Origin: Candidatus Parvarchaeota archaeon
GTDB taxonomy: Archaea > Nanobdellota > Nanobdellia > WJKC01
Direction of reading: 5' to 3'
Assembly (NCBI GenBank): GCA_030615175.1
Contig: JAUWZX010000001.1
Coordinates: 62,566 to 126,565 of the forward strand
Length of the DNA: 64,000 nt
Part shown: positions 1 through 64,000 of the stretch, piece after piece
How positions within the stretch are numbered: position 1 is the stretch's first letter
Layout: every line of letters starts with the position of its first letter
Position numbers and translations under genes: made by a program
Notes under the pieces: model-generated
Told to the model about the DNA's origin: nothing
Database searches by the model: none
What the model saw: only the letters and a program-made list of their open reading frames with translations

Positions 1-54
1 CGCCTAAAGTAAAATTTGGGAACGTGCAGATAGTTGCATGAAGTTAGAAGGGAA

Positions 55-129
55 TAGCGGGAGGCGGATTTGAACCGCCGACCTCTGGGTTATGAGCCCA
101 ACGAGCACTCCAGACTGCTCTATCCCGCT
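55..129 (-). tRNA. tRNA-Met (anticodon CAT), initiator-like
   Basis: Minus strand folds as a cloverleaf: acceptor AGCGGGA/TCCCGCT, T arm GGCGG-TTCAAAT-CCGCC, anticodon loop CTCATAA. The A1:U72 pair and three G:C pairs closing the anticodon stem (GGG/CCC) are archaeal initiator hallmarks. No intron, no encoded CCA. Confidence 0.9.
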
Positions 130-176
130 ATATTAAAGTATTAAAAACTATGATTGTTTTAAAAAGATTATGGTTC

Positions 177-815
177 CTATTTCCTGATTGCCTTATTATC
201 CTTTTTCCAGACTCCATAGGAGTAACAGTAAGAGTAAATAATTATCACTACTAATGGCGTTAAGAGCACCCAGAAAAAAGTTTCAGCAGGCAGGATTAAT
301 AATGATAATAATATGAAGCCGTAAGCTTGGAACAATCTGCTGCCCCTTTCATGCGTTTTATCCCAGGCTTTCTCACTTGACAAGGTCCAGGGCGTTTTAA
401 TACCAATAAAGTAATTGCGCTTAACATGCTTCATTAATGTGCCGAGGTAAATAATAAATATTGCTACAGGAATGATGATGAAGTACTTTATGTCAAGCAT
501 TAAGCCGTAAGCACTGAGAATTGTTAATAAGTAAAGAAGAATTATGATTAGGATTAAATTAGTTAGTAAGTGCTCATACTTCATGCCTAATTTCTTAAAA
601 TTCTTCTTGTAAACAACGACTCTTGGAATTAACTTCCATAAGTAATAAAGGCAAACAGCTAATAATGGAATGAATAATGAGAACCCTCTTTGACCCCAAG
701 CGTCAATGTGGCCGCTGGCATTCCAGTGAAGAGGGATTGTCTCAGGCAGGAAGAAGTAAATAATCACTGCTGAAGCAATGAAGGCGATTATTAATGCTTC
801 ATTTAATGAAACCAT
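177..815 (-). CDS. SdpI/DUF1648 family membrane protein
   Basis: 212 aa polytopic membrane protein. N-terminal PETIPLHWNASGHIDAWG (DUF1648-like) and NYFIGIKTPWTLSSEKAWDKTHERGSRLF (SdpI-family signature). Confidence 0.7.
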   Translation of the reverse strand: MVSLNEALIIAFIASAVIIYFFLPETIPLHWNASGHIDAWGQRGFSLFIPLLAVCLYYLWKLIPRVVVYKKNFKKLGMKYEHLLTNLILIIILLYLLTILSAYGLMLDIKYFIIIPVAIFIIYLGTLMKHVKRNYFIGIKTPWTLSSEKAWDKTHERGSRLFQAYGFILLSLLILPAETFFWVLLTPLVVIIIYSYCYSYGVWKKDNKAIRK

Positions 816-830
816 TAGTAAGTAATTAAA

Positions 831-1664
831 TCATTTAATCCTTATTAGCTTTATTAAGTCGCCAACATTATCCTTCATCCACTTTTTAGCAGTGCTTGTT
901 AAGTCACCCTTAGTTACTAGCAATCCAGGCATCCTTTGTTTAAGGGTTTCAGTATAAATTAAACTAAGGTCTGATTCATTAATCCGCTTCTTATTCTTAG
1001 ACTTAATAAAGAATGTTTGAGGGAAAGGTTCATTCATCTTTAGCACGTAATTAGTCTCCCTGTTCCTCCTAACCACTTTTAACACCTTAACTTGCCCCAG
1101 TCTCTCCAAGTAATTCGTAACTTCATTATCAAAACCTGCATTGGATTTTACCCCTTCACTCCAAGAAGACCTGATTCTTACTGGTCTGCCGGGCGCAGGC
1201 TCCGGCTCTGGCACAGGCTTATGAGCGAACAGGGTTACTGGTTTAGGAATTATTGGAGCTGCTCTCTGCTCCACGCCTTTAAGCGAATAGTATTTTTGAT
1301 TATTAATTAATTTAACGTCAATGAAGTCAAGCAAGCTCTTAATAATGAATCTCTCCTGAGGAGTTAATTCAATCTCACTTAAAGACCTCCCCTCCTGCTT
1401 TAATCTCTTAAGTGCATGTCTTTCTGGAATGCTTAAATCATTAAATAATTCCTTCTTAACTAATCCTTCCTGTCCGGAAAGATAGTAAAGTAATGAATTG
1501 CCTATCGGCCTCTTGGACTGCTTGATTACGCCATCATCAATTAATTCAATTAAAACTGCCTTAGTGAGTAATGAATTATAACCTAATTCCTTGCCAACCT
1601 CTACTGGCAGGCTTGGACCGTTACGGCTTAAGAACCTTATAATAATTTCCTTCTGCTCTTTCAT
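831..1664 (-). CDS. hypothetical protein with N-terminal tandem winged-helix-like segments
   Basis: 277 aa ORF. The N-terminal roughly 130 aa look like two wHTH units (IIRFLSRNGPSLPVEVGKELG..., LKRLKQEGRSLSEIELTPQERFIIKSL). No catalytic motif recognised. Confidence 0.4.
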   Translation of the reverse strand: MKEQKEIIIRFLSRNGPSLPVEVGKELGYNSLLTKAVLIELIDDGVIKQSKRPIGNSLLYYLSGQEGLVKKELFNDLSIPERHALKRLKQEGRSLSEIELTPQERFIIKSLLDFIDVKLINNQKYYSLKGVEQRAAPIIPKPVTLFAHKPVPEPEPAPGRPVRIRSSWSEGVKSNAGFDNEVTNYLERLGQVKVLKVVRRNRETNYVLKMNEPFPQTFFIKSKNKKRINESDLSLIYTETLKQRMPGLLVTKGDLTSTAKKWMKDNVGDLIKLIRIK

Positions 1665-1760
1665 AAAGTATTTTTACTTACAAGTGTTTTATCTAATTTT
1701 TGATAGTTCAGAACTATAAAAAATATTGTTTTTTATATTACTAATTATTAAGAAATAAAG

Positions 1761-2354
1761 ATGAATATTAAAAAAGCAGGATTATTAATAGGGTATGCGA
1801 GGAAAGCAATTAAAGCTAAATTTTCTGGCAGGAGTTACAAGCCTAAGAGCATGCCTGAATCCTTAAAAGTGAAAAGAGGCGTGTTTGTCACATTAGAGAA
1901 GCATCCTTCTAAGATGCTTAGAGGGTGTATTGGTTACGTTGAACCAGTGAAGCCTTTATATAAGGCGGTTATTGACGCAGCATTAAACGCTGCATTCAAG
2001 GATTTGAGATTTAAGGAGTTAAGAAAGGATGAACTTGACCGGTTAACAATTGAATTATCAGTGCTCACGATTCCTGAAGAATTAAAGGGCAGTCCAAGGG
2101 ATTATCCTTTAAAGATTAAAATTGGAGTTCACGGCTTAATAATTGAGTATGGATTAATTAAAGGATTATTACTGCCTCAAGTCGCTGTTGAGTGGGGCGT
2201 TAACCCTGTGCAGTTTCTTAAAATGACTTGCGAGAAGGCAGGCCTGCCAAGTGGTTCATGGATAGACCCTAGAGTAAAAGTATTCACTTTCAAGGCAGAG
2301 TTATTCAAAGAAGAGAAGCCTGGCGGGAAAGTAATTAGGCTTGCGCTTGCCTGA
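1761..2354 (+). CDS. AMMECR1 domain protein
   Basis: 197 aa with RGCIGY motif and LLPQVA segment typical of AMMECR1. Confidence 0.8.
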   Translation: MNIKKAGLLIGYARKAIKAKFSGRSYKPKSMPESLKVKRGVFVTLEKHPSKMLRGCIGYVEPVKPLYKAVIDAALNAAFKDLRFKELRKDELDRLTIELSVLTIPEELKGSPRDYPLKIKIGVHGLIIEYGLIKGLLLPQVAVEWGVNPVQFLKMTCEKAGLPSGSWIDPRVKVFTFKAELFKEEKPGGKVIRLALA

Positions 2355-2841
2355 ACCAGTAATACCACAGAACAAATATTAATATCATTAATCCTTCGCG
2401 CCATAGTATTGTGTGAATGAATTCAGTGATGCTTGGAATAGTAAGCGCCACTAAACTAATTCCTACTAATCTGAGGATGTTAACTGCATAAATAACAGGA
2501 ATTCCTATCAGGGCTTTCTTCTTGCTGCTCCACTGCCTTGGACTCGCTGCCACTAACGCTATGAAAGCCAGTATTGAGCGCCAAGCAGTGCATGCTTCGC
2601 CAATAGCTATTAATTCCCCGTTACTTAACTCTATTGAAGGCATGCCTTCAAAGTCAATGCTTGAATGCTTAACACCAATGATGCTTAAGAAGAAACTTGT
2701 CTGGTCGCGCTCGATTAATTCAAGAGGGTATAAATTAATGTTTAATGCTGCTATTAAGTATAATGGTGCTGCCATGACATTAAAGATTATCAGGAATCTT
2801 AATACCTGCCATAACTGCTCCTGATTTAATGATAAATACAT
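2335..2841 (-). CDS. archaeosortase/exosortase-family transpeptidase-like membrane protein (short form)
   Basis: 168 aa, 4-5 TM helices. IGEACTAWRSILAF matches the exosortase Cys motif (EACSGxRS-like). IYAVNILRLVGIS gives the NxxR Arg motif and FIHTILWREG the His motif. These are the Cys/Arg/His triad in the canonical order. Confidence 0.65.
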   Translation of the reverse strand: MYLSLNQEQLWQVLRFLIIFNVMAAPLYLIAALNINLYPLELIERDQTSFFLSIIGVKHSSIDFEGMPSIELSNGELIAIGEACTAWRSILAFIALVAASPRQWSSKKKALIGIPVIYAVNILRLVGISLVALTIPSITEFIHTILWREGLMILIFVLWYYWFRQAQA

Positions 2842-2855
2842 TGATTAATTATTCA

Positions 2856-3320
2856 TCATTTATGCTTTTTAATTCCTACGTTAATGTTCTTTATGCGTTT
2901 CAGGACTAAATCGCGGATTAATGGCTCGAAAATCCTGCTGCCTGCCTTTTTTAAGACCTTATTAATTAATGATTCGTATTGCTTGTAAGCGTAAACAGCC
3001 GCTGCTAATGCGTCACGCTCATGATAATTGCTAAACTTTACTTCATAATTCATGACTAATTCATTCTTACTATTTCTTTTCAAATCATTCTCAGGGCTTA
3101 ACAGCACTGCCTCGAACTTGCTTGCAATTAATTGAACGAATTCAGGAATCTTGGCAACATCGCATGCAATTATTAATGAACTGCCACGACGCGCTAATTC
3201 CTTAACCACTCCTGTAAAGCCATACTTCTTAGAGCTGTTTAGGAAAATTAACTCGCTTTTCATGTTAATAATAGCAATGCCTGTAGTAATGCCCAGGTCA
3301 ATTCCTACAATAACGTTCAA
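2856..3320 (-). CDS. DUF460-like RNase H-fold protein (putative nuclease)
   Basis: 154 aa. VGIDLGITTGIAIIN start, IIACDV and HERDALAAAVYAY resemble the archaeal DUF460 N-domain. Overlaps the upstream XPF gene by 4 nt, so likely an operon. Confidence 0.5.
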   Translation of the reverse strand: MNVIVGIDLGITTGIAIINMKSELIFLNSSKKYGFTGVVKELARRGSSLIIACDVAKIPEFVQLIASKFEAVLLSPENDLKRNSKNELVMNYEVKFSNYHERDALAAAVYAYKQYESLINKVLKKAGSRIFEPLIRDLVLKRIKNINVGIKKHK

Positions 3321-3979
3321 CCCTTATCATACTCCTTATTAATTAATTCAATTATGCGCTTTGCAATGACTGGACCAACTTTATCAACTTCAATTAATTC
3401 ATCTTCTCCTGCTGAGAAAATGTTTTTCAAAGTCTTGAATTTCTTAAGTAAATTAATTGCTATCTGCGCTCCAATATTAGGGAATGAAGCGATAACTGCT
3501 TCCATGAAGTCAGTGTCAGTTAATTTCTTCCTCTTTACGCCGTAAATAATTGGTCGCTTAAGTTTTAACTGCTCCCTCCTGGCGTAAGCAATAATGAGTA
3601 ATGCAGTTTCAACGCCGTCATCAACAATTATTACTGGAATCCCGAAATCAGTTGTAATGCTTGCCAATGCACCTCTGACAGCATTAGGGTGAAGCCTTGA
3701 ACTAAGCAATGAATCACCTTCAATTATAATGACTGGTCTCTCATAATTATCAATTAATTCCTCGCACTGCCTGAATAACCTGCCGTCAATAATGCTTGAC
3801 TCAAAATCCTTCAAAGTCTTGCGCTCAACAGCAACCCTGTCTGAAACAACGAAGTCAGCAACTTCCAAGTGCTTGGATTTAATGTGAACTCCATGCTCGT
3901 AAAGCGTTTTCGCAGCCTTGCTTTTCAACTCTCTTGAGTCAATAATCACTGTCACACTATTTCCCTTTTTCAGTGTCAT
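3317..3979 (-). CDS. xpf: XPF/Hef-type ERCC4 nuclease with C-terminal HhH2
   Basis: 220 aa. VIIDSRE...VADFVVSDRVAVERKTLKDFESSIIDGRLFRQ is the ERCC4 GDxn-ERKx3D core. The C-terminal PNIGAQIAINLLKKF...VDKVGPVIAKRI forms two helix-hairpin-helix motifs. Confidence 0.85.
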   Translation of the reverse strand: MTLKKGNSVTVIIDSRELKSKAAKTLYEHGVHIKSKHLEVADFVVSDRVAVERKTLKDFESSIIDGRLFRQCEELIDNYERPVIIIEGDSLLSSRLHPNAVRGALASITTDFGIPVIIVDDGVETALLIIAYARREQLKLKRPIIYGVKRKKLTDTDFMEAVIASFPNIGAQIAINLLKKFKTLKNIFSAGEDELIEVDKVGPVIAKRIIELINKEYDKG

Positions 3980-4015
3980 AATGCTTTTTAATAAAACCCT
4001 CTATTATAATTGTTT

Positions 4016-4885
4016 ATGAATGCCATGCTTCAAATCCTTTTAAGCACTTCATTAATAGCCTTTGCTCCTATCTTTGGAAGACTTGGTTCAACAATTATTC
4101 ATCCTGCAGTGTTTAGTTTTTATGACATACTAGTGGCCTTTATTGCGTTTACAATCATGATAATAACAACAAAGCCTAAAATGGTTAAAGGATGCTCCAG
4201 AATACTAATAACATCCAGTTTAATCTTTGGCGTCGGAGTATTAATGTATTACACTGCGTTGTCAGTAACTAGTTCTGTTAACGTATCATTCCTAGGGCAG
4301 ATTCAATTAGTGTTCATAATTCTTCTCGGCTTCTTAATCCTTAAGGAAAAACCAAGCCATCAGAAAGTAATCGGGGCAGTCATAGTCTTAATAGGGGGTT
4401 CACTAATAATTTACCAGGAAAACATTAATTTAAGTAGCGGGTGGATTTATGCAATAATTGCTTTCACATTATACTCCATTGTTAACATAGTTTTTAAGAT
4501 TTTAAGGAATAAAGGGTTGGACTCTAAAATAATATTATTCTTCTTAAATGGACTGGCTGCAGCATTACTGCTTGCTTTCATAATAATGTCAGGAATACCT
4601 TTAATTGTTAATTATGGATTACTCTTTGCCGTGATTAATGGATTACTTGTTGACGTTGCAGGGTGGTTATTATTCGTTAATGCATTAAAACGTGTTGAAT
4701 TAAGCAAGGCGTTCATGCTCTTCTCATTAACATCATTATTCACGCTGATTTATTCATTAATTATTTTCAGAACTGAAGTCACATTACTGCAATTACTTGG
4801 CGGCGTATTACTTATTGGAGGCAACATATTCGCTAATAAGCGTCAGGAGAAGTTTAAGGAAGCGCGCGACATCGCTGTTTCATAG
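4016..4885 (+). CDS. EamA/DMT-family transporter
   Basis: About 10 TM helices in two EamA-like halves. The ORF track starts at TTG 4010; ATG at 4016 is more likely. Confidence 0.7.
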   Translation: MNAMLQILLSTSLIAFAPIFGRLGSTIIHPAVFSFYDILVAFIAFTIMIITTKPKMVKGCSRILITSSLIFGVGVLMYYTALSVTSSVNVSFLGQIQLVFIILLGFLILKEKPSHQKVIGAVIVLIGGSLIIYQENINLSSGWIYAIIAFTLYSIVNIVFKILRNKGLDSKIILFFLNGLAAALLLAFIIMSGIPLIVNYGLLFAVINGLLVDVAGWLLFVNALKRVELSKAFMLFSLTSLFTLIYSLIIFRTEVTLLQLLGGVLLIGGNIFANKRQEKFKEARDIAVS

Positions 4886-6382
4886 GAATTTACTGAGTTT
4901 CCGCTGCTCTAATTCATCACTGCTTAACTCTCTTAAAGCGTTTTTCATACGCTTCTCCTTGTAGTAAGCACTCCAGTAATACTTCTCATCAATAGTTCCT
5001 TTAGTGATTAATACGTAAACACTGCCTGTTTTTGCCCTGCCAACCCTGCCCCTTCTCTGAACACTTCTTAATGCGCTAGGCACTGGTTCGAAAAAGATTG
5101 CCATGTCAATGCGCGGGATGTCAAGTCCTTCCTCACTCACACTGGTTGAGACAATTATTTTATACTCTCCTGCCCTGAACTTGTCAAGAACTTCTAACTG
5201 TTTTTTCTGAGTCATGCCACTCTTGCCTCTCTGACCAACGAATAAGTGAGTTGAAATTCCTTCACTTTTTAGTAATTCAATTATTCGTTCAGCAGTCACT
5301 CTGTACTGAGTGAAGATTAGTGAAGTCTTATCAGGGTTTAATTTTAAAATCTTCAGTAATTCATTGAATTTCGGATGCTCTTCTTCAGTGCTGAATGCAA
5401 TGCTCATTGCCTGCCTGAAGTCAAGGTCATTCATTAATGATTTAGCGGCCTTTGCTTTCTGTCTTTTCAAGCCATTAAAGTAATTCCTTAGCGGAGCTAA
5501 ACCTTGGGTTTGAAGCAGTTCAAGTGCGTGCATTACTTTAATAACTCTTGCAGTGCCGCTCATGACGCTGTACATATTAACATCTCTCTCGTCCTGCAAT
5601 TGCTTAACTGCCTGGCTTTGAATTGCCAGCACATTTCGTTTTGAAATCTTTCTTGCATCATGAGTGTCAATTACTTCCAAATCCTTTAATACTTTAAGGC
5701 CCGTGCTTAATGACTTGTTCAGGGATTTCAGTATTTCATTAAGTTCGCTTGGCAGTTCCAGGTAAATTCTGTTTATTAATTTCTTCTTAATGTATGGTTT
5801 AACGTCAGAGTCTTTCTCGCTCCTGTACAGTACTTGAGTGATTGATAAGTTATTGCATACTTCTTTTATTTTTTCCTTAGTGCTTCCTGGGCTTGCAGTA
5901 ATGCTCAGGATTCGCGGATTCTTTGAATGCTTTAAGAACTCCTTGCTAATAAAACAGTAGGCGTACTCCCCTACTGCCCTGTGGCATTCATCAAAAACTA
6001 TTAATGCATAATCACTTAAGTTAATCCTGCGCGTGATTATGTCATTCTCTATTGTCTGTGGTGTTGCAAAAATAATTCTTCTCTTTTTATACTCTCCTCC
6101 TCGTTCTTCTGGCTTCACTGCTCCAGTGAGTAATGCGCACTCTTTTTCCTTTATTGTTGAGTCATTAATGAATGATTTCATATGCTGGTCTGCTAATGGT
6201 TTTGTTGGTGCAAGAATCAGGGCTTTTGATTCAGGGCGCTTGTTAAGTCTGTGAATTGTAAGCATTAATGCTATCAGTGTTTTACCGAGACCTGTAGGCA
6301 ATACTATTAATGAATTCTTATTAACTGCTTTGGCAAATAATTTCTCCTGATACAGTCTTGGCGTGATTTTAAGTTTGTACAT
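4880..6382 (-). CDS. hef: Hef/FANCM-like SF2 helicase (helicase portion only)
   Basis: 500 aa. LPTGLGKT (Walker A), FDECH (motif II), an inserted helical domain, QRRGRVGR (motif VI). N-terminus MYKLKITPRLYQEKLF is typical of the Hef helicase domain. Confidence 0.8.
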   Translation of the reverse strand: MYKLKITPRLYQEKLFAKAVNKNSLIVLPTGLGKTLIALMLTIHRLNKRPESKALILAPTKPLADQHMKSFINDSTIKEKECALLTGAVKPEERGGEYKKRRIIFATPQTIENDIITRRINLSDYALIVFDECHRAVGEYAYCFISKEFLKHSKNPRILSITASPGSTKEKIKEVCNNLSITQVLYRSEKDSDVKPYIKKKLINRIYLELPSELNEILKSLNKSLSTGLKVLKDLEVIDTHDARKISKRNVLAIQSQAVKQLQDERDVNMYSVMSGTARVIKVMHALELLQTQGLAPLRNYFNGLKRQKAKAAKSLMNDLDFRQAMSIAFSTEEEHPKFNELLKILKLNPDKTSLIFTQYRVTAERIIELLKSEGISTHLFVGQRGKSGMTQKKQLEVLDKFRAGEYKIIVSTSVSEEGLDIPRIDMAIFFEPVPSALRSVQRRGRVGRAKTGSVYVLITKGTIDEKYYWSAYYKEKRMKNALRELSSDELEQRKLSKFL

Positions 6383-6470
6383 GACTAATTATTTTTTAAA
6401 TCATTGCTCTTTAAATAGTAAAGGATAGTGCGTGTCTTTGTTTCCGGTAATAATTTGGTGCAGGGGGAAG

Positions 6471-6962
6471 CTAATGTTTCAATACCCTGTAAGCGTATAA
6501 TGCAATGCCTAAAAGAAATAATATTGTACAGAAAGCATACACAAACCCGGCGGGCACTAAATTATAGAAGGGATTAGCACTTAGTGGGAATAATGGTTTA
6601 ATGTCAGTGTAAAGGATGGAGTCAAGCAGGATGTGCAAGTAAACTCCCAAGAATGATGCAAGAAAAATGCTTTTATGAGAGTATTTCTGTTTAAGTTTAA
6701 AAGACGACATTAACTCTCGAATCCTTTTATCCAGTTTAATCATTACAAGAGAAAGAATAACCGCGACTATGGAACCGCCCAGAAAAGAATGAAGAAAACC
6801 GTGCAAAGGGTAATGCAAATCCAAAAACAAGACTAAAAAAGGCTCGGAATCAACAATAATGTTGGCAATCAAAAAGGCAGGCAAGTGAATAAACTGGAAA
6901 AGTAATAAACCAATAAATAATGCAGGGCCGAGATGAAATGGGGTGAAAGGCATATTACTCAC
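6471..6962 (-). CDS. small polytopic membrane protein (DUF4184/YdjM-like putative metal-dependent hydrolase)
   Basis: 163 aa. MPFTPFHLGPA start and several conserved His within TM helices. Family assignment is tentative. Confidence 0.35.
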   Translation of the reverse strand: MSNMPFTPFHLGPALFIGLLLFQFIHLPAFLIANIIVDSEPFLVLFLDLHYPLHGFLHSFLGGSIVAVILSLVMIKLDKRIRELMSSFKLKQKYSHKSIFLASFLGVYLHILLDSILYTDIKPLFPLSANPFYNLVPAGFVYAFCTILFLLGIALYAYRVLKH

Positions 6963-6975
6963 TTATTTGATTAAG

Positions 6976-7126
6976 TGCAGGGGAAGGGATTTTCTCCAAC
7001 CACGGAAGTTCTCTTTTCCGTCAACGCTTTTCTCTTCCAAGAGAAAAGGGTTGTTTTGAACCCTCGCAGGCACTAAGCCACGTGGTCTTGAGCCACGCCC
7101 GTTTGACCAGACTCCGGCACCCCTGC
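6976..7126 (-). tRNA. tRNA-Leu (anticodon CAA) with a roughly 65-nt intron in the T-loop
   Basis: Minus strand: acceptor GCAGGGG/CCCCTGC, D arm TGCCGGAGTCTGGTCAAACGGGC, anticodon stem-loop CGTGG-CTCAAGA-CCACG, long variable arm. T stem GAGGG/CCCTT is interrupted after TTCAAA by an insert at about 6990-7054. The spliced length of about 86 nt fits a class II tRNA. Confidence 0.8.
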
Positions 7127-7164
7127 AATAAAAGTAAGTAATTAAATTAGGCATTAATAAATAT

Positions 7165-7557
7165 TTACATATGCTCTAATTCATCCTTTATCTGTGCTAA
7201 CCCTAGTTTTAATGACCTAATGCTTTCACGCTTCTTTTTCGGCTCCTTCTTAATTTTTTTCTTAACTCTCCTTGCCTTCTTCACTGGTTGCTTCTTTACA
7301 ATTCTAGGTCTTGCCTTTTTCAGTTCTGCAGGCGCTGCTGGTTCTTTGGGAAGTAATTTCTTGAAATCATTAATCTCCACTATCAATTGTGATAGGGTTA
7401 TTAAGAGGTTAGTAACCCCTTTTATTTTGTAAGTCTTAAGCTCTGACAAGTCTTCCTTATTATCCCTGTAGCGCTTTAACAAGTATTTATACCGCTCCTG
7501 CTGCTTGAGAGTTGTGTCATAATAAGGGAATTCAACAAAATAATCACTCCTTGCCAT
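7165..7557 (-). CDS. hypothetical protein with lysine-rich C-terminal half
   Basis: 130 aa ORF, K/R-rich tail (KKARPRIVKKQPVKKARRVKKKIKKEPKKKRE). No recognised family. Confidence 0.4.
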   Translation of the reverse strand: MARSDYFVEFPYYDTTLKQQERYKYLLKRYRDNKEDLSELKTYKIKGVTNLLITLSQLIVEINDFKKLLPKEPAAPAELKKARPRIVKKQPVKKARRVKKKIKKEPKKKRESIRSLKLGLAQIKDELEHM

Positions 7558-7604
7558 TACAATTAATAATTAATGCCTGCAGGGTTAAAAAAAGTTTCTA
7601 ATAA

Positions 7605-7676
7605 TGGGCTCGAGGGGATTCGCACCCCTGTTCTCCACCGTGTGAGGGTGGCGTCATGCTGCTAGACCACGAGCCC
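7605..7676 (-). tRNA. tRNA-Val (anticodon CAC)
   Basis: Acceptor GGGCTCG/CGAGCCC, anticodon stem-loop CCACC-CTCACAC-GGTGG, T arm AGGGG-TGCGAAT-CCCCT. 72 nt, no intron. Confidence 0.9.
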
Positions 7677-7895
7677 ATTAATACTCAGACAAGCAATCCA
7701 ATCCTTATTTTTTTCGGTCAAGCCTTTTTCTAAAAGGGTTGGACCACGAGCCCTCTGATTCATTTATTACATATAATCACTTTAAAATCTTTTTCGTGTC
7801 CGGTAATAATTAATTTTTCCTAATAAAGGAATTACCGGACGTGGACGCGTGCTCTATCCGTCGCCTTATAAAGTGTTAATTATTACTCTTCATTC

Positions 7896-8039
7896 ATGAC
7901 TGGATTCATTAATTATTGGGATTTAATGAGGGATTTGGAGCATAGGAGGCATGAATTAAACTTAATTCGTGCTTGGTACAAGCAGAGGATGGAACTCGCT
8001 TTCAAGAAGATAAAAATGCTGAAACTTAAGAACAATTGA
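7896..8039 (+). CDS. possible small ORF (47 aa, helical, basic)
   Basis: ATG..TGA ORF MTGFINYWDLMRDLEHRRHELNLIRAWYKQRMELAFKKIKMLKLKNN lies in a gap between tRNA genes. It is below the ORF-track cutoff and only ORF integrity supports it. Confidence 0.2.
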   Translation: MTGFINYWDLMRDLEHRRHELNLIRAWYKQRMELAFKKIKMLKLKNN

Positions 8040-8092
8040 AATTCTTCTTTTATTTTTATTATCAAAACACACAACTTTGAAAAAGTAATTAA

Positions 8093-8180
8093 TGGGCTGG
8101 GTCGGATTTGAACCGACGACCTTCACCTTTCTTATATCTTATTGTAAGGGTAACGTCCTAACCAACTAGACCACCAGCCC
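8093..8180 (-). tRNA. tRNA-Val (anticodon TAC) with canonical 14-nt anticodon-loop intron
   Basis: Acceptor GGGCTGG/CCAGCCC, anticodon stem TTACC/GGTGA, loop CTTACA[intron about 8129-8142]A, T arm GTCGG-TTCAAAT-CCGAC. Confidence 0.85.
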
Positions 8181-8239
8181 GTAAATAAACTGATATTTCC
8201 CATCTTTTTTAAGTTTTTTTACTTGCTTCAACTTCTCTT

Positions 8240-8533
8240 TTAAAAATTATGCCGTTTACAATATAAGTATGAATCAATATGTTTCCTTACTTTATCCTCA
8301 TCACATCTTGACGCGTACCTAATAATTACCCCGAATATGTAATCATCTAATTTCCTTCTCCTGCGCAAGTATTTTATAATCATGTATTCATCATTTAAGT
8401 ATTCAACACCATTCTTCTTTGCCTTGAAAGTTAATGATACTAATGCCTTCACTAAGCCTTCAACTCCTTTTTCATCAAGTTCTTTTACTTGCTTCCATTT
8501 CTCTTTTATGAAATTCTCTAAGTTGGCATCCAT
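8240..8533 (-). CDS. hypothetical protein
   Basis: 97 aa ORF with no recognisable motif. Confidence 0.35.
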   Translation of the reverse strand: MDANLENFIKEKWKQVKELDEKGVEGLVKALVSLTFKAKKNGVEYLNDEYMIIKYLRRRRKLDDYIFGVIIRYASRCDEDKVRKHIDSYLYCKRHNF

Positions 8534-8644
8534 CTCCTTTTTTTTATAAGATTATGGTGATTTTAAGAACTTTTGGTGCGTTGTGGGATGCAAATATTTT
8601 ATTAAATAAGGCAATAGTTAATTTTAAAGTGGCACCCTTTAAAT

Positions 8645-8715
8645 GCGGCTGTTGTCTAGTGGTAGGATCTTGGCTTCCCAAGCCAATGGCCCGGGTTCAA
8701 TTCCCGGCAGCCGCA
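8645..8715 (+). tRNA. tRNA-Gly (anticodon CCC)
   Basis: Acceptor GCGGCTG/CAGCCGC, anticodon stem-loop TTGGC-TTCCCAA-GCCAA, T arm CCGGG-TTCAATT-CCCGG. 71 nt. Confidence 0.9.
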
Positions 8716-8717
8716 TC

Positions 8718-9239
8718 TCACTTCTCGCATCTCAAGTAGTGCCCGATGTCAATTACGTGCTTAATAACTGTTGTCCTGCCCTTGCCTAATAATTCTCCTC
8801 TTGATAAACCGAGTCCGAGGAATTCACGGTCCTTATTTAATACTAGTATTATTCCTTTTTGCTTGACTTCTCCTTCTATTTTAATTACGGAGTCGCTGAT
8901 AACATCTCTCGTGTACAGGAATAACTGCTCTGCTTTTGGCTTAATATATGCTCTTGGCATATCAAGCATTGCTGCCTTGTAAGCGAATTGCAGGTTAAGT
9001 CTTGCAGTTCTTAAATCCTTTGTGTCGCATACTGATTCACCTATGAATAATGGCTGCATGCCTTTTTTCTTCATGTGTTCAAATGCTTTGTATAATTCAT
9101 TGCTGACCGCGTTAATCTCCATTGGCATTGATGAATTAATAAGGAGTTTATCGCCTTTCAATAATTTATGAGCATTAGTTCCTAAGTCCCGTTTTAATAA
9201 TTCCAATACTTCATTTTTTTCAATTAATTTCCAGCCCAT
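8718..9239 (-). CDS. PUA-domain protein (NIP7-like / pre-PUA + PUA)
   Basis: 173 aa. C-terminal ILVLNKDREFLGLGLSRGELLGKGRTTVIKHVIDIGHYLR is PUA-like. Its start overlaps the stop of the upstream m5C methyltransferase gene (TAATG), so the two look translationally coupled. Confidence 0.6.
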   Translation of the reverse strand: MGWKLIEKNEVLELLKRDLGTNAHKLLKGDKLLINSSMPMEINAVSNELYKAFEHMKKKGMQPLFIGESVCDTKDLRTARLNLQFAYKAAMLDMPRAYIKPKAEQLFLYTRDVISDSVIKIEGEVKQKGIILVLNKDREFLGLGLSRGELLGKGRTTVIKHVIDIGHYLRCEK

Positions 9240-10036
9240 TACGATTTCACCATTTTTGCTATGAAGAATCCTTGAGTTTCATTTATGTGCGGGTAATACC
9301 TTTTCATGTGCTCTAATTTCATTCCTTGGCTTAAGGCGTGCTTCGCTACTTCCTCATTCTCCTGCATTGTCACTGTGCAGGTTGAGTAAACCAGCACTCC
9401 TCTTGATTTTAAGGATTTAATCCCTGCTTCTATTAATTCTACCTGCAGTTTCTTTAATCTCTTTATTGGCAATTCCTTATTTAGCAGGCCTGGACTCTTG
9501 TAAATGATTCCTAACGCTGTGCACGGGGGGTCAAGCAGCACTCTGTCAAACTTGATTCCTAAATTATTTATTTTTCTTGAATCAGTATTTAATCCTATTA
9601 TATTCTCGCAGCCCATTCTCTGGGCATTATACTTTACTGACAGTAATCTTTTCTTATTATTATCGCATGCAATTATTACTCCCTTATTATTCATTAATTC
9701 ACTGATATGCGTTGTCTTTGCTCCTGAACCAGCACACATGTCCAGCACGTAATTGCCTGGTCTTGGCTTTAATTCTCTTACCGCAATCATTGACGCAGCG
9801 TCTTGAAGCATGTAATAACCAAGCAAGTATTCAGTCGTGGCTCCTATTGAGAATGGCTGTCTTAGAATTTTTAATGCTTGCTCGTGGACTGGGTGGTCCA
9901 TTAATTCGAATCCTTTTTTCACAAGTTTATCTCTTAATTCCTGTTTTGTGATTTTAAGAGTATTCACTCTAATAGTTACTGGCGGCTTCACTTTTAAGCC
10001 GGCTAAGTATTCTTTAGGGATTCCTTTGAGTTCCAT
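9239..10036 (-). CDS. NOL1/NOP2/Sun-family RNA cytosine-C5 methyltransferase
   Basis: 265 aa. DMCAGSGAKT (SAM motif I), LLDPPCT (motif IV, catalytic Cys) and VYSTCT (motif VI Cys). Confidence 0.85.
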   Translation of the reverse strand: MELKGIPKEYLAGLKVKPPVTIRVNTLKITKQELRDKLVKKGFELMDHPVHEQALKILRQPFSIGATTEYLLGYYMLQDAASMIAVRELKPRPGNYVLDMCAGSGAKTTHISELMNNKGVIIACDNNKKRLLSVKYNAQRMGCENIIGLNTDSRKINNLGIKFDRVLLDPPCTALGIIYKSPGLLNKELPIKRLKKLQVELIEAGIKSLKSRGVLVYSTCTVTMQENEEVAKHALSQGMKLEHMKRYYPHINETQGFFIAKMVKS

Positions 10037-10161
10037 TAATTAAAGAGAACATTGGATGAACTTAAAAATGATGCGTCAGGCATTAAGATTTATTAATTAT
10101 TAATTAATAACTATTTTTTGCATAAAAACATTTATAAATTAATGGTTCATTATTGTTCCAT

Positions 10162-10713
10162 ATGGTTCAAAAATGGATTGAATTTGAGGTTTTACTTAAA
10201 TTGGTTGGTAGAAGTTTTCATTTAAGGGAGTTAGCAAAGCAACTTAAAGCCCCTCATACAACGCTTCTTAGAAAATTGAACGCGCTTGTTAAAGAAGATG
10301 CGTTATTCACAAAAAAGGAAGGTAAGAACAAGATTTATTTTATTAAGAAGGGTTTAGAAGCAAGGAATTATGTTTTCATGGCTGAGTACTACAAACTAAT
10401 TAAGCTAGTTACTAAGTATCCTCAACTAAGCATTATTTTAAAGGATGTTGTTAAGAAGTCGTCATCAGGTCTTATCGTTCTTTTTGGAAGTTATGCGAAA
10501 TTCACTGCAAAACCAAGAAGCGACATTGATTTATTAGTTTTATCTAGTAATAAAGCTGAGAAAAAGAAGATAGAAATGATTAATTCAAGAATTAATGTTA
10601 AACTTGCGTCAAGAATTGATGTTAATAATTTGCTTGTTAAGGAAATTATTAAGGACCACGTAATAATTAAGGGGGTTGAGAGGTTTTATGAGGAAACTAA
10701 AATTCTTGATTAA
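10162..10713 (+). CDS. wHTH + minimal nucleotidyltransferase (MNT) domain protein
   Basis: N-terminal wHTH (LRELAKQLKAPHTTLLRKLNALVKE), then LFGSYAKFTAKPRSDIDLLVL (GSx10-DxD NTase motif). The ORF track starts at TTG 10153; ATG 10162 is more likely. Confidence 0.75.
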   Translation: MVQKWIEFEVLLKLVGRSFHLRELAKQLKAPHTTLLRKLNALVKEDALFTKKEGKNKIYFIKKGLEARNYVFMAEYYKLIKLVTKYPQLSIILKDVVKKSSSGLIVLFGSYAKFTAKPRSDIDLLVLSSNKAEKKKIEMINSRINVKLASRIDVNNLLVKEIIKDHVIIKGVERFYEETKILD

Positions 10714-11170
10714 GTTATCAAAAGATGAGAAGTTGAAATTGGTTAAACCATCTGATGACGTATGCAATGCGTATATCGAGAAGTCTAATAATTCTTTAAA
10801 GTCAGCAAGGATACTTAATGAGTCAATGCTTTATGAGAACTCGATTTCAATGTCTTATTACGCGATGTATCACTCGATACTCGCCTTATTCTTCAAGTGT
10901 GGTATTAAATGTGAGAATCACGCAGCAACGATTATTTTATTAAAAGAGTTATTTAAAGAAAAGAAGTTGTTTAATGTGGTATCTAGAGCTAAAAAGGAAA
11001 GAGTAGACAAGCAATACTATATTGACTTTGAATTAACACGTAATGACTCTCAAGAATTAATAAAGACTGCAGAGGATTTCACAATCCAAATGAGATTACT
11101 TATTAATAAATTCCCTGACGAAAAAATAAAAAGAATTAGAAGTGAACTAAAAGAAGCGTTGAAAGCCTAA
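10688..11170 (+). CDS. HEPN domain protein (partner of the MNT)
   Basis: About 160 aa. SISMSYYAMYHSILALFFKCGIKCENHAAT is typical of PF05168-type HEPN proteins. It overlaps the MNT gene end, and GGGGG/GGTTGAGG lies upstream of ATG 10688. Confidence 0.65.
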   Translation: MRKLKFLIKLSKDEKLKLVKPSDDVCNAYIEKSNNSLKSARILNESMLYENSISMSYYAMYHSILALFFKCGIKCENHAATIILLKELFKEKKLFNVVSRAKKERVDKQYYIDFELTRNDSQELIKTAEDFTIQMRLLINKFPDEKIKRIRSELKEALKA

Positions 11171-11222
11171 AATTAAACGTTTAACATTAAAAGAGTGGAA
11201 AAAGAAATTAAAAGATTAAATG

Positions 11223-11356
11223 CGCTGGGGGAGGGATTTCCTTCAACGCTTTTCTCTTGAAAAAGAAAAGGGTTGTTTTGAACCCTCGCGTGCAAAGCAC
11301 ACTAGCTTACTACTAATGTTAGCAGGCTAGCGCCCTACCAGGCTAGGCGACCCCAG
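11223..11356 (-). tRNA. tRNA-Ser (anticodon GCT) with two introns (anticodon loop about 12 nt; T-loop about 40 nt)
   Basis: Acceptor GCTGGGG/CCCCAGC, anticodon stem CTAGC/GCTAG, loop CTGCTA[about 11308-11319]A, long variable arm GTGC-TTT-GCAC. T stem GAGGG/CCCTC is interrupted after TTCAAA by about 11237-11276. Spliced length is about 82 nt. Confidence 0.8.
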
Positions 11357-11386
11357 CACTAAGGATTAAATAAAAAAGGTTTGTTT

Positions 11387-14300
11387 TTAAGCTTTTTTAT
11401 AAACAACGTATGACACTAGCAGTATTAATATTAAAATGCTTATCCAGTCAGTCGCGCTTGCCATAACATAATTAAACACTCCTGTCGAATAAGTAGTCTG
11501 AACCAACGCAGTGAACAATAAAGTCGCATTATCAACTAATGACTCACTCGTCGCCTGAAAATTAATCGAATAAGTACCTATAGTCACAGGCATCACATCA
11601 ACATAATAAAACGCCTTGCCTCCAGGCTCAATCATTGTCGACAAAATCTTAGACTCACTGTCAACAAAACGAGCCGTTATCCCTGCAGGAATCATTGTCA
11701 AAGTATAATTATGAGGATTATCAGTCGGATTCCTAACCTCCAAATAAGCACTCCTATAACCAGCCTTGCCCTGAGCATAAGCCTGCGACTCAGGATGCAA
11801 ACTGAAATGTGACTCGTAAATATTCACTGTCCTAACATAATCATCCCAGTAATCAGACAAATTAGCCAACACCCTGAAAGTCTTGCTGCCATGAACCACT
11901 GGATTCTCATAAGCATACGAAACATGACCTGCCCTGGACGCATTAGTGCTTAATGCTAATACCCCGTCAATAGTCATCGTAACATTCAACGAGTCTAACG
12001 GGCTTGTATTGCCAGAACACAACACGTAATCAGCTGTTAACGTCTGGTTAGTCCCTATTAAAGTCCTGCTCGGAACATGATAAGCCCCCACTATATCATC
12101 AATACTGAATGAATAATGACTCTCAGTAGTATTACCTAAATCACTTACTGCATAGATTTTGGCATTATAGTCCTTGCAGTCCCATGCCAATGGGGAGTAT
12201 GTCCAGTTGCACCTGTACAGGAATCTCCCAGCGTTTTCGCACGTGAATTCTTCTGAATATACTTCAGCTCCTGCTGAATCATTAACGTCCAGGTGCACTG
12301 CAGTCACTGCCTGCTCTGTAGTGAATACTAGGACTGTTAAGTTCATTTGCTCGCCTGTCCTGTCAACCTTATCGTCATAAGTGAATTGCATTATATCAAA
12401 CGCCACTTCATCTGCTTCCTGAGTAATACTTACTGGTATCTTCTTCCACAAGTAAGTGTTTTCATGGATTTTGTAGTGATGGTCTGAATTATTAAAGACC
12501 GTGAAGTAGAACCTGCCTCCATACGAGTCGCCTGCACTGACTGCTGTCTGCTGGAATCCTATTGGATAATATGAAAACTTTATTAACGAACTCGTAATAT
12601 TGAATTCGTATAATGTATTATTCTCCGCACCCCACGTCTTTTCTTTGAAGAATCCTATAGCATCATGCGTCTGGTTGTTCAGGAATACAACCCAGTCAAG
12701 ACTTGATAATTCTATGCTAAAACTAAGGTTATAATTAGTTACTGTTCCTGAATCATTAATCACGATATTAGTGAAGCGGGTCTTATTTAATGGCATTTCA
12801 AAATACTTTAACCAATCAATTGTTTCACCTGAATTAAACGTTAAATTCTCATCCAACATGAAATAATAAGTGTCTGGCATCGTGATGTTAACCCCCGCCG
12901 GATGACTGCCCTTCACGCTGCCATTGTATGAGTGCACTGCTACTGAAGGAGTCATTTCCAGTTTAGTTGTTAAACCAGTAGCTGTTCTTAACTCACCAAG
13001 CGTTACTGTAGTATCATTATACTCAATTGTTTTTAATCCATAATCAGTAACGTCATCCAACTCATTATGCACGCTGCCTAACTTATCAAACACTGACAGC
13101 ACCTGATACTTTGTAGGACTTAAATCAAGCCTGTAAACTGAATTACTCACATTCCACGTCGGCGCTGTCTCATTAATTATTCCATTACTGTAAGATTTCA
13201 CGTTATGACCTATTGGAGTGTAGTATAACGCGTACACATTACCATCCCTGTTAAAAGGCGAGTCATTCCCTGGCATGTTTATCGGAAAATAAATATCTGC
13301 ATGAGTCAAATTATTATCCGCCCCGCAAGTAGCATTCAATATCATTAACGGGACTTCATAGTAATCACCTGTCGGCAGCACATTAACCACCCTGATTCCT
13401 AACTCGTCTTCAACATCATTATAGTCCCCATCCCCATTAACATCATTGCAGTATGCAGGGTCAGGGAAATCATAACTGTAATTGAATAATTCATTAATCC
13501 TTGAAATATTAGTTACATGACTCATTGACAGGTTAACCTTGTACTTGAATAACTCACTGTCATGACTTAACCACTCATTCTCCCACACCAAACTCAAATT
13601 CTTAACCAGGAACATAGCGTAATTATGCTCACCGTGCTTGCCGTTAAACGCCTGCAAGTGATAATAACCAGTGGCGCCCAGCTCGTAAGTAGCGTTATAG
13701 CAGTTAGTGCCGCACGAAGTCATGTTAATCCTCACCTCAGTAAAATTAGGTTTTATTAACACCACGTTCGGCATGCACTCGCTCGTGACATTAATCCCTA
13801 CAGTGTCCCCTGGATTTAACATCATGCTTGACAAGTTAAACGTCGGAGTCACTGTTGAATTACAATAATAACCAAAGTCGCATACCCTATCAGTTATGAA
13901 ATCCTCATCCTCATCGCACACAACTCCCTGCGGAATAGATACAGCATTACAGCAGCACTTAGGACTTCCTCCCCAATCCTCACCAGTGTCCTCACCGCAA
14001 CACCGAGCCCAAGCATTACGCATAGTACTGTAATCACTGTCCCATGAATATCCTATGGCATCCCAATACATAATATAACTTGAATCGTATCCGTACAGTG
14101 TAAAATATTTAAATGAAACTGGATCTCCATAAAAACCATCAACAAATTGTCCTTTATAATCTCCATCAATCCAACATTTCCACCAATTCGTAGAAGGATC
14201 GCCTGTAGTTAAATCAAATTCTAATTTAAAGTGATACAAATGATCAACAGAATAACTTGCTAATAATTCATGCCAAGTACCATCATAATATTTTAAGCCG

Positions 14301-17300
14301 CCGTCATCATCAAATCTTAAATAAATAGCTTTAGTTGAAGTATCTCTTAAATGAAATATACCCCTTTTATCGTTTACAGAAATCCCCCACCAAAATTCAA
14401 TAGTTCCTGTAGTTCTCACTCCAATATTATTAGTTCCTTGTAATGTATCTCCACTTGCATCTTTATCATATTTAATAACTTTCTTATGACTATCAAAATC
14501 AGAAATTATAGAAATTGTTCCCCCATTATTGTTATATCCATCAAGAAAACCAATATCAGTCCCAGTAGCACCAACAGCATCATCACTGAATGAGTATGTT
14601 GCATCATAGTCTGAAGTAGTGCTCCACGTTAGCCCTTCTGCCTCGCAGTTAGATTGACTCTGGTCCAATGCAGTATAATAATAATCACTGTAGTAGCAGA
14701 TGCTGCCGAACGCGTTAGAATCATTGTAGAAGTAATCACTTGTTGAGTCGTCACCGCAACAGGAAGAGTAAGCAGATGACTTATACAAAGCCATTACTTC
14801 ATTAGCATTAAGAGAACGATTATAGATGCGGGCATCATCAATAGTGCCATTAGCATAATACGTTGTTGAACTACCATGTCTTCCTATTTTACGATTAGCA
14901 AAATTATATGTTAATGAACCTGTTATCCCTGTCTGCTCACCTACATATTCACCATCAACGTAACTTTTTTTTGTTGAACCATCAAAAATAAATCCTATAT
15001 GGTGCCAGTTACCATCCGTTAATCCAGAACCATTATTAGACACGAAACGAGCAGTTGTATAAACACCAGTCCTAAGCTCACCAGTTGATACAGGAATACT
15101 TATCTCTAATTCTTGGCCACCAAATATTATATGGTAACCTCCTGCAGGAGAACCTTCGGATTTGAACCATGCAAAAGCAGAAACTTGAGTTGTGTATCCT
15201 AAATTATTAGATAAATCTATATAATCACCACTACCATCAAAACTCAAAGCATTACCATACTTGCCACTAACCCAGGAAGCATCATAAACTGTGCCGTCAT
15301 TAACGCCTGAATCATCACTCGCAAGCGTTCCTGAGGACTCATCAAAACGCCAATGAGCAACGAGCCCGTCACTGATATTATAAAGCCAGTTATAAGAATA
15401 CTGCTCGCAAACAGTCCGATTAAAATCAATTGACTGATGAGTGAAACTGCCATCCTGACAGAAATAAGTAGTATTACTTAAAGTACCATTATAGAAATCA
15501 TCACTAGCCGCATCATCACCACAGCAAGGAGCATAAGTATTATCACCAACACTGTAATCAGAGTCCCATGAGTAACCAACAGCATCAATGTAAGACGCAA
15601 CAATGTTTGCAGTTCTTTCAAATCTTAAATTATCAACACTGTCCCCTGCATCAAAAAAGGCTCCGTCATTAACAATTAAATCATCATCAACATACCAGTC
15701 AAAAGTGTCAGCAGCACAATCAAAAACCACTTTATGATGCTGCCATGCATTCTCACTAACTGCAACACCAGTATCAGTTAAACTACCCCCTTGATACTTA
15801 TAATTACCAGCATGAACATGCAATGCAAACTGCATATTATCAGCAGCATTATTACTATCAACTAATACCATAAACTGATAATTACCAGACCCATCATCAT
15901 CAAGCCAAGCCCAGAACTCAATAGTGCCTGTAACGACATTGCTAAAATCATTTCCAATATAGTAGTTTTCTGTAAAGTTAATCACTTTGTTATGGCCACC
16001 CCAATTATTAATAACCTCCACAACATTTGTGCCCCCCTCAATAAAATCAATAAAACCAATATTAGTACCAGTAGTGCCTACAGTCTCATCAGTGAATGAG
16101 TAAGTGCCAGGGTAATTAGTATTATTAATCCAGTCATGAGTTAATGCCTCGCAAGCAAACTTGCTTGAATCAGGCTCGATAACACTATAAGTACAGCTGC
16201 CACTACTGCAAGAATAATTCCTGTACTCAGTGCTATACACGCCATCAAGAGTATCACAATCCTCTGAAGAGAAACCGCAGCCAGAATCACTGCAAACACC
16301 AGCATAATACCTAACATTACCAGTACAATAACTGGTTAAATCACAATTAGGACAGCCAGTACCAGCATAATAACAAGTCACGCCTGACGCGCAGTAACCA
16401 TCACCAGCGCTGCCAGAATCACAAGTCAAATAATTAATAGGATAAGCACTTGCAGTGCTGCCATAACTACCCTCATTCGCAGCACCATCCTTTGCCCTGA
16501 CCTTATAAGTATACTGGGAGAAACAATCCAAACCACTATCAACATAAGGACTTGAAACCCAACCACTATCAGTACTACCAGGATTGCTTGAAGTCTCATC
16601 AACCTGATAAGAATCAACACCAGTAGTGACTGTATTTGAACCAGTTGCATTTACTTTATAAACTCTTAAATTCCTGAAAAATGTAGTTCCGTCATTAATT
16701 TCATCCGGGTAATGATAAGCCCCTACTCTAATTTCATGTTCAAATTCCTCTGTTACTGTAAATGTTTCATGAAATGGAGTCCAGTAAGTATTACCTGTTC
16801 CAAAACTCGTGCTTTTAATCCAACTATCAGTTGTATTAGCAGTCCATATGAAAACTGTTGATGTTCCTCCTGCCGCGTTTCTCGTGCTGTCAACTCTTAC
16901 TTCTCCTTCTAATATAAATATGTTTCCTACTTCTAATGAACCCATTGTCACGATATCTTCATCAAGATAGTAGTTATACCCTGTGCCTGAATAATTATGC
17001 GCTTCTATACTATTCTCTAATAAATTATTCACATTCCCACTCTCATCAAACGATTTCAAGTAGTAATAATAATCATCACCAGCGTCACTAACACTGCTCC
17101 AACTCACTTGAAGAGAAGTCGTGGACGCTTCAGTCACAGTGGGCGCGTCGGGTGTGCCAGGAACAGTACCATCAATAGCTCCTGTATCACTGTACGTATT
17201 ATCCATAATGAGAGGAGTGAGTCTGAAATTATCATAATAATACTTGGTTGCGGCAACGCCATTCCTGTCGTCCTTTAAAATAAAAACTCCGCTACTAGTA

Positions 17301-20300
17301 TCAGACCACTTCCTGATAAGCACACAATCAACATAAAACCTAAAAACACTGCCGTCAAAAATAACCTTCCAATGCTGGCCAAAAGCCCCGGCAACAGTAA
17401 CGCCATCAACCTGATAATCACCACTAAGCCTTCGTATGTAATTCCCGCCAACCAGAATGCCATGCTCGCTCCCGTCATTCAATATATCAACCTCGAGCTC
17501 GAAAGGCTCGCCAGAACCAATATCCTCAATCAAAGTCAAATAAGTGTCAGCGCTGCCAGAAGAATTAGACCATAACTCGCCGTCAGTAACACCAACAAGG
17601 CCATCACCCAAAGTAGCAGTCCACACAGGATTACTCGTGTAATCACCATCACTAAAATCATCCCACACGCCGCCAACAGGAGTGTAATTCCCATCAGAAG
17701 TGTTGCTCCTGTAAAAACCATGAGATAACAAACCAGACTGCATATCATTAATAACCTCGCTTTGACTAAGAACACGATTATAAATACGCACTTCATCAAC
17801 AATGCCATTGAAATAGTGTCCAGAACCTGCTGCTGCAGACGCTATAGTTACATCATAAGGATTTGAAACCAAACTAATTGCAGGAGTACTATCTGAACTA
17901 ACTAATAATCCATCAACATACATAACTGCTGTCGTTGCAGAAGCATCCCAAGTCACACTCGCATAATGCCAATCAGTATCATCAAAATCATAAAAAGGAT
18001 CAACACAATTCCCATAAGTTGTATCACAAATATAAAAATTAAGACGACCACTACTCGACCATAATTTCCAACCAACAGTACCATAACTTCCAGTACTCCC
18101 TGTAGCAGCAACAATTGGCTCCCTATACGCTGTAAGATTCTCTGACTTAAACCACACTAAAACAGAAAAATCATTAGCAAGAGAATCCAAATAAGGAATA
18201 TCTTCAACAAGCACAGTATTAGGTGAAACGCCTCCATCAAAACTTAATGCCCCACCATGTTCACCAGTAGTATAAGTTCCACCATTAATACTCCCATCAT
18301 AATCATATATACTGTGGTCTTGAGCCACGCTACCACTACCCTCCTCAAAAGGCAAATACAATAATAAACTGTCATTTCCCTCAACAAAAGTTAAATCCAT
18401 TTCATTATTCACGTTATCAGCAGTCACTGTCAAGTTAGGCGCTGAAGGCCCAGTCCTGTCTAATGTAACATTGCAGACAGTTGAACTCCAATCACTATAA
18501 TGACCCGGACTGCTCTCCACATCCTGTATCCTAACCCTGTAACAATAAACAGTATTATCACTTAAACTGGAATGAGTATAAGACGTGTCAGTACCATAAT
18601 ACCTCTGCGCAGAAGAAGGAGTCGTCTCCTCAACACTATACTCATAACCAGTTGGCGGACTGCCAGACCACGCAATTACCATCTCACCCAAACCAGAATT
18701 CAACGATTCATTATCCTGAAATAAAACAGAATCCAAAGAAGGAGTTGAAAGAGCAGTGCAAAGATAACTACTGCAATACTCACCCGCCGCGCAATCACTA
18801 TCACCACAACAATCACTGCCACTACTACCAACACAAGAACTGGAACAGCAAATACCATCCTGCACGTAATCAGCACCAGACAAACCACTATCACACGAAT
18901 CAGTATCAACACAATTACCGCAACCCTGAGTATAACGATTACTACTAGCAGAATCAACACAAACCTCACCAGACGTTATACAATTAGCATCAGCATCAGT
19001 AACACCACTACCATCATTAACGCAAATACCATCAGCAGAATAAACCCCACTACTAACAGAATTATCACACTGCTTCTCACTAGTCACATCATCATCATCA
19101 CAATCACACTCACTATCAGTCACGACCTCATCAGTACAACAAGAACTGCCACCACAAAGACCATCCCTTAAATAACTCGCGCCAGCAAGAGAACTATCAC
19201 ACTCCCTGCTACCAGAACAACCACTATAATAAGTAGAATCCGCCTTAGAAATCACAGCAGTGTTAGCCCTGCAATCAGTACTAGCGCAAATACCGGCAGC
19301 AGTACCATCAAAAGCACCAACAACCTCACACTTAAGACCAGACGAATCACAACCACACACATCATCACTAGTGCCAAGAGAAGCATCACTGCCATAACTC
19401 ACATCATCAGTGCAAAGAACTCCATCAACACAAGCACGAGTAGAATTATAAAAATTATCACTAGTAGTATCATCACCACAACAAGGATCATTATCACCAG
19501 TAGTAGTGCCAGCAAACCAATCATCCTCACCTGAATTACAAGTTGACTGAGAATCATCAGGCTCACAACTACCACCACAAGTCTCCTCATCACAGCCCTG
19601 ATCCACCCAGGCAGTATAAGAGCAAGTGCAGGAACTAGTGCAAGAACTTGCAGTCCTTGTATACAAGTTACCTGAAGTCAAACCAATGTTCTGACCGCAA
19701 TCACTCGTATAAGTGCAGTCACTAACATTATCACAATCAGCCTCACAATTAGCCTCACTCTGAGTACAAGTACCATCACTCCAACCACTATAAGAACAAG
19801 CACAGGAAGAAGTGCAAGACCTAGTTCTCGTCTGATAAATAGTGCCACTACACTGAGTAAGAGCCTCAGTACAGTCAGTAGCAGAATCACAATCAGCACC
19901 GCAATTAGCCTCACTCTGAGTGCAAGTACCATCAACCCAACTACCATAACTACAAACACAAGCACTAGTGCACGCGCGGGACCTGGTCTGATAAATAGTG
20001 CCACTACACTGAGTAATGGCAGTGCAGTCACCAACAGCATCACACTGAGCGCCACAGGCCTGGGAACACGTCGAAGTACATGAACCGCCAGAACAAGTAT
20101 AAGAACCGCAATCCGCTGTAACACACGTAGAAAAAACGCAAGCTGTTTTCGTACACGAACCAGTCTTCCTAGCACAACTACCACTACATGCTACAGCGCA
20201 GGAAGCACAATACCAAGGAGGGGAAGGAGTCTGTACAGAAGTATAACAACTAGCATACATGGTGTCCTCATTCATGCAAGCATAATTAGTCGAGAAAGCA

Positions 20301-20359
20301 ATGGAAGATAAGGATAGCAAAACTAAAACTACTATTCCTAAACGCGACTTCACCCTCAT
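11387..20359 (-). CDS. giant secreted cysteine-rich surface protein (2990 aa) with Cys-rich modules, FN3, LamG/ConA-like domains and a C-terminal TM anchor
   Basis: Single uninterrupted ORF.
- Signal peptide MRVKSRLGIVVLVLLSLSSIAFS.
- Three CSGTIYQTR..C..C.CSY..W.DG.CTQSEANC modules.
- Four CCG[DE]D modules.
- FN3-like segments (e.g. TSLQVSWSSVSDAGDDYYYYLKS).
- Two Laminin_G_3-type domains (...FNGIVDEVRIYNRVLSQSEV; ...GTIDDARIYNRSLNANEV).
- Many N-x-S/T sequons.
- C-terminus ATDWISILILILLVSYVVYKKA. Confidence 0.85.
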   Translation of the reverse strand: MRVKSRLGIVVLVLLSLSSIAFSTNYACMNEDTMYASCYTSVQTPSPPWYCASCAVACSGSCARKTGSCTKTACVFSTCVTADCGSYTCSGGSCTSTCSQACGAQCDAVGDCTAITQCSGTIYQTRSRACTSACVCSYGSWVDGTCTQSEANCGADCDSATDCTEALTQCSGTIYQTRTRSCTSSCACSYSGWSDGTCTQSEANCEADCDNVSDCTYTSDCGQNIGLTSGNLYTRTASSCTSSCTCSYTAWVDQGCDEETCGGSCEPDDSQSTCNSGEDDWFAGTTTGDNDPCCGDDTTSDNFYNSTRACVDGVLCTDDVSYGSDASLGTSDDVCGCDSSGLKCEVVGAFDGTAAGICASTDCRANTAVISKADSTYYSGCSGSRECDSSLAGASYLRDGLCGGSSCCTDEVVTDSECDCDDDDVTSEKQCDNSVSSGVYSADGICVNDGSGVTDADANCITSGEVCVDSASSNRYTQGCGNCVDTDSCDSGLSGADYVQDGICCSSSCVGSSGSDCCGDSDCAAGEYCSSYLCTALSTPSLDSVLFQDNESLNSGLGEMVIAWSGSPPTGYEYSVEETTPSSAQRYYGTDTSYTHSSLSDNTVYCYRVRIQDVESSPGHYSDWSSTVCNVTLDRTGPSAPNLTVTADNVNNEMDLTFVEGNDSLLLYLPFEEGSGSVAQDHSIYDYDGSINGGTYTTGEHGGALSFDGGVSPNTVLVEDIPYLDSLANDFSVLVWFKSENLTAYREPIVAATGSTGSYGTVGWKLWSSSGRLNFYICDTTYGNCVDPFYDFDDTDWHYASVTWDASATTAVMYVDGLLVSSDSTPAISLVSNPYDVTIASAAAGSGHYFNGIVDEVRIYNRVLSQSEVINDMQSGLLSHGFYRSNTSDGNYTPVGGVWDDFSDGDYTSNPVWTATLGDGLVGVTDGELWSNSSGSADTYLTLIEDIGSGEPFELEVDILNDGSEHGILVGGNYIRRLSGDYQVDGVTVAGAFGQHWKVIFDGSVFRFYVDCVLIRKWSDTSSGVFILKDDRNGVAATKYYYDNFRLTPLIMDNTYSDTGAIDGTVPGTPDAPTVTEASTTSLQVSWSSVSDAGDDYYYYLKSFDESGNVNNLLENSIEAHNYSGTGYNYYLDEDIVTMGSLEVGNIFILEGEVRVDSTRNAAGGTSTVFIWTANTTDSWIKSTSFGTGNTYWTPFHETFTVTEEFEHEIRVGAYHYPDEINDGTTFFRNLRVYKVNATGSNTVTTGVDSYQVDETSSNPGSTDSGWVSSPYVDSGLDCFSQYTYKVRAKDGAANEGSYGSTASAYPINYLTCDSGSAGDGYCASGVTCYYAGTGCPNCDLTSYCTGNVRYYAGVCSDSGCGFSSEDCDTLDGVYSTEYRNYSCSSGSCTYSVIEPDSSKFACEALTHDWINNTNYPGTYSFTDETVGTTGTNIGFIDFIEGGTNVVEVINNWGGHNKVINFTENYYIGNDFSNVVTGTIEFWAWLDDDGSGNYQFMVLVDSNNAADNMQFALHVHAGNYKYQGGSLTDTGVAVSENAWQHHKVVFDCAADTFDWYVDDDLIVNDGAFFDAGDSVDNLRFERTANIVASYIDAVGYSWDSDYSVGDNTYAPCCGDDAASDDFYNGTLSNTTYFCQDGSFTHQSIDFNRTVCEQYSYNWLYNISDGLVAHWRFDESSGTLASDDSGVNDGTVYDASWVSGKYGNALSFDGSGDYIDLSNNLGYTTQVSAFAWFKSEGSPAGGYHIIFGGQELEISIPVSTGELRTGVYTTARFVSNNGSGLTDGNWHHIGFIFDGSTKKSYVDGEYVGEQTGITGSLTYNFANRKIGRHGSSTTYYANGTIDDARIYNRSLNANEVMALYKSSAYSSCCGDDSTSDYFYNDSNAFGSICYYSDYYYTALDQSQSNCEAEGLTWSTTSDYDATYSFSDDAVGATGTDIGFLDGYNNNGGTISIISDFDSHKKVIKYDKDASGDTLQGTNNIGVRTTGTIEFWWGISVNDKRGIFHLRDTSTKAIYLRFDDDGGLKYYDGTWHELLASYSVDHLYHFKLEFDLTTGDPSTNWWKCWIDGDYKGQFVDGFYGDPVSFKYFTLYGYDSSYIMYWDAIGYSWDSDYSTMRNAWARCCGEDTGEDWGGSPKCCCNAVSIPQGVVCDEDEDFITDRVCDFGYYCNSTVTPTFNLSSMMLNPGDTVGINVTSECMPNVVLIKPNFTEVRINMTSCGTNCYNATYELGATGYYHLQAFNGKHGEHNYAMFLVKNLSLVWENEWLSHDSELFKYKVNLSMSHVTNISRINELFNYSYDFPDPAYCNDVNGDGDYNDVEDELGIRVVNVLPTGDYYEVPLMILNATCGADNNLTHADIYFPINMPGNDSPFNRDGNVYALYYTPIGHNVKSYSNGIINETAPTWNVSNSVYRLDLSPTKYQVLSVFDKLGSVHNELDDVTDYGLKTIEYNDTTVTLGELRTATGLTTKLEMTPSVAVHSYNGSVKGSHPAGVNITMPDTYYFMLDENLTFNSGETIDWLKYFEMPLNKTRFTNIVINDSGTVTNYNLSFSIELSSLDWVVFLNNQTHDAIGFFKEKTWGAENNTLYEFNITSSLIKFSYYPIGFQQTAVSAGDSYGGRFYFTVFNNSDHHYKIHENTYLWKKIPVSITQEADEVAFDIMQFTYDDKVDRTGEQMNLTVLVFTTEQAVTAVHLDVNDSAGAEVYSEEFTCENAGRFLYRCNWTYSPLAWDCKDYNAKIYAVSDLGNTTESHYSFSIDDIVGAYHVPSRTLIGTNQTLTADYVLCSGNTSPLDSLNVTMTIDGVLALSTNASRAGHVSYAYENPVVHGSKTFRVLANLSDYWDDYVRTVNIYESHFSLHPESQAYAQGKAGYRSAYLEVRNPTDNPHNYTLTMIPAGITARFVDSESKILSTMIEPGGKAFYYVDVMPVTIGTYSINFQATSESLVDNATLLFTALVQTTYSTGVFNYVMASATDWISILILILLVSYVVYKKA

Positions 20360-20402
20360 AACCTGATTTATTAATTAGGATTCCAAAGTATTTAAATATA
20401 AT

Positions 20403-20747
20403 TCATTGAATAATGCAAGACACGTTTCCCAATAAGAAGACTTCGCAGGCACCTGTTTTGTTAACGCACTCATTAATATACTGCTTCACTTGTGGCTTCA
20501 GCATGAACCAACGGCACTCCTCACAACCAAAAGGATTCCCCAACAATTCCTGGCACAAATCCTGACATTCTGAATAAGATAACGTATCCTCCACATAATA
20601 TGACGCAACCTCCACTCCTGAAGCGTTGGACTCAATACCAGTGAATATAATAGGGAAAAAATAAACAAGAATGAAGAAGATGAACATTAAAAGCGCTATC
20701 GCAGTTATTATAACCATATTAATTGGCAATTTTTGTTTAGCCACCAT
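20403..20747 (-). CDS. small N-terminally anchored Cys-rich protein
   Basis: 114 aa. One TM helix (MVIITAIALLMFIFFILVYFFPIIF), then a roughly 75-aa ectodomain with 8 Cys (CQDLCQ..GCEEC..EC..GAC..SC). Same strand as the two giant genes and lies between them. Confidence 0.5.
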   Translation of the reverse strand: MVAKQKLPINMVIITAIALLMFIFFILVYFFPIIFTGIESNASGVEVASYYVEDTLSYSECQDLCQELLGNPFGCEECRWFMLKPQVKQYINECVNKTGACEVFLLGNVSCIIQ

Positions 20748-20930
20748 GAAATAAATAAAGAAGTATCAGGAATATATAAATATTAAGAATTAAAATAAAA
20801 AAATAATAAATTAGTTGCAACTACTTCATATATCAGTCCTGAAGCCACACTTAATATTAAAGCAATTTTGAGATTGGTATAAACAAAGAACCCTGAATAA
20901 ATATTAATTACTGGTTACGCTAACAATGAA

Positions 20931-21200
20931 GGGCGCATCCTTGGGTTGGCAAGGTAAGCGCTTAAAGGTTTAACTGAACGGGCTCCTCCACCCCGTTGAC
21001 CTGAAAGCACGACTCAACATGCTTAAGGCTGCTTCCTCCCGGATCTGACCCGGTTCACAAGTTGAACCGCCAGACAGGGCGAGGCTTCGCAGAAACCTGA
21101 ACAGGCCCTTAAACCCAAACCAAGTCGTCCCAAGGCATTCAGCCCCACCATAAGGGGGTTTGCGGTAACAGGGAACCCCTAACTCCCCGGCCTAGCACCC
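20931..21200 (-). ncRNA. signal recognition particle RNA (archaeal 7S/SRP RNA)
   Basis: GC-rich non-coding island. The minus strand starts GGGTGCTAGGCCGGGGAGTTAGGGG. It contains the helix-8 signature GGTCAGATCCGGGAGGAAGCAGCC (compare the conserved GGUCCGGAAGGAAGCAGC). The 5' GGGTGC pairs with the 3' GCGCCC, and long helix-5 pairings are visible (CCTTGGG/CCCAAGG, TTTAAGG/CCTTTAA). Ends are approximate to within a few nt. Confidence 0.85.
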
Positions 21201-21222
21201 AAGTAAAGAATTAGTAATTGGG

Positions 21223-21232
21223 ATTTTTAATA
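21223..21232 (-). promoter_or_regulatory. putative TATA box for the SRP RNA gene
   Basis: Minus-strand TATTAAAAAT is centred about 27 nt upstream of the inferred SRP RNA 5' end, which is the canonical archaeal spacing. Confidence 0.35.
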
Positions 21233-21251
21233 CTTTCGGCACATCACAGCC

Positions 21252-24200
21252 CTATCTGCTGCGCTTGCGGTACACAATAAGCGAAGCAAGGATAAGAAGC
21301 AATAGGAAGCTGAAGTAATCAGTAGCTCCTGCAGTGTGAACCCCGAAAAAGCCAGTCTCCTTGGTGAACACTGTTACTTGAAAGCCAATGGAATCAGTGA
21401 TGTTAGGGCATGCGCCAGTGCTCGTGAACGCTAATTGAACGTCGCGCTCGCCAGAGCTTAAAGGAAGCACTGTAAGCCTGATTAACCGCTTAGCGCCTGG
21501 AAGAATTGAAAAAGTTTCGGCATTAAATTCCCTGTTATTAAAAGACTTTTCACCAGTCCTGTAAGTAATTAATAAACCATTATCATAAGATGTTGCAGGA
21601 CTGTACTCAACAGGTATGTTGCCTAGGTTTGTCAAAGTCACTAATACCCTTCCAATCTCATTTAAAGCAACAGGTATTGCAGTAGTAATGCCTGGACTGA
21701 CTGATGAAATATCCAGTGGATTCAATATTGTAAAATTAAAATCCTTTAATAATTCATCCCAGCCGCCAGTCGCAGTAGAGTAAGAACAATTTAATTGCAT
21801 ATTATAAGACTTGCCAAAGTCAGCGCAGCTAAAAGTTCCGAAATCAAAAGTTACTAACCCTGAGTCTCCAACCCTTACAATTGTTGGATTACTAGGGTTT
21901 GGTATGTAACTAAGTGTTGTGTTAAGAATACAGGTTAAGTTCTCAAGCAGTTCATCGCCACTATTTCTTATCAGGAATTCTGTAACGAAGTCGCCTCCCA
22001 AGTAACTGCTGTTAGAATCTGAAGCTGAAATGAATATTCCAGGCAGTCGTCCATTCTCGCATACTGCATCAATATTCCCGTCATTATCAAAGTCGCAGGT
22101 CCCTCCATTATTAATAACAGCGCCATTACAGCAGCAGGTCAGCGTTAAATTGCCAAAGTCATCACTATCCCCGTCATCACCGCAGCACCTACTGCCAGTC
22201 GCTGTTGCACCAGCCAGCCATGTATAACCATAGTACTCGCAAATAGTCTGATTAACATCAATAGCCTGCTCAGTTAAAACACCATCATGACAGAAATAAG
22301 TAGTGGTAGCAAGAGTGCCGTTATAGAAATCATCACTAGCCGTGTCATCACCGCAGCAAGAAGTGTTATTGCCAATAGTTGAACCAGTAAGCCAAGTGTA
22401 ACCACCTGCCTCGCAAAAAGTCTGCCAAGCATCCCTATCACTAGATGGTGAACCATTATAGCACGCGCGACTGGAATTATAGAAATCATCACTAGTCGTG
22501 TCATCACCGCAGCAAGGGCCTTTACTCCCGATGATTCCTGTATTTTCAATAAAAGAAAGAGTGTCATCATAATAATTCGTAACCACAATATCAAGAATTC
22601 CATCTTCATTTAAATCACCTAAAGCAACAAATGATGATTCGGCTCCAGTAGCACCAGTAACTTGAGCGTCAAAAGTGCCGTCACCATTACCAGCAAGGAA
22701 AGAATAAGTATCATCATCATAATTTACAGTAACAATATCAAGATTACCATCATTATTTAAATCACCTAAAGCAATATCTAGAGGATTAGTCCCGACACTA
22801 ATGGTTACTTGAGCATCAAAAGTGCCATCACCATTACCACTAATAAAAGAAACATTATTATCATTATAATTCGCAGTCACAATATCAAGATTACCATCCT
22901 TATCCAAATCACCAATGGCAACACCTATAACCCAATTACCAACAGCACCAGTCACTTGACTATCAAAAGTGCCATCACCATTACCAGCAAGGAAAGAATA
23001 AGTATTATTAGCATTATTTGTAACCACAATATCAAGATTACCATCCTTATCCAAATCACCAATGGCAACACCAAAAGGATTCCATCCAGTAAGAATAGTT
23101 ACTTGAGCATCAAAAGTGCCATCACCATTACCACTAATAAAAGAAACATTATTATCATTATAATTCGCAGTCACAATATCAAGATTACCATCCTTATCTA
23201 AATCACCTAAAGCAAGAAATGCAGGACCACTCCCCGTGGCACCAGTTACTTGAGCGTCAAAAGTGCCGTCACCATTACCACTAATAAAAGAATAAGTATT
23301 ACTAAGACCGTTCGTAACTACAATATCAAGATTACCATCATTATCTAAATCGCCAATGGCAACATCATAAGGTTCGGTTCCAGTAGCACCTGTCACTTGA
23401 GCATCAAAAGTGCCATCACCATTACCAGCAAGGAAAGAATAAGTATCATCATCATAATTCACAGTCACAATATCAAGATTACCATCATTATTCAAATCGC
23501 CAATGGCAACACGCATAGGTGAAACCCCAGTACTGCTCGTTACTTGAGCATCAAAAGTGCCGCCACCAGTAAACCATTCATAACCCTTTAACTCGCACAC
23601 GCCTTGACCGCTCGTGTAATTAATATAGTCTCCAAACCAGTCCTGATAATAATGATGGTCAGCGTCTAAGATAATGCCTCCATAACTGCACATTTGAGAT
23701 GAATTATAGAATATGTCAGTGAAGTCATCATCACCGCAGCACGCATCATTACTGCCAGTAGTGGTGCCGGAAAGCCAGATGTAACCACTTGCCTCGCAGG
23801 CAGTCTGGTTAAAATCAATTGATTGCTCAGTGAAAACGCCATCCTGACAGAAATAAGTAGTGGTAGCAAGAGTGCCATTATAAAAATCATCACTGGCTCC
23901 ATCATCACCACAGCAAGCATCATTATTGCCAGTGGTAGTGCCAGTAAAGTAAATATAACTATACTGCTCGCAAATAGTTTGATTAACATCAATAGCCTGC
24001 TCAGTGAAACTGCCATCCTTACAGAAATAAGTAGTGCTGCCAATAGTGCCATTATAGAAATCATCACTAGCAGCATCATCACCGCAGCAATTAGAGTAAG
24101 CAGATGATTTATACAAAGCAGTTATTTCATCAGCAGAGAGAGCGTGGTTATAAATGCGGATATCATCAATAGTGCCGTTATAAAAGTAAATTGCACCATA

Positions 24201-32052: not shown

Positions 32053-33954
32053 TTATCTTATTCTTATTGTGTCAAGATTCCGAGGCGCCTGAGTTTCAAC
32101 CCTAAACAGTTTATGAATACTGGAAGCCAAGTCAAGGCATTTACTGCTCTCACCATGCATAACAATAACTCTCTTAGGTCTAGGCTGCAAGTACTTAACA
32201 AAATCAATCAATTCCTGACGATTACTGTGACCAGAGAATCCCTCAATGGTTTCAATACCCATCCTAACCTTAATAACTTCAACACCACCCTTATGTAACT
32301 CCATCTTAATAGTGCGCTCACCAGCCTGCAACCTCCTGCCAAGACTGCCACGCCCCTGATAACTAACAATTATTAAACGATTAACAGGGTTCTCAGCTAA
32401 CTGCCTGAAGTACTCAACAGACGAGCCTCCAGTAAGCATGCCACTAGTAGCAAGAATAACGCAGGGCTTTTTACTATTAATTAATTCAACACGCTCCTTC
32501 TGACTGCCAACCCACTTAAAGCAAGGAGCAAGGAAAGGATTATGATCCTTCCTAAAAACTAAGTTCTTCACATCACGATTCATGAATTCAGGATAAGTAG
32601 TGTGAATGGCGGACACATCCCAAACCATGCCATCAACATGAACTTTAACATCCTTAAGAGCCTTATCCCTAACTGCCTTCTCAATAATAAGTATTATCTC
32701 CTGAGCCCTGCCAGCACCAAGCACAGGAACTAAAACCTTGCCGCCATTACTAATTGTTTCATTAATAAGACTAATTAATGTCTTCTCGCACTCCTTAAGA
32801 GAAAGAGGAATATCCGTCTTAGCACCGTAAGTTGACTCCATAACTAAAGTCTCCAAACGCTGGAAAACATTGGACGCCTTGCTTAACATGTTCGTGTCAG
32901 CGAACTTGAAGTCGCCTGTATAAATCATGTTATGAAAACCATCACCAATATTAAAATGAGCCATTGAAGCACCCAAAACATGACCTGAATTAAAAAGTGT
33001 TAAGCGAACATCATTAGTGATATCAGTAACTTCATCAAATGAAAGGCAGAAAGTATGCTTAATCATATTCTTAATGTCCCTTGAATCAAACAATAACTTC
33101 TTACCCTCCCTCTGATTAACATCAATGTAATCAAGCTGTAATAAAGTCATAATATCCCTGGTCGGCTCACTGCAGTAAACAGGACCTTTAAAACCGTACT
33201 TAAATAATAATGGAACAAGCGCTGAATGGTCAAGATGAGCATGGCTTACAATAATGGCATCAAGAGCTTTAACATCAAATTCAGGCGCTTCAAAATGAGG
33301 ATAAGCCCTGTTTTCAGATGCGACGTTAACCCCGCAGTCAATAAGAACCCTTGAATGAGGAGTCTGAAGCAGTGAACATGAACGCCCAACCTCCCTGAAA
33401 CCTCCAAGACATGAAAGCCTAATCCAGTAATTATTCTTATTAATAGGAGTGCCGTAAATCTTCTGACCAATCCTGTGCATGAACTTACGCCTGTAACCGC
33501 TATTACTAAAAATAGTGTAACGAATAGTCTTCACTAAGTCGCTCTTAATTGCTGGAGCCCTTCTAACAAAAGGAATCCATAAAGTCTTGCTCCTAATACT
33601 CTTAGTTACTCGCCCTAAGTGCCCTATAACTAATCCAGGCTTATCAGCCTCTAATATGACAATGCTTCTCTGGTCATCAAACCAGACATCCTGCAAACCA
33701 GCTTCTTCAGGAACTTCCTTTTCAATGATTGCCTTAGCTGAATCAGGGCTAATTAAAATACTCGGGTCAGGTCTTACCTCAACCCTTTTCTTTACAGTGT
33801 TCACAATTCTCCTAATTAAACTGCTTGAATTTAAAACAAAAGATTTATTCTTAGAATACAAAACCATGTTAGCTCCCTCAAAAACGCTTTCAACAATCTG
33901 AGCATTGCTGGGAAGCATTGATTCAACCTTTGAAAGTAATTCGTATTTAGCCAT
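32053..33954 (-). CDS. aCPSF1/FttA beta-CASP metallo-beta-lactamase ribonuclease with N-terminal KH domains
   Basis: 633 aa. KH-like N-domain, SHAHLDHSA (HxHxDH) and beta-CASP motifs up to IVMHGE. This is the typical archaeal CPSF1 architecture. Confidence 0.9.
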   Translation of the reverse strand: MAKYELLSKVESMLPSNAQIVESVFEGANMVLYSKNKSFVLNSSSLIRRIVNTVKKRVEVRPDPSILISPDSAKAIIEKEVPEEAGLQDVWFDDQRSIVILEADKPGLVIGHLGRVTKSIRSKTLWIPFVRRAPAIKSDLVKTIRYTIFSNSGYRRKFMHRIGQKIYGTPINKNNYWIRLSCLGGFREVGRSCSLLQTPHSRVLIDCGVNVASENRAYPHFEAPEFDVKALDAIIVSHAHLDHSALVPLLFKYGFKGPVYCSEPTRDIMTLLQLDYIDVNQREGKKLLFDSRDIKNMIKHTFCLSFDEVTDITNDVRLTLFNSGHVLGASMAHFNIGDGFHNMIYTGDFKFADTNMLSKASNVFQRLETLVMESTYGAKTDIPLSLKECEKTLISLINETISNGGKVLVPVLGAGRAQEIILIIEKAVRDKALKDVKVHVDGMVWDVSAIHTTYPEFMNRDVKNLVFRKDHNPFLAPCFKWVGSQKERVELINSKKPCVILATSGMLTGGSSVEYFRQLAENPVNRLIIVSYQGRGSLGRRLQAGERTIKMELHKGGVEVIKVRMGIETIEGFSGHSNRQELIDFVKYLQPRPKRVIVMHGESSKCLDLASSIHKLFRVETQAPRNLDTIRIR

Positions 33955-34025
33955 TTTATTTAAATGAAAAACTCAATTTTTTTTTCCCCACAAGAACCAA
34001 GTTCTCTGGGCACTATTGATTGCAG

Positions 34026-34697
34026 TTATATACATTTCTTAACATCTTCTTCTGGCAGTTTCTTAAGCCCTGCATCCGTAATAATGTAAACATCCACTCC
34101 CTCACCAGTGAAAACTCCGCGCCTAATCGCAGCTGAAACAGCCCTAACTGCAAGTCTTACGCCTTCATTAATTGACAAGCCATCCTTATAATTATCCTCT
34201 AATACCCCGAAAGCAATAGGGGAACCTGAACCTGTTGAAGTATAATTATCCTTAAGAACGCTTCCACCCATATCAAGACTGAACAAGTGATATCCTTTCT
34301 CATCCCTGCCAGCAAGTATGAATTGAACAATATAAGGCGTGAAACTCATCCGCCCTGAGAACAGGATGTGAGAAGTTAGTGAAGCGCAAACCCTGACTGA
34401 AGGCTTCTTCTGCTTTGAAATCTCATAATGCCTCATCTCGCCCCTAATGTACTTAACTATCATTTGAGCATCTCCAACAGCACCCGCGATTGTTAAGAAA
34501 ATCCTGTCAGTGATTGGCATGACTTTTTCAACATCCTTATTAGCAATCAAATGACCCATAGTGGCCCTCTTATCAGCTGCAAGAACAATTCCATCCTTAC
34601 AAGTTATTCCAACAGTAGTTGTTCCCTTTTTTAAATTTTTTTCATCCATTAACAAATCATCTCTCATCAAGAATTTAATTAATTCAAAAATATACAA
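34026..34697 (-). CDS. psmB: proteasome subunit beta
   Basis: GTTTVGI at the propeptide cleavage site and the rest of the Ntn-hydrolase fold. The real start is probably the internal Met at 34649 (MDEKNLKKG|TTTVGI). Confidence 0.9.
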   Translation of the reverse strand: MYIFELIKFLMRDDLLMDEKNLKKGTTTVGITCKDGIVLAADKRATMGHLIANKDVEKVMPITDRIFLTIAGAVGDAQMIVKYIRGEMRHYEISKQKKPSVRVCASLTSHILFSGRMSFTPYIVQFILAGRDEKGYHLFSLDMGGSVLKDNYTSTGSGSPIAFGVLEDNYKDGLSINEGVRLAVRAVSAAIRRGVFTGEGVDVYIITDAGLKKLPEEDVKKCI

Positions 34698-34776
34698 GAA
34701 GGGGTATATAAATGTTATGTTCTGATGCAGAAGGAATAAGAAATGAATAAATAGTCGCCACCCTTATAATAATTCT

Positions 34777-36762
34777 GTGAAACGCGAAAGAAGAATACTG
34801 ATAACCGCAGCATTGCCGTACGCTAACGGCAAGTACCATTTAGGTCATGCCAGAAGCACTTACTTGCCGGCAGACATTTTCGCACGATTCCAGAAACTAA
34901 ACAAGGCTGACGTTGCCTACATATGCGCAACAGACGAGCATGGAACACCAATATTACTTAATGCTGAAAAAGACAGGAAAAAACCAGAAGAATACGTTAA
35001 GTACTGGCATAACTACTTTGACAAGTTATTCAAGGAGTTTGGCTTAATATATGATATTTTCTACAGAACCCACTCAAAAGAGAATAAAAAACTAACAATA
35101 GAATTCTTTAACAAAGCAAAAAAGAACGGATACATTTACGAACAAGAAATTGAGCAATACTACTGCGAAAAGGATAAGAAATTCCTGCCAGACCGCTACG
35201 TTACAGGCAAGTGCCCATACTGCAATGCAGAAGACCAGTACAGTGATTACTGCGAAGACTGCGGAAAAGCATTCATGTCAGGAGAAATACTAAATCCTAA
35301 ATGCAGGTTATGCAAAGCAAAACCAGTGATGAGGAAGAGCATGCACTACTTCTTCACATTAAACGCGCTGAAAAAAGAGATAAGCAATTACCTGCAATTC
35401 AATGAATATTTACAAAAAGACGTTAAGAACTACGTCAAGCAATGGATTAAACAAGGATTAAAGGACTGGGATATAACAAGGAATTTGGAATGGGGATTCA
35501 AGGTGCCAGGCAAAAAAGAACAGGTATTCTACGTATGGTGGGACGCGCCAATAGGATATATTAGTTCAACAATAAAATGGGCTAAACAAACGAAAAAGAA
35601 TTGGGAGGATTACTGGAAGTCAAAGAAAACAGAGATATACCACTTCATAGGAAAAGACATAGTATACCATCACTACTTATTCTGGCCTGCAATGCTGATG
35701 AGCGTTAAAGACAAGTACACGCTGCCGAAAATGATTCCAACAAGAGGCTACTTAAACCTGGAAGGCAGGAAGTTTTCAAAAAGCAGGAACTGGTCAATAA
35801 CACTGGAAGATTTTTTCAAAGTATTCCCAGCAGACTACTTAAGGTTTTACTTAACAATGATAACCCCTCAAGCATCAAGCGATGCAAACTTTAGTTTAAA
35901 TGAATTCAAGAAAAGAATAAATGATGACTTAATAGCAAACTTCGGCAACCTGTCAAGAAGAGCATTATACTTCATAGAAAAATTCTTCGACAAGAAAGTG
36001 CCAAAACCAACAGAACTGGATGCAAAGGATAAAGGAGTAATTACTGACGTAAAGAAACAGCATGAAAAAATAACGAAGCTCTTAGAAGAAGTAAGATTAA
36101 TGAAGGCACTGCAGGAAGTGCTTAAATGCTCATCAATAATTAACACTTACTTCCAGGAAAAAGAACCATGGAAAACAAAAAATCCTAACTGTTTATACGT
36201 GACTCTTAACCTGATTAAAGGATTATGCATTGAATTATCACCATTCATACCATTCAGCACAAACGAATTATGGAAGAGTATAGGACTAAAAGGCAAAGCA
36301 GAAGAACAGGACTGGAGTAAGGCATTTGAATTAAGCATTAAAGCAGGTCATGAGATAAAATCAAGCAAGCCATTATACAAGCTGGTAAGTGATGAAGAAA
36401 TTAAAAAATTAAAAAGAGTGCTGGGAAAGAATTTAGAGCTGAAAGAGGAATTAGTGGAGCTTAAAAATTTTAAGAAAATAAAGTTAAGGATTGGCAGCAT
36501 CCAGCGGGCGGAGCGAATAAATGATAAATTACTAAAACTAAAAGTTCTTGCTGACAGGGAAAGAATAATGATTGCAGGCATTGGAGAACAATATAATCCA
36601 AAAGAATTACTAGGCAAGAAAGTAGTTGTGATAATTAACTTAAAACCAAAAGTTATTGCAGGAATTAAAAGTGAAGGAATGGTGCTTGCAGCAGAGAAGA
36701 AAGGCAGAATAGTATTACTAACAACCATGAAAGACATTACTGAAAATGCAGTTGTATTATAA
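34777..36762 (+). CDS. metG: methionyl-tRNA synthetase with C-terminal tRNA-binding (Trbp111/EMAP-like) domain
   Basis: 661 aa, GTG start. PYANGKYHLGH (HIGH), Zn knuckles CPYC...CEDC, KFSKS, C-terminal OB-type domain (LRIGSIQRAERI...). Confidence 0.9.
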   Translation: MKRERRILITAALPYANGKYHLGHARSTYLPADIFARFQKLNKADVAYICATDEHGTPILLNAEKDRKKPEEYVKYWHNYFDKLFKEFGLIYDIFYRTHSKENKKLTIEFFNKAKKNGYIYEQEIEQYYCEKDKKFLPDRYVTGKCPYCNAEDQYSDYCEDCGKAFMSGEILNPKCRLCKAKPVMRKSMHYFFTLNALKKEISNYLQFNEYLQKDVKNYVKQWIKQGLKDWDITRNLEWGFKVPGKKEQVFYVWWDAPIGYISSTIKWAKQTKKNWEDYWKSKKTEIYHFIGKDIVYHHYLFWPAMLMSVKDKYTLPKMIPTRGYLNLEGRKFSKSRNWSITLEDFFKVFPADYLRFYLTMITPQASSDANFSLNEFKKRINDDLIANFGNLSRRALYFIEKFFDKKVPKPTELDAKDKGVITDVKKQHEKITKLLEEVRLMKALQEVLKCSSIINTYFQEKEPWKTKNPNCLYVTLNLIKGLCIELSPFIPFSTNELWKSIGLKGKAEEQDWSKAFELSIKAGHEIKSSKPLYKLVSDEEIKKLKRVLGKNLELKEELVELKNFKKIKLRIGSIQRAERINDKLLKLKVLADRERIMIAGIGEQYNPKELLGKKVVVIINLKPKVIAGIKSEGMVLAAEKKGRIVLLTTMKDITENAVVL

Positions 36763-38502
36763 CTCTAAAACAGCCCTAATCCTGCGGACACCGGCAGCAA
36801 TTGACTTCTCCTTAACAATCCTGAACTTGCCTAACTCCCTAGTATTCTTAACGTGCGGTCCGCCGCACACTTCCTTGCTGAAATCACCAATAAAGTAAAC
36901 AAAAACTTTCTCACCATACTTTGCCTTGAACTCAGCATGAGCGCCTGCCTTCCTGGCCTTTTCAAAAGTCATTTGCTCATGCCAAACCCGTAGGCCAGTC
37001 TTTATTTTTTCATTAACCAAATCCTCAACTCTCCGCAATTCATCCTCAGTTAATTTGCGGTCAAAACTAAAATCAAAACGAAGCCTTTCAGGAGTAATAT
37101 TAGAACCCTTCTGTCTGACCTCCTTTTTAAGAACTCTTCGCAAAGCTTCTGCAAGCAGGTGAGTAACAGTGTGAAGCTTAATTGTTTCCTCAGACGCGTC
37201 AGCCAATCCTCCTTTAAACTTCTTCCCAGCACTAACACGTGACAACCCCCTATGCTTTTCATAAGCTTCTGTAAAACCCTTAACATCAACTTTTATTCCC
37301 TTCTCAACAGCAATTTCCTGCGTCATTTCAATAGGGAAACCATAAGACTGATACAATAAGAATGCATCCCTGCCTGAAATCCTGCTCTTATTCCTGGCAA
37401 TTTTTTCAAAAATCCTTAACCCGCGCTCAAGAGTCTTAAGGAATCGCTCCTCTTCCTTAACAAGCTCTTTAATAATGAAATCATGCTTTTCATCCAGAAT
37501 TGGATACTCTTTTGCATAATTTTTAATAACCACTTCAGCAACTGCCTGGCAAACACCCTTCTCAATTCCCAGTAAACGGGCATGCCTGATAGCGCGGCGA
37601 ATAAGCCTTCTTAAAACATATCCCTGGCCAAGGTTTGAAGGAGCAACCCCTCTCTCGTCACCAAGAATAAAGGTGGCTGCGCGGGCATGGTCAACAATAA
37701 TGCGCAATGACTTTAATCCCTGTCTCTTAGCAAGACTCTTAACAGCATTAATTAAAGGAATGAATAATTCAGTATCATAAACAGACTTCCTGTTTTGAAG
37801 CATTGCAACCATGCGCTCCACCCCCATCCCTGTATCAACATTTTTCTGCCTTAACCTTTCATACCCCCCATCCTTAATCTTATTATATTCCATGAAAACA
37901 TTATTCCACACCTCAAAGTACTTACCGCAACCGCAGCCAGGCCTGCACTCAGCACTGCACCCAGGCACGCCTGAATCAATAAAAATCTCACTGCAAGGAC
38001 CGCACGGACCTGACTCAAGACCCCACCAATTATCTTCCTTAGGAAGAAAGTAAATCCTGTTTTTAGGAATTCCAAGAGAAAGCCACGCCTCGGCTGATTC
38101 CTTGTCACGAGGCGCAGCCTTATCTCCTTTAAAAACAGTAACATGAAGCTTTTTAGAATTAATTCCTAATACTTTAACCAGGAATTCATAACTCCAAGTA
38201 ATCGCCTCCTTCTTAAAGTAATCACCCAAAGACCAGTTGCCAATCATTTCAAAAAAAGTTAAATGAGAATCATCATCAATATCTTCAATATCATCAGTTC
38301 GCAGGCATTTCTGAACACCAACCAAGCGCCTGCCTGCCGGGTGAGGCTGACCAAGAAGGAATGGGATTAAGGGGTGCATGCCTGCAGTAGTGAATAACAC
38401 AGCAGGATCATGCTCAGGAATTAAAGGCGCTGACTTAATAACGGCATGACCTTTCTTCTTAAAGAAATCCAGGTACTTTATCTTTAATTCACGTGCATCC
38501 AT
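36757..38502 (-). CDS. alaS: alanyl-tRNA synthetase, bacterial-type, minimal (581 aa)
   Basis: N-terminus ELKIKYLDFFKKKGHAVIKSAPLIPEHDPAVLFTTAGM and FFEMIGNWSLGDYFK, DTGMGVERM align collinearly with bacterial AlaRS. Editing-site motifs HTVTHLL and CGGPHV are present. The beta-barrel part of the editing domain and the whole C-Ala domain are absent. Confidence 0.85.
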   Translation of the reverse strand: MDARELKIKYLDFFKKKGHAVIKSAPLIPEHDPAVLFTTAGMHPLIPFLLGQPHPAGRRLVGVQKCLRTDDIEDIDDDSHLTFFEMIGNWSLGDYFKKEAITWSYEFLVKVLGINSKKLHVTVFKGDKAAPRDKESAEAWLSLGIPKNRIYFLPKEDNWWGLESGPCGPCSEIFIDSGVPGCSAECRPGCGCGKYFEVWNNVFMEYNKIKDGGYERLRQKNVDTGMGVERMVAMLQNRKSVYDTELFIPLINAVKSLAKRQGLKSLRIIVDHARAATFILGDERGVAPSNLGQGYVLRRLIRRAIRHARLLGIEKGVCQAVAEVVIKNYAKEYPILDEKHDFIIKELVKEEERFLKTLERGLRIFEKIARNKSRISGRDAFLLYQSYGFPIEMTQEIAVEKGIKVDVKGFTEAYEKHRGLSRVSAGKKFKGGLADASEETIKLHTVTHLLAEALRRVLKKEVRQKGSNITPERLRFDFSFDRKLTEDELRRVEDLVNEKIKTGLRVWHEQMTFEKARKAGAHAEFKAKYGEKVFVYFIGDFSKEVCGGPHVKNTRELGKFRIVKEKSIAAGVRRIRAVLEL

Positions 38503-38585
38503 AAAACAAGATTAAAGGATTAATTCTTAAATAAGTTATCATACAAAAGTTTTTTAAATCAAGTTGCAATTTTAAATAATTTGAT

Positions 38586-38733
38586 GGGCCTGTAGCTCAG
38601 AAAGGATAAGTTAGTCTTATTTTTGAGCAATTTGGCAAGAGCGTTCGTCTGATATATTGACGGGTTAGGACAACAGTCCTGAACGCCAGTGAAGGAAAGC
38701 GAAAGGTCGCCGGTTCAAATCCGGCCAGGCCCA
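38586..38733 (+). tRNA. tRNA-Ile (anticodon GAT) with two introns (D-loop about 30 nt; anticodon loop about 43 nt)
   Basis: Acceptor GGGCCTG/CAGGCCC. D stem GCTC/GAGC is interrupted after GCTCAG by about 38601-38630. Anticodon stem TTCGT/GCGAA with loop CTGATA[about 38655-38697]A. T arm GCCGG-TTCAAAT-CCGGC. Spliced length is 75 nt. Confidence 0.8.
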
Positions 38734-38796
38734 TTATTCTTAAAAGAATTTTTTTATCAAAAAGTAATAAAAGAAAGAGTGAATTAAGGGCAAAGA

Positions 38797-39939
38797 ATGA
38801 TTATTAAAAAAGTTGAATACAAGAAACCTGACTATGAACTAATTGAGCGCAAAGGATTAGGGCATCCTGACTACATAGCTGACTTATTTGCAGAGGCATT
38901 CTCAAGAGAATTATGCAAAGAATACATAAGTGAATTTGGAGTAATACTGCACCACAATGTTGACAAGCTAGACTTGGTTGGAGGGCAGGCAACCCCAAGG
39001 TTTGGCGGAGGAGAACTGGAAAAGAAAATAATTGCGTTTTACTCAGGAAGGGCAACGCAGAAAGTAAAAGATGTGAGCTTCAATTTAAAGGAAATAGCAA
39101 TAAAGTCAGCAAGCGACTGCCTGAAGAAAACATTCAGGTACCTGAAAAGGGATAATTTCGAATTCATGGTTGAAACAAAGCCGGGCGCAGGCAACCTAAC
39201 AGACATGTACAAGAGAAAGAAAGGAGAAATAGGAGCGAATGACACGAGTGCTGGAGTAGGGTACTGGCCATTATCAAAAACAGAACGCATAACCCTGGAA
39301 GTAGAGGAGTACTTGAATTCCAAGGCATTTAAGAGAAGATGCCCTTATACTGGCGAAGACATTAAAGTAATGACAATAAGGAACAGAGATGAGACAAGAA
39401 TAACAGTGGCATGCGCGTTCATAGATAAGTACTTCAATAACGTTAATGAATACGTGAACGCAAAAGAAGAAGTGATAAAGGATTTGAAAGAGAAATTCAG
39501 GTGCGGCATAATAATAAACACTGCAGACAAACCAGAAAGAGGAGTAGACGGGTGCTACTTAACAATAACAGGGACAAGCCTGGAAACAGGAGATGACGGA
39601 GCAGTAGGCAGGGGCAACAGGGTAAACGGCTTAATAACTTTCAACAGACCAATGAGCCTGGAAGCAGTGGCAGGCAAGAACCCTGTGAATCACATTGGGA
39701 AATTATACAATGTCATCGCATTCGAAGCATCCAAAAAGATAGTGGAAGCAGGAGCAAAGCACTGCCAGCTAGGAATAGTTTCAAGCATAGGCAAGCCATT
39801 AACTGAACCGCAAATAATGGCATGCGAGTATGACGGCAGCATAAGTGATTACAAAATAAAGAGGATAATAAATGAGGAATTAATAGGAATACCAGAACTA
39901 ACAAAGAACATAGTGAACGGGAGAATAATGCTATTCTAA
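38797..39939 (+). CDS. archaeal-type S-adenosylmethionine synthetase (MAT)
   Basis: 380 aa. [14 protein letters not shown] near the N-terminus and overall archaeal MAT pattern ([22 protein letters not shown]). Confidence 0.8.
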
Positions 39940-39968
39940 TAATCAACAATTACATTTAAAGAACATTA

Positions 39969-40718
39969 ATGATTATAATTACATTTAAAGAATTAATGCT
40001 TATGACTTTTATTATGAAAAGCAAATGGTATGATAAGATAGCACCATACTATGATAAGTTAACGCATAAAAAGAATTATGAAAACGACGTGGCGCTCATT
40101 AAACAAATCATTAAAGAATACGAACTTAATGTTAAGAAAATACTTGACATTGGATGCGGAACTGGAACGCACGCAAAAATACTAACAGAAGAAGGATTTA
40201 TAGTCACTGGAATTGACAAGAGCAGAAAAATCATTGAACAAGCAGTGAAGAAAGTCCCGAAATCAAGATTTATTGCAAAAGACATGCTAAAAATTAATCT
40301 GAACGAGGAATTCGACCTCGTAATATGCATGTACGGGACAATACACTACTTAAACAGTAAAAGGAAAATAAGAAAGGCATTTAAGAAATTCCGCAAACAC
40401 TTAAGGAAAGGAGGAGCAGTGATTATTGAATTAGGACTAATAAAGGACAACTTCAATCCTGACAAGACTGACATGTCAAGCTTTGACTCAGGAGAAGTTG
40501 AAGGCTCAATGATAAGGGAGTACGAGGACAGGGGTAATGAAGTGTTATTTAGTTACAATGTTAACATTAAAGACCATGACAAGATTATCAGAGCAGTTGA
40601 CACGAGGAAGGCGCCGTTATTAAGCTTTGGTGCGTGGAAAGAACTGCTTAAGGAAGCAGGATTCAAATTAATAATGGAAAATAATAAAAAGAAATCCATA
40701 TTAATTGGATTAAAATGA
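39969..40718 (+). CDS. class I SAM-dependent methyltransferase
   Basis: ILDIGCGTGTH (motif I) and DLVICMYGTIHYL (motif II/III region). The start may be an internal Met (about 40014). Confidence 0.75.
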   Translation: MIIITFKELMLMTFIMKSKWYDKIAPYYDKLTHKKNYENDVALIKQIIKEYELNVKKILDIGCGTGTHAKILTEEGFIVTGIDKSRKIIEQAVKKVPKSRFIAKDMLKINLNEEFDLVICMYGTIHYLNSKRKIRKAFKKFRKHLRKGGAVIIELGLIKDNFNPDKTDMSSFDSGEVEGSMIREYEDRGNEVLFSYNVNIKDHDKIIRAVDTRKAPLLSFGAWKELLKEAGFKLIMENNKKKSILIGLK

Positions 40719-41293
40719 TTGTAGAAGTTGACTGTGAAAACTGCTACAAAAACTGCTGCAAGCACTCAATAGTAAACATTAATGCACTGGACCTGGCTAA
40801 AATCCTCCACACAATAAAGGATTACGAATTCCGGGATGTAACAATAAAGAAAAGAGGTTTCGGAGCAATATACTATAAAGGCAAGCCATTAATAATTATT
40901 AATGAACCATTAATCGGCCCTGACATTCACTTACGCCCCCCGTGCAGATTCCTTAATAACAAAGGATTATGCAGCCTGCATGACCTGCTCATTAATAATG
41001 ACTCAGTACTTGGCAAAAAACTTGAAAAAAGAAAAGCACCAATGAATATTAAACCAATGATTTGCAGGCACCACCCATACTTTTACGACACTGAAACAGG
41101 CACGGTCATGAAATTCAAGCACTGCAATGAAATAGAATTAGGCGTTGAAAAGACTTCTTTTGAAAAAAAAGAAATGATAATGGAAATGATGATTGCTGAA
41201 AAAACTCAAACATTACTGCACAATGAATGGAAAAAAACAAGAAATTACCCTATAGTCCGGCTTGCAGAAACAATGATTAGAAAAGATTTTTAA
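40715..41293 (+). CDS. YkgJ/UPF0153-family cysteine-cluster (Zn/Fe-binding) protein
   Basis: N-terminal CENCYKNCC (CxxCxxCC) plus downstream PCRFL...GLCSLH. Overlaps the upstream methyltransferase stop by 4 nt. Confidence 0.6.
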   Translation: MIVEVDCENCYKNCCKHSIVNINALDLAKILHTIKDYEFRDVTIKKRGFGAIYYKGKPLIIINEPLIGPDIHLRPPCRFLNNKGLCSLHDLLINNDSVLGKKLEKRKAPMNIKPMICRHHPYFYDTETGTVMKFKHCNEIELGVEKTSFEKKEMIMEMMIAEKTQTLLHNEWKKTRNYPIVRLAETMIRKDF

Positions 41294-41319
41294 TATTCAC
41301 GGCAATTCTAAATAACCCA

Positions 41320-43677
41320 ATGAGTCTTGAAAAACGCTACAATCCAAGAATTATTGAATCCAAATGGGCAAAGAAGTGGGAGAGGGAAGGAACATACAAG
41401 TTCAATCCTAAAAGCCGGAAGCCAGTGTACTCAATAGATACTCCGCCACCATATTTAAGCGGGTACTTACATGTCGGGCACGCAATGCATTACACTCAAT
41501 TCGAGTACATGGCAAGATACTACAGAATGAAAGGTTATAACGTATTCTTCCCGTTCGGGTCAGATGATAATGGCCTGCCAACAGAAAGGCATGTTGAAAA
41601 AAAATATAAAATAAATAAAAATACTGTCACTAGAAAAGAATTCACAAAGTTATGCCAAAAAGAAATAAAAATATTACAAGAAGTGTATAAGAATTTATTC
41701 TCAGAACTAGGTTATAGTTTTGACTGGAGTTTAACTTACAGTACAATTGATAAAAGAGCCACTAAAACAGCACAATTATCATTCTTAGATTTATACAAGA
41801 AAGGACTAGTTGAAAGAAGAAAAGGACCAACACTATGGTGTCCTCACTGTCAAACAGCTCTGGCGCAAGCAGAAATTGAAAGCCAGGAAGAAAAAACCAA
41901 ACTCAACTATATCCACTTCGAATTAAGGGATGGTGAAAAAATAGAGATTGCAACAACACGACCAGAATTATTACACGCATGCACCGCAGTCTTCGTCAAC
42001 CCTGATGATAAAAGGTATAAAAAATATGTTGGGAAAACAGCAAAAACACCCTTATTTAAGAAAACAGTAAAGATAATGCCTGACAAAATGGTTGACAAGG
42101 AATACGGAAGCGGAATAGTAATGGTCTGCACATTCGGTGATAAAACAGACATTGAATGGTACTACAAACACAAACTAAATTTAATAGAAGGATTGGATAA
42201 GCAGGGAAGATTAATCAATGCAGGCAAGTATAATGGATTAAGCATTAAGAAAGCAAGAGAAAAAATAACCAGGAATCTTAAAGAAAGAAGATTATTAGTA
42301 AAACAAGAAGACTTGGAACATGAAGTCGGGTTATGCTGGCGCTGCAGCACTCCGGTAGAATTCCTAATAACGAAACAATGGTATATCAACCTCCTCAATC
42401 ATAAGGATGAATTCATAAACCAGGGAAGAAAAGTTAAATGGCACCCTGAATATTATATTAAAAGATACGAGAACTGGGTTGCAGGACTCAAGTGGGACTG
42501 GTGTATTAGCAGGCAAAGATATTACGGCACGCAAATGCCAATCTGGTATTGCAAAAAGTGCGGCAAAGAAATCCTCCCTGAACCTGAAGAATTGCCTGTT
42601 TACCCAATAAATGAGAAACCAAAAAGGACATGTGATTGCGGCAGCAAGGAAACCATACCAGAAGAAGATGTTTTTGACACCTGGATGACTTCCAGCTTAA
42701 CACCATTCATAAATGCTTACTGGGCTTATGGAAAAAAATTATATAATAAATTAATACCAATGAGTCTGAGACCCCAAGCACATGACATAATCAGGACCTG
42801 GGCGTTTTACACAATTGTTAAAACATGGTATCATGAAAAAGAAATACCATGGAATAATATAATGATGAGCGGTCATGGACTAGATGCTAAAGGTAAGAAA
42901 ATGAGCAAGAGCAAAGGGAATATTATTCAGCCAAAAGAAGTAATCCAGAAGTATGGAGCTGACGCATTAAGATTCTGGGCTTCAACAGCAACGCTGGGAG
43001 AAGAGTTATCCTACAGGGAAGAAGATGTTATTAAAGGAAGCAAATTTATTAATAAACTCTGGAATGCAGCCAGATTCATAAGCACTCATGAAATTAAAGG
43101 AAAAGAAGAAAAAATTAATGCAAGTGATAAATGGATTCTGAATAAATTATATGATATAATTAAAAAAGCCACCAAGTACATGGATAAATATGAAATAAGT
43201 AAAGGCAGAAAAACAATAGCGAATTTCTTCTGGCATGAATTCTGCGACTACTACCTTGAAATGATAAAGTACAGGATTTATGATAATAATAACCCAACAA
43301 GAAACAATGCAATAAGAACTGCAAGAAACGTTCTTGAAAATGTTTTAAAACTTATGGCACCATTCACTCCATTCGCAACTGAAGAGATATGGAGGGAATT
43401 ATATAATCCTGAAAAAAGCATTCACTTAGAGTCATGGCCTGAAAAAGGCAAGGTTAGTAAGGAACTTGAAGAACTTGGCGATTTAATGAAAGAAATGATT
43501 AGTCAGGGAAGACAGTACAAAATATCAAAACGCCTGAGCCAAGGCGCTGAACTAAAAAAGGCAGTGATAACAGGACCAAAAGAATTAAAGAAAGTAAAAG
43601 ACATTATTAAAGGAACGCTCAGGATTAAGGATTTAGAATTAAAAGAAGGAAAGTTAAGTGCAAAATTTACTTCTTGA
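41320..43677 (+). CDS. valS: valyl-tRNA synthetase (compact archaeal type)
   Basis: 785 aa class Ia aaRS. PPPYLSGYLHVGH (HIGH), CP1 editing insert, KMSKSKGN. The N-terminal RYNPRIIESKWAKKWE and the size favour ValRS over IleRS or LeuRS. Confidence 0.7.
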   Translation: MSLEKRYNPRIIESKWAKKWEREGTYKFNPKSRKPVYSIDTPPPYLSGYLHVGHAMHYTQFEYMARYYRMKGYNVFFPFGSDDNGLPTERHVEKKYKINKNTVTRKEFTKLCQKEIKILQEVYKNLFSELGYSFDWSLTYSTIDKRATKTAQLSFLDLYKKGLVERRKGPTLWCPHCQTALAQAEIESQEEKTKLNYIHFELRDGEKIEIATTRPELLHACTAVFVNPDDKRYKKYVGKTAKTPLFKKTVKIMPDKMVDKEYGSGIVMVCTFGDKTDIEWYYKHKLNLIEGLDKQGRLINAGKYNGLSIKKAREKITRNLKERRLLVKQEDLEHEVGLCWRCSTPVEFLITKQWYINLLNHKDEFINQGRKVKWHPEYYIKRYENWVAGLKWDWCISRQRYYGTQMPIWYCKKCGKEILPEPEELPVYPINEKPKRTCDCGSKETIPEEDVFDTWMTSSLTPFINAYWAYGKKLYNKLIPMSLRPQAHDIIRTWAFYTIVKTWYHEKEIPWNNIMMSGHGLDAKGKKMSKSKGNIIQPKEVIQKYGADALRFWASTATLGEELSYREEDVIKGSKFINKLWNAARFISTHEIKGKEEKINASDKWILNKLYDIIKKATKYMDKYEISKGRKTIANFFWHEFCDYYLEMIKYRIYDNNNPTRNNAIRTARNVLENVLKLMAPFTPFATEEIWRELYNPEKSIHLESWPEKGKVSKELEELGDLMKEMISQGRQYKISKRLSQGAELKKAVITGPKELKKVKDIIKGTLRIKDLELKEGKLSAKFTS

Positions 43678-43760
43678 CTTGCTGCATTAACTAATATAAG
43701 AAAACATGTTTTTATTAGGTGGGTTAGGCCCAAAGGGAGGGGCTTGCCCATCCCTGGGAT

Positions 43761-44204
43761 TCACTTCTTAACTTGCTGCATTAATTTATTACCCATGACA
43801 TCCCAGTAAATAATTTCAGAACCATCCTTAACACGGTTCTTCAAGTCATCAGGAACCCGCAAGTCAAAAGTTTCATAAGTACTAACATCCATGACATTAG
43901 CAAACGTTTTCTCAATGACCTCAATGCCTCTCTGCTCTGTTTCAGTCCTGATTGTTAGAACTTGAGCAGAACGCTTGCTAATAATCGGCGTCTCAATCCT
44001 TGAACCACCACCCTTAACAATGCTAATCTTCTTACCGCCAATAATTGAAACTGCCTCAATCCTTGACTTAGCGTGACCATGCTTGCCAGCCCTGCTGTGA
44101 ACAATGCTTACAATCCTATAAGCCTCATCCTCATAAATAATGTAACGTCCAACCTTTAATTTATTAACCTCAATAATCTTCCTTTCACTGCTCAAAATCC
44201 TCAC
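43761..44204 (-). CDS. translation initiation factor 5A (aIF5A)
   Basis: 147 aa, GTG start. Hypusination loop SRAGKHGHAKSRIE, then an OB-fold C-domain. The start overlaps the histone gene stop (GTGA). Confidence 0.85.
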   Translation of the reverse strand: MRILSSERKIIEVNKLKVGRYIIYEDEAYRIVSIVHSRAGKHGHAKSRIEAVSIIGGKKISIVKGGGSRIETPIISKRSAQVLTIRTETEQRGIEVIEKTFANVMDVSTYETFDLRVPDDLKNRVKDGSEIIYWDVMGNKLMQQVKK

Positions 44205-44428
44205 CCCTTAACTTTACAAGCTAACTGAATGTCAACGCCTTTAACAGTCGTCCTGCTAGCATGCTTAGCGAACTTAACCGCCTTCGTTCCAACCTCAACC
44301 GCGAACTCTTCTAAAAGATTTCTTAAAACTTCCTTGGCACTTTTAGAAACTCTTTGAGCTCCAGCCCTCCTTAAAAGCCTGTTCATGGGTGCTAATTGAA
44401 TACTATGCTTACCCCCATTCCATTCCAT
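44201..44428 (-). CDS. archaeal histone (HMf-like histone fold)
   Basis: 75 aa. LAPMNRLLRRAGAQRVSKSAKEVLRNLLEEFAVEVGTKAVKFAKHASRTTVKGVDIQLA matches the archaeal histone-fold pattern. Confidence 0.85.
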   Translation of the reverse strand: MEWNGGKHSIQLAPMNRLLRRAGAQRVSKSAKEVLRNLLEEFAVEVGTKAVKFAKHASRTTVKGVDIQLACKVKG

Positions 44429-44488
44429 TAAAAAACCTCCAAAACAATTTAGAATTCTAAAAATCTTCTTAATTTAAAAAGATTTTCT

Positions 44489-44830
44489 TTATTTCTTTTT
44501 TAAATACTCTTTTGCAATAATAAAAGCAGTTTTCTTGTGTTTTTCTCCAATGACTTGAGGCACATACATATTCTCTGACAACAAATCAGCATCCTTTAAA
44601 TTCCCTTCATCATATAATTTTTTAATAACCCCGCACTGGAATTCCCTGCAAACAGTTAGTATATCCTCCAGCACTATAAGGTCATCAGGCTTTGTTAACC
44701 CTAATTTCTTTGCAATTGTTGAAATCTTCACAGCACCTTCAAACCCGATTAATCCAGGCAATTTCCTTAAAATGTCACAATAAGCTGCCTCACTAATTCC
44801 TAAAGCTTCATGAAATGGTATTTCACTCAT
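44489..44830 (-). CDS. hypothetical protein
   Basis: 113 aa ORF with no recognised motif. Confidence 0.4.
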   Translation of the reverse strand: MSEIPFHEALGISEAAYCDILRKLPGLIGFEGAVKISTIAKKLGLTKPDDLIVLEDILTVCREFQCGVIKKLYDEGNLKDADLLSENMYVPQVIGEKHKKTAFIIAKEYLKKK

Positions 44831-44866
44831 AAATAATTAGTTAGGTATTTCAGCTTATAAGCATTT

Positions 44867-45964
44867 TTATATTTTAAGTTTATACCTGAGGATTGCTCCG
44901 AAACCGCCTAATTGGAACAACTGCCGTCCTTCCTTAGTCTCATTACTAATTAATTCAACCTTAGTTCCATAATCATTAGCTTTCTCCCTAAACACTTCAA
45001 TATCAGCTTCATCCAATTCCTCGGACAATAATAAAGTGTCAACAACACCCATCTCAAGCACTTTTAAAACATCATCCATGCCGTAAACAACTAAGCCGTC
45101 ATCCTTGCCTAAATGATTAAGGAATTTATAAACAAGCTTCTTCTCATCTATTATTTCCTCCTGAACCAGTGCTTGCTCGCTCTTCTCAACCAACTCGTCT
45201 AAAGCAACTTCTCCTGAATGAGCAGTATCCTGAACAGTGATTACTTTATCCTTTAAGTGCTTAAGATAAGGACCGTCAGCAAATGAATCCTTAACCGGTC
45301 CTCCGCCGCCAACAAGAATTCCCTTCAAGTTATCAATATTGCCAAACAAGTCAATACAAGCCTTCCCTGCCCTGCGAAACCAGTCTTTCTGTATCTCTTT
45401 TCGGACGCGAGCAAAACGAGGAGCGCTCTGCCCTCCAGCACGCATCTTTCCAGGAACAAGGCTTGTGAATTCCTTAAGAACCTTAATTGACTTACCTTTA
45501 AGAAATCCAATAACTGCTTCATGGTCATCAAGAACGATTAAGCCATAAGCATGCCTTGCAGTAACCATGTCAAATAATGGAGTGAGAATGAATTCCTGGT
45601 CGCAGCGGTATATCCTAACTGATAAATTCTCAGGAGGCTCAAAAGACCATGCCTGAATATCCATCTGCCCTTCATTCTCTGAAACATTGCCGCAGAAAAC
45701 AGCCAAGCCATTAGGAGGAGTAACCTTGTAATAACGCAGTTCATTCAAGGTTTTGTCAAGAGCTGCAAGCACGTTCTTGCGAGTAGTTTTGGACTTAATG
45801 TTAGCAGCAGTGCTAATCTCCTGCGAAATCTGGTCCCGCACCACATTAATATTGAAGCCGGCAGGAACGTAAACAGTTATTAACTCAGTGTGGCGGGCGC
45901 GGCGCGTGCTTAAACTCTTCAATAACTTCTTCAACTTATATTTATCAATATTTTCGATAGGCAT
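44867..45964 (-). CDS. prf1: peptide chain release factor aRF1
   Basis: 365 aa. NIKS motif (AANIKSKTTRKNV) and GGQ motif (MRAGGQSAPRFAR). Somewhat shorter than typical aRF1. Confidence 0.9.
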   Translation of the reverse strand: MPIENIDKYKLKKLLKSLSTRRARHTELITVYVPAGFNINVVRDQISQEISTAANIKSKTTRKNVLAALDKTLNELRYYKVTPPNGLAVFCGNVSENEGQMDIQAWSFEPPENLSVRIYRCDQEFILTPLFDMVTARHAYGLIVLDDHEAVIGFLKGKSIKVLKEFTSLVPGKMRAGGQSAPRFARVRKEIQKDWFRRAGKACIDLFGNIDNLKGILVGGGGPVKDSFADGPYLKHLKDKVITVQDTAHSGEVALDELVEKSEQALVQEEIIDEKKLVYKFLNHLGKDDGLVVYGMDDVLKVLEMGVVDTLLLSEELDEADIEVFREKANDYGTKVELISNETKEGRQLFQLGGFGAILRYKLKI

Positions 45965-46005
45965 GTGTTAAGATTATATGTGAATGCGTTTTAAAGTTTT
46001 ACGAA

Positions 46006-46239
46006 TCAAAAAGTCTTGTATTCAACTCCTAATTTTTTAAATAAATTAATTATTATTAATGCTTCAGCATCATTAACGCTTATGGTTGCCTTGTTTACTT
46101 TCACGTGATTAATCCTGCTTAAAAGACCTTTCCTTTCATACTTGTACCTGCCATTATTTGAATAATCAATGTAGCCGTATAATCTACGGTGCAGTTTTCT
46201 TCGTGCGGAGGGGGTTGGGGTGGTGTAGGTTACGAGCAT
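46006..46239 (-). CDS. small hypothetical protein (77 aa from the internal Met; weakly Cas2-like beta-alpha-beta pattern)
   Basis: MLVTYTTPTPSARRKLHRRLYGY... The ORF track extends it to 46299, but a TATA box and an inverted repeat lie just upstream of the ATG at 46239. The family call is speculative. Confidence 0.35.
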   Translation of the reverse strand: MLVTYTTPTPSARRKLHRRLYGYIDYSNNGRYKYERKGLLSRINHVKVNKATISVNDAEALIIINLFKKLGVEYKTF

Positions 46240-46303
46240 ATTACTGTCTTTTAGGAGACAGTAATTTATATACCTAACGCATAAACACAACCCCTGCAAA
46301 CCT

Positions 46304-47551
46304 TTAAAAAAAAGATTTCAAATCCTTCTGAGACACCACATTCTTCTCTTGCCTGATGCCTTTTTCATCAAAGATAGGAATGCCGTACACGCCATCATAT
46401 CCAGGCTTAATCCTGACTTCCTGATTGCGGACTTTAATAATTGCTTTCCCGATTTCTTCCTCAAACGCGATTAATTCATCCTCAGGAACTTCAAGTATTA
46501 TATTAAATTCAGTGCCGAAACGCTTAATCCATGAAAGATAAGAACTCCACACAGACTTAGTTGCTAAACCCTTGCCAGTGAACTTGGAAATAATCTCAGC
46601 CAAAGGAATCAGGTTCTTAAAAGGAACAGCACCTTTATGTTTAAAACCAGCAGGCCTGTCAGCGAGTTCCTCAACACGATGTTCAACACCAATAGTTAAT
46701 GGCCTCCTGCACACTGGACAAATATTATTAATCTTCTTAGACTCCTTAGGAGAACATGAGAAATTACAATTCTTATGACCATTAAAATGATATTTTCCAT
46801 ATTCTGGCGCAGTCTCAATAGTCATTAAGAAATTCCTGCGCGTCCTTATCGCCTTGATTAATTCATTATAAGAAGGCTTAATGTCAAAAATATTGCACTC
46901 CCTGCCAATTCTCCAAGGCCACGGGCTGTGACTGTCACTATTACTCATTAAGGCATACTTATCAAGCATTGAACAGCGCCAATTCATAGCAGGATCTGAG
47001 GAGAGTCCTGTTTCAATTGCATGAATATGCCTTAGTTGCTCTCCATAACAATCCTTAATGTCATCATAACCGCTCATGCTGCCAAAAAGACTGAACCATG
47101 GAGTCCATACATGCGCAGGGATAACCTCACAATCAGGGTTAATATTCATTACTAACTCAACCAATTCCCTGCCTGACTTGCCGAAGATTGGCCTTCCATC
47201 ATAATCCAGTCTGCCCCACTTAAGCAGCGCTTCATTAATCTTGTCAACAGTTTTAAAGTCAGGAGCGAGTAATACGTGATGAATCTTGCGCACTCTGCCC
47301 AAGTGAGTGTAAATATTGGAAATCTCTGCCTGCAAAACGTAAAGCATGCCTTCATACTCATACAAGCCTGAGCCGTTAGGCTTAAGTCTGTCCTTAAGCT
47401 CTGAAATCCACTTAGGGTGAGTGAAGTCGCCAGTGCCGAGGAGATTAAGTCCCTTATACTTAGCATACTTGCTTATGTCAAGAACATTCATTAACTTAGA
47501 GGTGGCTCTTGAATAATGTGAGTGCAAATGCAAGTCAGCGAAGAGTTTCAT
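46304..47551 (-). CDS. endonuclease Q (EndoQ), PHP-domain nuclease for deaminated/abasic DNA
   Basis: 415 aa. ADLHLHSHYSRATSKLM...GLNLLGTGDFTHPKW, NSDSHSPWPWRIGRE, GKYHFNGH, a Zn finger CPVC and PLAEIISKFTGKG are collinear with my recollection of Pyrococcus EndoQ. Confidence 0.75.
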   Translation of the reverse strand: MKLFADLHLHSHYSRATSKLMNVLDISKYAKYKGLNLLGTGDFTHPKWISELKDRLKPNGSGLYEYEGMLYVLQAEISNIYTHLGRVRKIHHVLLAPDFKTVDKINEALLKWGRLDYDGRPIFGKSGRELVELVMNINPDCEVIPAHVWTPWFSLFGSMSGYDDIKDCYGEQLRHIHAIETGLSSDPAMNWRCSMLDKYALMSNSDSHSPWPWRIGRECNIFDIKPSYNELIKAIRTRRNFLMTIETAPEYGKYHFNGHKNCNFSCSPKESKKINNICPVCRRPLTIGVEHRVEELADRPAGFKHKGAVPFKNLIPLAEIISKFTGKGLATKSVWSSYLSWIKRFGTEFNIILEVPEDELIAFEEEIGKAIIKVRNQEVRIKPGYDGVYGIPIFDEKGIRQEKNVVSQKDLKSFF

Positions 47552-47676
47552 TTAATCAACTTCTTTAGGGTTTCGAAAGGGGCTCTGCCCCTTCGATGCA
47601 AGTCGGCAAATATTTTCATAAATTTCTTTAGTAGTAATTACTTAAAATGATTTGTGCATTTAGAATGATTATTGTA

Positions 47677-48690
47677 TTAAGAATTCTTTAAAAATTCTTT
47701 CACTTCTTTTAACGGATTTGCATTGCTGACTGAGCGCGCAATTAATTCAAGATTATCAGTGAAATTATTATGAACAACCCTGCCTGAAATTAATAATTCC
47801 CCTCCTATCAATTCAGGTGTTTTCTGCTTAATAACTGCTGATTCATCACCAGAATCCTTGAAAGATTTAAAGGCCTGCTCAGTCCTTACTCCAAGAAGTG
47901 ACTCAGCCTGCTCTCTGAAGAAAACACACCTAACCGTTCCTGTACCGTCATCAAGCACTCCATTAATAACCATTGCCTGCTTAGGAGTTACTTGCCCATG
48001 CGCCATGCACAACCCATCACTTAACTTCTTATTGCACTCAGGGCAGACTTCATAAAAAGGGCTGCGCTCAAATAACTGTACAAGGCACCCTTTAATAGTA
48101 GAGTCAACACCCTCCTGCAAGTCAGCAATGGTGAAGCGCTTTGGATTAAAATTAGGAGTATAAGACTCTTTCTTAACTTCAGGCATGTAAACCCCCTCAG
48201 GGTTAAGTTCAATTCTTGAACGAGCAGTTATGTGAAGTTCTAAACCATAAAGCCCTTCCTTTGAGCGCGTGTGAAAGACTTTGATAATGTCATTAACATT
48301 AATCCTGCCTGAACTAAGAATTTGAGTCTTATCATTCCAGAACACGAGGCGCGCCTGTTTGTCGCCGTCAGAAATAATCAGTGAACTAACGTGGCCCTTC
48401 CTCCCATCATGCGTAAACTCTCTTATTGGGAGAATGTCAATGACTCTGCCAATAATCGTGGCATTATTCAATCCAGGCACAACGTCTTTAATGCTTAAAG
48501 CCACGCCCTCTTTAGAGTGTGATAACTTAATGCCTAATTCATTAGCAACTATGTGTGCAGCCCCCTTCCGCGAAACAAGACCTGACAATTCCAAAACTTT
48601 CTGGTCAACCTTGTTAATAACTTCTGATTCAGCAAGTTTAGACTCCTTTACTATCTTATTAACAATCTCGTCAAAGCCAATCTCAATCAT
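47677..48690 (-). CDS. replication protein A-like ssDNA-binding protein (OB folds + zinc finger)
   Basis: 337 aa. Two OB-fold-like segments, the second interrupted by CPECNKK...CMAHG (a C-x2-C...C-x2-H finger), as in euryarchaeal RPA. Confidence 0.65.
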   Translation of the reverse strand: MIEIGFDEIVNKIVKESKLAESEVINKVDQKVLELSGLVSRKGAAHIVANELGIKLSHSKEGVALSIKDVVPGLNNATIIGRVIDILPIREFTHDGRKGHVSSLIISDGDKQARLVFWNDKTQILSSGRINVNDIIKVFHTRSKEGLYGLELHITARSRIELNPEGVYMPEVKKESYTPNFNPKRFTIADLQEGVDSTIKGCLVQLFERSPFYEVCPECNKKLSDGLCMAHGQVTPKQAMVINGVLDDGTGTVRCVFFREQAESLLGVRTEQAFKSFKDSGDESAVIKQKTPELIGGELLISGRVVHNNFTDNLELIARSVSNANPLKEVKEFLKNS

Positions 48691-48814
48691 TAATTAATTA
48701 ATGAAGAATTCATAATTTAAGGATTTAGGTGTTGAAATTAATATTTTAAGCGGATAGTAGGGGCTTCTTTTCAGTAGTTTAGTCTTACGCGTCATTCTTT
48801 TCAGTAGTTTAATT

Positions 48815-49612
48815 TTACGCGTATTCAAGTGTTTCATTAATTAATTGCTCGTAATCCTCAAAAGACATGACCGGGTAAGGAAGAATAAAATCTGAAGAAG
48901 GAACTTCAAAAGAGTAATCAACAATGACTTGAGTCATGTTATAACTCAAATCAAGCGCAATCATTGATTCTGGTGATGAAATCTTGCCTTTAATAAAAGT
49001 ACTTGACTCCAAAGTCAAGCCGGTTTCCTCATTAATACATATGACCATGCCGAAATCAGTTATTTCAGTAAGAACAGAGTAATCTAATTCAGGACTAAAA
49101 CCAAGCGAGGTATTATTGAGGTAAGACTTGTTAAGAATAAAATTCAGAATATTGCAATTCTCGCCATTAACTAATTTAGTGCCGAGGAATTCAATATCAA
49201 CAAAGTCATTAACAGCGAACTCATCAAGCAATCCGAAACTAATTAATAAGTCCTCATCACTTATCATGTAGCAGGCAGAAACGCCGTATTCGCTTGAACA
49301 TGAATAATTACCCTCATCCAAAACATACATTGATGACCTCATAACGCCAATTGAAAAAGGAGTTGAGTACTGGGAATCATAAGCCAATTTACTGCCTGAC
49401 TTGGATAATGAATAAGTTGTTAAGTAATCAATAGCAGCTCCAAACATTGAAACTCTTATATTCATGTCATAAACCAGTTTAAAATCAGAATAACTTGAAA
49501 ACTTCTCCTGAGACTTTAAAATTAACTCCTCAGGGTCAACTCTTACAGAAATCAGGTAAGAAGTCAGTGCTGTAGAAATAATGACTGCTGCAAGAACTAA
49601 TTTCTTATTCAT
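48815..49612 (-). CDS. secreted or membrane-anchored hypothetical protein
   Basis: 265 aa. N-terminal hydrophobic signal or anchor (MNKKLVLAAVIISTALTSYLI). No recognised domain. Confidence 0.45.
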   Translation of the reverse strand: MNKKLVLAAVIISTALTSYLISVRVDPEELILKSQEKFSSYSDFKLVYDMNIRVSMFGAAIDYLTTYSLSKSGSKLAYDSQYSTPFSIGVMRSSMYVLDEGNYSCSSEYGVSACYMISDEDLLISFGLLDEFAVNDFVDIEFLGTKLVNGENCNILNFILNKSYLNNTSLGFSPELDYSVLTEITDFGMVICINEETGLTLESSTFIKGKISSPESMIALDLSYNMTQVIVDYSFEVPSSDFILPYPVMSFEDYEQLINETLEYA

Positions 49613-49638
49613 GAATTGGGTAAATAAATAACTAAGTT

Positions 49639-52374
49639 TTATACTTTTTCCTTAGCAAACCAATTTAATTCTTTATGAAAGAATCTTGGTAAAATGAACA
49701 AGCCCCCTGAAGCGAAGAGGAAGACTAATCCTAACTCAATAATGCTTAAAGAAACTGTTTTAAATAAGAATTGGAATAAAGGCAAATAAATAAATAATAA
49801 TTGCAAGATTAATGAGGCAATAACTGCAATGGTTAACTTCTTATTAGACAGGAAGTTTTCACGAAAACTCTTGCTCCAAACAGATTTGCTGTCATGCCTG
49901 CAGTTAAAAACAAAGAGTAATTCATAAATAATTGCTGAAGAAATTGCCATTGTCCTCGCTTTTGATAATGCCAGAGCACTGCCAGTAATGAAGTATCCTT
50001 CAAAATTAAGAGCAATAATGAATAAAGTAATTGATGAAATTGCGTCAATGACTCCTGCAATAATAATGAATAAGGCAAGCTCCCTGACAAGACTCTTCTT
50101 AGGATTCCTGGGCTTTCTGCTCATAAGGTCAGGGCTCTTAGAGTCAACGCTTAAAGCAAGGGCTGGAAGCCCGTCAGTAACCAAGTTCATCCATAAAATA
50201 TGAATAGGTAAGTAAGGAAGAGGGAGGCCTACAAGCAATGAAGCAGTGACAACAGCAATTGTGTCAGCATTAGCTGAAAGAAGGAATTTAATGAACTTCT
50301 TAATATTATCAAAAATTCCTCTGCCCTCCTCAACAGCGTTAACAATTGTTGAAAAATTATCATCAGTTAAAATCATTTCAGAAGCTTCCTTAGAAACATC
50401 AGTCCCCTTAATGCCCATTGCAATTCCAATATGAGCTGTCTTTAATGCTGGCGCGTCATTAATGCCGTCGCCAGTAACAGCAACGATTTCGCCCTGGCGC
50501 TTTAACTCTTCAATAATCCTTAATTTATGCTCAGGTGAAACTCTTGCAAAAATTCTGGCAGCCATAACCGTCTTTGTAAAATCCTTATCAGACATTTTAT
50601 CAAGCTCCTCTCCTGACACTGCAACAGCGCCGTCAATGAATAAGCCTAACTGCTTTGCAATTGCAACAGCAGTTAATGCATGGTCTCCAGTTATCATCTT
50701 AACCTTAATGCCTGCCTTGCGGCATAAATTAATAGACTGCCCTGCTTCCTTTCTGGGCGGGTCAATCATGCCAACCAATCCTAAGAAAACTAAATCCTTT
50801 TCAACACGCGCCTGTTCAAACTTCTTAATACCAGAAGGCAGTTTCCTGTAAGCAACTGCTAAAACTCTTAAAGCATGAGAAGCCCATTCCTGATTCTTCT
50901 TTAAGATTTCTTCCCGCTTCTCGGCAGTAAGTTTCTTAATTTTGCCGTTAACCATTATTTTACTGCACAGGTTAAGCATTGTATCAGGAGCGCCTTTAGA
51001 GAATGCTTCTGCGCCAGATTTTGATTTATAAACAACAGACATCCTCTTCCTAACTGAATCAAAACTTAACTCTGATAACTCAGAATAAACACTCTTAAGT
51101 TCATCATGCCATACGCCTGCCTTTGCAGCTAATACCAGCAGGCTCCCTTCAGTTGGGTCGCCAATAACACTCCAAGAATCATCATTCTTGCCAAAATAAG
51201 CATTATTGCATAAAACACCAGTCTTAAACAATAACTCTAATTCCTTAACACTAACAACTTTATTATTTAATTTAAAATCACCTTTTGGTTCATAGCCTGC
51301 ACCAGTCACATCATACTCTTCAGCGCCGTCATAAATTTTAGTAACAGTCATTTCATTCTTAGTTAAAGTCCCTGTCTTGTCTGTGCAGATTACGGTGACA
51401 TTGCCAAGTGTTTGAACAGCAGATAATTTCCTTACAACGGCATTCCTGCGCCCCATTCTCTGCATTCCAATCGCAAGAGTAACTGTTATTACGGCAGGCA
51501 GGCCTTCAGGCACTGCTGAAACAGCCAAACTAACAGCTGTTAAAAACATTTCAGTAGCATCCTTATTAAATAATAATCCTAGCATGAACAGAATGGAAAT
51601 GGCAATAACAACAGAAATTGAAAGCCACTTGCCAAGATCTGAAATCTCTTTTTGAAGAGGAGTAGTCTCGCGCGATTTTGCTTGAACGCTGTGAGCTATC
51701 TTGCCAATTTCAGTCTGCATCCCGGTAGCAGTAACAACGCCCAATCCCTTACCATAAGTCACTAAAGAACCCATGTAAACAATGTTGCTCCTGTCAGCCA
51801 GGGCAAGTTCCTTTAAAATCTTTTCTTCACTCTTAGTGACAGGCACTGACTCGCCAGTCAAGTGAGCCTGGTCAATCTTTAAGTTATGCACTTCAATTAA
51901 CCTGATATTAGCCGGGACCCTGTCACCAGTGTTTAATAAAACAATATCGCCTGGAACTAAATCCCTGCCCCACACAACCATTTCTTTGCCGTCCCTGAAA
52001 ACAACTGCTTTTGGCGCTGCAAGGGATTCCAAGGCCTCCATTGCCTTCTCAGCCTTGTACTCCTGAATAAAACCTAAAACAGCATTTAAGAGCAGAATGA
52101 ACAATATCACTACTGCATCAGTCAATTCATTAATTAAAAAAGAAACAATGAATGCTACAATAAGCATGTAAATCATAATGTTCTTGAACTGGTATAAAAA
52201 AATCTTAAGAGGGGTTAATTCCTTCTTAGTCTTAATTAAGTTATGACCATGAATTTTCAAACGCTTCTTAACTTCATTGCTTGACAGTCCATCCCTGCTC
52301 GTGCTTAAAGCGTTAAGAACATCAGCAACATCATGTTTGTAGGAATCAAGAATCATCTTATCTAAAAGGGTCAT
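49639..52374 (-). CDS. P-type cation-transporting ATPase (P2, Ca2+/cation type)
   Basis: 911 aa. TGES, DKTGTLT phosphorylation site, MITGDH, VTGDGINDAPAL, 10 TM helices and an N-terminal cation_ATPase_N-like segment. Confidence 0.9.
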   Translation of the reverse strand: MTLLDKMILDSYKHDVADVLNALSTSRDGLSSNEVKKRLKIHGHNLIKTKKELTPLKIFLYQFKNIMIYMLIVAFIVSFLINELTDAVVILFILLLNAVLGFIQEYKAEKAMEALESLAAPKAVVFRDGKEMVVWGRDLVPGDIVLLNTGDRVPANIRLIEVHNLKIDQAHLTGESVPVTKSEEKILKELALADRSNIVYMGSLVTYGKGLGVVTATGMQTEIGKIAHSVQAKSRETTPLQKEISDLGKWLSISVVIAISILFMLGLLFNKDATEMFLTAVSLAVSAVPEGLPAVITVTLAIGMQRMGRRNAVVRKLSAVQTLGNVTVICTDKTGTLTKNEMTVTKIYDGAEEYDVTGAGYEPKGDFKLNNKVVSVKELELLFKTGVLCNNAYFGKNDDSWSVIGDPTEGSLLVLAAKAGVWHDELKSVYSELSELSFDSVRKRMSVVYKSKSGAEAFSKGAPDTMLNLCSKIMVNGKIKKLTAEKREEILKKNQEWASHALRVLAVAYRKLPSGIKKFEQARVEKDLVFLGLVGMIDPPRKEAGQSINLCRKAGIKVKMITGDHALTAVAIAKQLGLFIDGAVAVSGEELDKMSDKDFTKTVMAARIFARVSPEHKLRIIEELKRQGEIVAVTGDGINDAPALKTAHIGIAMGIKGTDVSKEASEMILTDDNFSTIVNAVEEGRGIFDNIKKFIKFLLSANADTIAVVTASLLVGLPLPYLPIHILWMNLVTDGLPALALSVDSKSPDLMSRKPRNPKKSLVRELALFIIIAGVIDAISSITLFIIALNFEGYFITGSALALSKARTMAISSAIIYELLFVFNCRHDSKSVWSKSFRENFLSNKKLTIAVIASLILQLLFIYLPLFQFLFKTVSLSIIELGLVFLFASGGLFILPRFFHKELNWFAKEKV

Positions 52375-52426
52375 TTAAAAAGTAAAAGAATTAAATAAAT
52401 AAATAACTTATTACTAATGAATTAAA

Positions 52427-53071
52427 ATGAAATTCATAATTAATGTTTATAAAAGGATTAAGGAAATCATATTAAGACCTGAATCATTTTTTAAAAAGAA
52501 CAAGGATGGCATAGAAGAAATCAGTAAATTCCTGCTTGTAATGCTTATAGTGCCTGCAGTGACTTCAATAATAAGGCAGGCATACTTAAGTTACCAGCTA
52601 AGTATTTTAGAAGGTTACCTGCCTCTTGAAATAACAACCATTGTTCAATACCAATTAAGTAATTTTTCAATAATCACGGCAATTAATGAATACTTTTTAA
52701 GCATAATACTTTACATAATCATTACCTTAATCACTCACTTCTTATGGAGGGTTTTTGGAGGAAGAGGACTCTTAGAAGATAGTTTAAGAGCAGTGATTTA
52801 CGGAAGCACTCCTTATTTATTGTTTGGGTGGGTGCCGCTAGGAGGGACTCTTATCTTTTTATACAGTTTTTACTTGATAATCCTTGGCGGGGCAATTAAT
52901 CATAAGATAAGTAAGTTAAGGTCGCTCATTGCCATAATAATAATTCCTGCAATAATAACTGTCTTATTTTTATTAAACATGGCACGCCTGCCTTTTATTT
53001 ACAGCCAAATCATGCAGATAAGCAGTGCATTAAATGAAAGCCTTATTAATGAATCACTTTTTTATTATTAA
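52427..53071 (+). CDS. Yip1-domain membrane protein
   Basis: 214 aa. Short soluble N-terminus (ILRPESFFKK), then 5 TM helices, which is the Yip1/YIF1-like topology. Confidence 0.45.
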   Translation: MKFIINVYKRIKEIILRPESFFKKNKDGIEEISKFLLVMLIVPAVTSIIRQAYLSYQLSILEGYLPLEITTIVQYQLSNFSIITAINEYFLSIILYIIITLITHFLWRVFGGRGLLEDSLRAVIYGSTPYLLFGWVPLGGTLIFLYSFYLIILGGAINHKISKLRSLIAIIIIPAIITVLFLLNMARLPFIYSQIMQISSALNESLINESLFYY

Positions 53072-53134
53072 ATTGTCTTAACAAATTTTTCTAAGAAAAC
53101 TTAATAAAACCTAAAACGCTTCAGTTAGAAATTG

Positions 53135-53647
53135 ATGAGGGGGCGGCCGAGCAAGTCAAAGATAAGGGAGCGGATTGCTGCAATAATAAACAAGATTGGA
53201 TTAAGTTATGGTTATGAAATTTACAAATTTTACAAAGAAGTTTACGGCGACGTGACTTCAAGAATTATTTACTACCACTTAAAAAAAGGAGCTGAAATAG
53301 GTGAATTCAACATTATCCGCACTAAAAGCGAGTTAGGCCTTTATAGCTGGGGCGCTGAAAGTGAAAGAGTTTACTACGCAATTGGTCCATACGCTGCACT
53401 AAAGGAAGATGGCTTAATTACTGCTTCAAAAATTAATTATGAACCAAGAGAACTTAAGTACGACTGGGAGGAAGAAATACAAAATTATTATAAAAAATTA
53501 AGGGAAAAAGCAAGGAAAGTCAAAGGCAAGGATGCTGGAAGAATAATCAATAAGTGTGATAAATTAATTAGTTGGTGCAGAATGAGATTAAATAATCCTG
53601 AAGAGTATGTTAAAAGAATAGAATCAATTAAAACCAGTCTACACTAA
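53135..53647 (+). CDS. hypothetical protein with PadR-like winged helix
   Basis: About 170 aa. GYEIYKFYKEVYGDVTSRIIYYHLKKGAEIGEF resembles a PadR-type wHTH. Confidence 0.4.
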   Translation: MRGRPSKSKIRERIAAIINKIGLSYGYEIYKFYKEVYGDVTSRIIYYHLKKGAEIGEFNIIRTKSELGLYSWGAESERVYYAIGPYAALKEDGLITASKINYEPRELKYDWEEEIQNYYKKLREKARKVKGKDAGRIINKCDKLISWCRMRLNNPEEYVKRIESIKTSLH

Positions 53648-54739
53648 ACGCTTGAATAGTTTTTTATTAATAGTGTAAGAATAATAAAATAATAATAAGG
53701 TAAGACCAAGCAATGCGAATTCTGTTAATAATGCATTAAGTCCTATTATAAAGTATAAAAATGTTGCTAAAAAGTTAACAACGGCGTGAAGACCAATCCC
53801 AAGGTACAAGTACTTAATATTCTTTAAGGCTTTAAAAACAATAAAAGACAAAGCCACATGAAGCAGGATTGCTATATTCCTCTCAAAAGCGCCTAAAAGC
53901 GAAACGCTGAGAAGCACTGGCTGGTTAAGCAGTATGTAAGAACCAATAGTAAATGCGTATATTAATAATGCTTCAAAAAGGCCCCACCCAAGACCAAACA
54001 TTAAAGGATTCTTCTTAGCTGACTTAATGTGCTTAAGCAATAAATAGCGGATGACTTCTTCAAAAACTCCTGCAAGTAAGGATGATAAAAACAGGATAAT
54101 GATGTAATAAGGTATCTGGTAAATGAATGGGAATATTTGCTGTCTTAAGAATAAAGCAATAAACCAGCCAGCGCAGCCAATCATAAAGGCAGTCCAATAC
54201 TTCTTCTTAAAACGCGCAAAGTAAAAACTAATAATTAATACAGGGATAATGCTTAATAAAACACTAATCCATGAAAGGCTTGAATCAATGATTGGAATAA
54301 CAAACCCTTCATCAAGACATCTGGGAAATAATTCCTCTAATGAATCATTTAAAAGACTATAAGTATGACAACACCCGCCAAGTGAAATCAAATCAATATT
54401 ATCCTCTGACAAGTTAATAATTGAATTATTAACAAACCATGACAACTCAGTCCTTAATACTCCCTCCCAATTAATGCTGTCAACAGCCACGCCCTTATCA
54501 GACAGTACTGAAAATTCTAAAGACTGATTAGTAATCCTTAAGCCAAGATTAGAATCATTTAACGCTATTAAATAAACATAATTATTATCATAATAATTAT
54601 AGCGGGCGCTGGTTAGTAAGCCAGTCTGCAAATAATATAATGAAACATTAAGACTAGTTATTTGAACTCCATTAACAATGCAGGCAAGGCATGGAGAAAA
54701 AAGGAAAGTAATTAATAACAATAATAAAAATTTTTTCAT
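53639..54739 (-). CDS. CPBP/YhfC-type intramembrane metalloprotease with N-terminal extracellular domain
   Basis: 366 aa. Signal peptide, a roughly 150-aa ectodomain, then TM helices carrying GVFEEVIRYLL (EExxxR), FERNIAILLH and GLHAVVNF motifs. Confidence 0.65.
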   Translation of the reverse strand: MKKFLLLLLITFLFSPCLACIVNGVQITSLNVSLYYLQTGLLTSARYNYYDNNYVYLIALNDSNLGLRITNQSLEFSVLSDKGVAVDSINWEGVLRTELSWFVNNSIINLSEDNIDLISLGGCCHTYSLLNDSLEELFPRCLDEGFVIPIIDSSLSWISVLLSIIPVLIISFYFARFKKKYWTAFMIGCAGWFIALFLRQQIFPFIYQIPYYIIILFLSSLLAGVFEEVIRYLLLKHIKSAKKNPLMFGLGWGLFEALLIYAFTIGSYILLNQPVLLSVSLLGAFERNIAILLHVALSFIVFKALKNIKYLYLGIGLHAVVNFLATFLYFIIGLNALLTEFALLGLTLLLFYYSYTINKKLFKRLV

Positions 54740-54791
54740 TTAAAAAAATAAAAGAACTTCCCATTTATAAGTTTTCCAAAAAACTCTCTGA

Positions 54792-55079
54792 CCCCCTCAC
54801 TTCATATGGAAAAATTAATAAAATGGTTTAAAAACATTAAATGCCCCTTGACTTCACATGGAACTCATGCCTTGTAAATCAATAGACACCCTATCATTTC
54901 TTGTGGAATAAGCAATATAATAATATATTTATTTTATTATTATATTATTATATTAAATTATTATGAATTATTTACTATATAGAAAAAAATTCTCTTTTTC
55001 AAAAAGAAGCCCAAAACAAGCTTGTTTTCATTTTTAACTAATTCCACATGAAAAATTAACCCTCCATATGAAGTAAGCG
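54792..55079. promoter_or_regulatory. replication origin (oriC): inverted ORB-like boxes flanking an AT-rich unwinding element
   Basis: - Left boxes: CCCCCTCACTTCATATGGAA (54792-54811), CCCCTTGACTTCACATGGAA (54844-54863), CCCTATCATTTCTTGTGGAA (54889-54908).
- About 75 nt of nearly pure A/T (54910-54985).
- Right boxes in inverted orientation: TTCCACATGAA (55042-55054) and TCCATATGAAGT (55063-55079). ACTTCATATGGA has a perfect 12-nt inverse partner.
- The left boxes carry a C(G)-string like full ORBs.
- The region lies immediately upstream of orc1/cdc6. Confidence 0.75.
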
Positions 55080-55140
55080 TGTGATTGTGTTGTCTTTGAA
55101 AAAGAAAACATTATAAGCTTCATTTCCTTTGGATTTTTTT

Positions 55141-56355
55141 ATGAGGGATCAAACTAGTCTTTATGATGTGTTTGAAAGTTTTTTGGATAAAAAATCAATT
55201 TTTATTCAAAAAGAGGCTTTGACCATTGCTTATACTCCTAACGCAATTTTTCATAGAGATGAGCAAGTTAATAATCTTGCCAAGGGTTTGACTCCATGTT
55301 TAAGGCTTGAGCGCCCCTCTAATTTTTTTATTTACGGAAAAACAGGTGTTGGAAAGTCTCTTGTTGTTAGGTATGTTTGCCGTCAGTTAGAATCAATGGC
55401 TATTGAAAAAGAGATTCCTTTAAAAGTAATTTACGTTAATTGTAATATGAAACGCGTTGCAGATACTGAGTATAGATTATTTGCCCGATTAAATCATGAA
55501 GTTGGTAATGAAGTGCCGGCTACTGGTCTGCCGACTAATAAGGTTTATAGAACTTTTTTTGACACTATTGATAATAAGAATCAAATCATTATTTTAATTC
55601 TTGACGAGATTGATAAATTAGTTAAAAAGTGTGGTGGCGCTGTTTTATATAATCTTGCGAGGATTAATGAGGAGTTAAGTAATGCCAAATTATCAATCAT
55701 CGGTATTTCTAATGATGTTACCTTTAAAGAGGATCTTGACCCGCGCGTTAAGAGTAGTTTATCAGAAGAAGAGATAGTTTTCCCTCCTTATAATGCCTTG
55801 CAAATCAAAGACATATTGATTAATAGAGCAGGGGTTGCCTTTATTGAGGGCACTATTTCAGAGGAGTGTATCAGTAAGTGCGCTGCTTATGCTGCGAGGG
55901 AGGATGGTGATGCTAGGCGCGCGCTTGATTTATTAAGGGTTGCTGGGGAGTTAGCAGAGTATGAGGGCAGCGAGCGCATTCTTGAAAAACACATTGATGC
56001 TGCTGAGGAGAAAATGGAGACTGATAACATGTTTGAAGTTGTTAAACACCTGCCTCTTCAGACCAGATTGCTTTTGTATTCTGGCATAATTATTCAATTA
56101 ACAAATAAGCCTCCTTTTTTTACAGGAGATTTATATGGTGTTTATTCAGATATTTGTGATAAGGCTGGCAGCAGGGTTTTAACTCAGAGAAGGATTTCTG
56201 ACTTAATAGGTGAACTTGACATGCTTGGACTTTTTAGTGCTAAAGTCATGAGCAAGGGGCGGTACGGGCGCACTAGGAAGGTAAGGGTTAGTGTTAATAA
56301 TGGTGATATTGAGAAAATAAAGGGGTATTTAGAGAGCAGTATTGGTTTTTCATAA
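55141..56355 (+). CDS. cdc6: Orc1/Cdc6 replication initiator
   Basis: AAA+ motifs GKTGVGKS (Walker A), ILDEID (Walker B), the GDARRALDLL sensor region and a C-terminal winged helix. The ORF track starts at TTG 55129; ATG 55141 is likely. Confidence 0.9.
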   Translation: MRDQTSLYDVFESFLDKKSIFIQKEALTIAYTPNAIFHRDEQVNNLAKGLTPCLRLERPSNFFIYGKTGVGKSLVVRYVCRQLESMAIEKEIPLKVIYVNCNMKRVADTEYRLFARLNHEVGNEVPATGLPTNKVYRTFFDTIDNKNQIIILILDEIDKLVKKCGGAVLYNLARINEELSNAKLSIIGISNDVTFKEDLDPRVKSSLSEEEIVFPPYNALQIKDILINRAGVAFIEGTISEECISKCAAYAAREDGDARRALDLLRVAGELAEYEGSERILEKHIDAAEEKMETDNMFEVVKHLPLQTRLLLYSGIIIQLTNKPPFFTGDLYGVYSDICDKAGSRVLTQRRISDLIGELDMLGLFSAKVMSKGRYGRTRKVRVSVNNGDIEKIKGYLESSIGFS

Positions 56356-56370
56356 AGTTTTTTCCTATTC

Positions 56371-57786
56371 ATGAATGAATTAATTGGTAAATTAGGGGAG
56401 CATGGTTATTTAGCCAGTCCTGAATTAATTAAAAATTTTAATGGAGACATTAACAATTTTTTATTATTCATTAAGGAAAGGTGTCCTAACCATAGCATAA
56501 TTAATCTTGACGTCTTTAATGAGTTTACTTCTTTAAGTGCAAAACCTTTTAATTCTTCTATTAAGATTTTGAAGAGTTATGAATTAACTAATGAGTCTAG
56601 GGATATTAATCACTGGCGTGGTTTTTATAATTCGCGTTATGAGAAATTAAAAAGGCTTCTTAGCGGCAGGCCTGAATTGTCTTCAATCACAAGCATTAAT
56701 CGGGTTAATAGTGTTGCCGGGTTAACTAATTTTTCAGTTATTGGCATGATTAATGAGTTTCATGAGACTGGTAGCGGCAACACAATTATTGAAGTTGAAG
56801 ACCCAACAAGCACTTTGAAGGTAATTGCAAGCAAGAAAGGGTCTGTTATTGATTTAGTTAAGGAGTTGGTTGAGGATGAGGTTGTTGGTCTTAATTTGTC
56901 TAAGAGCGGCAGATGGTTCATCATTAATGATATTGTTTTTCCAGGCATTCCTTCTAAGAGTGTTAAGACTTGTAATGATGATGTTAATGCCGTCTTCATT
57001 AGTGATACTCATATTGGGAGCAAGATTTTCTTGTCTGATGCTTTTCAGAGGTTTATTGACTGGCTTAAGAGCGGGGATGAGTTGGCTGCAAAAACCAAGT
57101 ACTTATTCTTTATTGGTGACTTGGTTGATGGGGTTGGAGTTTATCCTAATCAAGAGGATGAATTAGACATTAAGGATGTTTACAAGCAGTATGAGTTAGT
57201 GTCTGATTACTTGAAGCAGGTTCCAGAGGGCATTAAGATTATTATTTGTCCTGGGAATCATGATGCTTTGAGGATTAGCCTGCCGCAGCATCCTTTAAAT
57301 AATGAGTTTTCAGCGCCGATTAATAAGTTGTCAAATGTGGTGATGGTTTCAAATCCTAGTTACGTTAACATTGGTTATTCCAATTCATTCAGGGGTTATG
57401 ATGTGTTAATGTATCATGGCAATAGTTTTGATTACTTTGTTCATAATGTTCCATTACTCAGGCAGACGGGTTATGAACGTCCTGATTTAATCATGGAGTT
57501 CCTGCTTCGCAAGAGACATTTATGCCCTACTCATGGTTCAACATTGATTGCTCCTTCATTAAGTGATGAGCACTTAATTATTGACCGGGTGCCTGACATT
57601 TTTGCCACAGGCCACATTCACCAGTCGTCAGTTAGTAATTATAAAGGCATTATTACCATGAATACTTCATGCTTTCAAGCGCAGTCAGAGTTCATGAAGC
57701 GTGTTGGAGTTAATCCTAAACCCGGGAAGGTGCCAGTCTTTAATTTTAAGACAAGGAAGACGAGAATCCTTAACTTCATTGACTGA
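56371..57786 (+). CDS. DNA polymerase II (PolD) small subunit DP1
   Basis: 471 aa. OB-fold region plus calcineurin-like phosphoesterase motifs VFISDTHIGS, GDLVDG, PGNHD, GHIH. Confidence 0.9.
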   Translation: MNELIGKLGEHGYLASPELIKNFNGDINNFLLFIKERCPNHSIINLDVFNEFTSLSAKPFNSSIKILKSYELTNESRDINHWRGFYNSRYEKLKRLLSGRPELSSITSINRVNSVAGLTNFSVIGMINEFHETGSGNTIIEVEDPTSTLKVIASKKGSVIDLVKELVEDEVVGLNLSKSGRWFIINDIVFPGIPSKSVKTCNDDVNAVFISDTHIGSKIFLSDAFQRFIDWLKSGDELAAKTKYLFFIGDLVDGVGVYPNQEDELDIKDVYKQYELVSDYLKQVPEGIKIIICPGNHDALRISLPQHPLNNEFSAPINKLSNVVMVSNPSYVNIGYSNSFRGYDVLMYHGNSFDYFVHNVPLLRQTGYERPDLIMEFLLRKRHLCPTHGSTLIAPSLSDEHLIIDRVPDIFATGHIHQSSVSNYKGIITMNTSCFQAQSEFMKRVGVNPKPGKVPVFNFKTRKTRILNFID

Positions 57787-57875
57787 ATTTATTCGCGTCT
57801 TAAGACCGCATCTTATGAGTATTGTTTTACACTTCACTAATCTTTTTTAAGTCATTAATCATCTTTAATGCTTTG

Positions 57876-60800
57876 ATGGACATTAATGATTATTTTAAGT
57901 TGTTGAATAAGAGGGTTGCCCGCGCTTATAAAGTGGCTGAGAAAGCAAGGAGGCTGGGCAAGGATCCTGAATTAAAAGTTGATATATCAGTGGCTAAGAA
58001 TAAGGCAGAGAGGTGTGTTAGCCTGGTGGCTATTGTGGCTCCTGAAATCCTTGATAAAGGAATTCCTGAGGAAATAATTAAGTTGGAGGGCAAGTATGAG
58101 GCTGGCGACTTCAGGGTTGCTTTAACAATTGCTTACAGGACTGCTAAGGAGGAATTCTGTAGTTTTGAATCAAGGACAAAGGCTTTAGCAACCGGCATCA
58201 GATTGGGGCTTGCTTATGCAACTCTTGGCACTGTTTCAGCTCCTTTAGAGGGTTTTATTGAGTTAAAGATTAAGAAAACAGGTGATGGGAAGGATTATCT
58301 TGCTGTTTATTATGCAGGTCCAATAAGGGCTGCTGGAGGAACAGCTGAAGCGGTTTCAGTTTTGATTGCTGATTACTTGCGCCACAAGTTTGGTTATGCT
58401 AAATATGATGTTAAGTTCAGGGAAGTTGAGCGTTACTTATATGAAGTTTCTGATTATAATTCAAGGGTTTCGCGTTTACAGTACTTCCCGACTAAGCAGG
58501 AATTAGAGTTCTTAGTTACTCATATTGGTGTTGAGGTTTCAGGCGACCCGACAACCACTTTTGAGGTTTCTAACTGCAAGGATTTGGAAAGAGTTGAAAC
58601 TAATCAAATCAGGGGAGGGATGTGTCTTGTCTTATGTGAGGGGGTTGCCCAGAAAGCAGGCAAGGTTTATAAGAAACTTGAGAGCTGGGGTGATAATTTT
58701 GACTTCACTGGGTGGTCTTGGGTTAAAGATTTCTTAAAGGTTCAGAAAAGGATTTGGAATAAGAGGGATAAGGGTTTAGCAGGCACTGAGTCAAAACTTT
58801 CTCCTAACTTTAAATTCATTCAGGATGCTGTTGCTGGCAGACCTATTCTTTCTTATCCTCTTACGAGGGGTGGTTTCAGGCTTAGGTATGGCAGGACCAG
58901 GTTCACTGGTCATGAGTGTTTAGGGTTTAATCCAGCCACTATGCGGATTTGTAATAATTTTCTGGCAACAGGCACTCAATTAAAGATTGAATTGCCTGGC
59001 AAGGGCTGCACTGTTACGCCATGCGAGTTCATTGATGGCCCTGTTGTTGAATTAATTGATGGCACAGTGCTTAAACTTAATACTTTTGAGGAAGCGGATA
59101 AAGTTATTAATGAAGTTAAGAGGATTATTTATTTAGGCGACATCTTAGTTAATTACGGCGCTTTTAAGGAGCATGGGCATAAATTAATTCCAAGCCCCTA
59201 TGTTCCTGAGTGGTGGGTTTTAGACTTTAAGAAAGCAGTGAGTAAAGGTTTCAAGTCCCATAATAAGGAGCGTATTAATGAATTAATTAATAATCCTTTT
59301 ACCGTGATTCCTGACTTGGATGAGTCAGTTAAGATTTCCAAGGAGTTTAAGATTCCTCTTCACCCGAGTCATTCATTCTTTTATGACCAGAAAAAAGAGT
59401 ATTTGCTTGATGTTGCTAAGAATTTGTCCATTAAAATGCCTAAGTCCTTTAAAAAACAGTTATCCTTGCTCGGCGTCCCTCATAAAGTTTCAGGCAATTC
59501 ATTAGTCATTGCTGAGCTTGACTATAAGCGCTTGAAGTTAGTTCTTGATAATTACAGGGCAAAAACTAATGATGTGTTCAAGGAATTGTCAGGGAATTCA
59601 GGTCTTAAAATTATGAATACTGCTCCTTTCTTTATTGGCGCGCGCATGGGGCGGCCTGAGAAAGCCAAGCTCAGGGTTTTAAAGGGAAAGCCTCATATGA
59701 TGTTCCCTGTTGGCAGGCAGGGCGGGAGGTACAGGTCTTTTAACGCTGCTTATAATATTGGTTATGTTGAAGGGGATTTCCCTTTAAGGGTTTGCCCTAA
59801 ATGCAGTAATAAAACGGTTTTATCTTTTTGCGAAGAGTGCGGTTCACCAGCTAATAAGTATTATAAGTGCTATAGGTGCGGCAAGGAGGTTTCAATGCCT
59901 GTTCATTGTAATACTAAGTGCGCTTCTTACTCAAAGCGAAGAATTGATATTAAGCATTATATTGATAAAGCGCTTAAGAGTCTTTCAATACAGATGCCTC
60001 CTCTTGTTAAGGGTGTTAGGGGCACGAGCAATAAAACTCATGTTCCTGAGTCATTAGAGAAGGGCATATTAAGGGCTAAGCATGGTATTTACGTGAATAA
60101 GGATGCAACTATCAGGCTTGACTTCACTGAACTTTCATTAACTCATTTTAAACCTAAGGAGATTGGAGTAAGTATTGAAAGATTAATAGAGCTTGGTTAC
60201 ACAACTGATATTCATGGCAATGAATTAAAAGGTGATGACCAGGTTCTTGAAATAATCCCTCAGGACGTGATTATTAGTGAATGCAGCGAGTTCCCTGGCG
60301 CTGACATGACTGTGCACTTAATTAATATTGCTAATTTTGTTGATGAATTATTAGTTAAGTTTTATCATTTAAAACCTTATTACAGTGTTAAATCCAAGTC
60401 TGACTTGATTGGTAAATTGATTGTTTGCCTGGCTCCTCATACCAGTGCAGGGGTGATTGGCAGGATTATTGGTTTTTCTAAAATTCAAGCATTAATTGCT
60501 CATCCTTACCTGCATGCCGGGTGTCGCAGGGATGCTGATGGTGATGAATTAGGAATTATTTTATTAATGGATGCCTTGCTTAATTTCTCAAGGCAGTATC
60601 TTCCTGATAAGCGCGGCGGGAGGACAATGGATGCTCCTCTTGTTTTAACAACTAATCTTAATCCTTTGGAAGTTGATGATGAGGTTTATGATTTTGACCG
60701 GTCTTGGGTTTATCCTTTAAGTTTTTATAAGGCAACTCTTAAGTATAAAGATCCTTGGAGTATTAAATCAATTAAGCGTGTTGAAGATTTTTTAGGCAAG

Positions 60801-61292
60801 CCAGAGCAGTATTATGGTTTCGGCTTCACTCATCCTGTGGAGGACATTAATCATGGAGTTCACGTAACTTCTTATAAAACTCTTGTTACTATGATGGACA
60901 AGCTTTACGCGCAAATGGATTTAGCAAAAAAACTCTGCGCTGTTGATGCTAAGGATGTTGCTTCATTAGTTATTAATAAGCATTTCTTGCGCGATATTAA
61001 AGGGAATCTTAGGAAGTTTACTAGTCAGACTTTCAGGTGTGTTGACTGTAATGCGAAGTACAGGAGGATTCCATTAATTGGCCGGTGCACTTCCTGTAAT
61101 GGTAAATTATTATTAACTGTTCATCATGGAACTGTTGTTAAGTATTTGGAGCCAAGCATTAATTTAGCAGAGACGTATAATGTTGATTCTTACATTAAGC
61201 AAACGCTTGAAATCTTAAAGCAGAGAGTAGAGGGTTTGTTTGGCTGGGATACTTTTAAGCAGACTGACTTGAATAATTACTTAAAGAAATAA
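57876..61292 (+). CDS. DNA polymerase II (PolD) large subunit DP2
   Basis: About 1138 aa from ATG 57876 (the ORF track starts at TTG 57822). Collinear DP2 pattern including Zn motifs (CPKCSNK...CEECG; CYRCG; CVDCNAKY...CTSCNG). No intein is apparent. Confidence 0.9.
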   Translation: MDINDYFKLLNKRVARAYKVAEKARRLGKDPELKVDISVAKNKAERCVSLVAIVAPEILDKGIPEEIIKLEGKYEAGDFRVALTIAYRTAKEEFCSFESRTKALATGIRLGLAYATLGTVSAPLEGFIELKIKKTGDGKDYLAVYYAGPIRAAGGTAEAVSVLIADYLRHKFGYAKYDVKFREVERYLYEVSDYNSRVSRLQYFPTKQELEFLVTHIGVEVSGDPTTTFEVSNCKDLERVETNQIRGGMCLVLCEGVAQKAGKVYKKLESWGDNFDFTGWSWVKDFLKVQKRIWNKRDKGLAGTESKLSPNFKFIQDAVAGRPILSYPLTRGGFRLRYGRTRFTGHECLGFNPATMRICNNFLATGTQLKIELPGKGCTVTPCEFIDGPVVELIDGTVLKLNTFEEADKVINEVKRIIYLGDILVNYGAFKEHGHKLIPSPYVPEWWVLDFKKAVSKGFKSHNKERINELINNPFTVIPDLDESVKISKEFKIPLHPSHSFFYDQKKEYLLDVAKNLSIKMPKSFKKQLSLLGVPHKVSGNSLVIAELDYKRLKLVLDNYRAKTNDVFKELSGNSGLKIMNTAPFFIGARMGRPEKAKLRVLKGKPHMMFPVGRQGGRYRSFNAAYNIGYVEGDFPLRVCPKCSNKTVLSFCEECGSPANKYYKCYRCGKEVSMPVHCNTKCASYSKRRIDIKHYIDKALKSLSIQMPPLVKGVRGTSNKTHVPESLEKGILRAKHGIYVNKDATIRLDFTELSLTHFKPKEIGVSIERLIELGYTTDIHGNELKGDDQVLEIIPQDVIISECSEFPGADMTVHLINIANFVDELLVKFYHLKPYYSVKSKSDLIGKLIVCLAPHTSAGVIGRIIGFSKIQALIAHPYLHAGCRRDADGDELGIILLMDALLNFSRQYLPDKRGGRTMDAPLVLTTNLNPLEVDDEVYDFDRSWVYPLSFYKATLKYKDPWSIKSIKRVEDFLGKPEQYYGFGFTHPVEDINHGVHVTSYKTLVTMMDKLYAQMDLAKKLCAVDAKDVASLVINKHFLRDIKGNLRKFTSQTFRCVDCNAKYRRIPLIGRCTSCNGKLLLTVHHGTVVKYLEPSINLAETYNVDSYIKQTLEILKQRVEGLFGWDTFKQTDLNNYLKK

Positions 61293-61372
61293 TTCGTATA
61301 GTATAATTTCCTTTGGAAGGGTTACATTTTTAAAGCGTTATTGTTTAATTTACTTTAAAAGGGGGGTATAGA

Positions 61373-61501
61373 ATGCTTGGGCGTGAATTTGATACATATA
61401 ATATTAGGTGTCGCAGTTGTGGTGAAGGGAAGCCAAGGGATGCTTTTAAAGGGTCAATAAGAAGGATTTGTATTGATTGCAGGAAAAAGTATGGCAAGTA
61501 A
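61373..61501 (+). CDS. small zinc-ribbon protein (42 aa)
   Basis: MLGREFDTYNIRCRSCGEGKPRDAFKGSIRRICIDCRKKYGK has CxxC...CxxC. It is preceded by a purine-rich GGGGGG about 8 nt upstream of the ATG and is below the ORF-track cutoff. Confidence 0.4.
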   Translation: MLGREFDTYNIRCRSCGEGKPRDAFKGSIRRICIDCRKKYGK

Positions 61502-61504
61502 TTA

Positions 61505-62692
61505 TTATAGAATATAATAACTTATTGTTGGCACTACTAGGCTTGCTAATAAATGGCTTTTATTTATTCTCTTCTTATTCGCAATTATCCCGATACAAGT
61601 GCATATCATGAAAACAATGAGTCCTAGGATTCCGTTAATAATTGTTACCAGAGTTCCTATGAATAATAGTATTATTAAGCTGAATTTTGAGTAATTTATC
61701 CTGCTTATCTTCTTATTTATTCTTTTTGCTGTTTCTATGACTAAGAAGTAACTTATTATTCCTGTAATGATTATGCATATAATGAGTATTAGGTAGTCAG
61801 TGAGCACTAGTGCAGTGTTCTGTTTTATTAATTCAATCATTCCTGAGCGGGCTTTATTAATCGTTATTAACGCGATTAGTGAGTATATTACGTCAGCAGT
61901 GTTAATTCCTCCAATAGTGATTAAGTATTCGCGTTTATTTTTTACTTTGCTTACTTCATTAGCAATTAAACTTGCTTGTGAGGGGCCTACTGCAGGGATT
62001 ATTGTTATAATGCTCGTGGCTGCTAATGCTTTAATCACTCCGCTCATTATTGTTTTTTTATCAATGTCTACTATAATTCTTTGAAGTTGTTCAGGGACCT
62101 GCACTCCTTTGCCAACATTTTTAATTAGTATGCTTGCCCCGAAGAATCCTGTAAGCATTGCAAGTAATGGTTCGTTCATTAAGTTATTTCTTAATACAAC
62201 AAACCCTGTAATTCCTGATGCAATGAATACCAGGAGTGCCCATCCAATCCTGTTCTTCTCTCTTAATATGAAGTGAATGCTGATTAATACAAGCATCATT
62301 GGCACGTAGTTTTTTACGTGCGAGTAAATAATTGGTATTATTAATATTAGCGGCATCATTGCAGTGCTTGTTAGGAATATTGCTCCTAATGCGCCAATGC
62401 ATAATAATTTGACTGCTTCAAGTCCCCGCCCTTCCAGCAGTAATTCATGTGCTGGCTGCGTTGCCATTATGCTTCCCTCGTCAGGCGCTCCGAAGTATAT
62501 TGTTTTTATGAATTCAAAGAATTGTGATGTAATGCTAACGCTTACTGCCAGTACTGCAAAACTTAATGGTTCCATTAAGAGTGCTAATGGCAGTATAATT
62601 GGTATTAATGTGTTTGGGTGCAGTCCTGGAATGAATCCCGTAATTATGCCTATTATCAATCCTATTAGTAATACAGTTATTATTTCAATCAT
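61505..62692 (-). CDS. TctA/DUF112-like polytopic membrane protein (COG1784-type)
   Basis: 395 aa with more than 10 TM helices. N-terminal GLIIGIITGFIPGLHPN resembles the TctA-family signature. Confidence 0.45.
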   Translation of the reverse strand: MIEIITVLLIGLIIGIITGFIPGLHPNTLIPIILPLALLMEPLSFAVLAVSVSITSQFFEFIKTIYFGAPDEGSIMATQPAHELLLEGRGLEAVKLLCIGALGAIFLTSTAMMPLILIIPIIYSHVKNYVPMMLVLISIHFILREKNRIGWALLVFIASGITGFVVLRNNLMNEPLLAMLTGFFGASILIKNVGKGVQVPEQLQRIIVDIDKKTIMSGVIKALAATSIITIIPAVGPSQASLIANEVSKVKNKREYLITIGGINTADVIYSLIALITINKARSGMIELIKQNTALVLTDYLILIICIIITGIISYFLVIETAKRINKKISRINYSKFSLIILLFIGTLVTIINGILGLIVFMICTCIGIIANKKRINKSHLLASLVVPTISYYIL

Positions 62693-62745
62693 TTAAGTGC
62701 TTTTTTTAAGTCCTGTTTTTTAAATAAGGATTATTGTGCTCAAAC

Positions 62746-63276
62746 TCATGGTTTCATTAAGTAATAACTAAAGTCCACGCTTCCGTAACTTTTCTTCTTC
62801 TTTTCTTCCAGCACGCCAATTACTTCCTGTATGCTTGACTTAGTGCTCCTGTGGGTCGTGTTTATTTCATGAATTCTGTGTTCTTCCTTTATCGCTTCCT
62901 GCAGTATTAAGTCCATTGCTTCTGCTTCAAGATTAATTCTTATTTTCTTGTTGTTATATTCTCTTTTCTTTAACCTTATTCTTAATTCTGCTGGGTCGCA
63001 TCTCGTAACAAAACACATTCGTGTTAATTCTTTCGGGTAGTAGTGGCTTAAGTGTGAGTCAATTATTATTACTTTTTCACTTCTCTCCTGTCTTTCCTTT
63101 ATCCATTTAATCATTTTATCCACGTCAATTAATTTTACTCCTTTAACTATTTCGCTTACGTAATCCTTGTGCCCGCTTATTAGTATGTATTCGTAATCGT
63201 AGTGTTCTGCTATTCCTTTTGCAATGCTTGTCTTGCCCGTTCCCGGGGTGCCTGTTACGAGTATTGCCTTCTTCAT
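62746..63276 (-). CDS. Fap7/AK6-type adenylate kinase-like NTPase
   Basis: 176 aa. KAILVTGTPGTGKTSIAK P-loop at the extreme N-terminus, with the size and pattern of archaeal Fap7. Confidence 0.7.
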   Translation of the reverse strand: MKKAILVTGTPGTGKTSIAKGIAEHYDYEYILISGHKDYVSEIVKGVKLIDVDKMIKWIKERQERSEKVIIIDSHLSHYYPKELTRMCFVTRCDPAELRIRLKKREYNNKKIRINLEAEAMDLILQEAIKEEHRIHEINTTHRSTKSSIQEVIGVLEEKKKKSYGSVDFSYYLMKP

Positions 63277-63306
63277 TTAATTTAGGATTAGGATTTAATG
63301 GTTTAA

Positions 63307-64000
63307 TTATTTTTTGTAGACTTCAATGCTTAAGCCGTACTTTTTTTCAAGTCTTCTTATTCTATCTCCTTTTCTGCCTATTAATTTTCTTAACTGCTCC
63401 CTGCTTACTTTTATTACCGCTTCATTATCTTTTATTTTTATTTCAGGCTTCCGGACCAGTGACTTTATTTCCTGTTCAAAAGCGTTTAAGTTTCTTTTCT
63501 TCCTTGGAACAACTGGTATTACTACTGTCTGCTCGCCGTAAGTGTACATTTCATACTCTAATTCTCCTGTTGAGTAATCCTTTACTTCAACTACTGGGCG
63601 GGCAAGGTCTGATTCGTACATTCCTGACGGGACTTTAACTGTTATTTTTATTGAGTATGCTTTTTCAACCATTCCTTTGTTAATGTATAGTAATGTGTCA
63701 ATAATGCTTGGAACCATTCCTAATTCAACTTTGCCTACAAATCTTTTAATGCTGTCAATGGCGCTGGTGCCGTGCAGTACGCCTATTAATCCAATACCTG
63801 CAAGACGCAGGTCAGCGTATAATCTGAAGTCGTTGATGCTTCTTAATTCGTCAAATATTGTGTAGTCAGGTCTTGTTAGCAGCAGTATGTCGTGTAATTC
63901 TTCTTTGCTTGCCAGGCTTTTAGAGTACTGGGTTATTTCTCTTGGCAGTTGGAGGTCTCTTGGTGCTTCAATTGTTTTAACTATCCTGCCTTTTCTCTGA
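63307..64000 (-). CDS. PilT-family ATPase with C-terminal KH domain (COG1855-like), 5'-truncated by the window edge
   Basis: The reading frame stays open from 64000 down through the tracked Met. Upstream translation reads ...IVKTIEAPRDLQLP...LLLTRPDYTIFDELRS...AGIGLIGVLHGTSAIDSIKRF. The C-terminal roughly 70 aa are KH-like (LRKLIGRKGDRIRRLEKKYGLSIEV). Confidence 0.6.
   Translation of the reverse strand, partial: QRKGRIVKTIEAPRDLQLPREITQYSKSLASKEELHDILLLTRPDYTIFDELRSINDFRLYADLRLAGIGLIGVLHGTSAIDSIKRFVGKVELGMVPSIIDTLLYINKGMVEKAYSIKITVKVPSGMYESDLARPVVEVKDYSTGELEYEMYTYGEQTVVIPVVPRKKRNLNAFEQEIKSLVRKPEIKIKDNEAVIKVSREQLRKLIGRKGDRIRRLEKKYGLSIEVYKK

Follow-up and report, generated by a model that had tools for sequence, protein, structure and literature searches.

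An archaeosortase-family protein of a DPANN clade and a candidate C-terminal sorting signal on two giant surface proteins

The 64-kb stretch of Candidatus Parvarchaeota DNA analysed here, referred to as the window, codes for a small protein of the exosortase/archaeosortase family and for two giant surface proteins that end in a distinctive C-terminal tail. As judged from its sequence, the sortase belongs to an unnamed, DPANN-restricted clade, the tail can be recognised as a specific domain at the C-terminus of diverse surface proteins, and both are uncatalogued in NCBIfam. We regard enzyme and tail as a credible new sortase/signal pair, with the two giants as its most plausible, though unproven, substrates, and on balance we lean towards the model as a whole, in which the sortase processes the two giants.

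Results

The archaeosortase-family gene and its relatives

The archaeosortase-family gene lies at 2335..2841 on the minus strand and codes for 168 aa; it begins with ATG, a start codon supported by the alignment of its N-terminus with the N-termini of homologues. The original prediction described a polytopic membrane protein with Cys, NxxR and His motifs in that order, and the translation, topology and an AF2 model bear this out: the motifs are GEACTAWRS (Cys84, codon 2590-2592; Arg88), NILRL (Asn121; Arg124, codon 2470-2472) and FIHTILWRE (His143, codon 2413-2415; Arg148, codon 2398-2400), all on the minus strand. Its assignment to the exosortase/archaeosortase family agrees with the HMM check that was run, with the NCBIfam signature model TIGR04178 scoring 46.6 bits against a cutoff of 23 (E=3e-12), far beyond chance. 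Precomputed annotation also places PF09721 (EpsH) on the window sortase and 15 homologues (16/16), and two relatives are already labelled 'exosortase/archaeosortase family protein' in public sources; our own Pfam scan of the sortase gave zero matches despite the precomputed PF09721, a discrepancy for which we have no explanation. The ORF is a genuine family member, and at family level an ordinary one. It is the only sortase gene in the window.

None of the named subfamily models is reached. The window sortase scores highest with XrtX (54.4 bits, cutoff 170), XrtH (48.0, cutoff 86) and ArtB (44.4, cutoff 150), all far below their cutoffs, followed by XrtF (41.2, cutoff 90), ArtA (37.3, cutoff 75), ArtE (30.3, cutoff 95), XrtG (26.6, cutoff 102.75), XrtY (24.9, cutoff 160), pacearchaeosortase (21.1, cutoff 80) and XrtM (17.1, cutoff 125); no match to the heimdallarchaeosortase model is listed. 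Four other diverse members of the DPANN clade fail the same named models as well as ArtC, ArtD, ArtF, ArtH and heimdallarchaeosortase. Of the 33 loci found in a GTDB scan with the sortase, 31 belong to DPANN MAGs and two are weak bacterial matches, in line with the DPANN-type origin that had been suggested; the 31 DPANN loci come from Nanoarchaeia/'Parvarchaeota'/Woesearchaeota, Aenigmatarchaeota, Undinarchaeota and unclassified archaeal MAGs. Because 31 of the 33 loci are from DPANN genomes and no named subfamily model is passed, we class the clade as unnamed and DPANN-restricted. A metagenome scan with the sortase alignment added 33 further loci, among which there was no new giant from the close sortase clade.

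Catalytic residues and topology

The NxxR Arg (Arg124) and the His (His143) are present in all 68 distinct DPANN homologues and the WRE Arg (Arg148) in 58 of them, which indicates that the active site is maintained in the clade. A Cys occupies the nucleophile position in 41/68, the whole window cluster among them, and a Ser in 27/68, and the Arg that follows the nucleophile position is replaced by Lys in 48/68. The window sortase is probably catalytically competent. The original prediction held that the family uses exactly this Cys/Arg/His arrangement, a statement that stands in part: the three residues are present and form the triad inferred from conservation in the exosortase/archaeosortase family (bioRxiv 10.1101/2023.06.07.544157), but the residues found critical by mutagenesis of ArtA are of the Cys/Arg/Arg type (Cys173, Arg214 and Arg253; PMC9263693). 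Besides the Cys, the invariant Arg and the invariant His, the window sortase has Arg148 as a second conserved Arg, and its likeness to the ArtA set is one of residue type.

In the AF2 model (pLDDT 88, pTM 0.79) the sortase is a helical membrane protein with helices at residues 5-32, 38-55, 87-99, 104-110, 113-134 and 136-167; a PDB sequence search and Foldseek with the model gave no relative, only noise. Hydropathy analysis shows a strongly basic loop at 101-110 (PRQWSSKKKA) and an acidic loop at 58-82. Since the positive-inside rule puts the basic loop on the inside, Cys84, His143 and Arg148 are predicted to lie at the outer helix ends, at the outer face of the membrane.

The giant surface proteins and their pre-tail module

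Giant surface protein 1 (11387..20359, minus strand; 2990 aa) has a signal-peptide-like N-terminal segment, a Cys-rich module, LamG-type domains, a C-terminal beta-sandwich module and the tail, and giant surface protein 2 (21252..28472, minus strand; 2406 aa) has a signal-peptide-like N-terminus, a Cys-rich module, 19 FG-GAP repeats, a LamG domain, a C-terminal module and the tail. They are mosaic paralogues, with 68% identity in the N-terminal Cys-rich module and LamG-type modules in common. Their common tail on its own thus proves little, since it may partly reflect common descent. The last 300 aa of giant 1 had no match in a database of 5.8 billion proteins; because not even the query itself was retrieved, the giants are apparently absent from that database.

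The tail is preceded by a conserved beta-sandwich module of about 170 aa with two invariant Cys, which is found on very different proteins (276-2406 aa). In giant 2 this pre-tail module (tandem Ig/MG-like, model residues 21-168) lies within the last 205 aa (21255..21869, minus strand), followed by a linker and then the tail. An AF2 model of the segment (pLDDT 86.7) places beta-sandwich domains at 21-168 and a low-confidence linker at 176-183, and the TM helix begins directly after the Asp of ATD. Pfam gave nothing significant for the module; Foldseek with its model returned MG domains of the complement C3 type, a fold resembling tandem macroglobulin/Ig-like domains. The corresponding region of giant 1, of approximate extent (11390..12019, minus strand), was located with a module HMM (E=3e-10) and by alignment with giant 2. 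When the last 200 aa of giant 2 served as query in a full-sensitivity search, 17 other representative proteins (179-1482 aa) proved to carry the region at their very C-terminus; the unrelated architectures that bear module and tail include full-length proteins of about 280 aa with signal peptides, an FG-GAP protein of 835 aa, a NosD/beta-helix protein of 1252 aa and a protein of 1482 aa.

The C-terminal tail

Giant 1 ends in SATDW-ISILILILLVSYVVY-KKA and giant 2 in GATDY-FSFLLLLILASLIVY-RKRSR, each followed by the stop codon, so the ATD[W/Y]-TM-[KR] ends that had been described are read directly from the translations. The tail proper, consisting of the ATD motif, a 16-residue TM helix that starts with the W or Y, and a basic end, occupies 11390..11455 in giant 1 and 21255..21326 in giant 2 (both minus strand). 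The two giants had been thought to be the only such proteins in the window, and they are: a six-frame scan gave no other ORF with such a tail and no alternative tail class, and a tail-only HMM, built from other genomes with no window sequence, matched, of 196 window ORFs, just the two giants (E 8e-8 for giant 1 and 1e-7 for giant 2; next best 1.2). Searched against 4365 ORFs from 79 loci, the same HMM found module-bearing surface proteins only.

When 21 non-window tails are anchored on the helix, the consensus reads G-hydrophobic-F, five residues, [V/I], [P/S], [G/A/S], [L/W], [D/N/E], then [W/I/L/F/Y]-L-S, a helix of about 16 residues and [Y/F]-K/R. Position -1 is D in 12 of the 21 and N, E or Q in eight more (acidic or amide in 20/21); also kept are P/S at -4, an aromatic or aliphatic residue at 0, Ser at +2 and the fixed helix length of about 16. 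Orthologous genomes have PGLDW, ATDL, PGLDL, PGLNA, SGLEL, SWDW and others at the motif. The literal ATD[W/Y] is absent there, so that part of the original prediction did not carry over to relatives, but a looser homologous tail is conserved; ATD[W/Y] is best read as a local variant of this looser, only moderately conserved motif. The upstream TGxF was set aside as a signature motif: the motifs of known membrane-embedded sorting enzymes abut the helix, and in the AF2 model TGFF lies where the beta-sandwich ends. The tails have the standard tripartite layout, its motif next to the helix, that is described for substrates of such enzymes (bioRxiv 10.1101/2023.06.07.544157).

The suggestion that the motif is not among the named sorting signals is upheld, as no curated CTERM model fits the tails. 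The Heimdall (13.1, cutoff 24), Loki (13.8, cutoff 19.9), GGIII (15.9, cutoff 22) and LPXTG (11, cutoff 15.9) models stay below cutoff, and none of the PGF-, PEP-, PEF- and VPXXXP-CTERM models reaches it; a GlyGly-CTERM match to the isolated tail of giant 2 is weighed below. A search of the 5.8-billion-protein database with a tail profile (A2) gave nothing at E<=0.1, the profile being too short for a database of that size.

Gene neighbourhood and co-presence

Directly upstream of the sortase, after a 14-nt gap, is a DUF460 gene (2856..3320, minus strand; Pfam), and upstream of that, on the same strand as the sortase, an ERCC4/Hef nuclease gene (3317..3979, minus strand; Pfam); both are probably co-transcribed with the sortase. 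The arrangement recurs across DPANN, with ERCC4 in 56/69 loci (immediately upstream, same strand), Hef helicase in 48/69 and DUF460 in 45/69. Among the neighbours of the sortase, conservation is highest for these DNA-repair genes and not for surface proteins. An SdpI/DUF1648 protein, considered as a partner of the sortase, is near it in only 2/69 loci and so is probably there by chance. Separate puzzles, concerning the evolution and regulation of the family, are posed by the Ser-type homologues and by the invariant gene order Hef-DUF460-sortase.

In the window the sortase is 8.5 and 18.4 kb from the giants, with housekeeping genes between. The genes form a syntenic block in the order DnaG-type Toprim, tail protein, SRP RNA, second giant, tRNAs, RsmB, Hef helicase, ERCC4, DUF460 and sortase, and the co-location of sortase and giants is one of old shared synteny, not tight clustering. 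In five independent cases (the window, L001, L005, L007 and L077) a sortase and a protein with module and tail are found on one contig, and it is on this co-presence within a conserved syntenic block that the pairing rests. In the closest sortase cluster, all four loci with enough upstream flank contain a tail protein; on the contigs of P0005 and P0006 the upstream flanks are too short to reach a giant. At L077, similarity between the tail protein and the window giant is confined to the module (27% identity), and identity at the sortase is about 40%.

Several observations weaken the link between sortase and giants. The tightest neighbours are ERCC4, DUF460 and Hef, and the proximity of the giants is explained by synteny; no tail protein lies within 10 kb of most of the distant sortases, and L079 has two tail proteins and no sortase within 10 kb. 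The 27 of 68 homologues without Cys, the moderate conservation of the motif and the paralogy of the giants also count against the pairing. At L080 and L078 the gene directly after a tail-less giant codes for a small protein with module and tail, an arrangement that fits a SlaB-like anchor as well as a processed one.

In Aenigmatarchaeota, several proteins that end in the tail ITG[FM][FL]..NP-TM-RRKK but are dissimilar in other respects lie 5-9 kb from a different Cys-type sortase subclade. At L033, the ITG[FM][FL]..NP tail and one short stretch are all that a 613-aa and a 244-aa protein have in common; the tail protein of L031 has a Cys-rich region of about 160 aa in common with the 613-aa protein of L033 as well. 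A common tail on otherwise different proteins is how sorting signals behave.

Discussion

A possible mechanism

We propose that the sortase would act as a small cysteine protease, polytopic in the membrane, that may be a transpeptidase; its active site (Cys84/Arg124/His143, plus Arg148) would lie at the membrane's outer face. Its substrates would be Sec-exported surface proteins in which a conserved beta-sandwich stalk is joined by a short flexible linker to the motif, the helix and a basic end, and in which the motif [P/S]-[G/A/S]-[L/W/T]-[D/N/E] abuts a 16-residue TM helix; in the window these would be the two giants, which carry the local form ATD-W/Y. If ArtA and PGF-CTERM are a guide, a cut at or near the Asp/helix junction would remove the helix, after which the protein could be either transferred to a lipid anchor or released.

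Comparison with known systems

One close point of reference is ArtA with its PGF-CTERM substrates in Haloferax volcanii, which has in common with the system described here the superfamily signature region, a conserved Cys and Arg, an outward active site, and a Sec-exported, S-layer-type substrate model that ends in a motif, a TM helix abutted by that motif, and a basic tail. The conserved domain before the tail is comparable to the PGF-pre-PGF domain of that system. The two differ in the size of the enzyme (271 model positions in ArtA versus 168 aa, with the score below the ArtA cutoff given above), in the motif (PGF versus [P/S][G/A/S][L/W]D) and in the basic end, which is short and Lys-rich here; no sign of lipid attachment or of PssA/PssD partners is seen here. 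ArtB, ArtE, XrtH, XrtX and pacearchaeosortase are closer in size (150-170 aa) and have the same helix arrangement around Cys...NxxR...H, but the signals of such short archaeosortases and exosortases (VPXXXP-CTERM and others) differ from the tail here. Among the sorting domains, Loki-CTERM (NF033507) is also an archaeal C-terminal domain, and the PGLDW-type tail of one relative (P0023) aligns over all 27 positions of the model, but it is this alignment that gives the sub-cutoff 13.8 bits, and the window tails and five other tails have no match.

SlaB-type stalk anchors and the predicted S-layer anchors of Nanobdella aerobiophila resemble the giants in having an Ig-like beta-sandwich stalk and a single C-terminal TM helix, and the SlaB type also shares the two-gene arrangement of giant plus anchor seen at L080 and L078. 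These anchors are thought to be uncleaved, whereas here the helix is abutted by a conserved motif and the contigs that encode the tails also carry a sortase gene. The Nanobdella aerobiophila preprint predicts the S-layer anchors and mentions no sortase (bioRxiv 10.1101/2023.10.27.564410), and the DPANN literature so far has treated such C-terminal helices as permanent anchors, without mention of sortases.

Alternative explanations

The resemblance to SlaB leads to the reading that competes most seriously with ours, namely that the archaeosortase is real but the tails of the giants are permanent, uncleaved TM anchors on a SlaB-like stalk, the substrates of the sortase being encoded elsewhere in the genome of about 727 kb and carrying another signal. 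We think this unlikely, while giving it real weight: in Ig-rich surface proteins of DPANN archaea, C-terminal TM helices have already been read as permanent anchors (bioRxiv 10.1101/2023.10.27.564410), L080 and L078 look like a SlaA/SlaB pair, the motif is loosely conserved, synteny accounts for the proximity of sortase and giants, and the 64 kb inspected are a small part of the genome. Yet the tail keeps more than hydrophobicity, as the -1, -4 and +2 positions, the helix length and the [Y/F]-K/R end described above attest, the window holds no alternative tail class, and both partners are present in every evaluable locus of the close clade.

The conserved gene neighbourhood raises a different possibility, that the DPANN clade has drifted to another membrane role tied to Hef helicase, ERCC4 and DUF460, or is a partly degenerate enzyme, with only an ancestral resemblance to sortases. 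The recurrence of these three genes across phyla, the Ser that replaces the catalytic Cys and the Lys that replaces the following Arg in many homologues, and the lack of nearby tail proteins at most of the distant loci all speak for it; the invariant NxxR Arg and His, the WRE Arg in most homologues and the retention of Cys in the clade of the window speak against it, and the gene order may reflect co-transcription only. We know of no mechanism by which a polytopic protease whose catalytic residues face outwards would be tied to DNA repair, and we consider this reading improbable. Least probable of all, to the point of being hardly credible, is that the tails are a GlyGly-CTERM-like or other known signal processed by a different class of enzyme, such as a rhombosortase. 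Its basis is the match of the isolated 27-aa tail of giant 2 to TIGR03501 (17.2 bits, cutoff 15.5), along with the Loki-CTERM score of the one relative; the match drops to 13.6 bits in a 49-aa context, is absent for giant 1, and covers only model positions 5-22, the helix and basic end, with no Gly-Gly motif, so we reject the GlyGly-CTERM identity, and no other curated CTERM model reaches its cutoff. GlyGly-CTERM and rhombosortase are moreover a system described from proteobacteria.

Significance

DPANN archaea rely on physical attachment to host cells, and giant surface proteins are prime candidates for the contact. We therefore mention, as a tentative extension that goes well beyond the model favoured here and that we would not expect to hold, that a DPANN-wide archaeosortase clade may process lineage-specific signals ([P/S]-G-[L/W]-D on a beta-sandwich stalk in Nanoarchaeia; ITG-F-F..NP in Aenigmatarchaeota), lipid-anchoring or releasing hypervariable, giant, adhesin-like host-contact proteins of these ultra-small episymbionts, and that the large Ser-for-Cys subclade may represent a nucleophile switch within the exosortase superfamily. 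If the dedicated pairing of sortase and signal proposed for the window is true, it would supply a new subfamily and a new sorting-domain model for genome annotation, a sequence tag with which the surface proteome of uncultured DPANN lineages could be listed, and a testable mechanism by which giant surface proteins are anchored on, or released from, the envelope.

Neighbourhood of the sortase gene

The gene for the archaeosortase-family protein (2335–2841, minus strand; 168 aa) lies in a block in which the genes for a Hef helicase, an ERCC4 nuclease, a DUF460 protein and the sortase abut one another on one strand, an order that is kept across DPANN phyla. The block occupies 2335–6382 in the window and is present at 56 of 69 sortase loci; it is conserved far more than any link of the sortase to surface proteins, and a literature search on this gene order found nothing. 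The 3' ends of the sortase gene and the convergently transcribed AMMECR1 gene (1761–2354, plus strand) overlap by 20 nt (2335–2354), and the same convergent overlap is seen at 16 Nanoarchaeia-clade loci.

We note that an 88-nt tRNA call at 8093–8180 (minus strand) was given an abnormal four-base anticodon by ARAGORN but scores well as a tRNA in Rfam (59.5 bits); the gene probably encodes an archaeal tRNA with an intron. The window also has tRNA genes for Met (54–130), Val (7604–7677) and Gly (8644–8717).

Sortase homologues with serine at the catalytic position

Serine occupies the position of the catalytic cysteine in 27 of 68 distinct DPANN homologues (loci L012, L016, L018, L021–L023, L027, L028, L030, L032, L034, L035, L043–L046, L049–L053, L055, L057, L059, L062, L064 and L066), with the site motif ISWDSTGWKS or a near variant in 26 and ISWDSSGWKS in one. 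The arginine four residues after the catalytic position is replaced by lysine in 48 of the 68, and the NxxR arginine and the histidine are invariant in all of them, Ser-type proteins included. No convincing surface protein with a C-terminal tail was found within 10 kb of the Ser-type loci. The exchange of serine for cysteine may reflect a change of nucleophile or the loss of transpeptidase activity.

A second candidate sorting signal

Proteins encoded 5–9 kb from Cys-type sortase homologues carry a second candidate signal, ITG[FMY][FLS]..(NP)..TM-RRKK/EKKK (L011, 14608–15204; L031, 17167–18330; L033, 15930–17771 and 18462–19196; L013, 2965–3471). The carriers include a 613-aa DNRLRE-domain protein, with others of 244, 387 and 168 aa. 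This tail matches none of the curated CTERM models, GGIII-CTERM scoring 15.9 bits against a cutoff of 22. The window encodes another membrane protease at 53639–54739 (minus strand), which is 366 aa long, begins with a segment resembling a signal peptide, contains a YhfC-type intramembrane metalloprotease domain and shows no evident connection with the tails.

The surface-protein island

An archaeal SRP RNA gene is located 12–50 nt downstream of a surface-protein gene, on the same strand, in all four genomes compared. In the window it lies at 20929–21202 (minus strand), between the genes for the 2990-aa (giant 1; 11387–20359, minus strand) and 2406-aa (giant 2; 21252–28472, minus strand) surface proteins. 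There, and in L076 (12520–12792) and L077 (3994–4279), it directly follows a tail-bearing gene; in L079 (12099–12377) a tail-less 388-aa gene intervenes.

The database call for giant 2 (P0017, 2165 aa) begins 241 residues after the start of the ORF. The 2406-aa reading is probably the right one, because the additional part (27750–28472) opens with a signal-peptide-like segment and shares 68% identity with the Cys-rich N-terminal module of giant 1.

In related genomes, the positional orthologue of giant 2 adjoins a DnaG-type Toprim gene and is 295, 835 or 2406 aa long (L079, 10001–10888; L076, 10001–12508; and the window), with the C-terminal beta-sandwich module and tail retained throughout. 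A two-gene arrangement is present in L080 (3–6514) and L078 (2–5163): the first gene encodes a giant (>1880 aa) or large protein that lacks a TM tail, and the second, which overlaps it by 4 nt, encodes a module-plus-tail protein with its own signal peptide. The anchor module is encoded separately in these loci, whereas it is fused to the giants in the window, and the gene pair is reminiscent of the SlaA/SlaB assembly and anchor proteins. The giant 2 region is a hypervariable surface-protein island within a conserved frame.

Follow-up and report, generated by a model that had tools for sequence, protein, structure and literature searches.

A giant modular surface protein with a conserved sequon-rich stalk in a DPANN archaeon is a candidate lectin-type adhesin

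Results

Two giant genes flank an archaeal SRP RNA gene

The stretch of DNA that we analyzed (the window, 64,000 nucleotides) lies on a contig of 726,884 bp that carries archaeal housekeeping genes and whose nearest relative is labelled Ca. Parvarchaeota (DPANN lineage), so the reduced-genome setting assumed in the initial annotation holds. Gene A (11387..20359, minus strand) is a complete ORF of 2,990 aa, encoding a protein of 326 kDa when unglycosylated with a pI of 4.1; as had been claimed, it is unbroken, with no stop codon or frameshift across 8,970 nt. In the public gene call the protein begins only at residue 252, so that the signal peptide is missing, as are the Cys-rich repeats. Gene B (21252..28472, minus strand) encodes 2,406 aa and is a partial paralogue; together the two genes take up 25% of the window, in line with the quarter estimated earlier. 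Between them lies an archaeal SRP RNA gene (20929..21202, minus strand), whose position is kept in four other assemblies. The order at the locus is a DnaG-like primase, a B-type surface gene, the SRP RNA, gene A and an RsmB-like methyltransferase, and the gene A locus is conserved in six assemblies.

The predicted signal peptide and C-terminal transmembrane (TM) anchor were both confirmed by hydropathy. The N terminus of gene A reads MRVKSR plus LGIVVLVLLSLSSIAF, a hydrophobic signal sequence, and the signal peptide (aa 1-23; 20291..20359, minus strand) comprises MRVKSR and a hydrophobic core, then AFS; its layout in gene B is the same. At the other end there is a single hydrophobic helix, also predicted in the structure model, followed by KKA. 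The signal peptide predicts export by the Sec pathway, and the single helix with its three-residue basic tail would keep the product at the membrane. Judged from sequence, the signal peptide, the large acidic ectodomain, the C-terminal anchor and the sequon-rich stalk support surface display.

Gene B combines a Cys-rich tip like that of gene A with three sets of seven FG-GAP blades, one LamG domain, 11 CCGDD modules, a short stalk and a tail consisting of GATDY, a TM helix and RKRSR. As a paralog it is limited to the Cys-rich tip, the linkers, a single LamG cassette and the tail, which are all that it shares with gene A. The near-identical segment reported in both genes was found at 15383-15537 and, in gene B, at 24732-24886, with 90% DNA identity. 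Third-position identity reaches up to 0.90 in such shared tracts, while the adjoining LamG core is at 0.05-0.4, a pattern that we read as recent exchange between A and B.

Tracts of this kind, at 80-92% DNA identity, could also mean that gene A is an assembly chimera or a decaying pseudogene that arose via collapsed repeats common to both giant genes, and such genes often break assemblies, as in the orthologues L003 and L004, which end at contig edges within the gene. We consider this hardly credible, as the tracts are short (155-300 nt, at most 92% identity), the reading frame is open throughout, the module order ending in stalk and tail is seen again in independent assemblies, and one 4,102-aa orthologue was recovered twice with 2 nt differences. 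The stalk is also under purifying selection, as its sequon enrichment and invariant columns show (see below).

The distal part of gene A is a chain of Cys-rich, FN3-like and jelly-roll modules

Well over a hundred Cys had been assigned to one region of the protein. The count is right for the whole protein, which has 116, but the N-terminal Cys-rich region (aa 1-545) has 71. Cys-rich tip I (aa 24-290; 19490..20290, minus strand) contains three ~52-aa units in tandem, each having 8 Cys (aa 105-263). Its identity is 68% to the N terminus of gene B and 52% to P0023, and it gave no Pfam or PDB match. CCGDD module 1 and Cys-rich region II follow (aa 291-545; 18725..19489, minus strand), with repeated 'CDSS.xGAxYxxDGxC' units and 46% identity to P0002 aa 1712-1956; Pfam gave nothing here either. 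Cys-rich segment III (aa 1301-1409; 16133..16459, minus strand) has 12 Cys. The CCGDD linker modules of gene A number three, each of ~50 aa with four Cys. Module 2 (aa 1611-1661; 15377..15529, minus strand) carries a conserved FYN-x-S/T sequon and sits inside the tract that is 90% DNA-identical to gene B, and module 3 occupies aa 1866-1915 (14615..14764, minus strand). Neither the CCGDD linkers nor the Cys-rich tip were found in Pfam or in the literature searched. With so many extracellular Cys in an organism likely to live in anoxic sediment, a disulfide role for them is uncertain.

Three FN3-like units had been proposed, and only the first (aa ~546-650; 18410..18724, minus strand) passes a Pfam cut-off (Interfer-bind, 23.8 bits versus 21); it is homologous to the FN3 units of P0004. 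In alignment with this homologue, the other two cover the N-terminal and the C-terminal half, respectively, of a single FN3 that is intact there (P0004 aa 1979-2057), and they are therefore probably one split domain (aa ~1065-1300; 16460..17167, minus strand), with its N-terminal half at aa ~1070-1100, its C-terminal half at aa ~1250-1300 and an insert of ~140 aa. Gene A thus probably has two FN3 units, one of which is interrupted by an inserted domain.

Both predicted Laminin_G_3 domains were recovered with Pfam (151 bits versus a cut-off of 27.6). Domain 1 spans aa ~658-877 (17729..18388, minus strand) and domain 2 aa ~1658-1863 (14771..15388, minus strand); domain 2 is near-identical to gene B at its edges, but in its core it has diverged until third codon positions are near-random. 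The domain at aa ~878-1050 (17210..17728, minus strand) is unassigned, as the family search gave no match, and its counterpart in P0004 is past BLAST detection, yet the flanks are conserved.

The two paralogous ConA-like modules are present with the motifs quoted for them, each of ~195 aa: module 1 at aa 1410-1606 (15542..16132, minus strand), which has no Pfam match of its own, and module 2 at aa 1912-2114 (14018..14626, minus strand). Both are divergent members of the ConA/LamG superfamily. Their profile matches 5hon_A (E = 2.7e-4) and 4qvs, and within the module family two members match Sialidase-like_CBM, one matches Polysacc_lyase and members also match Laminin_G_3. Structure prediction and Foldseek, the check suggested in the initial annotation, again gave 5hon_A, which is sugar-binding domain 4 of AbnA, as best match for the ConA/LamG region (TM 0.74, rmsd 3.4); further top matches were a trans-sialidase lectin domain, the clostridial receptor-binding HCN and a neurexin LNS domain.

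At least four ConA/LamG-type jelly-roll modules are therefore present in gene A, which supports a binding role; the solved folds nearest to them are domains that bind carbohydrates or receptors. Such a fold is no proof of cell-cell adhesion, because enzymes and substrate-binding modules can have ConA/LamG folds as well. One could suppose that the lectin/CBM-like modules capture environmental polysaccharides or glycoconjugates for scavenging rather than a partner cell, given that the nearest solved fold comes from an extracellular arabinanase and that the module family includes the Polysacc_lyase and Sialidase-like_CBM matches. We regard this as quite improbable: no catalytic domain was found in A or B, the scanned ORFs of the window hold no glycoside hydrolase or sugar-uptake transporter (the transporters among them are an EamA-family transporter and a P-type ATPase only), and the FG-GAP propellers of gene B are integrin-like and typical of adhesion proteins.

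Overall, the ectodomain is a beads-on-a-string chain of modules. Both structure models of gene A are low in mean confidence (pLDDT 63.6 and 59.3), and ~40% of the residues lack a family or a usable model, namely the Cys-rich regions, aa 878-1050, the FN3 insert and residues 270-535 of the stalk model.

The C-terminal region is a conserved, sequon-rich stalk

The C-terminal region had been described as lacking repeats or motifs that could be recognized, apart from its sequons, but it proved to be a conserved module made up of beta-sandwich domains. This stalk (aa 2115-2965; 11465..14017, minus strand; ~850 aa) starts at a CCGED/CCCN junction, contains an invariant loop, DVNGDGDYNDV, and is modelled as all-beta with at least five beta-sandwich domains at usable confidence. 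It is 31-65% identical in P0002, P0003, P0027, P0028, L003 and L004 and is very rare, with 17 matches among 1.84 billion representative proteins. Foldseek matched the stalk model solely to MG/Ig-like domain arrays, best to those of alpha-2-macroglobulin and complement (E down to 7e-16); the TM of ~0.12 to macroglobulin arrays means that there is no global superposition. Alpha-2-macroglobulin and complement share with the stalk a string of similar beta-sandwich domains, but gene A has neither the thioester motif CGEQ nor any sequence similarity to them, and on the model we take the resemblance to be that of generic beta-sandwich arrays only.

The dense sequons seen earlier in this region are real, with 37 N-x-S/T versus 11.9 expected in ~850-870 aa (0 of 2,000 shuffles). 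Heavy decoration of the whole protein was not found, as aa 1-2000 have 24 versus 25 expected, so that the description fits the stalk only. Fifteen of the 37 lie in columns common to at least three of five orthologues; the enrichment recurs in all five orthologue stalks, which have 25 shared sequon columns. Distal architectures, by comparison, differ in every orthologue, with FG-GAP propellers, RCC1-like repeats, LamG arrays or ConA-like arrays. The alignments thus present the stalk as the conserved part and the distal modules as reshuffled.

These features bear on whether gene A might be an envelope or S-layer-type structural protein, whose glycosylated stalk would build the outer layer while the variable distal part decorates it. 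The C-terminal anchor and heavy sequon load resemble those of archaeal S-layer glycoproteins, the stalk is the sole part conserved among orthologues, and the gene has a fixed place in the core genome instead of lying in an island; moreover, the 'surface layer' of Mia14 has been proposed to comprise several large strain-specific proteins (PMC5498576). When the whole protein was compared with solved structures by phmmer (E <= 0.01), the sole match was 4qvs_A, annotated 'S-layer domain-containing protein', but it spans one LamG-like domain only. Since none of the Pfam/NCBIfam S-layer families match gene A, and 2,990 aa with a head different in each orthologue is atypical of a lattice subunit, we judge this reading unlikely.

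The C-terminal tail may be a membrane anchor or a sortase-type signal

The tail (11387..11464, minus strand) consists of SATDW (aa 2968-2972), a hydrophobic helix (aa 2972-2987), KKA and the stop codon, and may serve as a type I membrane anchor or, alternatively, be a candidate tripartite signal of the sortase type. ATD[W/Y], a TM helix and a basic tail are common to A and B, although the preceding domains are not detectably homologous. A 168-aa protein of the exosortase/archaeosortase family is encoded 8.5 kb from gene A (2335..2841, minus strand) and is a candidate for the enzyme that processes both tails. It matches TIGR04178 (46.6 bits versus a cut-off of 23) at the family level and none of the named subfamilies, and has the invariant Cys84, Arg124 and His143; a homologue is present in all four distinct assemblies in which the region is visible. 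This enzyme might cut a signal of the form [S/G/P]-x-[T/L/F]-D-[W/Y] - TM - K/R, leaving the gene A product lipid-anchored, a secondary inference that we hold only tentatively. The pre-TM motif is short and differs from genome to genome, a TM helix with a basic tail is common to all type I membrane proteins, and the tails of A and B match none of the curated CTERM models. As the sortase gene lies within a conserved housekeeping block, its closeness to gene A may be plain synteny.

Discussion

An adhesin, S-layer or host-interaction role had been suggested for gene A. Surface display and binding-type modules are supported, and host attachment is a matter of inference. On balance, we think it likely that gene A encodes an anchored, glycosylated lectin-type adhesin of a DPANN archaeon that binds other cells, with ligand and host as predictions. 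The stalk would be N-glycosylated and hold the binding modules clear of the membrane; beyond it, small four-Cys CCGDD modules link a chain of jelly-roll modules and FN3-like spacers, with the 520-aa Cys-rich tip outermost. The lectin-like modules, together with the tip, would bind glycans or glycoproteins of another cell's envelope (for example a host or partner), and the protein would therefore work as an adhesin.

In giant modular bacterial adhesins (e.g., ice-binding and RTX adhesins), a tandem beta-sandwich extender projects ligand-binding modules off the cell. These adhesins and integrin-like FG-GAP/LamG proteins share with gene A a long extender and outward binding modules. Gene A differs in that it has no RTX repeat, its extender domains are not near-identical tandem copies, and its anchor is a C-terminal TM helix instead of outer-membrane or type I secretion retention.

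Among DPANN archaea, a role in host recognition has been proposed for LamG-rich and giant surface proteins (PMC10266531, PMC5498576). The LamG proteins of Mia14 'ARMAN-2' and Ca. Nanohalococcus (SVXNc_0801-0831) resemble gene A in being secreted or membrane-bound, in having several ConA/LamG jelly-rolls and in taking an outsized share of very small genomes, and host-envelope recognition has been proposed for them (PMC5498576, PMC10266531). They differ from gene A, which has CCGDD linkers, a Cys-rich tip and a conserved ~850-aa stalk known from a handful of assemblies; the Mia14 LamG genes lie in a genomic island, whereas the gene A locus is fixed. The SPEARE proteins of Nanohaloarchaeota (5,000-9,400 aa), thought to act in host interaction, are likewise giant and acidic, with a signal peptide and Ig-like/FN3-like arrays (PMC10266531). 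SPEARE has a cytoplasmic VirB4/TraG-like ATPase domain and is a proposed secretion device, while gene A lacks an ATPase or any further enzymatic domain and has a single TM helix, with just three residues on the cytoplasmic side.

Archaeosortase-dependent anchoring of archaeal S-layer glycoproteins has been reviewed (PMC6098224). [quoted passage not shown] The gene A motif is neither PGF, PEF nor VPXXXP, and its processing is putative.

The stalk of gene A would serve as a conserved chassis on which distal modules are swapped over evolutionary time. Giant surface proteins of this general type are known from DPANN archaea, but the gene A family itself and two of the modules in it had not been described before.

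A single reading frame with signals for export and anchoring

Gene A, which encodes the giant surface protein under study, occupies positions 11387-20359 on the minus strand of the window as one ORF of 2,990 codons from an ATG, and a stop-free run of this size cannot be a chance product at 38% G+C. The polypeptide (326 kDa, pI 4.1) begins with MRVKSR followed by LGIVVLVLLSLSSIAF, which looks like a Sec signal peptide, and its last 35 residues end in ...YVMASATDW-ISILILILLVSYVVY-KKA, a single hydrophobic helix and three further residues; the C-terminal helix is also predicted in the structure model. Among the ORFs of the 64-kb window, a signal peptide and a C-terminal helix occur together only in gene A and in gene B, its neighboring partial paralogue (21252-28472, minus strand; 2,406 aa). 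Together these two genes account for 25% of the window and for about 2.2% of the 726,884-bp source contig. There are 116 Cys residues in the gene A protein, 71 of them in residues 1-545, with 6, 12, 10, and 17 in the successive regions that follow.

The public protein identical to gene A (P0001) begins at residue 252 and is missing both the signal peptide and the initial Cys-rich repeats. We favor the long form because of the signal peptide, the 68% identity between residues 51-282 and the N-terminus of gene B, and the 52% identity between residues 85-249 and a second homologue (P0023), and this form corrects the public gene call. Out-of-frame ORFs lie within the Cys-rich 5' parts of both genes (168 aa, window 19678-20184, minus strand, in gene A; 197 aa, 27821-28414, minus strand, in gene B). 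Both are rich in V, L, and R and nearly the same at their ends. The repeat composition has almost certainly produced them as spurious ORFs, and they may account for the public call that begins at residue 252.

An ORF of such length could in principle be an artefact of assembly, which we consider unlikely. A 4,102-aa orthologue was recovered in two assemblies, from ENA and JGI, that differ by 2 nt (L002 10001-22309 and L005 281-12589), so giant ORFs of this kind assemble reproducibly. Both differences are non-synonymous and lie in the first FG-GAP propeller (residues 247 and 459), with none in the 9,994 nt downstream, a sample too small for interpretation.

Lectin-type modules and Cys-rich regions form the head

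The module families of gene A were mapped from end to end. The signal peptide (aa 1-23) is followed by Cys-rich tip I (aa 24-290), which includes three tandem 52-aa units with 8 Cys each at aa 105-263, by one CCGDD module (a four-Cys linker) and then Cys-rich region II (together aa 291-545), an FN3 domain (aa 546-650), a Laminin_G_3 domain (aa 658-877), a domain without a match (aa 878-1050), FN3-like motifs flanking an insert (aa ~1065-1300), and Cys-rich segment III with 12 Cys (aa 1301-1409). ConA/LamG-like module 1 (aa 1410-1606), a CCGDD module (aa 1611-1661), a second Laminin_G_3 domain (aa 1658-1863), another CCGDD module (aa 1866-1915), and ConA/LamG-like module 2 (aa 1912-2114) then lead to the stalk (aa 2115-2965) and the tail (aa 2966-2990).

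The initial annotation had counted three FN3-like units. The first holds, with an Interfer-bind score of 23.8 bits over a cut-off of 21, whereas the second stays below threshold (fn3, 17.7 vs a cut-off of 25) and the third is without a match. In the homologue P0004, a single uninterrupted FN3 aligns through its N-terminal half with the motif at ~1070-1100 and through its C-terminal half with that at ~1250-1300, and units 2 and 3 are probably one FN3 interrupted by an inserted domain of ~140 aa. A DUF1080-type domain for aa 878-1050 and a CBM4/9-type domain for the FN3 insert, both considered as candidates, were unsupported by Pfam and PDB searches and are withdrawn.

Assignment of the two Laminin_G_3 domains (PF13385) from their profile score is unambiguous: 151.3 bits against a cut-off of 27.6, over two stretches at aa ~679-870 and 1708-1855. 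The two ConA-like modules are 31% identical to each other, and six more copies were found in homologues. Gene A's own copies had no Pfam match; among all eight, Sialidase-like_CBM was matched by two (9e-7) and Laminin_G_3 by two (4e-5). A profile built from the eight copies matched domain 4 of AbnA (5hon_A, E = 2.7e-4), the LamG-like 4qvs_A, and neurexin LNS domains, and an HMM made only from LamG domains cross-matched module 1. By these profile comparisons the ConA-like modules belong to the ConA/LamG group, at the superfamily level only.

The AlphaFold2 model of aa 1398-2124 had a mean pLDDT of 59, with 70-93 in the LamG part and 60-85 in module 2. When the region of the second LamG domain was searched with Foldseek, the best solved match was again 5hon_A (TM 0.74 on target, rmsd 3.4 Å, 213 columns), followed by the lectin domain of trypanosomal trans-sialidase (rmsd 2.9) and then by clostridial neurotoxin receptor-binding domains and neurexin. 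All of these are carbohydrate- or receptor-binding jelly rolls. Pfam and NCBIfam searches found no catalytic domain anywhere in gene A. Modules of this kind might instead capture substrate for the cell, which we regard as a weaker rival explanation. Relatives of gene A carry the NCBI name 'LamG-like jellyroll fold domain-containing protein'.

A new four-Cys linker brackets nearly all globular modules

Nearly every globular module is bracketed by CCGDD modules of ~50 aa with four Cys and the consensus P-CCGDD-xxSDDFYNx(S/T)...C.DG.......D.NQ..CE..GY.W. In gene A there are three canonical copies and, at the start of the stalk, a variant; the number is 11 in gene B and up to 15 in homologues. Among the sequences compared here, the module is present in genes A and B, in P0002-4, P0017, P0019, P0026, and P0027, in the loci L003 and L004, and in two B-type genes, and each canonical copy contains a conserved FYN-x-S/T sequon. 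A search of 5.8 billion proteins with an alignment of the module yielded no match, from only 13 word candidates. The structure model renders it as small hairpins and a short helix (pLDDT 50-60). We found no Pfam match and nothing relevant in the literature searched; the CCGDD linker is a new module. The idea that these linkers are recombination handles homogenized at the DNA level was rejected, as the same-codon fraction was 0.68 vs 0.53 expected and an FG-GAP control gave 0.60 vs 0.50, leaving no special signal.

The stalk is conserved, very rare, and enriched in sequons

The last ~1,000 residues of gene A had been described as having no repeat structure or motifs. This description does not stand, as the region is a conserved module that aligns across the C-termini of homologues. 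Residues 2120-2990 match these C-termini end to end, with stalk identities of 65% in L003 (partial), 39% in P0027 (2,757 aa), 38% in P0002 (3,500 aa) and in L004 (partial), 37% in P0028 (an 841-aa fragment), and 31% in P0003 (4,102 aa). An exhaustive search of 1.84 billion representative proteins with the stalk profile returned only 17 at E <= 1e-3. Four of the 17 contain the whole module, and most of the others keep only the last ~330 residues, at their own C-termini. In a scan of 241 million metagenome records, the sole addition was another copy of the L002 locus. The stalk module is thus very rare, and it is new.

The stalk model (mean pLDDT 63.6) is all-beta. Beta-sandwich segments are predicted with confidence at model residues 50-260 and 540-850, and the prediction is poor at 270-535. 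Foldseek matched it only to arrays of macroglobulin/Ig-like domains, at TM ~0.12 despite low E-values, and we read these model-based matches as meaning 'a string of beta-sandwiches' and no more. Membership of the alpha-2-macroglobulin or thioester-protein families was rejected on this TM score, the absence of CGEQ, and the lack of any match to Pfam A2M families. The loop DVNGDGDYNDV, invariant in an alignment of three orthologues, looks from its motif like a calcium-binding loop of the DxDxDG type.

Gene A had also been called heavily sequon-decorated. The stalk bears this out, with 37 N-x-S/T sequons vs 11.9 expected from composition, a number that none of 2,000 shuffles reached; elsewhere in the protein, its three remaining parts are all at expectation (2 vs 4.6, 12 vs 10.3, and 10 vs 9.1). 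The enrichment recurs in all five full stalks, and in 25 alignment columns three or more of these stalks share a sequon. No oligosaccharyltransferase (AglB/STT3) turned up in the Pfam-scanned ORFs of the window, nor did any glycosyltransferase gene like those of the distant relative GCA_018221045.1 (L006). In that genome, AglB/STT3 and two glycosyltransferases lie at L006 20437-24526, 5 kb downstream of the surface-protein gene, an arrangement that fits N-glycosylation of such proteins.

The main rival explanation takes the conserved stalk to serve in an S-layer or in the envelope. Neither Pfam nor NCBIfam gave an S-layer family match in gene A.

A fixed locus carries variable heads

The window holds archaeal genes for SRP RNA, tRNAs, aminoacyl-tRNA synthetases, PolD, Cdc6/Orc1, a proteasome subunit, FttA, and eRF1. 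Of the genomes found, the nearest is labelled 'Candidatus Parvarchaeota archaeon Meg22_1618_Bin_99' (65% stalk identity), of a DPANN lineage, kingdom Nanobdellati. G+C falls to 0.33 at 52-56 kb, beside Cdc6/Orc1 (55129-56355) and the small and large PolD subunits (56371-61292), and window 52000-61300 is likely a replication-origin region.

The gene order runs from a DnaG-like Toprim protein through one or more B-type surface genes, the SRP RNA, the stalk-bearing giant gene, a tRNA, and an RsmB-like methyltransferase to a UPF0113/PUA protein. The same order was seen in the window, L001, L002/L005, L003, L004, and L007, and it is partly kept in the distant L006. In five assemblies the SRP RNA lies directly upstream of the stalk-bearing gene (window 20929-21202, minus strand; L001 9659-9931; L002 9674-9950; L006 9682-9960; L007 9431-9708), which may reflect co-regulation or plain synteny. 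Of the stalk, the L006 surface gene conserves just the final ~330 aa, and its SRP RNA is still directly upstream.

The heads differ in every genome and comprise ConA-like arrays, LamG arrays with DUF2341, FG-GAP propellers, or RCC1-like repeats. The Cys-rich tip is a component of a stalk-type head in the window only, and the 65% identical relative in L003 has FG-GAP repeats at the place of ConA-like module 1. A fixed, SRP-RNA-linked locus with reshuffled heads is a new observation.

Smaller elements of the locus were also recorded. At the B-type position, L002 3639-7811 encodes a protein of 1,390 aa that combines BNR repeats with Peptidase_S74, a domain of the intramolecular chaperone/tail-spike type, and lacks both CCGDD modules and a TM tail, indicating that widely different surface proteins can occupy the first slot of the locus. 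Between the SRP RNA and gene A, the window has a 114-aa ORF (20403-20747, minus strand) with one N-terminal TM helix, 8 Cys, and no family match, which is absent from the matching position in L001 and L002 (a gap of only 50-70 nt). Overlapping genes for an NTP_transf_2 nucleotidyltransferase and a HEPN protein (10153-10713 and 10676-11170, plus strand), a pair of the MNT-HEPN toxin-antitoxin type, sit between gene A and the RsmB-like gene. At this spot L001 and L002 have a tRNA and one or two small ORFs, L003 has an ORF of 411 aa that runs on the opposite strand, and the insertion spot appears variable among the loci. An 88-nt tRNA at 8093-8180 (minus strand), unassigned by ARAGORN with its anticodon given as 'acaa', possibly contains an intron; in related loci, a tRNA of ~83 nt lies directly downstream of the giant gene.

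Genes A and B share a mosaic of similar tracts

Both genes encode a signal peptide, three Cys-rich units, CCGDD modules, a LamG cassette (48% identity), a CCCN junction, and a tail of ATD[W/Y], a TM helix, and basic residues. The body of gene B consists of three groups of seven FG-GAP blades on a short stalk, and beyond the ~58-aa CCGDD/CCCN junction its C-terminus has no detectable homology to the stalk of gene A. When the two genes were compared codon by codon, their identity proved to be a mosaic. The linker and LamG edges are 83-93% identical in nucleotides, with third-position identity of up to 0.90, vs 32-55% and 0.05-0.4 in the LamG core (aa 1712-1838), and the Cys-rich tip is 80-92% identical. 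This mosaic points to a recent exchange of particular tracts between the genes. Only two particular tracts show strong DNA identity, and judged at this level recent exchange does not extend to the CCGDD linkers in general. Tracts shared by the two genes lie at 15383-15537 in gene A and 24732-24886 in gene B, and at 19513-20057 and 27656-28197, respectively.

The tail and a candidate archaeosortase

Every protein of the stalk type or the B type ends in a short motif, a hydrophobic helix of ~18 aa, and K/R, which is the shape of the tripartite exosortase/archaeosortase signal (PMC6098224). The pre-helix motifs are PGLD[W/L], SGFDI, PEFNW, PDLNM, and PDFDY, with SATDW, GATDY, and DATDL in the lineage of gene A. 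Gene A ends in SATDW, a 16-aa hydrophobic helix, and KKA, and gene B in GATDY, a TM helix, and RKRSR. With its signal peptide and motif/TM/basic C-terminus, gene A matches archaeosortase substrates in shape only.

A 168-aa protein of the exosortase/archaeosortase family is encoded at window 2335-2841 (minus strand; TIGR04178, 46.6 bits vs a cut-off of 23). Its Cys84, Arg124, and His143 are invariant; it had no Pfam annotation, and no named subfamily scored above its cut-off. Homologues are present in every related assembly in which the region is visible (L002/L005, L003, L007), and in related genomes the gene keeps its place between ERCC4/DUF460 and AMMECR1. In L006, the gene lying downstream of the distant homologue encodes a 176-aa protein that is not an archaeosortase. 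It is conceivable, if somewhat doubtful, that this enzyme processes the gene A tail, and we offer the pairing as a lead, not a finding. Against it, none of the NCBIfam CTERM models exceeded its cut-off on seven tails (the best was PEF-CTERM, 15.6 vs 23, on P0030 only), the pre-helix motif is short and variable, a TM helix with basic residues is generic in type I membrane proteins, and the sortase gene lies within a conserved housekeeping block. Searching the literature for pacearchaeosortase-type names found nothing relevant, and a separate search on archaeosortases and DPANN found, by title or abstract, no paper on an archaeosortase/signal pair in DPANN. The enzyme and the tail signal may be a new pair in these archaea.

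Proposed role of the giant surface protein

We propose that the gene A protein would be exported by Sec/SRP and kept in the membrane by its C-terminus, through the helix or, after sortase cleavage, through a lipid. The stalk, presumably N-glycosylated along its length, would hold out the lectin-type modules and the Cys-rich tip, which would bind glycans or glycoproteins of another cell. Others have proposed a role like this for surface proteins of other DPANN archaea that are LamG-rich or giant (PMC5498576, PMC10266531), and giant, lectin-rich surface proteins are already a known class there. The SPEARE proteins of Nanohaloarchaeota have a C-terminal cytoplasmic VirB4/TraG-like AAA+ ATPase and several TM segments, whereas gene A has neither. 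We rejected a SPEARE-type identity, as Pfam and NCBIfam searches gave no ATPase domain and the single TM helix is followed by KKA.

A broader and rather unlikely hypothesis is that the SRP-RNA-linked giant gene pair is a lineage-specific surface-variation system. Here a new archaeosortase subfamily would give a fixed, glycan-shielded stalk its lipid anchor via a new signal ([P/S/G]-x-[L/T/F]-D-[W/Y] + TM + K/R), and binding modules would be swapped by recombination between the two genes and between strains. If this were true, host or partner specificity could be re-tooled via the CCGDD-bracketed modules, with the anchoring chassis untouched.

Two modules that lacked annotation, the stalk and the CCGDD linker, are defined by the analysis. 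The conserved stalk is a possible marker or antibody target, and even with a purely structural role gene A remains useful for marking a very rare lineage. The prevailing view is that DPANN archaea live attached to other cells, and to our knowledge the molecules with which they make contact are almost entirely unknown. With its fixed chromosomal position, conserved stalk, and interchangeable lectin-type heads whose ligands can be screened, the gene A locus is a testable candidate for such contact.

Follow-up and report, generated by a model that had tools for sequence, protein, structure and literature searches.

A C-terminal module of two giant DPANN surface proteins and its possible recognition by an unclassified archaeosortase

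Described sorting systems and the archaeosortase of the window

In the PGF-CTERM/ArtA system of Euryarchaeota, Sec-exported surface proteins terminate in a motif, a helix and a basic end, and the enzyme is a member of the exosortase/archaeosortase family with Cys, Arg and His residues. The motif abuts the helix directly in PGF-CTERM as well as PEP-CTERM signals. Dedicated systems, such as ArtB/VPXXXP-CTERM, ArtE, XrtH, XrtX, and pacearchaeosortase, have enzymes of about 150-170 aa and few targets, which are encoded nearby. Plain C-terminal anchors, such as SlaB of Sulfolobus (cited in PMC6098224), consist of a signal peptide, a large extracellular part, one C-terminal helix, and a positive cytoplasmic end. 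The Sulfolobales have no archaeosortase, whereas an archaeosortase gene is present in the window, i.e., the whole 64-kb stretch of DNA analysed here, which belongs to a 727-kb genome.

This gene (2335..2841, minus strand) encodes an exosortase/archaeosortase family protein of 168 aa with no named subfamily, which is a candidate processing enzyme for the tails described below. The protein scored 46.6 bits against the family model TIGR04178 (cutoff 23), and all of its homologs carry PF09721 according to precomputed annotation. Of 16 homologs, 15 have Cys84, the window protein among them, while Arg124 and His143 are invariant in the whole set; judged by its sequence, the gene is a bona fide unclassified archaeosortase with Cys/Arg/His intact. 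The subfamilies compared were ArtA-H, pacearchaeosortase, heimdallarchaeosortase, and XrtH/X, and the curated cutoffs of all named subfamily models were missed. The best sub-threshold matches were to members of dedicated systems, XrtX (54.4 bits, cutoff 170), XrtH (48, cutoff 86), and ArtB (44.4, cutoff 150), which the window enzyme also resembles in size; it scored lower against ArtA (37.3, cutoff 75), an enzyme of about 270-300 aa, and pacearchaeosortase (21.1, cutoff 80).

The initial annotation suggested a test for co-distribution of the tail with this sortase family; it is seen in four related genomes, within general synteny. The sortase lies 6-9 kb downstream of the gene of giant protein A in 4/4 close relatives with enough context (the window, L001/L005, L040, and L041/L003); unlike in the dedicated systems, the two genes are not adjacent but have housekeeping genes between them, and the surrounding block is one whose gene order is conserved in general. 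In L043 (GCA_054039275.1), A and its paralog B are present and no sortase occurs within 10 kb. In L045, whose sortase is 52% identical, a LamG protein is encoded 3.6 kb upstream of the sortase at the corresponding position; this possible ortholog has no such tail and ends without any helix. Within 10 kb of sortase homologs at 43% identity or below, the module is absent.

When 14 tails were compared with the curated CTERM models of NCBIfam r20 (PGF-, PEF-, VPXXXP-, Loki-, Heimdall-, GlyGly-CTERM, and others), none scored above cutoff. Sub-threshold matches were confined to the helix and basic part: GlyGly-CTERM (15.3, cutoff 15.5), Heimdall-CTERM (13.4, cutoff 24), and Loki-CTERM (13.2, cutoff 19.9). 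Unlike PGF-CTERM proteins, the tails here have no invariant P-G-F, and TIGR04126 matches none of them; the P-G-L-D of several relatives presumably resembles the P-G-F, or PGF[E/G], of that system. The cognate signals of the dedicated systems likewise match no tail here. Also unlike the PGF-CTERM/ArtA system, only two carriers were found per genome in the visible regions, these are paralogs, and their basic end is short and Lys-rich.

The giant proteins and their C-terminal module

Gene A (11387..20359, minus strand) is an open reading frame of 2990 aa encoding a putative giant secreted surface protein. Its N-terminus is rich in Cys, and the protein further contains two LamG (Laminin_G_3) regions (PF13385, E = 2.9e-44 in the Pfam scan), CCGDD repeats, and, as the last part, the C-terminal module. 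Its paralog B (21252..28472, minus strand; 2406 aa) is located directly upstream and possesses FG-GAP repeats (FG-GAP_3, E = 4.5e-110), LamG, and the same Cys-rich N-terminus. A basic n-region followed by a hydrophobic core opens A, B, P0019, P0030, and P0032 by inspection; the N-termini of A and B are thereby signal-peptide-like and are regarded as putative Sec signals, that of A being MRVKSRLGIVVLVLLSLSSIAFS (20291..20359). Orthologs of A occur at L001, L040, L041, and L043, and the order B-then-A is found in the window, L040, L041, L043, L044 (GCA_053993015.1), and probably L039.

The sequences preceding the two tails had been described as otherwise unrelated, which is contradicted by the alignment of A and B. 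Identity is 59-68% over the N-terminal ~280 aa and 37-48% over the LamG/CCGDD region (~330-550 aa), and many weaker repeats are common to both; LamG and Cys-rich repeats belong to what they share.

The C-terminal sequences described earlier were confirmed at both ORF ends, A terminating in ...YSTGVFNYVMASATDWISILILILLVSYVVYKKA and B in ...KETGFFGVHTAGATDYFSFLLLLILASLIVYRKRSR; the span 11387-11490 given for the tail of A covers the stop codon and the 34 codons before it, minus one base. All parts described below are on the minus strand. An Ig-like beta-sandwich domain of A (11501..11749) forms the first part of a ~115-aa homology module, always precedes the tail, and aligns in all family members. 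It is followed by a juxtamembrane stalk, QTTYSTGVFNYVMAS (11456..11500), which carries the conserved [ST]-G-x-F (TGVF, 11474-11485), and by ATD (11447..11455), of which family-wide only the Asp (11447-11449), a predicted helix N-cap, is conserved. The transmembrane helix, WISILILILLVSYVVY (11399..11446), has an interfacial Trp, and the basic cytoplasmic end, KKA (11390..11398), was assigned from sequence and column counts. The tail of B, KETGFFGVHTAG-ATD-YFSFLLLLILASLIVY-RKRSR (21255..21362; coordinates verified), aligns with that of A and includes TGFF (21345-21356), ATD (21318-21326), the helix (21270-21317), and the basic end (21255-21269). Together with its Ig-like domain, this tail makes up the C-terminal module of B, which spans 21255..21611 and matched the module profile over positions 2-118 with 140.7 bits.

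The similarity of the two tails is far beyond chance. BLASTP aligned A2910-2989 with B2323-2403 at E = 1.3e-7; for the 17 pre-helix residues, the observed score was reached in none of 100,000 ungapped shuffles, and the same procedure gave p = 1e-5 for the helix part. The similarity had been thought to be confined to the last ~30 residues, and it in fact extends over ~80 aa between A and B and up to the ~115-aa homology unit in relatives. This unit consists of the Ig-like domain; an S/T-rich stalk with [ST]-G-x-F; [PS]-[GA]-hydrophobic-Asp-[W/Y]; a helix of 15-16 residues; and Tyr-Lys/Arg-Lys. In A, B, and all of the ~16 database carriers, the tail is the extreme C-terminus and ends at the last residue, and A and B both genuinely end in a motif, a membrane helix, and a basic tail.

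In the AF2 model of the module, the strands of the Ig-like domain lie at residues 16-98 (pLDDT 85-95), the stalk with G-x-F forms a beta-hairpin of moderate confidence (pLDDT ~71-75), and a helix begins one residue after the Asp (117-134, pLDDT ~95). The hydrophobic segment of 15-16 residues fits a transmembrane helix. On this model, the conservation of G-x-F could be explained by a hairpin turn and that of Asp by a helix N-cap. The Pfam scan assigned no domain to the module, and Foldseek of the module returned only generic Ig, PapD, and transglutaminase-C folds, with no match at E < 1e-3. The ~115-aa C-terminal module, of which the tail is the last part, is uncatalogued.

Conservation and distribution of the tail

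Column counts were taken over 20 family members. The residue at the helix start is Asp in 19 and Glu in one; the F nine residues upstream, F(-9), is present in 17/20, and the G of G-x-F in 14/20. Within the helix, L(+7), S(+12), and Y(+16) are conserved in 18, 12, and 15 of the 20 members, respectively. The basic end starts with K/R in 13/20 and continues with K at the second position in 13/20; at least two K/R are found among the last eight residues in 16/20 members, and a few have one only. The Asp motif abuts the helix without a spacer, G-x-F is situated about nine residues further upstream, and the conserved positions keep a fixed register, almost without indels, across two deeply diverged paralog families. 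Identity between A-type and B-type sequences is ~27-33% in the tail versus ~17-19% in the adjacent Ig domain.

While the layout of motif, helix, and basic end proposed in the initial annotation stood, ATD[WY] as its core did not, as the Asp alone is near-invariant and "AT" is confined to this lineage. Both paralogs of this lineage have A-T-D, and relatives have G-L-D or A-W-D; the motifs of relatives read GLDW, AWDW, or GFDI. Positions -1 and -2 before the Asp vary among T, L, W, F, and I, the residues adjoining the Asp differ widely even between genomes with 51-65% identical sortases, and no contiguous signature of at least three invariant residues was found among the 20 family members. If the tail is a sorting signal, its signature would be G-x-F...D plus the helix positions, not ATD[WY]. 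According to Haft (10.1101/2023.06.07.544157), intramembrane positions that are conserved point to recognition by a protease embedded in the membrane.

Section 5 of the same study (Haft 2023) lists features of tripartite sorting signals, of which the tail has the extreme C-terminal position, the hydrophobic helix, and the terminal cluster of 2-5 basic residues (KKA and RKRSR in the window). The list also includes an N-terminal signal peptide in most carriers, homologs elsewhere with another signal or none, many pairs of carriers related by the signal alone, and, as an alternative in dedicated systems, genes of enzyme and target that are regularly consecutive or close together. The motif is less typical, since only Asp and F(-9) are conserved and homology continues ~80 aa upstream, and the carriers do not share the signal only. 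No pair of carriers has nothing but the signal in common; the Ig-like domain is common to all carriers, and A and B share more.

A word-indexed homology search with the module, either as a single sequence or as a six-sequence profile, yielded one fragment only (P0001), so an exhaustive profile search was needed. Among 1.84 billion proteins, this search found ~16 carriers, all of them DPANN giants of A or B type with the same Ig-like domain in front of the tail. Neither a tail without this domain nor a tail on a third protein family was found in the 1.84 billion representatives, and 764 kb of DPANN loci yielded none either, family members scoring at least 51 bits and the next best match 6.7 bits. 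Both the A-type and the B-type family occur solely in a single DPANN clade (Nanoarchaeia/"Parvarchaeota" MAGs). A metagenome scan with patterns derived from the domain, not from the tail, returned an already known contig only. Several proteins matched the domain only (P0029, P0033, and P0035-P0039); they carry no family tail, appear to be unrelated proteins in which Ig-like matches are repeated, and are uninformative.

Exactly two carriers are found in the visible region of each of the window, L040, L041, and L043, and the window shows no further tail of tripartite layout. According to the initial annotation's own reasoning, a tail restricted to two paralogs would reflect simple shared ancestry, and shared ancestry may account for the tail. 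The window represents 9% of the genome, and better substrates may exist elsewhere in it.

Sorting signal or permanent membrane anchor

We read the tail, with moderate confidence, as a signal for sorting and anchoring that is restricted to the clade and has few targets, and the initial proposal of a new sorting or lipid-anchoring signal survives to this extent: a bona fide sortase, fixed-register residues, and the absence of a matching CTERM model speak for it, while the ATD[WY] signature was lost and no third carrier family was found. On this reading, the archaeosortase would serve few targets in a near-dedicated manner, and the chances of the reading seem to us evenly balanced. The ~115-residue module that ends in the tail is shared by two paralogous families of ancient origin, whose members are giant, adhesin-like surface proteins. 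As inferred from their N-terminal signal peptides, A and B would be exported by Sec; the C-terminal helix would then stop transfer and keep the protein in the membrane such that its basic end lies in the cytoplasm while Asp/Trp is at the outer interface, as the sequence and the AF2 model suggest. The archaeosortase (2335-2841) might then read the conserved juxtamembrane and intramembrane positions, and, as in ArtA/PGF-CTERM, the helix would be removed and the mature protein placed on a lipid anchor. In that case, WISILILILLVSYVVYKKA would be gone from the mature protein, whose C-terminus would lie between TGVF and D.

Counted for the sorting signal are the tripartite layout, the signal-peptide-like N-termini, the intact archaeosortase nearby, a tail more alike than the Ig domain, the fixed-register residues, the Asp motif abutting the helix, ATD in both paralogs of the lineage, the lack of a match to known CTERM models, and the homologous sortases located near Aenigmatarchaeota proteins with only the tail in common. 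A close rival, tentative and of appreciable probability, is a permanent C-terminal transmembrane anchor inherited by descent, which is not cleaved, while the archaeosortase acts on other, unseen proteins. The layout may be explained in the same tentative way: Asp would cap the helix, Trp/Tyr would sit at the membrane interface, and Tyr-Lys-Lys would mark the cytoplasmic boundary. As the carriers are paralogs, common descent suffices for the similarity, and several observations count for the anchor and against sorting alike: the ~115-aa homology with a tail never apart from the same Ig-like domain, two paralogous families as the only carriers, variable residues around the Asp with no contiguous signature, the structural reasons offered by AF2 for Asp and G-x-F, and a sortase proximity that falls within general synteny and is missing in L043 and L045. 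The sortase homologs at 43% identity or below without the module, and the small visible part of the genome, are further points against sorting. Plain membrane anchors usually conserve hydrophobicity rather than specific residues. Here, unlike in SlaB-type anchors, paralogs with <20% identity in the domain next to the tail have retained L(+7), S(+12), Y(+16), and precisely the same helix length. An intact archaeosortase kept by a 727-kb genome, in a window with no other visible tripartite tail, also argues against the permanent anchor.

The conserved residues could instead mediate intramembrane association, either pairing of the A and B helices or docking to another partner, without proteolysis. 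This would agree with the B-then-A order conserved in the window, L040, L041, L043, and L044, and with the roughly helical periodicity of D, +7, +12, and +16, but mean A/B tail identity is barely higher within genomes (0.33) than between them (0.27, four genomes) and no co-variation between A and B tails is detectable. We consider this reading improbable. Co-variation would also be predicted by co-evolution of both tails with the sortase, for which support is mixed: the residue before the Asp is concordant in the window (T/T) and L041 (L/L), and not in L040 (L/W) and L043 (F/W). Highly improbable is a local gene-conversion artefact, in which the tail was transferred from one paralog to the other by recent recombination. 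The 59-68% identity of the N-terminal 280 aa in this genome does indicate that the paralogs have exchanged sequence; both tail types, however, occur separately in other genomes. Gene conversion was also rejected as the source of the shared ATD, for at the DNA level the two tails share only ~46% identity and even the ATD codons differ synonymously.

Attachment to other cells is the way of life of DPANN archaea, among whose proteins the giant surface ones are the foremost candidates for contact with the host. If the tail is read by the unclassified archaeosortase, a new enzyme-signal pair would be defined, an annotation rule would become available for giant proteins otherwise called "hypothetical", and covalent lipid anchoring would be implied in organisms mostly unable to make their own lipids. 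If the tail is a membrane anchor only, the result would be ordinary, and the uncatalogued module would still be useful for annotation.

Related signals may exist in other DPANN archaea. It is conceivable, though rather doubtful, that DPANN have their own archaeosortase branch with related signals in which [ST]-G-hydrophobic-F is followed, after a spacer of ~10 residues, by a helix and then by a basic end, these signals occurring as a modular "ITG[FM]..NP" form in Aenigmatarchaeota and as "G-x-F...D-[WY]" fixed on two giants here, and that the enzyme lipid-anchors proteins which the episymbionts probably use to hold their hosts. At three Aenigmatarchaeota loci (L011, L031, and L033), homologous sortases occur in the vicinity of proteins whose sole common feature is an "ITG[FM]..NP..helix..RRKK" tail. 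These tails resemble those of A and B in T-G-hydrophobic-F/L, the ~10-residue spacer, the helix, the basic end, and the proximity to a DPANN archaeosortase homolog. Unlike the tails of A and B, they have N-P in place of Asp, are missed by the A/B tail HMM, and occur on otherwise unrelated proteins, which is classic sorting-signal behaviour. In a profile-profile comparison (hhalign), the TG of the Aenigmatarchaeota tails was aligned with the TG of the A/B tails (P = 1.8e-4, probability 49%).

The C-terminal module of proteins A and B

The neighbouring giant surface-protein genes A (11387-20359, minus strand; 2990 aa, ending ...YSTGVFNYVMASATDWISILILILLVSYVVYKKA) and B (21252-28472, minus strand; 2406 aa, ending ...KETGFFGVHTAGATDYFSFLLLLILASLIVYRKRSR), with B immediately upstream of A on their shared strand, lie in a window of 38% G+C related to DPANN archaea, namely MAGs of 'Candidatus Parvarchaeota' and Nanoarchaeia. 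By inspection, both N-termini show the basic n-region and hydrophobic core typical of a putative Sec signal peptide. LamG (Laminin_G_3) regions were found in A, while B comprises about 20 FG-GAP repeats and one LamG region. The initial annotation correctly recognized that both proteins end in similar tails of motif, membrane helix and basic end (C-terminal BLASTP, E = 1.3e-7), and the A/B score of the 17 pre-helix residues was reached in 0 of 100,000 shuffles. However, its view that the similarity is limited to about 30 residues, preceded by otherwise unrelated sequences, was wrong: the BLASTP alignment covers A2910-2989 and B2323-2403, A 9-282 and B 13-272 share 59% identity (68% over a 239-residue core), the LamG/CCGDD region of 330-550 residues shares 37-48%, and numerous further matches occur at the level of repeats.

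The similar N-terminal segments of about 280 aa (19514-20335 in A and 27657-28436 in B, both minus strand) are Cys-rich, with repeats such as QCSGTIYQTRT..CTQSEANCGADCD. Their 59-68% identity in the window genome, compared with the unrelated-looking N-termini of the A/B pair at the related locus L041, suggests that the window paralogs underwent recent exchange at this end. Long alternative-frame ORFs at 19678-20184 and 27821-28414 are by-products of the repeat. Two other elements, neither matched in Pfam, were observed in A and B (11387-28472) and in the database proteins P0019, P0021, P0024, P0026 and P0028: an uncatalogued Cys-rich unit, 'CCGDDxxSDDFYNxT....C..G......D.N...CE..GY.W', recurring throughout all these giant proteins, and 'CCCN[AG]V.I..G..CD.D.D', lying a few hundred residues N-terminal of the C-terminal module.

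Modelled with AlphaFold2 on 17 family sequences (mean pLDDT 81), the final 135 residues of A comprise an Ig-like beta-sandwich at model residues 16-98 (pLDDT 85-95), then a hairpin of lower confidence over TTYSTGVFNYVM (pLDDT ~71-75), with Asp116 directly preceding a helix at 117-134 (pLDDT ~95). Foldseek searches with the module, that is, Ig-like domain plus tail, returned only generic Ig, PapD and transglutaminase-C folds.

Breadth and conservation of the tail

A module profile built from A, B and the one close fragment, P0001, was searched exhaustively with HMMER against 1.84 billion representative proteins and yielded 23 matches at E <= 0.001. Sixteen match the whole module (the fragment P0027 over the last ~72 positions only), all reaching within a few residues of the protein C-terminus; the other seven match the Ig-like part only, as internal repeats without the family tail, and appear unrelated to the family. 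A-type carriers read QTTYSSG-x-F-[DN]-Y... and B-type carriers VTGF...T[GS]FF-N-[VI]..., and B is followed by A, side by side, in the window, L040, L041, L043 and L044. A lone 35-residue tail could not have scored significantly in this search. A tail-only HMM from 20 sequences was run on 1775 ORF C-termini (764 kb of DPANN loci); because it splits members (at least 51 bits) from all else (at most 6.7 bits), no third protein family and no tail detached from the Ig-like domain occurs among these C-termini.

The ATD proposed as the core of the signal is restricted to one lineage (A and B of the window, P0001 and L001), while the equivalent positions elsewhere read PGLD[WL], [PS][AS]WD[WF], SGFDI, SGIDN, PDFDY, DALDY or SGLEF. 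Counted from Asp as position 0 across 20 sequences, with length differences almost nil, the conserved positions are G at -11 (14/20), F at -9 (17/20), D at 0 (19/20, E in the remaining one), an aromatic residue at +1 (16/20), L at +7 (18/20), S at +12 (12/20) and Y at +16 (15/20), followed after the helix by K/R and then K (13/20 each). Identity between A-type and B-type sequences is 27-33% in the tail and 17-19% in the adjacent domain, the higher tail value arising partly because the helix is rich in Leu/Ile. The tail is under tighter constraint than a generic anchor.

The sortase and its linkage to A-type genes

Near the tail-bearing genes lies an intact, unclassified archaeosortase (2335-2841, minus strand; 168 aa), which scores 46.6 bits with TIGR04178 (cutoff 23) but falls short of the cutoffs of all subfamily models, those for ArtA-E, pacearchaeosortase and XrtH/X among them. 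The Cys/Arg/His triad proposed for the exosortase/archaeosortase family corresponds to Cys84, which is near-invariant in a set of 16 homologs, and to Arg124 and His143, both invariant in that set. The 33 related loci in reference genomes belong to DPANN lineages, except the two weakest, bacterial L036 and L037; the four DPANN homologs scanned are unclassified too. The window also encodes a 366-aa protein (53639-54739, minus strand) whose N-terminus resembles a signal peptide and which matches YhfC intramembrane metalloproteases (PF10086, E = 7.6e-11); it is another membrane protease, with surface proteins as conceivable substrates.

In four related genomes, namely the window, L001/L005 (sortase 65% identical), L040/L007 (51%) and L041/L002/L003 (54%), the A-type stop codon is followed 6-9 kb downstream by a sortase gene of the same strand. 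Several observations weaken the suggested co-distribution of tail and sortase. No sortase was found within 10 kb downstream in L043, which has both A and B; L042 is too short to judge. The intervening genes are housekeeping ones (RsmB-like methyltransferase, UPF0113, DEAD helicase, ERCC4 nuclease), and since gene order is kept on both sides, the proximity may reflect only the collinearity of related genomes. In L045, where the sortase is 52% identical, the LamG-containing protein encoded 3.6 kb upstream (L045:1-1272, plus strand) terminates in '...NNVTISYEIQ' and lacks a helix; it may be a relative of A-type proteins that has no tail. No such module occurs within 10 kb of sortase homologs at 43% identity or below.

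Between A and the rsmB-like gene, a nucleotidyltransferase (10153-10713, plus strand; PF01909) and a HEPN protein (10676-11170, plus strand; PF05168) overlap by 38 nt in a toxin-antitoxin layout; the pair was probably inserted, because such genes are not listed there in L001, L040 and L041. In the closest relative, a Lon/Mg-chelatase-type ATPase (L001:17071-19122, minus strand) contains an intein (PF14890), near a separate gene whose LAGLIDADG matches are weak or faint (L001:12262-12873, minus strand); the ATPase counterpart in L002 has no intein match.

Sorting signal or anchor

The tail is absent from every curated library searched here: none of 14 tails reached cutoff against the curated CTERM models of NCBIfam release 20, and the only matches, all sub-threshold (GlyGly-, Heimdall- and Loki-CTERM), fell on the helix and basic part. 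In terms of Haft's eight criteria for tripartite signals (10.1101/2023.06.07.544157), the tail sits at the extreme C-terminus (criterion 1), includes a helix (4) and a basic cluster (5), and its carriers appear, by inspection, to have N-terminal signal peptides (6); it occurs in just two copies in the region covered, a marginal count for criterion 2, and its carriers are not otherwise unrelated (7). The helix-less LamG protein of L045 may bear on criterion 8, which concerns homologs lacking the signal, and the 6-9 kb spacing of sortase and A-type gene on the alternative for dedicated systems, in which enzyme and target are neighbours. Whether sorting signal or permanent anchor, it is a known kind of element. 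We see about an even chance that it serves as a few-target archaeosortase signal and anchor. It may instead be a permanent anchor inherited by two paralogs, a real though somewhat doubtful possibility, and association mediated by the helix is improbable. Recent gene conversion could also account for the likeness of the tails, but it is contradicted by comparison of the A and B tail DNA and is thus very improbable.

In Aenigmatarchaeota (L011, L031 and L033), proteins encoded 5-9 kb from a sortase homolog end in ITG[FM][FL]..NP, a helix and two to four K/R residues, as RRKK or EKKK (L031:17167-18330, L033:18462-19196, L033:15930-17771 and L011:14608-15204, all minus strand). A 244-aa protein shares only its 38-40-aa tail with proteins of 387 aa (75% identity) and 613 aa; such sharing between otherwise unlike proteins is classic sorting-signal behaviour. 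This tail matches no NCBIfam CTERM model and is a candidate uncatalogued sorting signal. The [ST]-G-x-F of the window family lies at a distance from the basic end comparable to that of the ITG[FM] motif, and hhalign pairs the TG of one family with that of the other over 39 columns (P = 1.8e-4, a single comparison; probability 49%), although helix composition inflates such scores. This resemblance, thin as evidence, raises the chance that G-x-F rather than ATD would be the recognition element.

Follow-up and report, generated by a model that had tools for sequence, protein, structure and literature searches.

We have analysed a gene encoding a protein of 2406 aa that lies within a 64-kb stretch of DNA (referred to here as the window), the context of which is archaeal and DPANN-like (Nanoarchaeota/DPANN group). 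The initial annotation had proposed a gene of this length at this position, and had named a frameshift as a reason to doubt it. We find one unbroken ORF, open throughout, with zero frameshifts over 7.2 kb. Downstream an archaeal SRP RNA sits between this gene and a second giant gene that encodes a neighbouring 2990-aa protein, and the same arrangement is found in L001, L006 and L015. The syntenic order DnaG - gene - SRP RNA - second giant is kept in related genomes (L001 and L022 were compared), and FttA beside the L022 gene is still 83% identical to that of the window. The position among housekeeping genes (DnaG, FttA, proteasome and SRP RNA) is kept in at least five DPANN genomes. The features of the locus are collected in Table 1.

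Table 1. Features of the 2406-aa gene and its surroundings, with positions in the window.
Feature	Position	Strand	Basis and remarks
Promoter-like A/T box TTAATATTTATATATT	28497..28512	(-)	~25-40 nt upstream of ATG; read from upstream sequence
Whole gene	21252..28472	(-)	2406 codons + stop; ORF list, translation
Sec-type signal peptide MRGVFFPLRVNKVFLLLVVSVLLFTLAEG, aa 1-29	28386..28472	(-)	Hydropathy scan
Cys-rich head, aa 30-277	27642..28385	(-)	Three ~51-aa repeats (…C.G.IYQTR…C.C.YG.WVDG.C…)
Predicted propeller 1, seven FG-GAP blades, aa 278-612	26637..27641	(-)	Pfam FG-GAP_3, blade motifs and alignment
Three CCGDD modules, aa 613-804 (motifs 620, 677, 734)	26061..26636	(-)	Motif scan and HMM
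Predicted propeller 2, seven FG-GAP blades, aa 805-1142	25047..26060	(-)	Pfam, motifs, blade alignment
Two CCGDD modules, aa 1143-1253	24714..25046	(-)	Motif scan, repeat comparison
Laminin_G_3 / concanavalin-A-like lectin domain, aa 1254-1458	24099..24713	(-)	Pfam
Three CCGDD modules, aa 1459-1640	23553..24098	(-)	Motif scan, repeat comparison
Predicted propeller 3, seven FG-GAP blades, aa 1641-1981	22530..23552	(-)	Motifs, blade alignment
Two CCGDD modules, aa 1982-2091	22200..22529	(-)	Motif scan, repeat comparison
Terminal variant module, aa 2092-2145	22038..22199	(-)	CCGDD…CCC…C-D-x-D-x-D-G-x-x-D-x-x-C; alignment, motif scan
Two predicted tandem Ig-like beta-sandwich domains, aa ~2146-2250 and ~2253-2369	21363..22037	(-)	AF2
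Linker, G-A-T-D-Y, TM helix, basic RKRSR and stop	21252..21362	(-)	Alignment, AF2 helix, hydropathy
Archaeal SRP RNA, immediately downstream of the 2406-aa gene	20929..21202	(-)	Rfam RF01857, 114.3 bits vs gathering score 96.5
Neighbouring 2990-aa mosaic paralogue	11387..20359	(-)	4 CCG[DE]D modules, 2 LamG_3 domains, ATDW-TM-KK tail

Hydropathy scanning of the 2406-aa protein reveals just two hydrophobic segments, one at each terminus, and the predicted product is a type I membrane protein, ~2350 aa of which form the ectodomain. It is strongly acidic (343 D+E vs 90 K+R), and contains 48 N-glycosylation sequons compared with 30.8 ± 5.0 expected from shuffled sequences. The upstream A/T box is probably a promoter; the same 16-mer recurs upstream of a small ORF, itself situated ahead of the neighbouring giant gene. 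None of the public RNA runs searched contains the gene. The public database call of the protein (P0001) starts at an internal GTG, at aa 242, and therefore lacks the signal peptide. Public gene calls can thus drop the signal peptide and head from surface proteins of this kind. Identity as a type IV pilin (class III signal peptide, PF07790) was rejected, as the N-terminus is Sec-type with no match to Pilin_N. Many other proteins that carry the CCGDD module have prepilin-type N-termini (sought as [KR]-[GA]-[IV]-[ST]-P-[VI]), though these fall short of the Pilin_N threshold (12.6-18.7 bits vs 25.2).

The three blocks of FG-GAP/VCBS repeats noted in the initial annotation are well supported by Pfam. 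FG-GAP_3 (PF13517) scores 360.7 bits against a gathering threshold of 26.9 (E=4.5e-110, 20 stretches), and FG-GAP (PF01839) 95.5 bits against 22.1 (E=1.4e-27). Blades were mapped with the motif D-x-[DN]-x-[DN]-[GDS]-x-x-[DE] and by alignment; they fall into three blocks of exactly seven (~aa 297-600, 816-1125 and 1659-1965), matching the nucleotide ranges proposed earlier. The Ca2+-loop motif D-x-[DN]-x-[DN]-G-x-x-D, assessed at the level of sequence, is present in strict form in 17 of the 21 blades and in relaxed form in two more, while blades 1 and 3 of propeller 1 have degenerate loops. The sequence thus indicates that the blocks are seven-bladed, integrin-alpha-type FG-GAP beta-propellers that putatively bind Ca2+. 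The blades of propeller 1 are the most divergent set of the three. Propeller 2 has canonical loops, GD[IM]D[GA]DGD[LIM]D. Propeller 3 has an exact 49-aa period, with a nearly invariant scaffold and two variable loops, and its blades are mutually 76-79% identical at the nucleotide level.

A motif scan finds eleven CCGDD motifs (aa 620, 677, 734, 1148, 1200, 1462, 1520, 1578, 1987, 2039 and 2096), the number of interleaved modules counted previously. The module comprises ~55 residues with four invariant cysteines that include a vicinal CC pair. Taking the 2406-aa protein, its neighbour and representative hits together, 144 of 176 instances have exactly four Cys, and a sequon lies at the same position in 142 (81%). 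In the terminal CCC-variant module a Cys-bracketed, Ca-loop-like motif is unchanged in seven homologues. The module has no match in Pfam even at E<=10, and no NCBIfam model. AlphaFold (AF2) confidently predicts (pLDDT 88.8) that it folds into three strands and a single helix, a small unit for which Foldseek returns no meaningful match in PDB or BFVD (best E=2.8-7). Any description of this as a new fold is provisional, because Foldseek is weak for domains of ~55 residues.

An exhaustive HMMER profile search recovered CCGDD carriers as 86 of 1.84 billion representative proteins, nearly all from DPANN MAGs. By contrast a word-index homologue search with an 18-module alignment found nothing, the profile being too short for the index. 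Related loci were sought using a degenerate DNA pattern for CCGDDxxxDxFYN; its single Burkholderiales match is due to chance, having stop codons nearby and 62% GC. In other proteins the module accompanies FG-GAP, RCC1 and BNR propellers, LamG domains and a sialidase-like CBM. From these searches CCGDD appears to be a previously undescribed domain family, almost confined to DPANN archaea. We assume that its cysteines form disulfides. They could instead bind metal, because extracellular disulfides may be unstable in the anoxic habitat of the relatives; public runs place relatives of the organism in anoxic cold-seep and marine sediments.

As the initial annotation had it, there is one LamG domain, a single Laminin_G_3 (PF13385) above the Pfam gathering threshold (aa 1298-1450, E=5.6e-27, 95.2 bits vs 27.6, model positions 1-150 of 151). 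Its relatives in the PDB are 4qvs and 5hon, and it resembles carbohydrate-binding modules.

At the C-terminus a ~250-aa beta-rich region had been described. AF2 resolves this into two beta-sandwiches followed by a TM helix (pLDDT 80.9), and the pair is matched by Foldseek to other tandem pairs of beta-sandwiches, among them transglutaminase C-terminal domains, RbmA and ASH domains. A sequence search of the PDB with the tail gave one weak and uninformative match (E=0.16). The C-terminal cassette is present at the C-terminus of six other proteins, with 35-43% identity. The ATDY tail placed earlier at 21252-21355 is indeed there, and is tripartite: GATDY, then FSFLLLLILASLIVY, then RKRSR. The D is invariant among homologues, at whose C-termini a motif [PSA][GA][LWT]D[WYF] recurs. 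Judged by their cutoffs, the tail does not belong to the curated C-terminal sorting families; GlyGly-CTERM was the sole model reported, with 13.8 bits against a cutoff of 15.5. PGF-CTERM gave no match, and Loki-CTERM scored 14.3 bits vs 19.9 for the tail of a homologue only. A scan of 52 ORFs in the window, which covers 64 kb of a ~727-kb contig, gave no hit to exosortase or archaeosortase families.

We tentatively suggest that CCGDD might be a new DPANN-specific extracellular family, with a fold not seen elsewhere, an N-glycan site within each module and cysteines that form disulfides or bind metal, serving as the connector of a lineage-restricted surface toolkit of propellers, lectin domains and pilin-like proteins for host contact; the x-x-D-[WY]-TM-basic end might then be a new sortase-type anchoring signal. 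Definition of the module would help to annotate dozens of DPANN surface proteins now labelled 'hypothetical', and would provide a sequence handle with which to find attachment apparatus in metagenomes.

The similarity between the 2406-aa protein and its 2990-aa neighbour is a mosaic. The initial annotation held that the two have head, LamG and tail in common but differ in the body. This stands for the head, which is 67.5% identical over 240 aa to aa 51-283 of the neighbour (79% at the nucleotide level) with every Cys kept and dN/dS of 0.42. Matches to the head are found only in the neighbour, and none in Pfam, NCBIfam, PDB or a 5.8-billion-protein database. It stands also for a CCGDD-LamG-CCGDD cassette, with 48% aa identity over 331 aa and 80% nucleotide identity over 317 nt. 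The tail is shared only in part: what the two proteins have in common there is a short ATD[YW]-TM-basic motif and, at 30%, the terminal CCC-variant module, but the ~225-aa beta-sandwich region does not align. A modular, reshuffling protein had also been proposed. Its modularity is fully borne out. Module shuffling is real, since syntenic orthologues differ in their module sets and segments are shared mosaically with the neighbour; 'rapidly' applies in a relative sense only, the shared head having dS ~0.70.

DPANN archaea are tiny, mostly uncultivated, and thought to live attached to other microbes. The best explanation of the data is probably that the gene encodes a Sec-exported DPANN surface protein, anchored in the membrane at its C-terminus, probably heavily N-glycosylated and loaded with Ca2+, that acts as a multivalent glycan-binding adhesin. 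The TM helix and the two modelled Ig-like beta-sandwiches would form a membrane-proximal stalk. Three rigid propellers and the LamG domain would be strung outward from this on short, compact CCGDD modules acting as spacers, rather like EGF-like modules in animal matrix proteins, with the lineage-specific Cys-rich head at the distal tip. The propellers and LamG would be the likely ligand-binding units, and the ligands would most likely be glycans on the host cell envelope, or environmental polymers. The two giant genes on either side of the SRP RNA are a conserved pair. Intragenic duplication, together with exchange from one gene to the other, would account for the changes in their module content from lineage to lineage. 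From its domains, the protein may reasonably be taken to act as an adhesin or lectin, or at least to be adhesin-like. A role in host recognition has been proposed for DPANN surface proteins of LamG type (PMC10266531; bioRxiv 10.1101/2023.10.27.564410).

We note the observations that were counted towards a binding role. These are the closeness of the propeller to GlcNAc lectins and of LamG to carbohydrate-binding modules, the co-occurrence of CCGDD with propellers, LamG and a sialidase-like CBM, and the variable loops in propeller 3.

A core envelope (S-layer-like) component would fit as well in one respect, because a conserved, housekeeping-like position is unusual for a variable adhesin. The giant pair beside the SRP RNA could then be a structural outer layer, an S-layer or an S-layer-associated canopy. 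The retention of the position in at least five DPANN genomes would be explained, the LamG domain is nearest to the structure of an 'S-layer domain-containing protein', and the C-terminal TM anchor, Ig-like stalk and many sequons are as in proposed DPANN S-layer proteins (bioRxiv 10.1101/2023.10.27.564410). Yet module content differs strongly among close relatives, as would scarcely be expected of a unit that forms a lattice, and the DPANN S-layer candidates described so far are Ig-like folds of ~1000 aa rather than arrays of propellers. We regard a structural layer as unlikely.

Still less probable is that the propellers are protein-binding or enzymatic scaffolds, for example in the capture or processing of extracellular polymers, and not concerned with cell-cell adhesion. 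Many bacterial FG-GAP/VCBS giants are thought to act as such scaffolds. These proteins combine many other domains and provide the best full-length matches outside DPANN, and BNR/sialidase-like and CBM domains occur in CCGDD proteins elsewhere. However, domain searches (including Pfam) detected no catalytic domain across all 2406 aa, and the bacterial matches are confined to the propellers, covering <=15% of the query.

The numbers of blades and modules rest on a short-read assembly. The long-range duplication of a PCCGDD[AT][AT] peptide reported initially is present. A 43-aa peptide PCCGDD..SDDFYNSSRACYNGSPSSDRDAWQTFCEAGGYTWL occurs twice, at aa 1147 and 1986, the copies differing solely at the [AT][AT] pair, with 85% identity across the 298 nt around it. 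The peptide lies in a two-module CCGDD block (aa 1143-1253) duplicated at aa 1985-2084 with 85% nucleotide identity. The second CCGDD triple is 71% identical in nucleotide sequence to the first (aa 619-791). Most differences between the duplicated modules fall at third codon positions, in keeping with purifying selection. A diversity-generating retroelement target was rejected; mismatches between the internal repeats have no adenine bias, and no RT was present among the ORFs of the window that were scanned. Public runs contain only related strains, with at most 15% of k-mers at ~5x in low-depth unitigs. That the repeat structure is partly an artefact of assembly (blades or modules lost or multiplied by collapse or expansion, or the two giants joined in a chimera) is very improbable. 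In favour of an artefact, propeller 3 holds a 101-bp exact repeat, the longest in the gene, and the related-strain unitigs are fragmentary with many short-sided joints within repeats (sides of 21-44 nt, not trusted). Against it, the internal repeats are only 70-86% identical, the frame is intact, all three propellers show the canonical count of seven blades, no exact match between the two giant genes exceeds 40 bp, and independently assembled orthologues show the same module grammar.

Read as a surface adhesin, the locus is a concrete candidate for how DPANN archaea recognise and keep hold of a partner, with a conserved position and a variable architecture. Its product brings together propellers of integrin type, a lectin domain and a small, undescribed and nearly lineage-confined module.

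Several known systems may be compared with the 2406-aa protein. The nearest solved sequences to propeller 2 are the Psathyrella velutina lectin PVL (PDB 2bwr and others) and the Agrocybe lectin AAL2 (4tqj), with E ~5e-9. These share the seven-bladed, integrin-like FG-GAP propeller, and the likeness to PVL seen here concerns the FG-GAP repeats rather than the sugar pocket. Both are soluble, single-domain fungal lectins that bind GlcNAc. EGF-like and cbEGF modules of animal matrix proteins resemble CCGDD in being small, acidic, often glycosylated and placed in tandem between larger binding domains. But EGF-like modules are Cys-knotted with six cysteines; CCGDD has four, with no match to EGF in Pfam or by Foldseek. 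Membership of that family was therefore rejected, and the resemblance is best taken as analogy, common descent being unsupported.

The bacterial FG-GAP/VCBS (PF13517) and LamG giants (Bacteroidota, Ignavibacteria, Planctomycetes and others) are, like the 2406-aa protein, multi-propeller, Ca-loop-bearing and secreted or anchored, often with Laminin_G_3. They differ in using bacterial sorting domains (e.g. the T9SS C-terminal domain PF18962) and spacers of Ig, Big or cadherin type, and the exhaustive search with the CCGDD profile returned none of them. In cultivated DPANN (nanohaloarchaea and Nanobdella) the LamG/PKD-type surface proteins and the giant anchored proteins are likewise large, glycosylated and lineage-variable with lectin-type domains, and have been proposed to function in host attachment (PMC10266531; bioRxiv 10.1101/2023.10.27.564410). 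These have Ig/PKD/LamG arrays, the SPEARE-type giants carrying a VirB4-like ATPase, and no FG-GAP and CCGDD architecture has been reported for cultivated-DPANN surface proteins.

The nearest known systems are P0003, a 'VCBS repeat-containing protein' of 1531 aa from Candidatus Nanoarchaeia archaeon SO_2017_LW3_144 (L001), and the gene following DnaG in the Parvarchaeota-labelled MAG Meg22_1618_Bin_99 (L022). P0003 has two propellers rather than three and seven CCGDD modules, and lacks LamG and the Cys-rich head. It has an N-terminal, unannotated domain of ~220 aa that is absent from the 2406-aa protein and occurs twice in the 2990-aa neighbour; the L022 gene begins with signal peptide, propeller, CCGDD, an unannotated ~220-aa domain, CCGDD and propeller. 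Genomic position and a propeller flanked by CCGDD modules are common to these and the 2406-aa gene. So too is the C-terminal cassette of CCC-variant module, two beta-sandwiches, x-x-D-[WY], TM helix and basic tail, and the identity over aa 1462-2406 is 41%.

The gene described in the initial annotation is intact: all 2406 codons form an unbroken frame, free of frameshifts, and the product has type I topology. It has just two hydrophobic segments, an N-terminal Sec-type signal peptide and a C-terminal helix following GATDY. The ectodomain of ~2350 aa contains propellers with Ca loops, a domain of lectin type, sequon-bearing Cys-rich spacers and an Ig-like stalk. The protein is strongly acidic (343 D+E vs 90 K+R), with 94 cysteines and 48 N-x-S/T sequons, compared with 30.8 +/- 5.0 in shuffled sequences. 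Pfam finds 20 stretches of FG-GAP_3 (E=4.5e-110), an FG-GAP match (E=1.4e-27) and the single LamG domain expected (Laminin_G_3, E=5.6e-27). A motif scan using the Ca-loop signature D-x-[DN]-x-[DN]-[GDS]-x-x-[DE] gave three blocks of exactly seven blades, coinciding with the three FG-GAP/VCBS blocks recognized initially; the third has a strict 49-aa period. Motif scanning also counted 11 CCGDD modules, the number claimed. From the N-terminus the order is signal peptide, Cys-rich head (three ~51-aa repeats), propeller 1, three CCGDD modules, propeller 2, two CCGDD modules, LamG domain, three CCGDD modules, propeller 3, two CCGDD modules, a terminal variant module (CCGDD…CCC…C-DxDxDGxxD-C), two beta-sandwich domains, a ~13-residue linker closing in G-A-T-D-Y, the transmembrane (TM) helix and RKRSR.

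Features of the locus and of the window (nt, window coordinates unless marked)
Feature	Position	Strand	Observation
2406-aa protein gene	21252-28472	-	
Stretch missing from public gene call P0001	27750-28472		aa 1-241
Propellers 1, 2, 3	aa ~297-600, 816-1125, 1659-1965		
LamG domain	aa 1298-1450		
CCGDD pairs	aa 1143-1253, 1982-2091		
2990-aa neighbour gene	11387-20359	-	
~220-aa domain, 2990-aa neighbour	aa ~1388-1612, ~1898-2120		
~220-aa domain, P0003 N-terminus	aa ~12-237		
~220-aa domain, L022 orthologue	nt ~6300-6900 of L022		
SRP RNA	20929-21202	-	Rfam RF01857, 114 bits
SRP RNA of L001	14888-15165 of L001		
114-aa ORF	20403-20747	-	one TM segment, Cys-rich C-terminal part
TTAATATTTATATATT box before 114-aa ORF	within 20748-20928		
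420-aa ORF of L022	3647-4909 of L022	-	
tRNA	8093-8180	-	88 nt; Rfam tRNA 59.5 bits
NTP_transf_2/HEPN gene pair	10153-11170	+	ORFs overlapping
AlaRS	36757-38502	-	581 aa
P-type cation ATPase	49639-52374	-	911 aa; Cation_ATPase_N + Cation_ATPase_C
Probable replication origin region	52000-61300		
Orc1/Cdc6	55129-56355		

The public copy of the protein, P0001 (2165 aa), lies on a contig of 726,884 bp. It begins at an internal GTG (aa 242 of the ORF), so that neither signal peptide nor Cys-rich head is included. The long start is better supported. The sole signal peptide comes with it, the head shares 67.5% identity with the N-terminal end of the 2990-aa neighbour, and all cysteines are kept between the two heads, with a dN/dS of 0.42 at a dS of 0.70; this is the signature of translated sequence. 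The neighbour's head had no match in a database of 5.8 billion proteins, and it may have been cut off in database records in the same manner as P0001. This orphan Cys-rich head is new.

Comparison of the two giant genes shows 79% nucleotide identity in the head and 80% over 317 nt of the CCGDD-LamG cassette, while the terminal variant modules are 30% identical in amino acid sequence. No other part aligns, and no exact string longer than 40 bp is common to both genes. The two proteins were proposed to share head, LamG domain and tail around different bodies; this is correct except for the tail, where the likeness is confined to the terminal variant module and the short ATD[YW]-TM-basic motif. 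Inside the 2406-aa gene the first and third CCGDD blocks, both triples, are 71% identical in nucleotide sequence, and the two pairs of modules are 85% identical. The duplicated peptide noticed earlier is present, and over the 298 nt around it the copies share 85% identity. Blades within propeller 3 share 76-79% identity, with an invariant scaffold and two variable loops. The mosaic identity to the neighbour, the internal duplicates and the differing architectures of the orthologues indicate that modules have been gained, lost, duplicated and exchanged between both genes. Reshuffling is therefore seen, but the rapidity suggested for it is relative, the time-scale being that of genus- or family-level divergence. 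Public runs carry related strains only, as low-depth unitigs. A gross assembly error is unlikely, given the intact frame, the diverged repeats (the longest exact repeat in the gene is 101 bp) and the canonical seven blades of each propeller.

The window derives from an archaeal chromosome. Immediately after the 2406-aa gene, and so between the two giant genes, comes an archaeal SRP RNA; nearby are genes for a DnaG-type Toprim protein, FttA/aCPSF1, a proteasome subunit, MetRS and AlaRS, and the window also encodes archaeal SAM synthetase, aIF5A, aRF1, Orc1/Cdc6 and PolD. The closest relatives are MAGs that carry the labels Nanoarchaeia, Woesearchaeota, Parvarchaeota or Nanoarchaeota, and the host is a DPANN archaeon of Nanoarchaeota. 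Related strains are present in cold-seep and marine-sediment metagenomes.

The gene order of L001, a locus in a Nanoarchaeia MAG, mirrors that of the window (MetRS - proteasome - FttA - CBS - … - DnaG - P0003 - SRP RNA - 2757-aa giant), with identities of 66% for FttA, 55% for DnaG and 77% for the SRP RNA. Its surface protein P0003 has two propellers and seven CCGDD modules, without LamG or Cys-rich head, and its 2757-aa giant has ten CCGDD modules vs four in the 2990-aa neighbour. In the nearest relative, L022 of a Parvarchaeota-labelled MAG (FttA 83%, DnaG 71%), the gene start differs again: signal peptide, propeller, CCGDD, an unannotated ~220-aa domain, CCGDD, propeller. DnaG adjoins CCGDD genes there and in three further loci (L021, L009, L029), and the C-terminal tail cassette is followed by SRP RNA in at least two other DPANN genomes (L006, L015). 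The arrangement of two giant genes around the SRP RNA, conserved as a locus but reshuffled in module content, is new.

We note some smaller features. Just before the 2990-aa gene is a 114-aa ORF; the same TTAATATTTATATATT box precedes both this ORF and the 2406-aa gene. Contigs of related strains (runs X1 and X3) link the SRP RNA end (20929) to 28506-like sequence with 33 nt between, suggesting that the small-ORF region is absent or different there. In L022, DnaG and the orthologous surface-protein gene are separated by an oppositely oriented ORF of 420 aa, in which inspection by eye shows a P-loop-like GLRRVGKT motif; this ORF has no counterpart in the window.

Alignment of the CCGDD modules gives a ~55-residue consensus, C-C-G-D-D-x3-D-x-F-Y-N-x-[ST]…C…D…C-E-x2-G-Y-x-W. 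It has no Pfam or NCBIfam match even at E<=10, and full-text searching of the literature for the motif gave no relevant paper. An exhaustive search with the module profile found, among 1.84 billion representative proteins, only 86 matches at E<=1e-3, 56 of them at E<=1e-10. Exactly four cysteines are present in 144 of 176 module instances, and a sequon occupies the same position in 142 (81%). The AlphaFold2 model (109-sequence alignment, pLDDT 88.8) is compact, with three short strands and one helix; Foldseek found no match in PDB or BFVD, a provisional result as the method is weak on domains so small. A degenerate DNA pattern encoding CCGDDxxxDxFYN, used as a probe, occurred in 45 stretches of 185,579 species genomes and 29 of 241 million metagenome records, and was absent from 2.9 million viral contigs. 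The 45 genomic stretches come from DPANN-labelled MAGs with two exceptions, a contig binned as Methanobacterium from a sample series shared with two Nanoarchaeia MAGs, and a chance match in Burkholderiales. The CCGDD module is new as well: a connector not described before, restricted to DPANN, in which a putative glycosylation site is conserved. Elsewhere it accompanies FG-GAP propellers (21/39 proteins), RCC1-like propellers (6/39), BNR propellers (3/39), LamG (3/39) and sialidase-like CBM (3/39). The ~220-aa domain (…TYSFTD…VDAVGYSWD…), which has no Pfam match, is bracketed by CCGDD modules in every occurrence. About 26 CCGDD proteins from other metagenomes (P0132-P0204) begin M-[RK]-K-[AG]-I-T-P-V-I-S-V-x-L-L, resembling an archaeal class III (pilin-type) signal, although Pilin_N scores under threshold; they have about 6-8 FG-GAP motifs each and many finish in a CCGDD-type module.

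Six other proteins also end in the tail cassette, formed here by the last 317 residues (35-43% identity), and the D preceding the TM helix is invariant among them. Its AlphaFold2 model (pLDDT 80.9) has two beta-sandwiches and a helix, matching in Foldseek generic tandem Ig-like pairs (transglutaminase C-terminal domains, RbmA and ASH domains). The protein ends in a short motif, the TM helix and a basic cluster; the motif, [PSA][GA][LWT]-D-[WYF], recurs in C-termini as PGLDW, SAWDW, GATDY and SATDW. This layout recalls archaeosortase substrates. No curated model of C-terminal sorting signals matched at cutoff (GlyGly-CTERM 13.8 vs 15.5; Loki-CTERM 14.3 vs 19.9, for a homologue's tail only; PGF-CTERM no match), and no sortase gene was found among the 52 ORFs scanned in the 64-kb window. 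The motif may belong to a plain anchor, or it may be a signal not yet described.

Elsewhere in the window, Orc1/Cdc6 precedes both PolD subunits (small and large), and cumulative GC skew turns in an AT-rich stretch (GC 0.33 at 52-56 kb); this is probably a replication origin region. Directly downstream of the 2990-aa gene is what looks like an MNT-HEPN toxin-antitoxin pair, an NTP_transf_2 nucleotidyltransferase with a HEPN gene. The AlaRS, with catalytic core and second additional domain, is shorter than is usual in archaea, and could be one of the split or truncated forms that have been reported from some nanoarchaea. A tRNA given an odd four-base anticodon by ARAGORN is probably an intron-containing archaeal tRNA. 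A P-type ATPase (Ca2+ or Na+/K+ type) shares the window with two proteins rich in Ca-loop motifs.

The propellers and LamG domain would bind ligands, probably glycans. Among solved sequences, propeller 2 is nearest to the GlcNAc lectins PVL and AAL2, the LamG domain is nearest to carbohydrate-binding-type modules, and the loops of propeller 3 vary on a fixed scaffold. LamG proteins of DPANN archaea have also been proposed to serve in host attachment (PMC10266531; bioRxiv 10.1101/2023.10.27.564410). The main rival reading is a structural, S-layer-type component of the envelope, which would suit the conserved, housekeeping-like position of the gene but not its variable architecture. For a ligand-binding protein, the CCGDD modules would provide rigid glycosylated spacers. 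Giant FG-GAP/LamG surface proteins are already known as an architecture class, and in their proposed spacer role the CCGDD modules are comparable to EGF-like modules, though not in descent.
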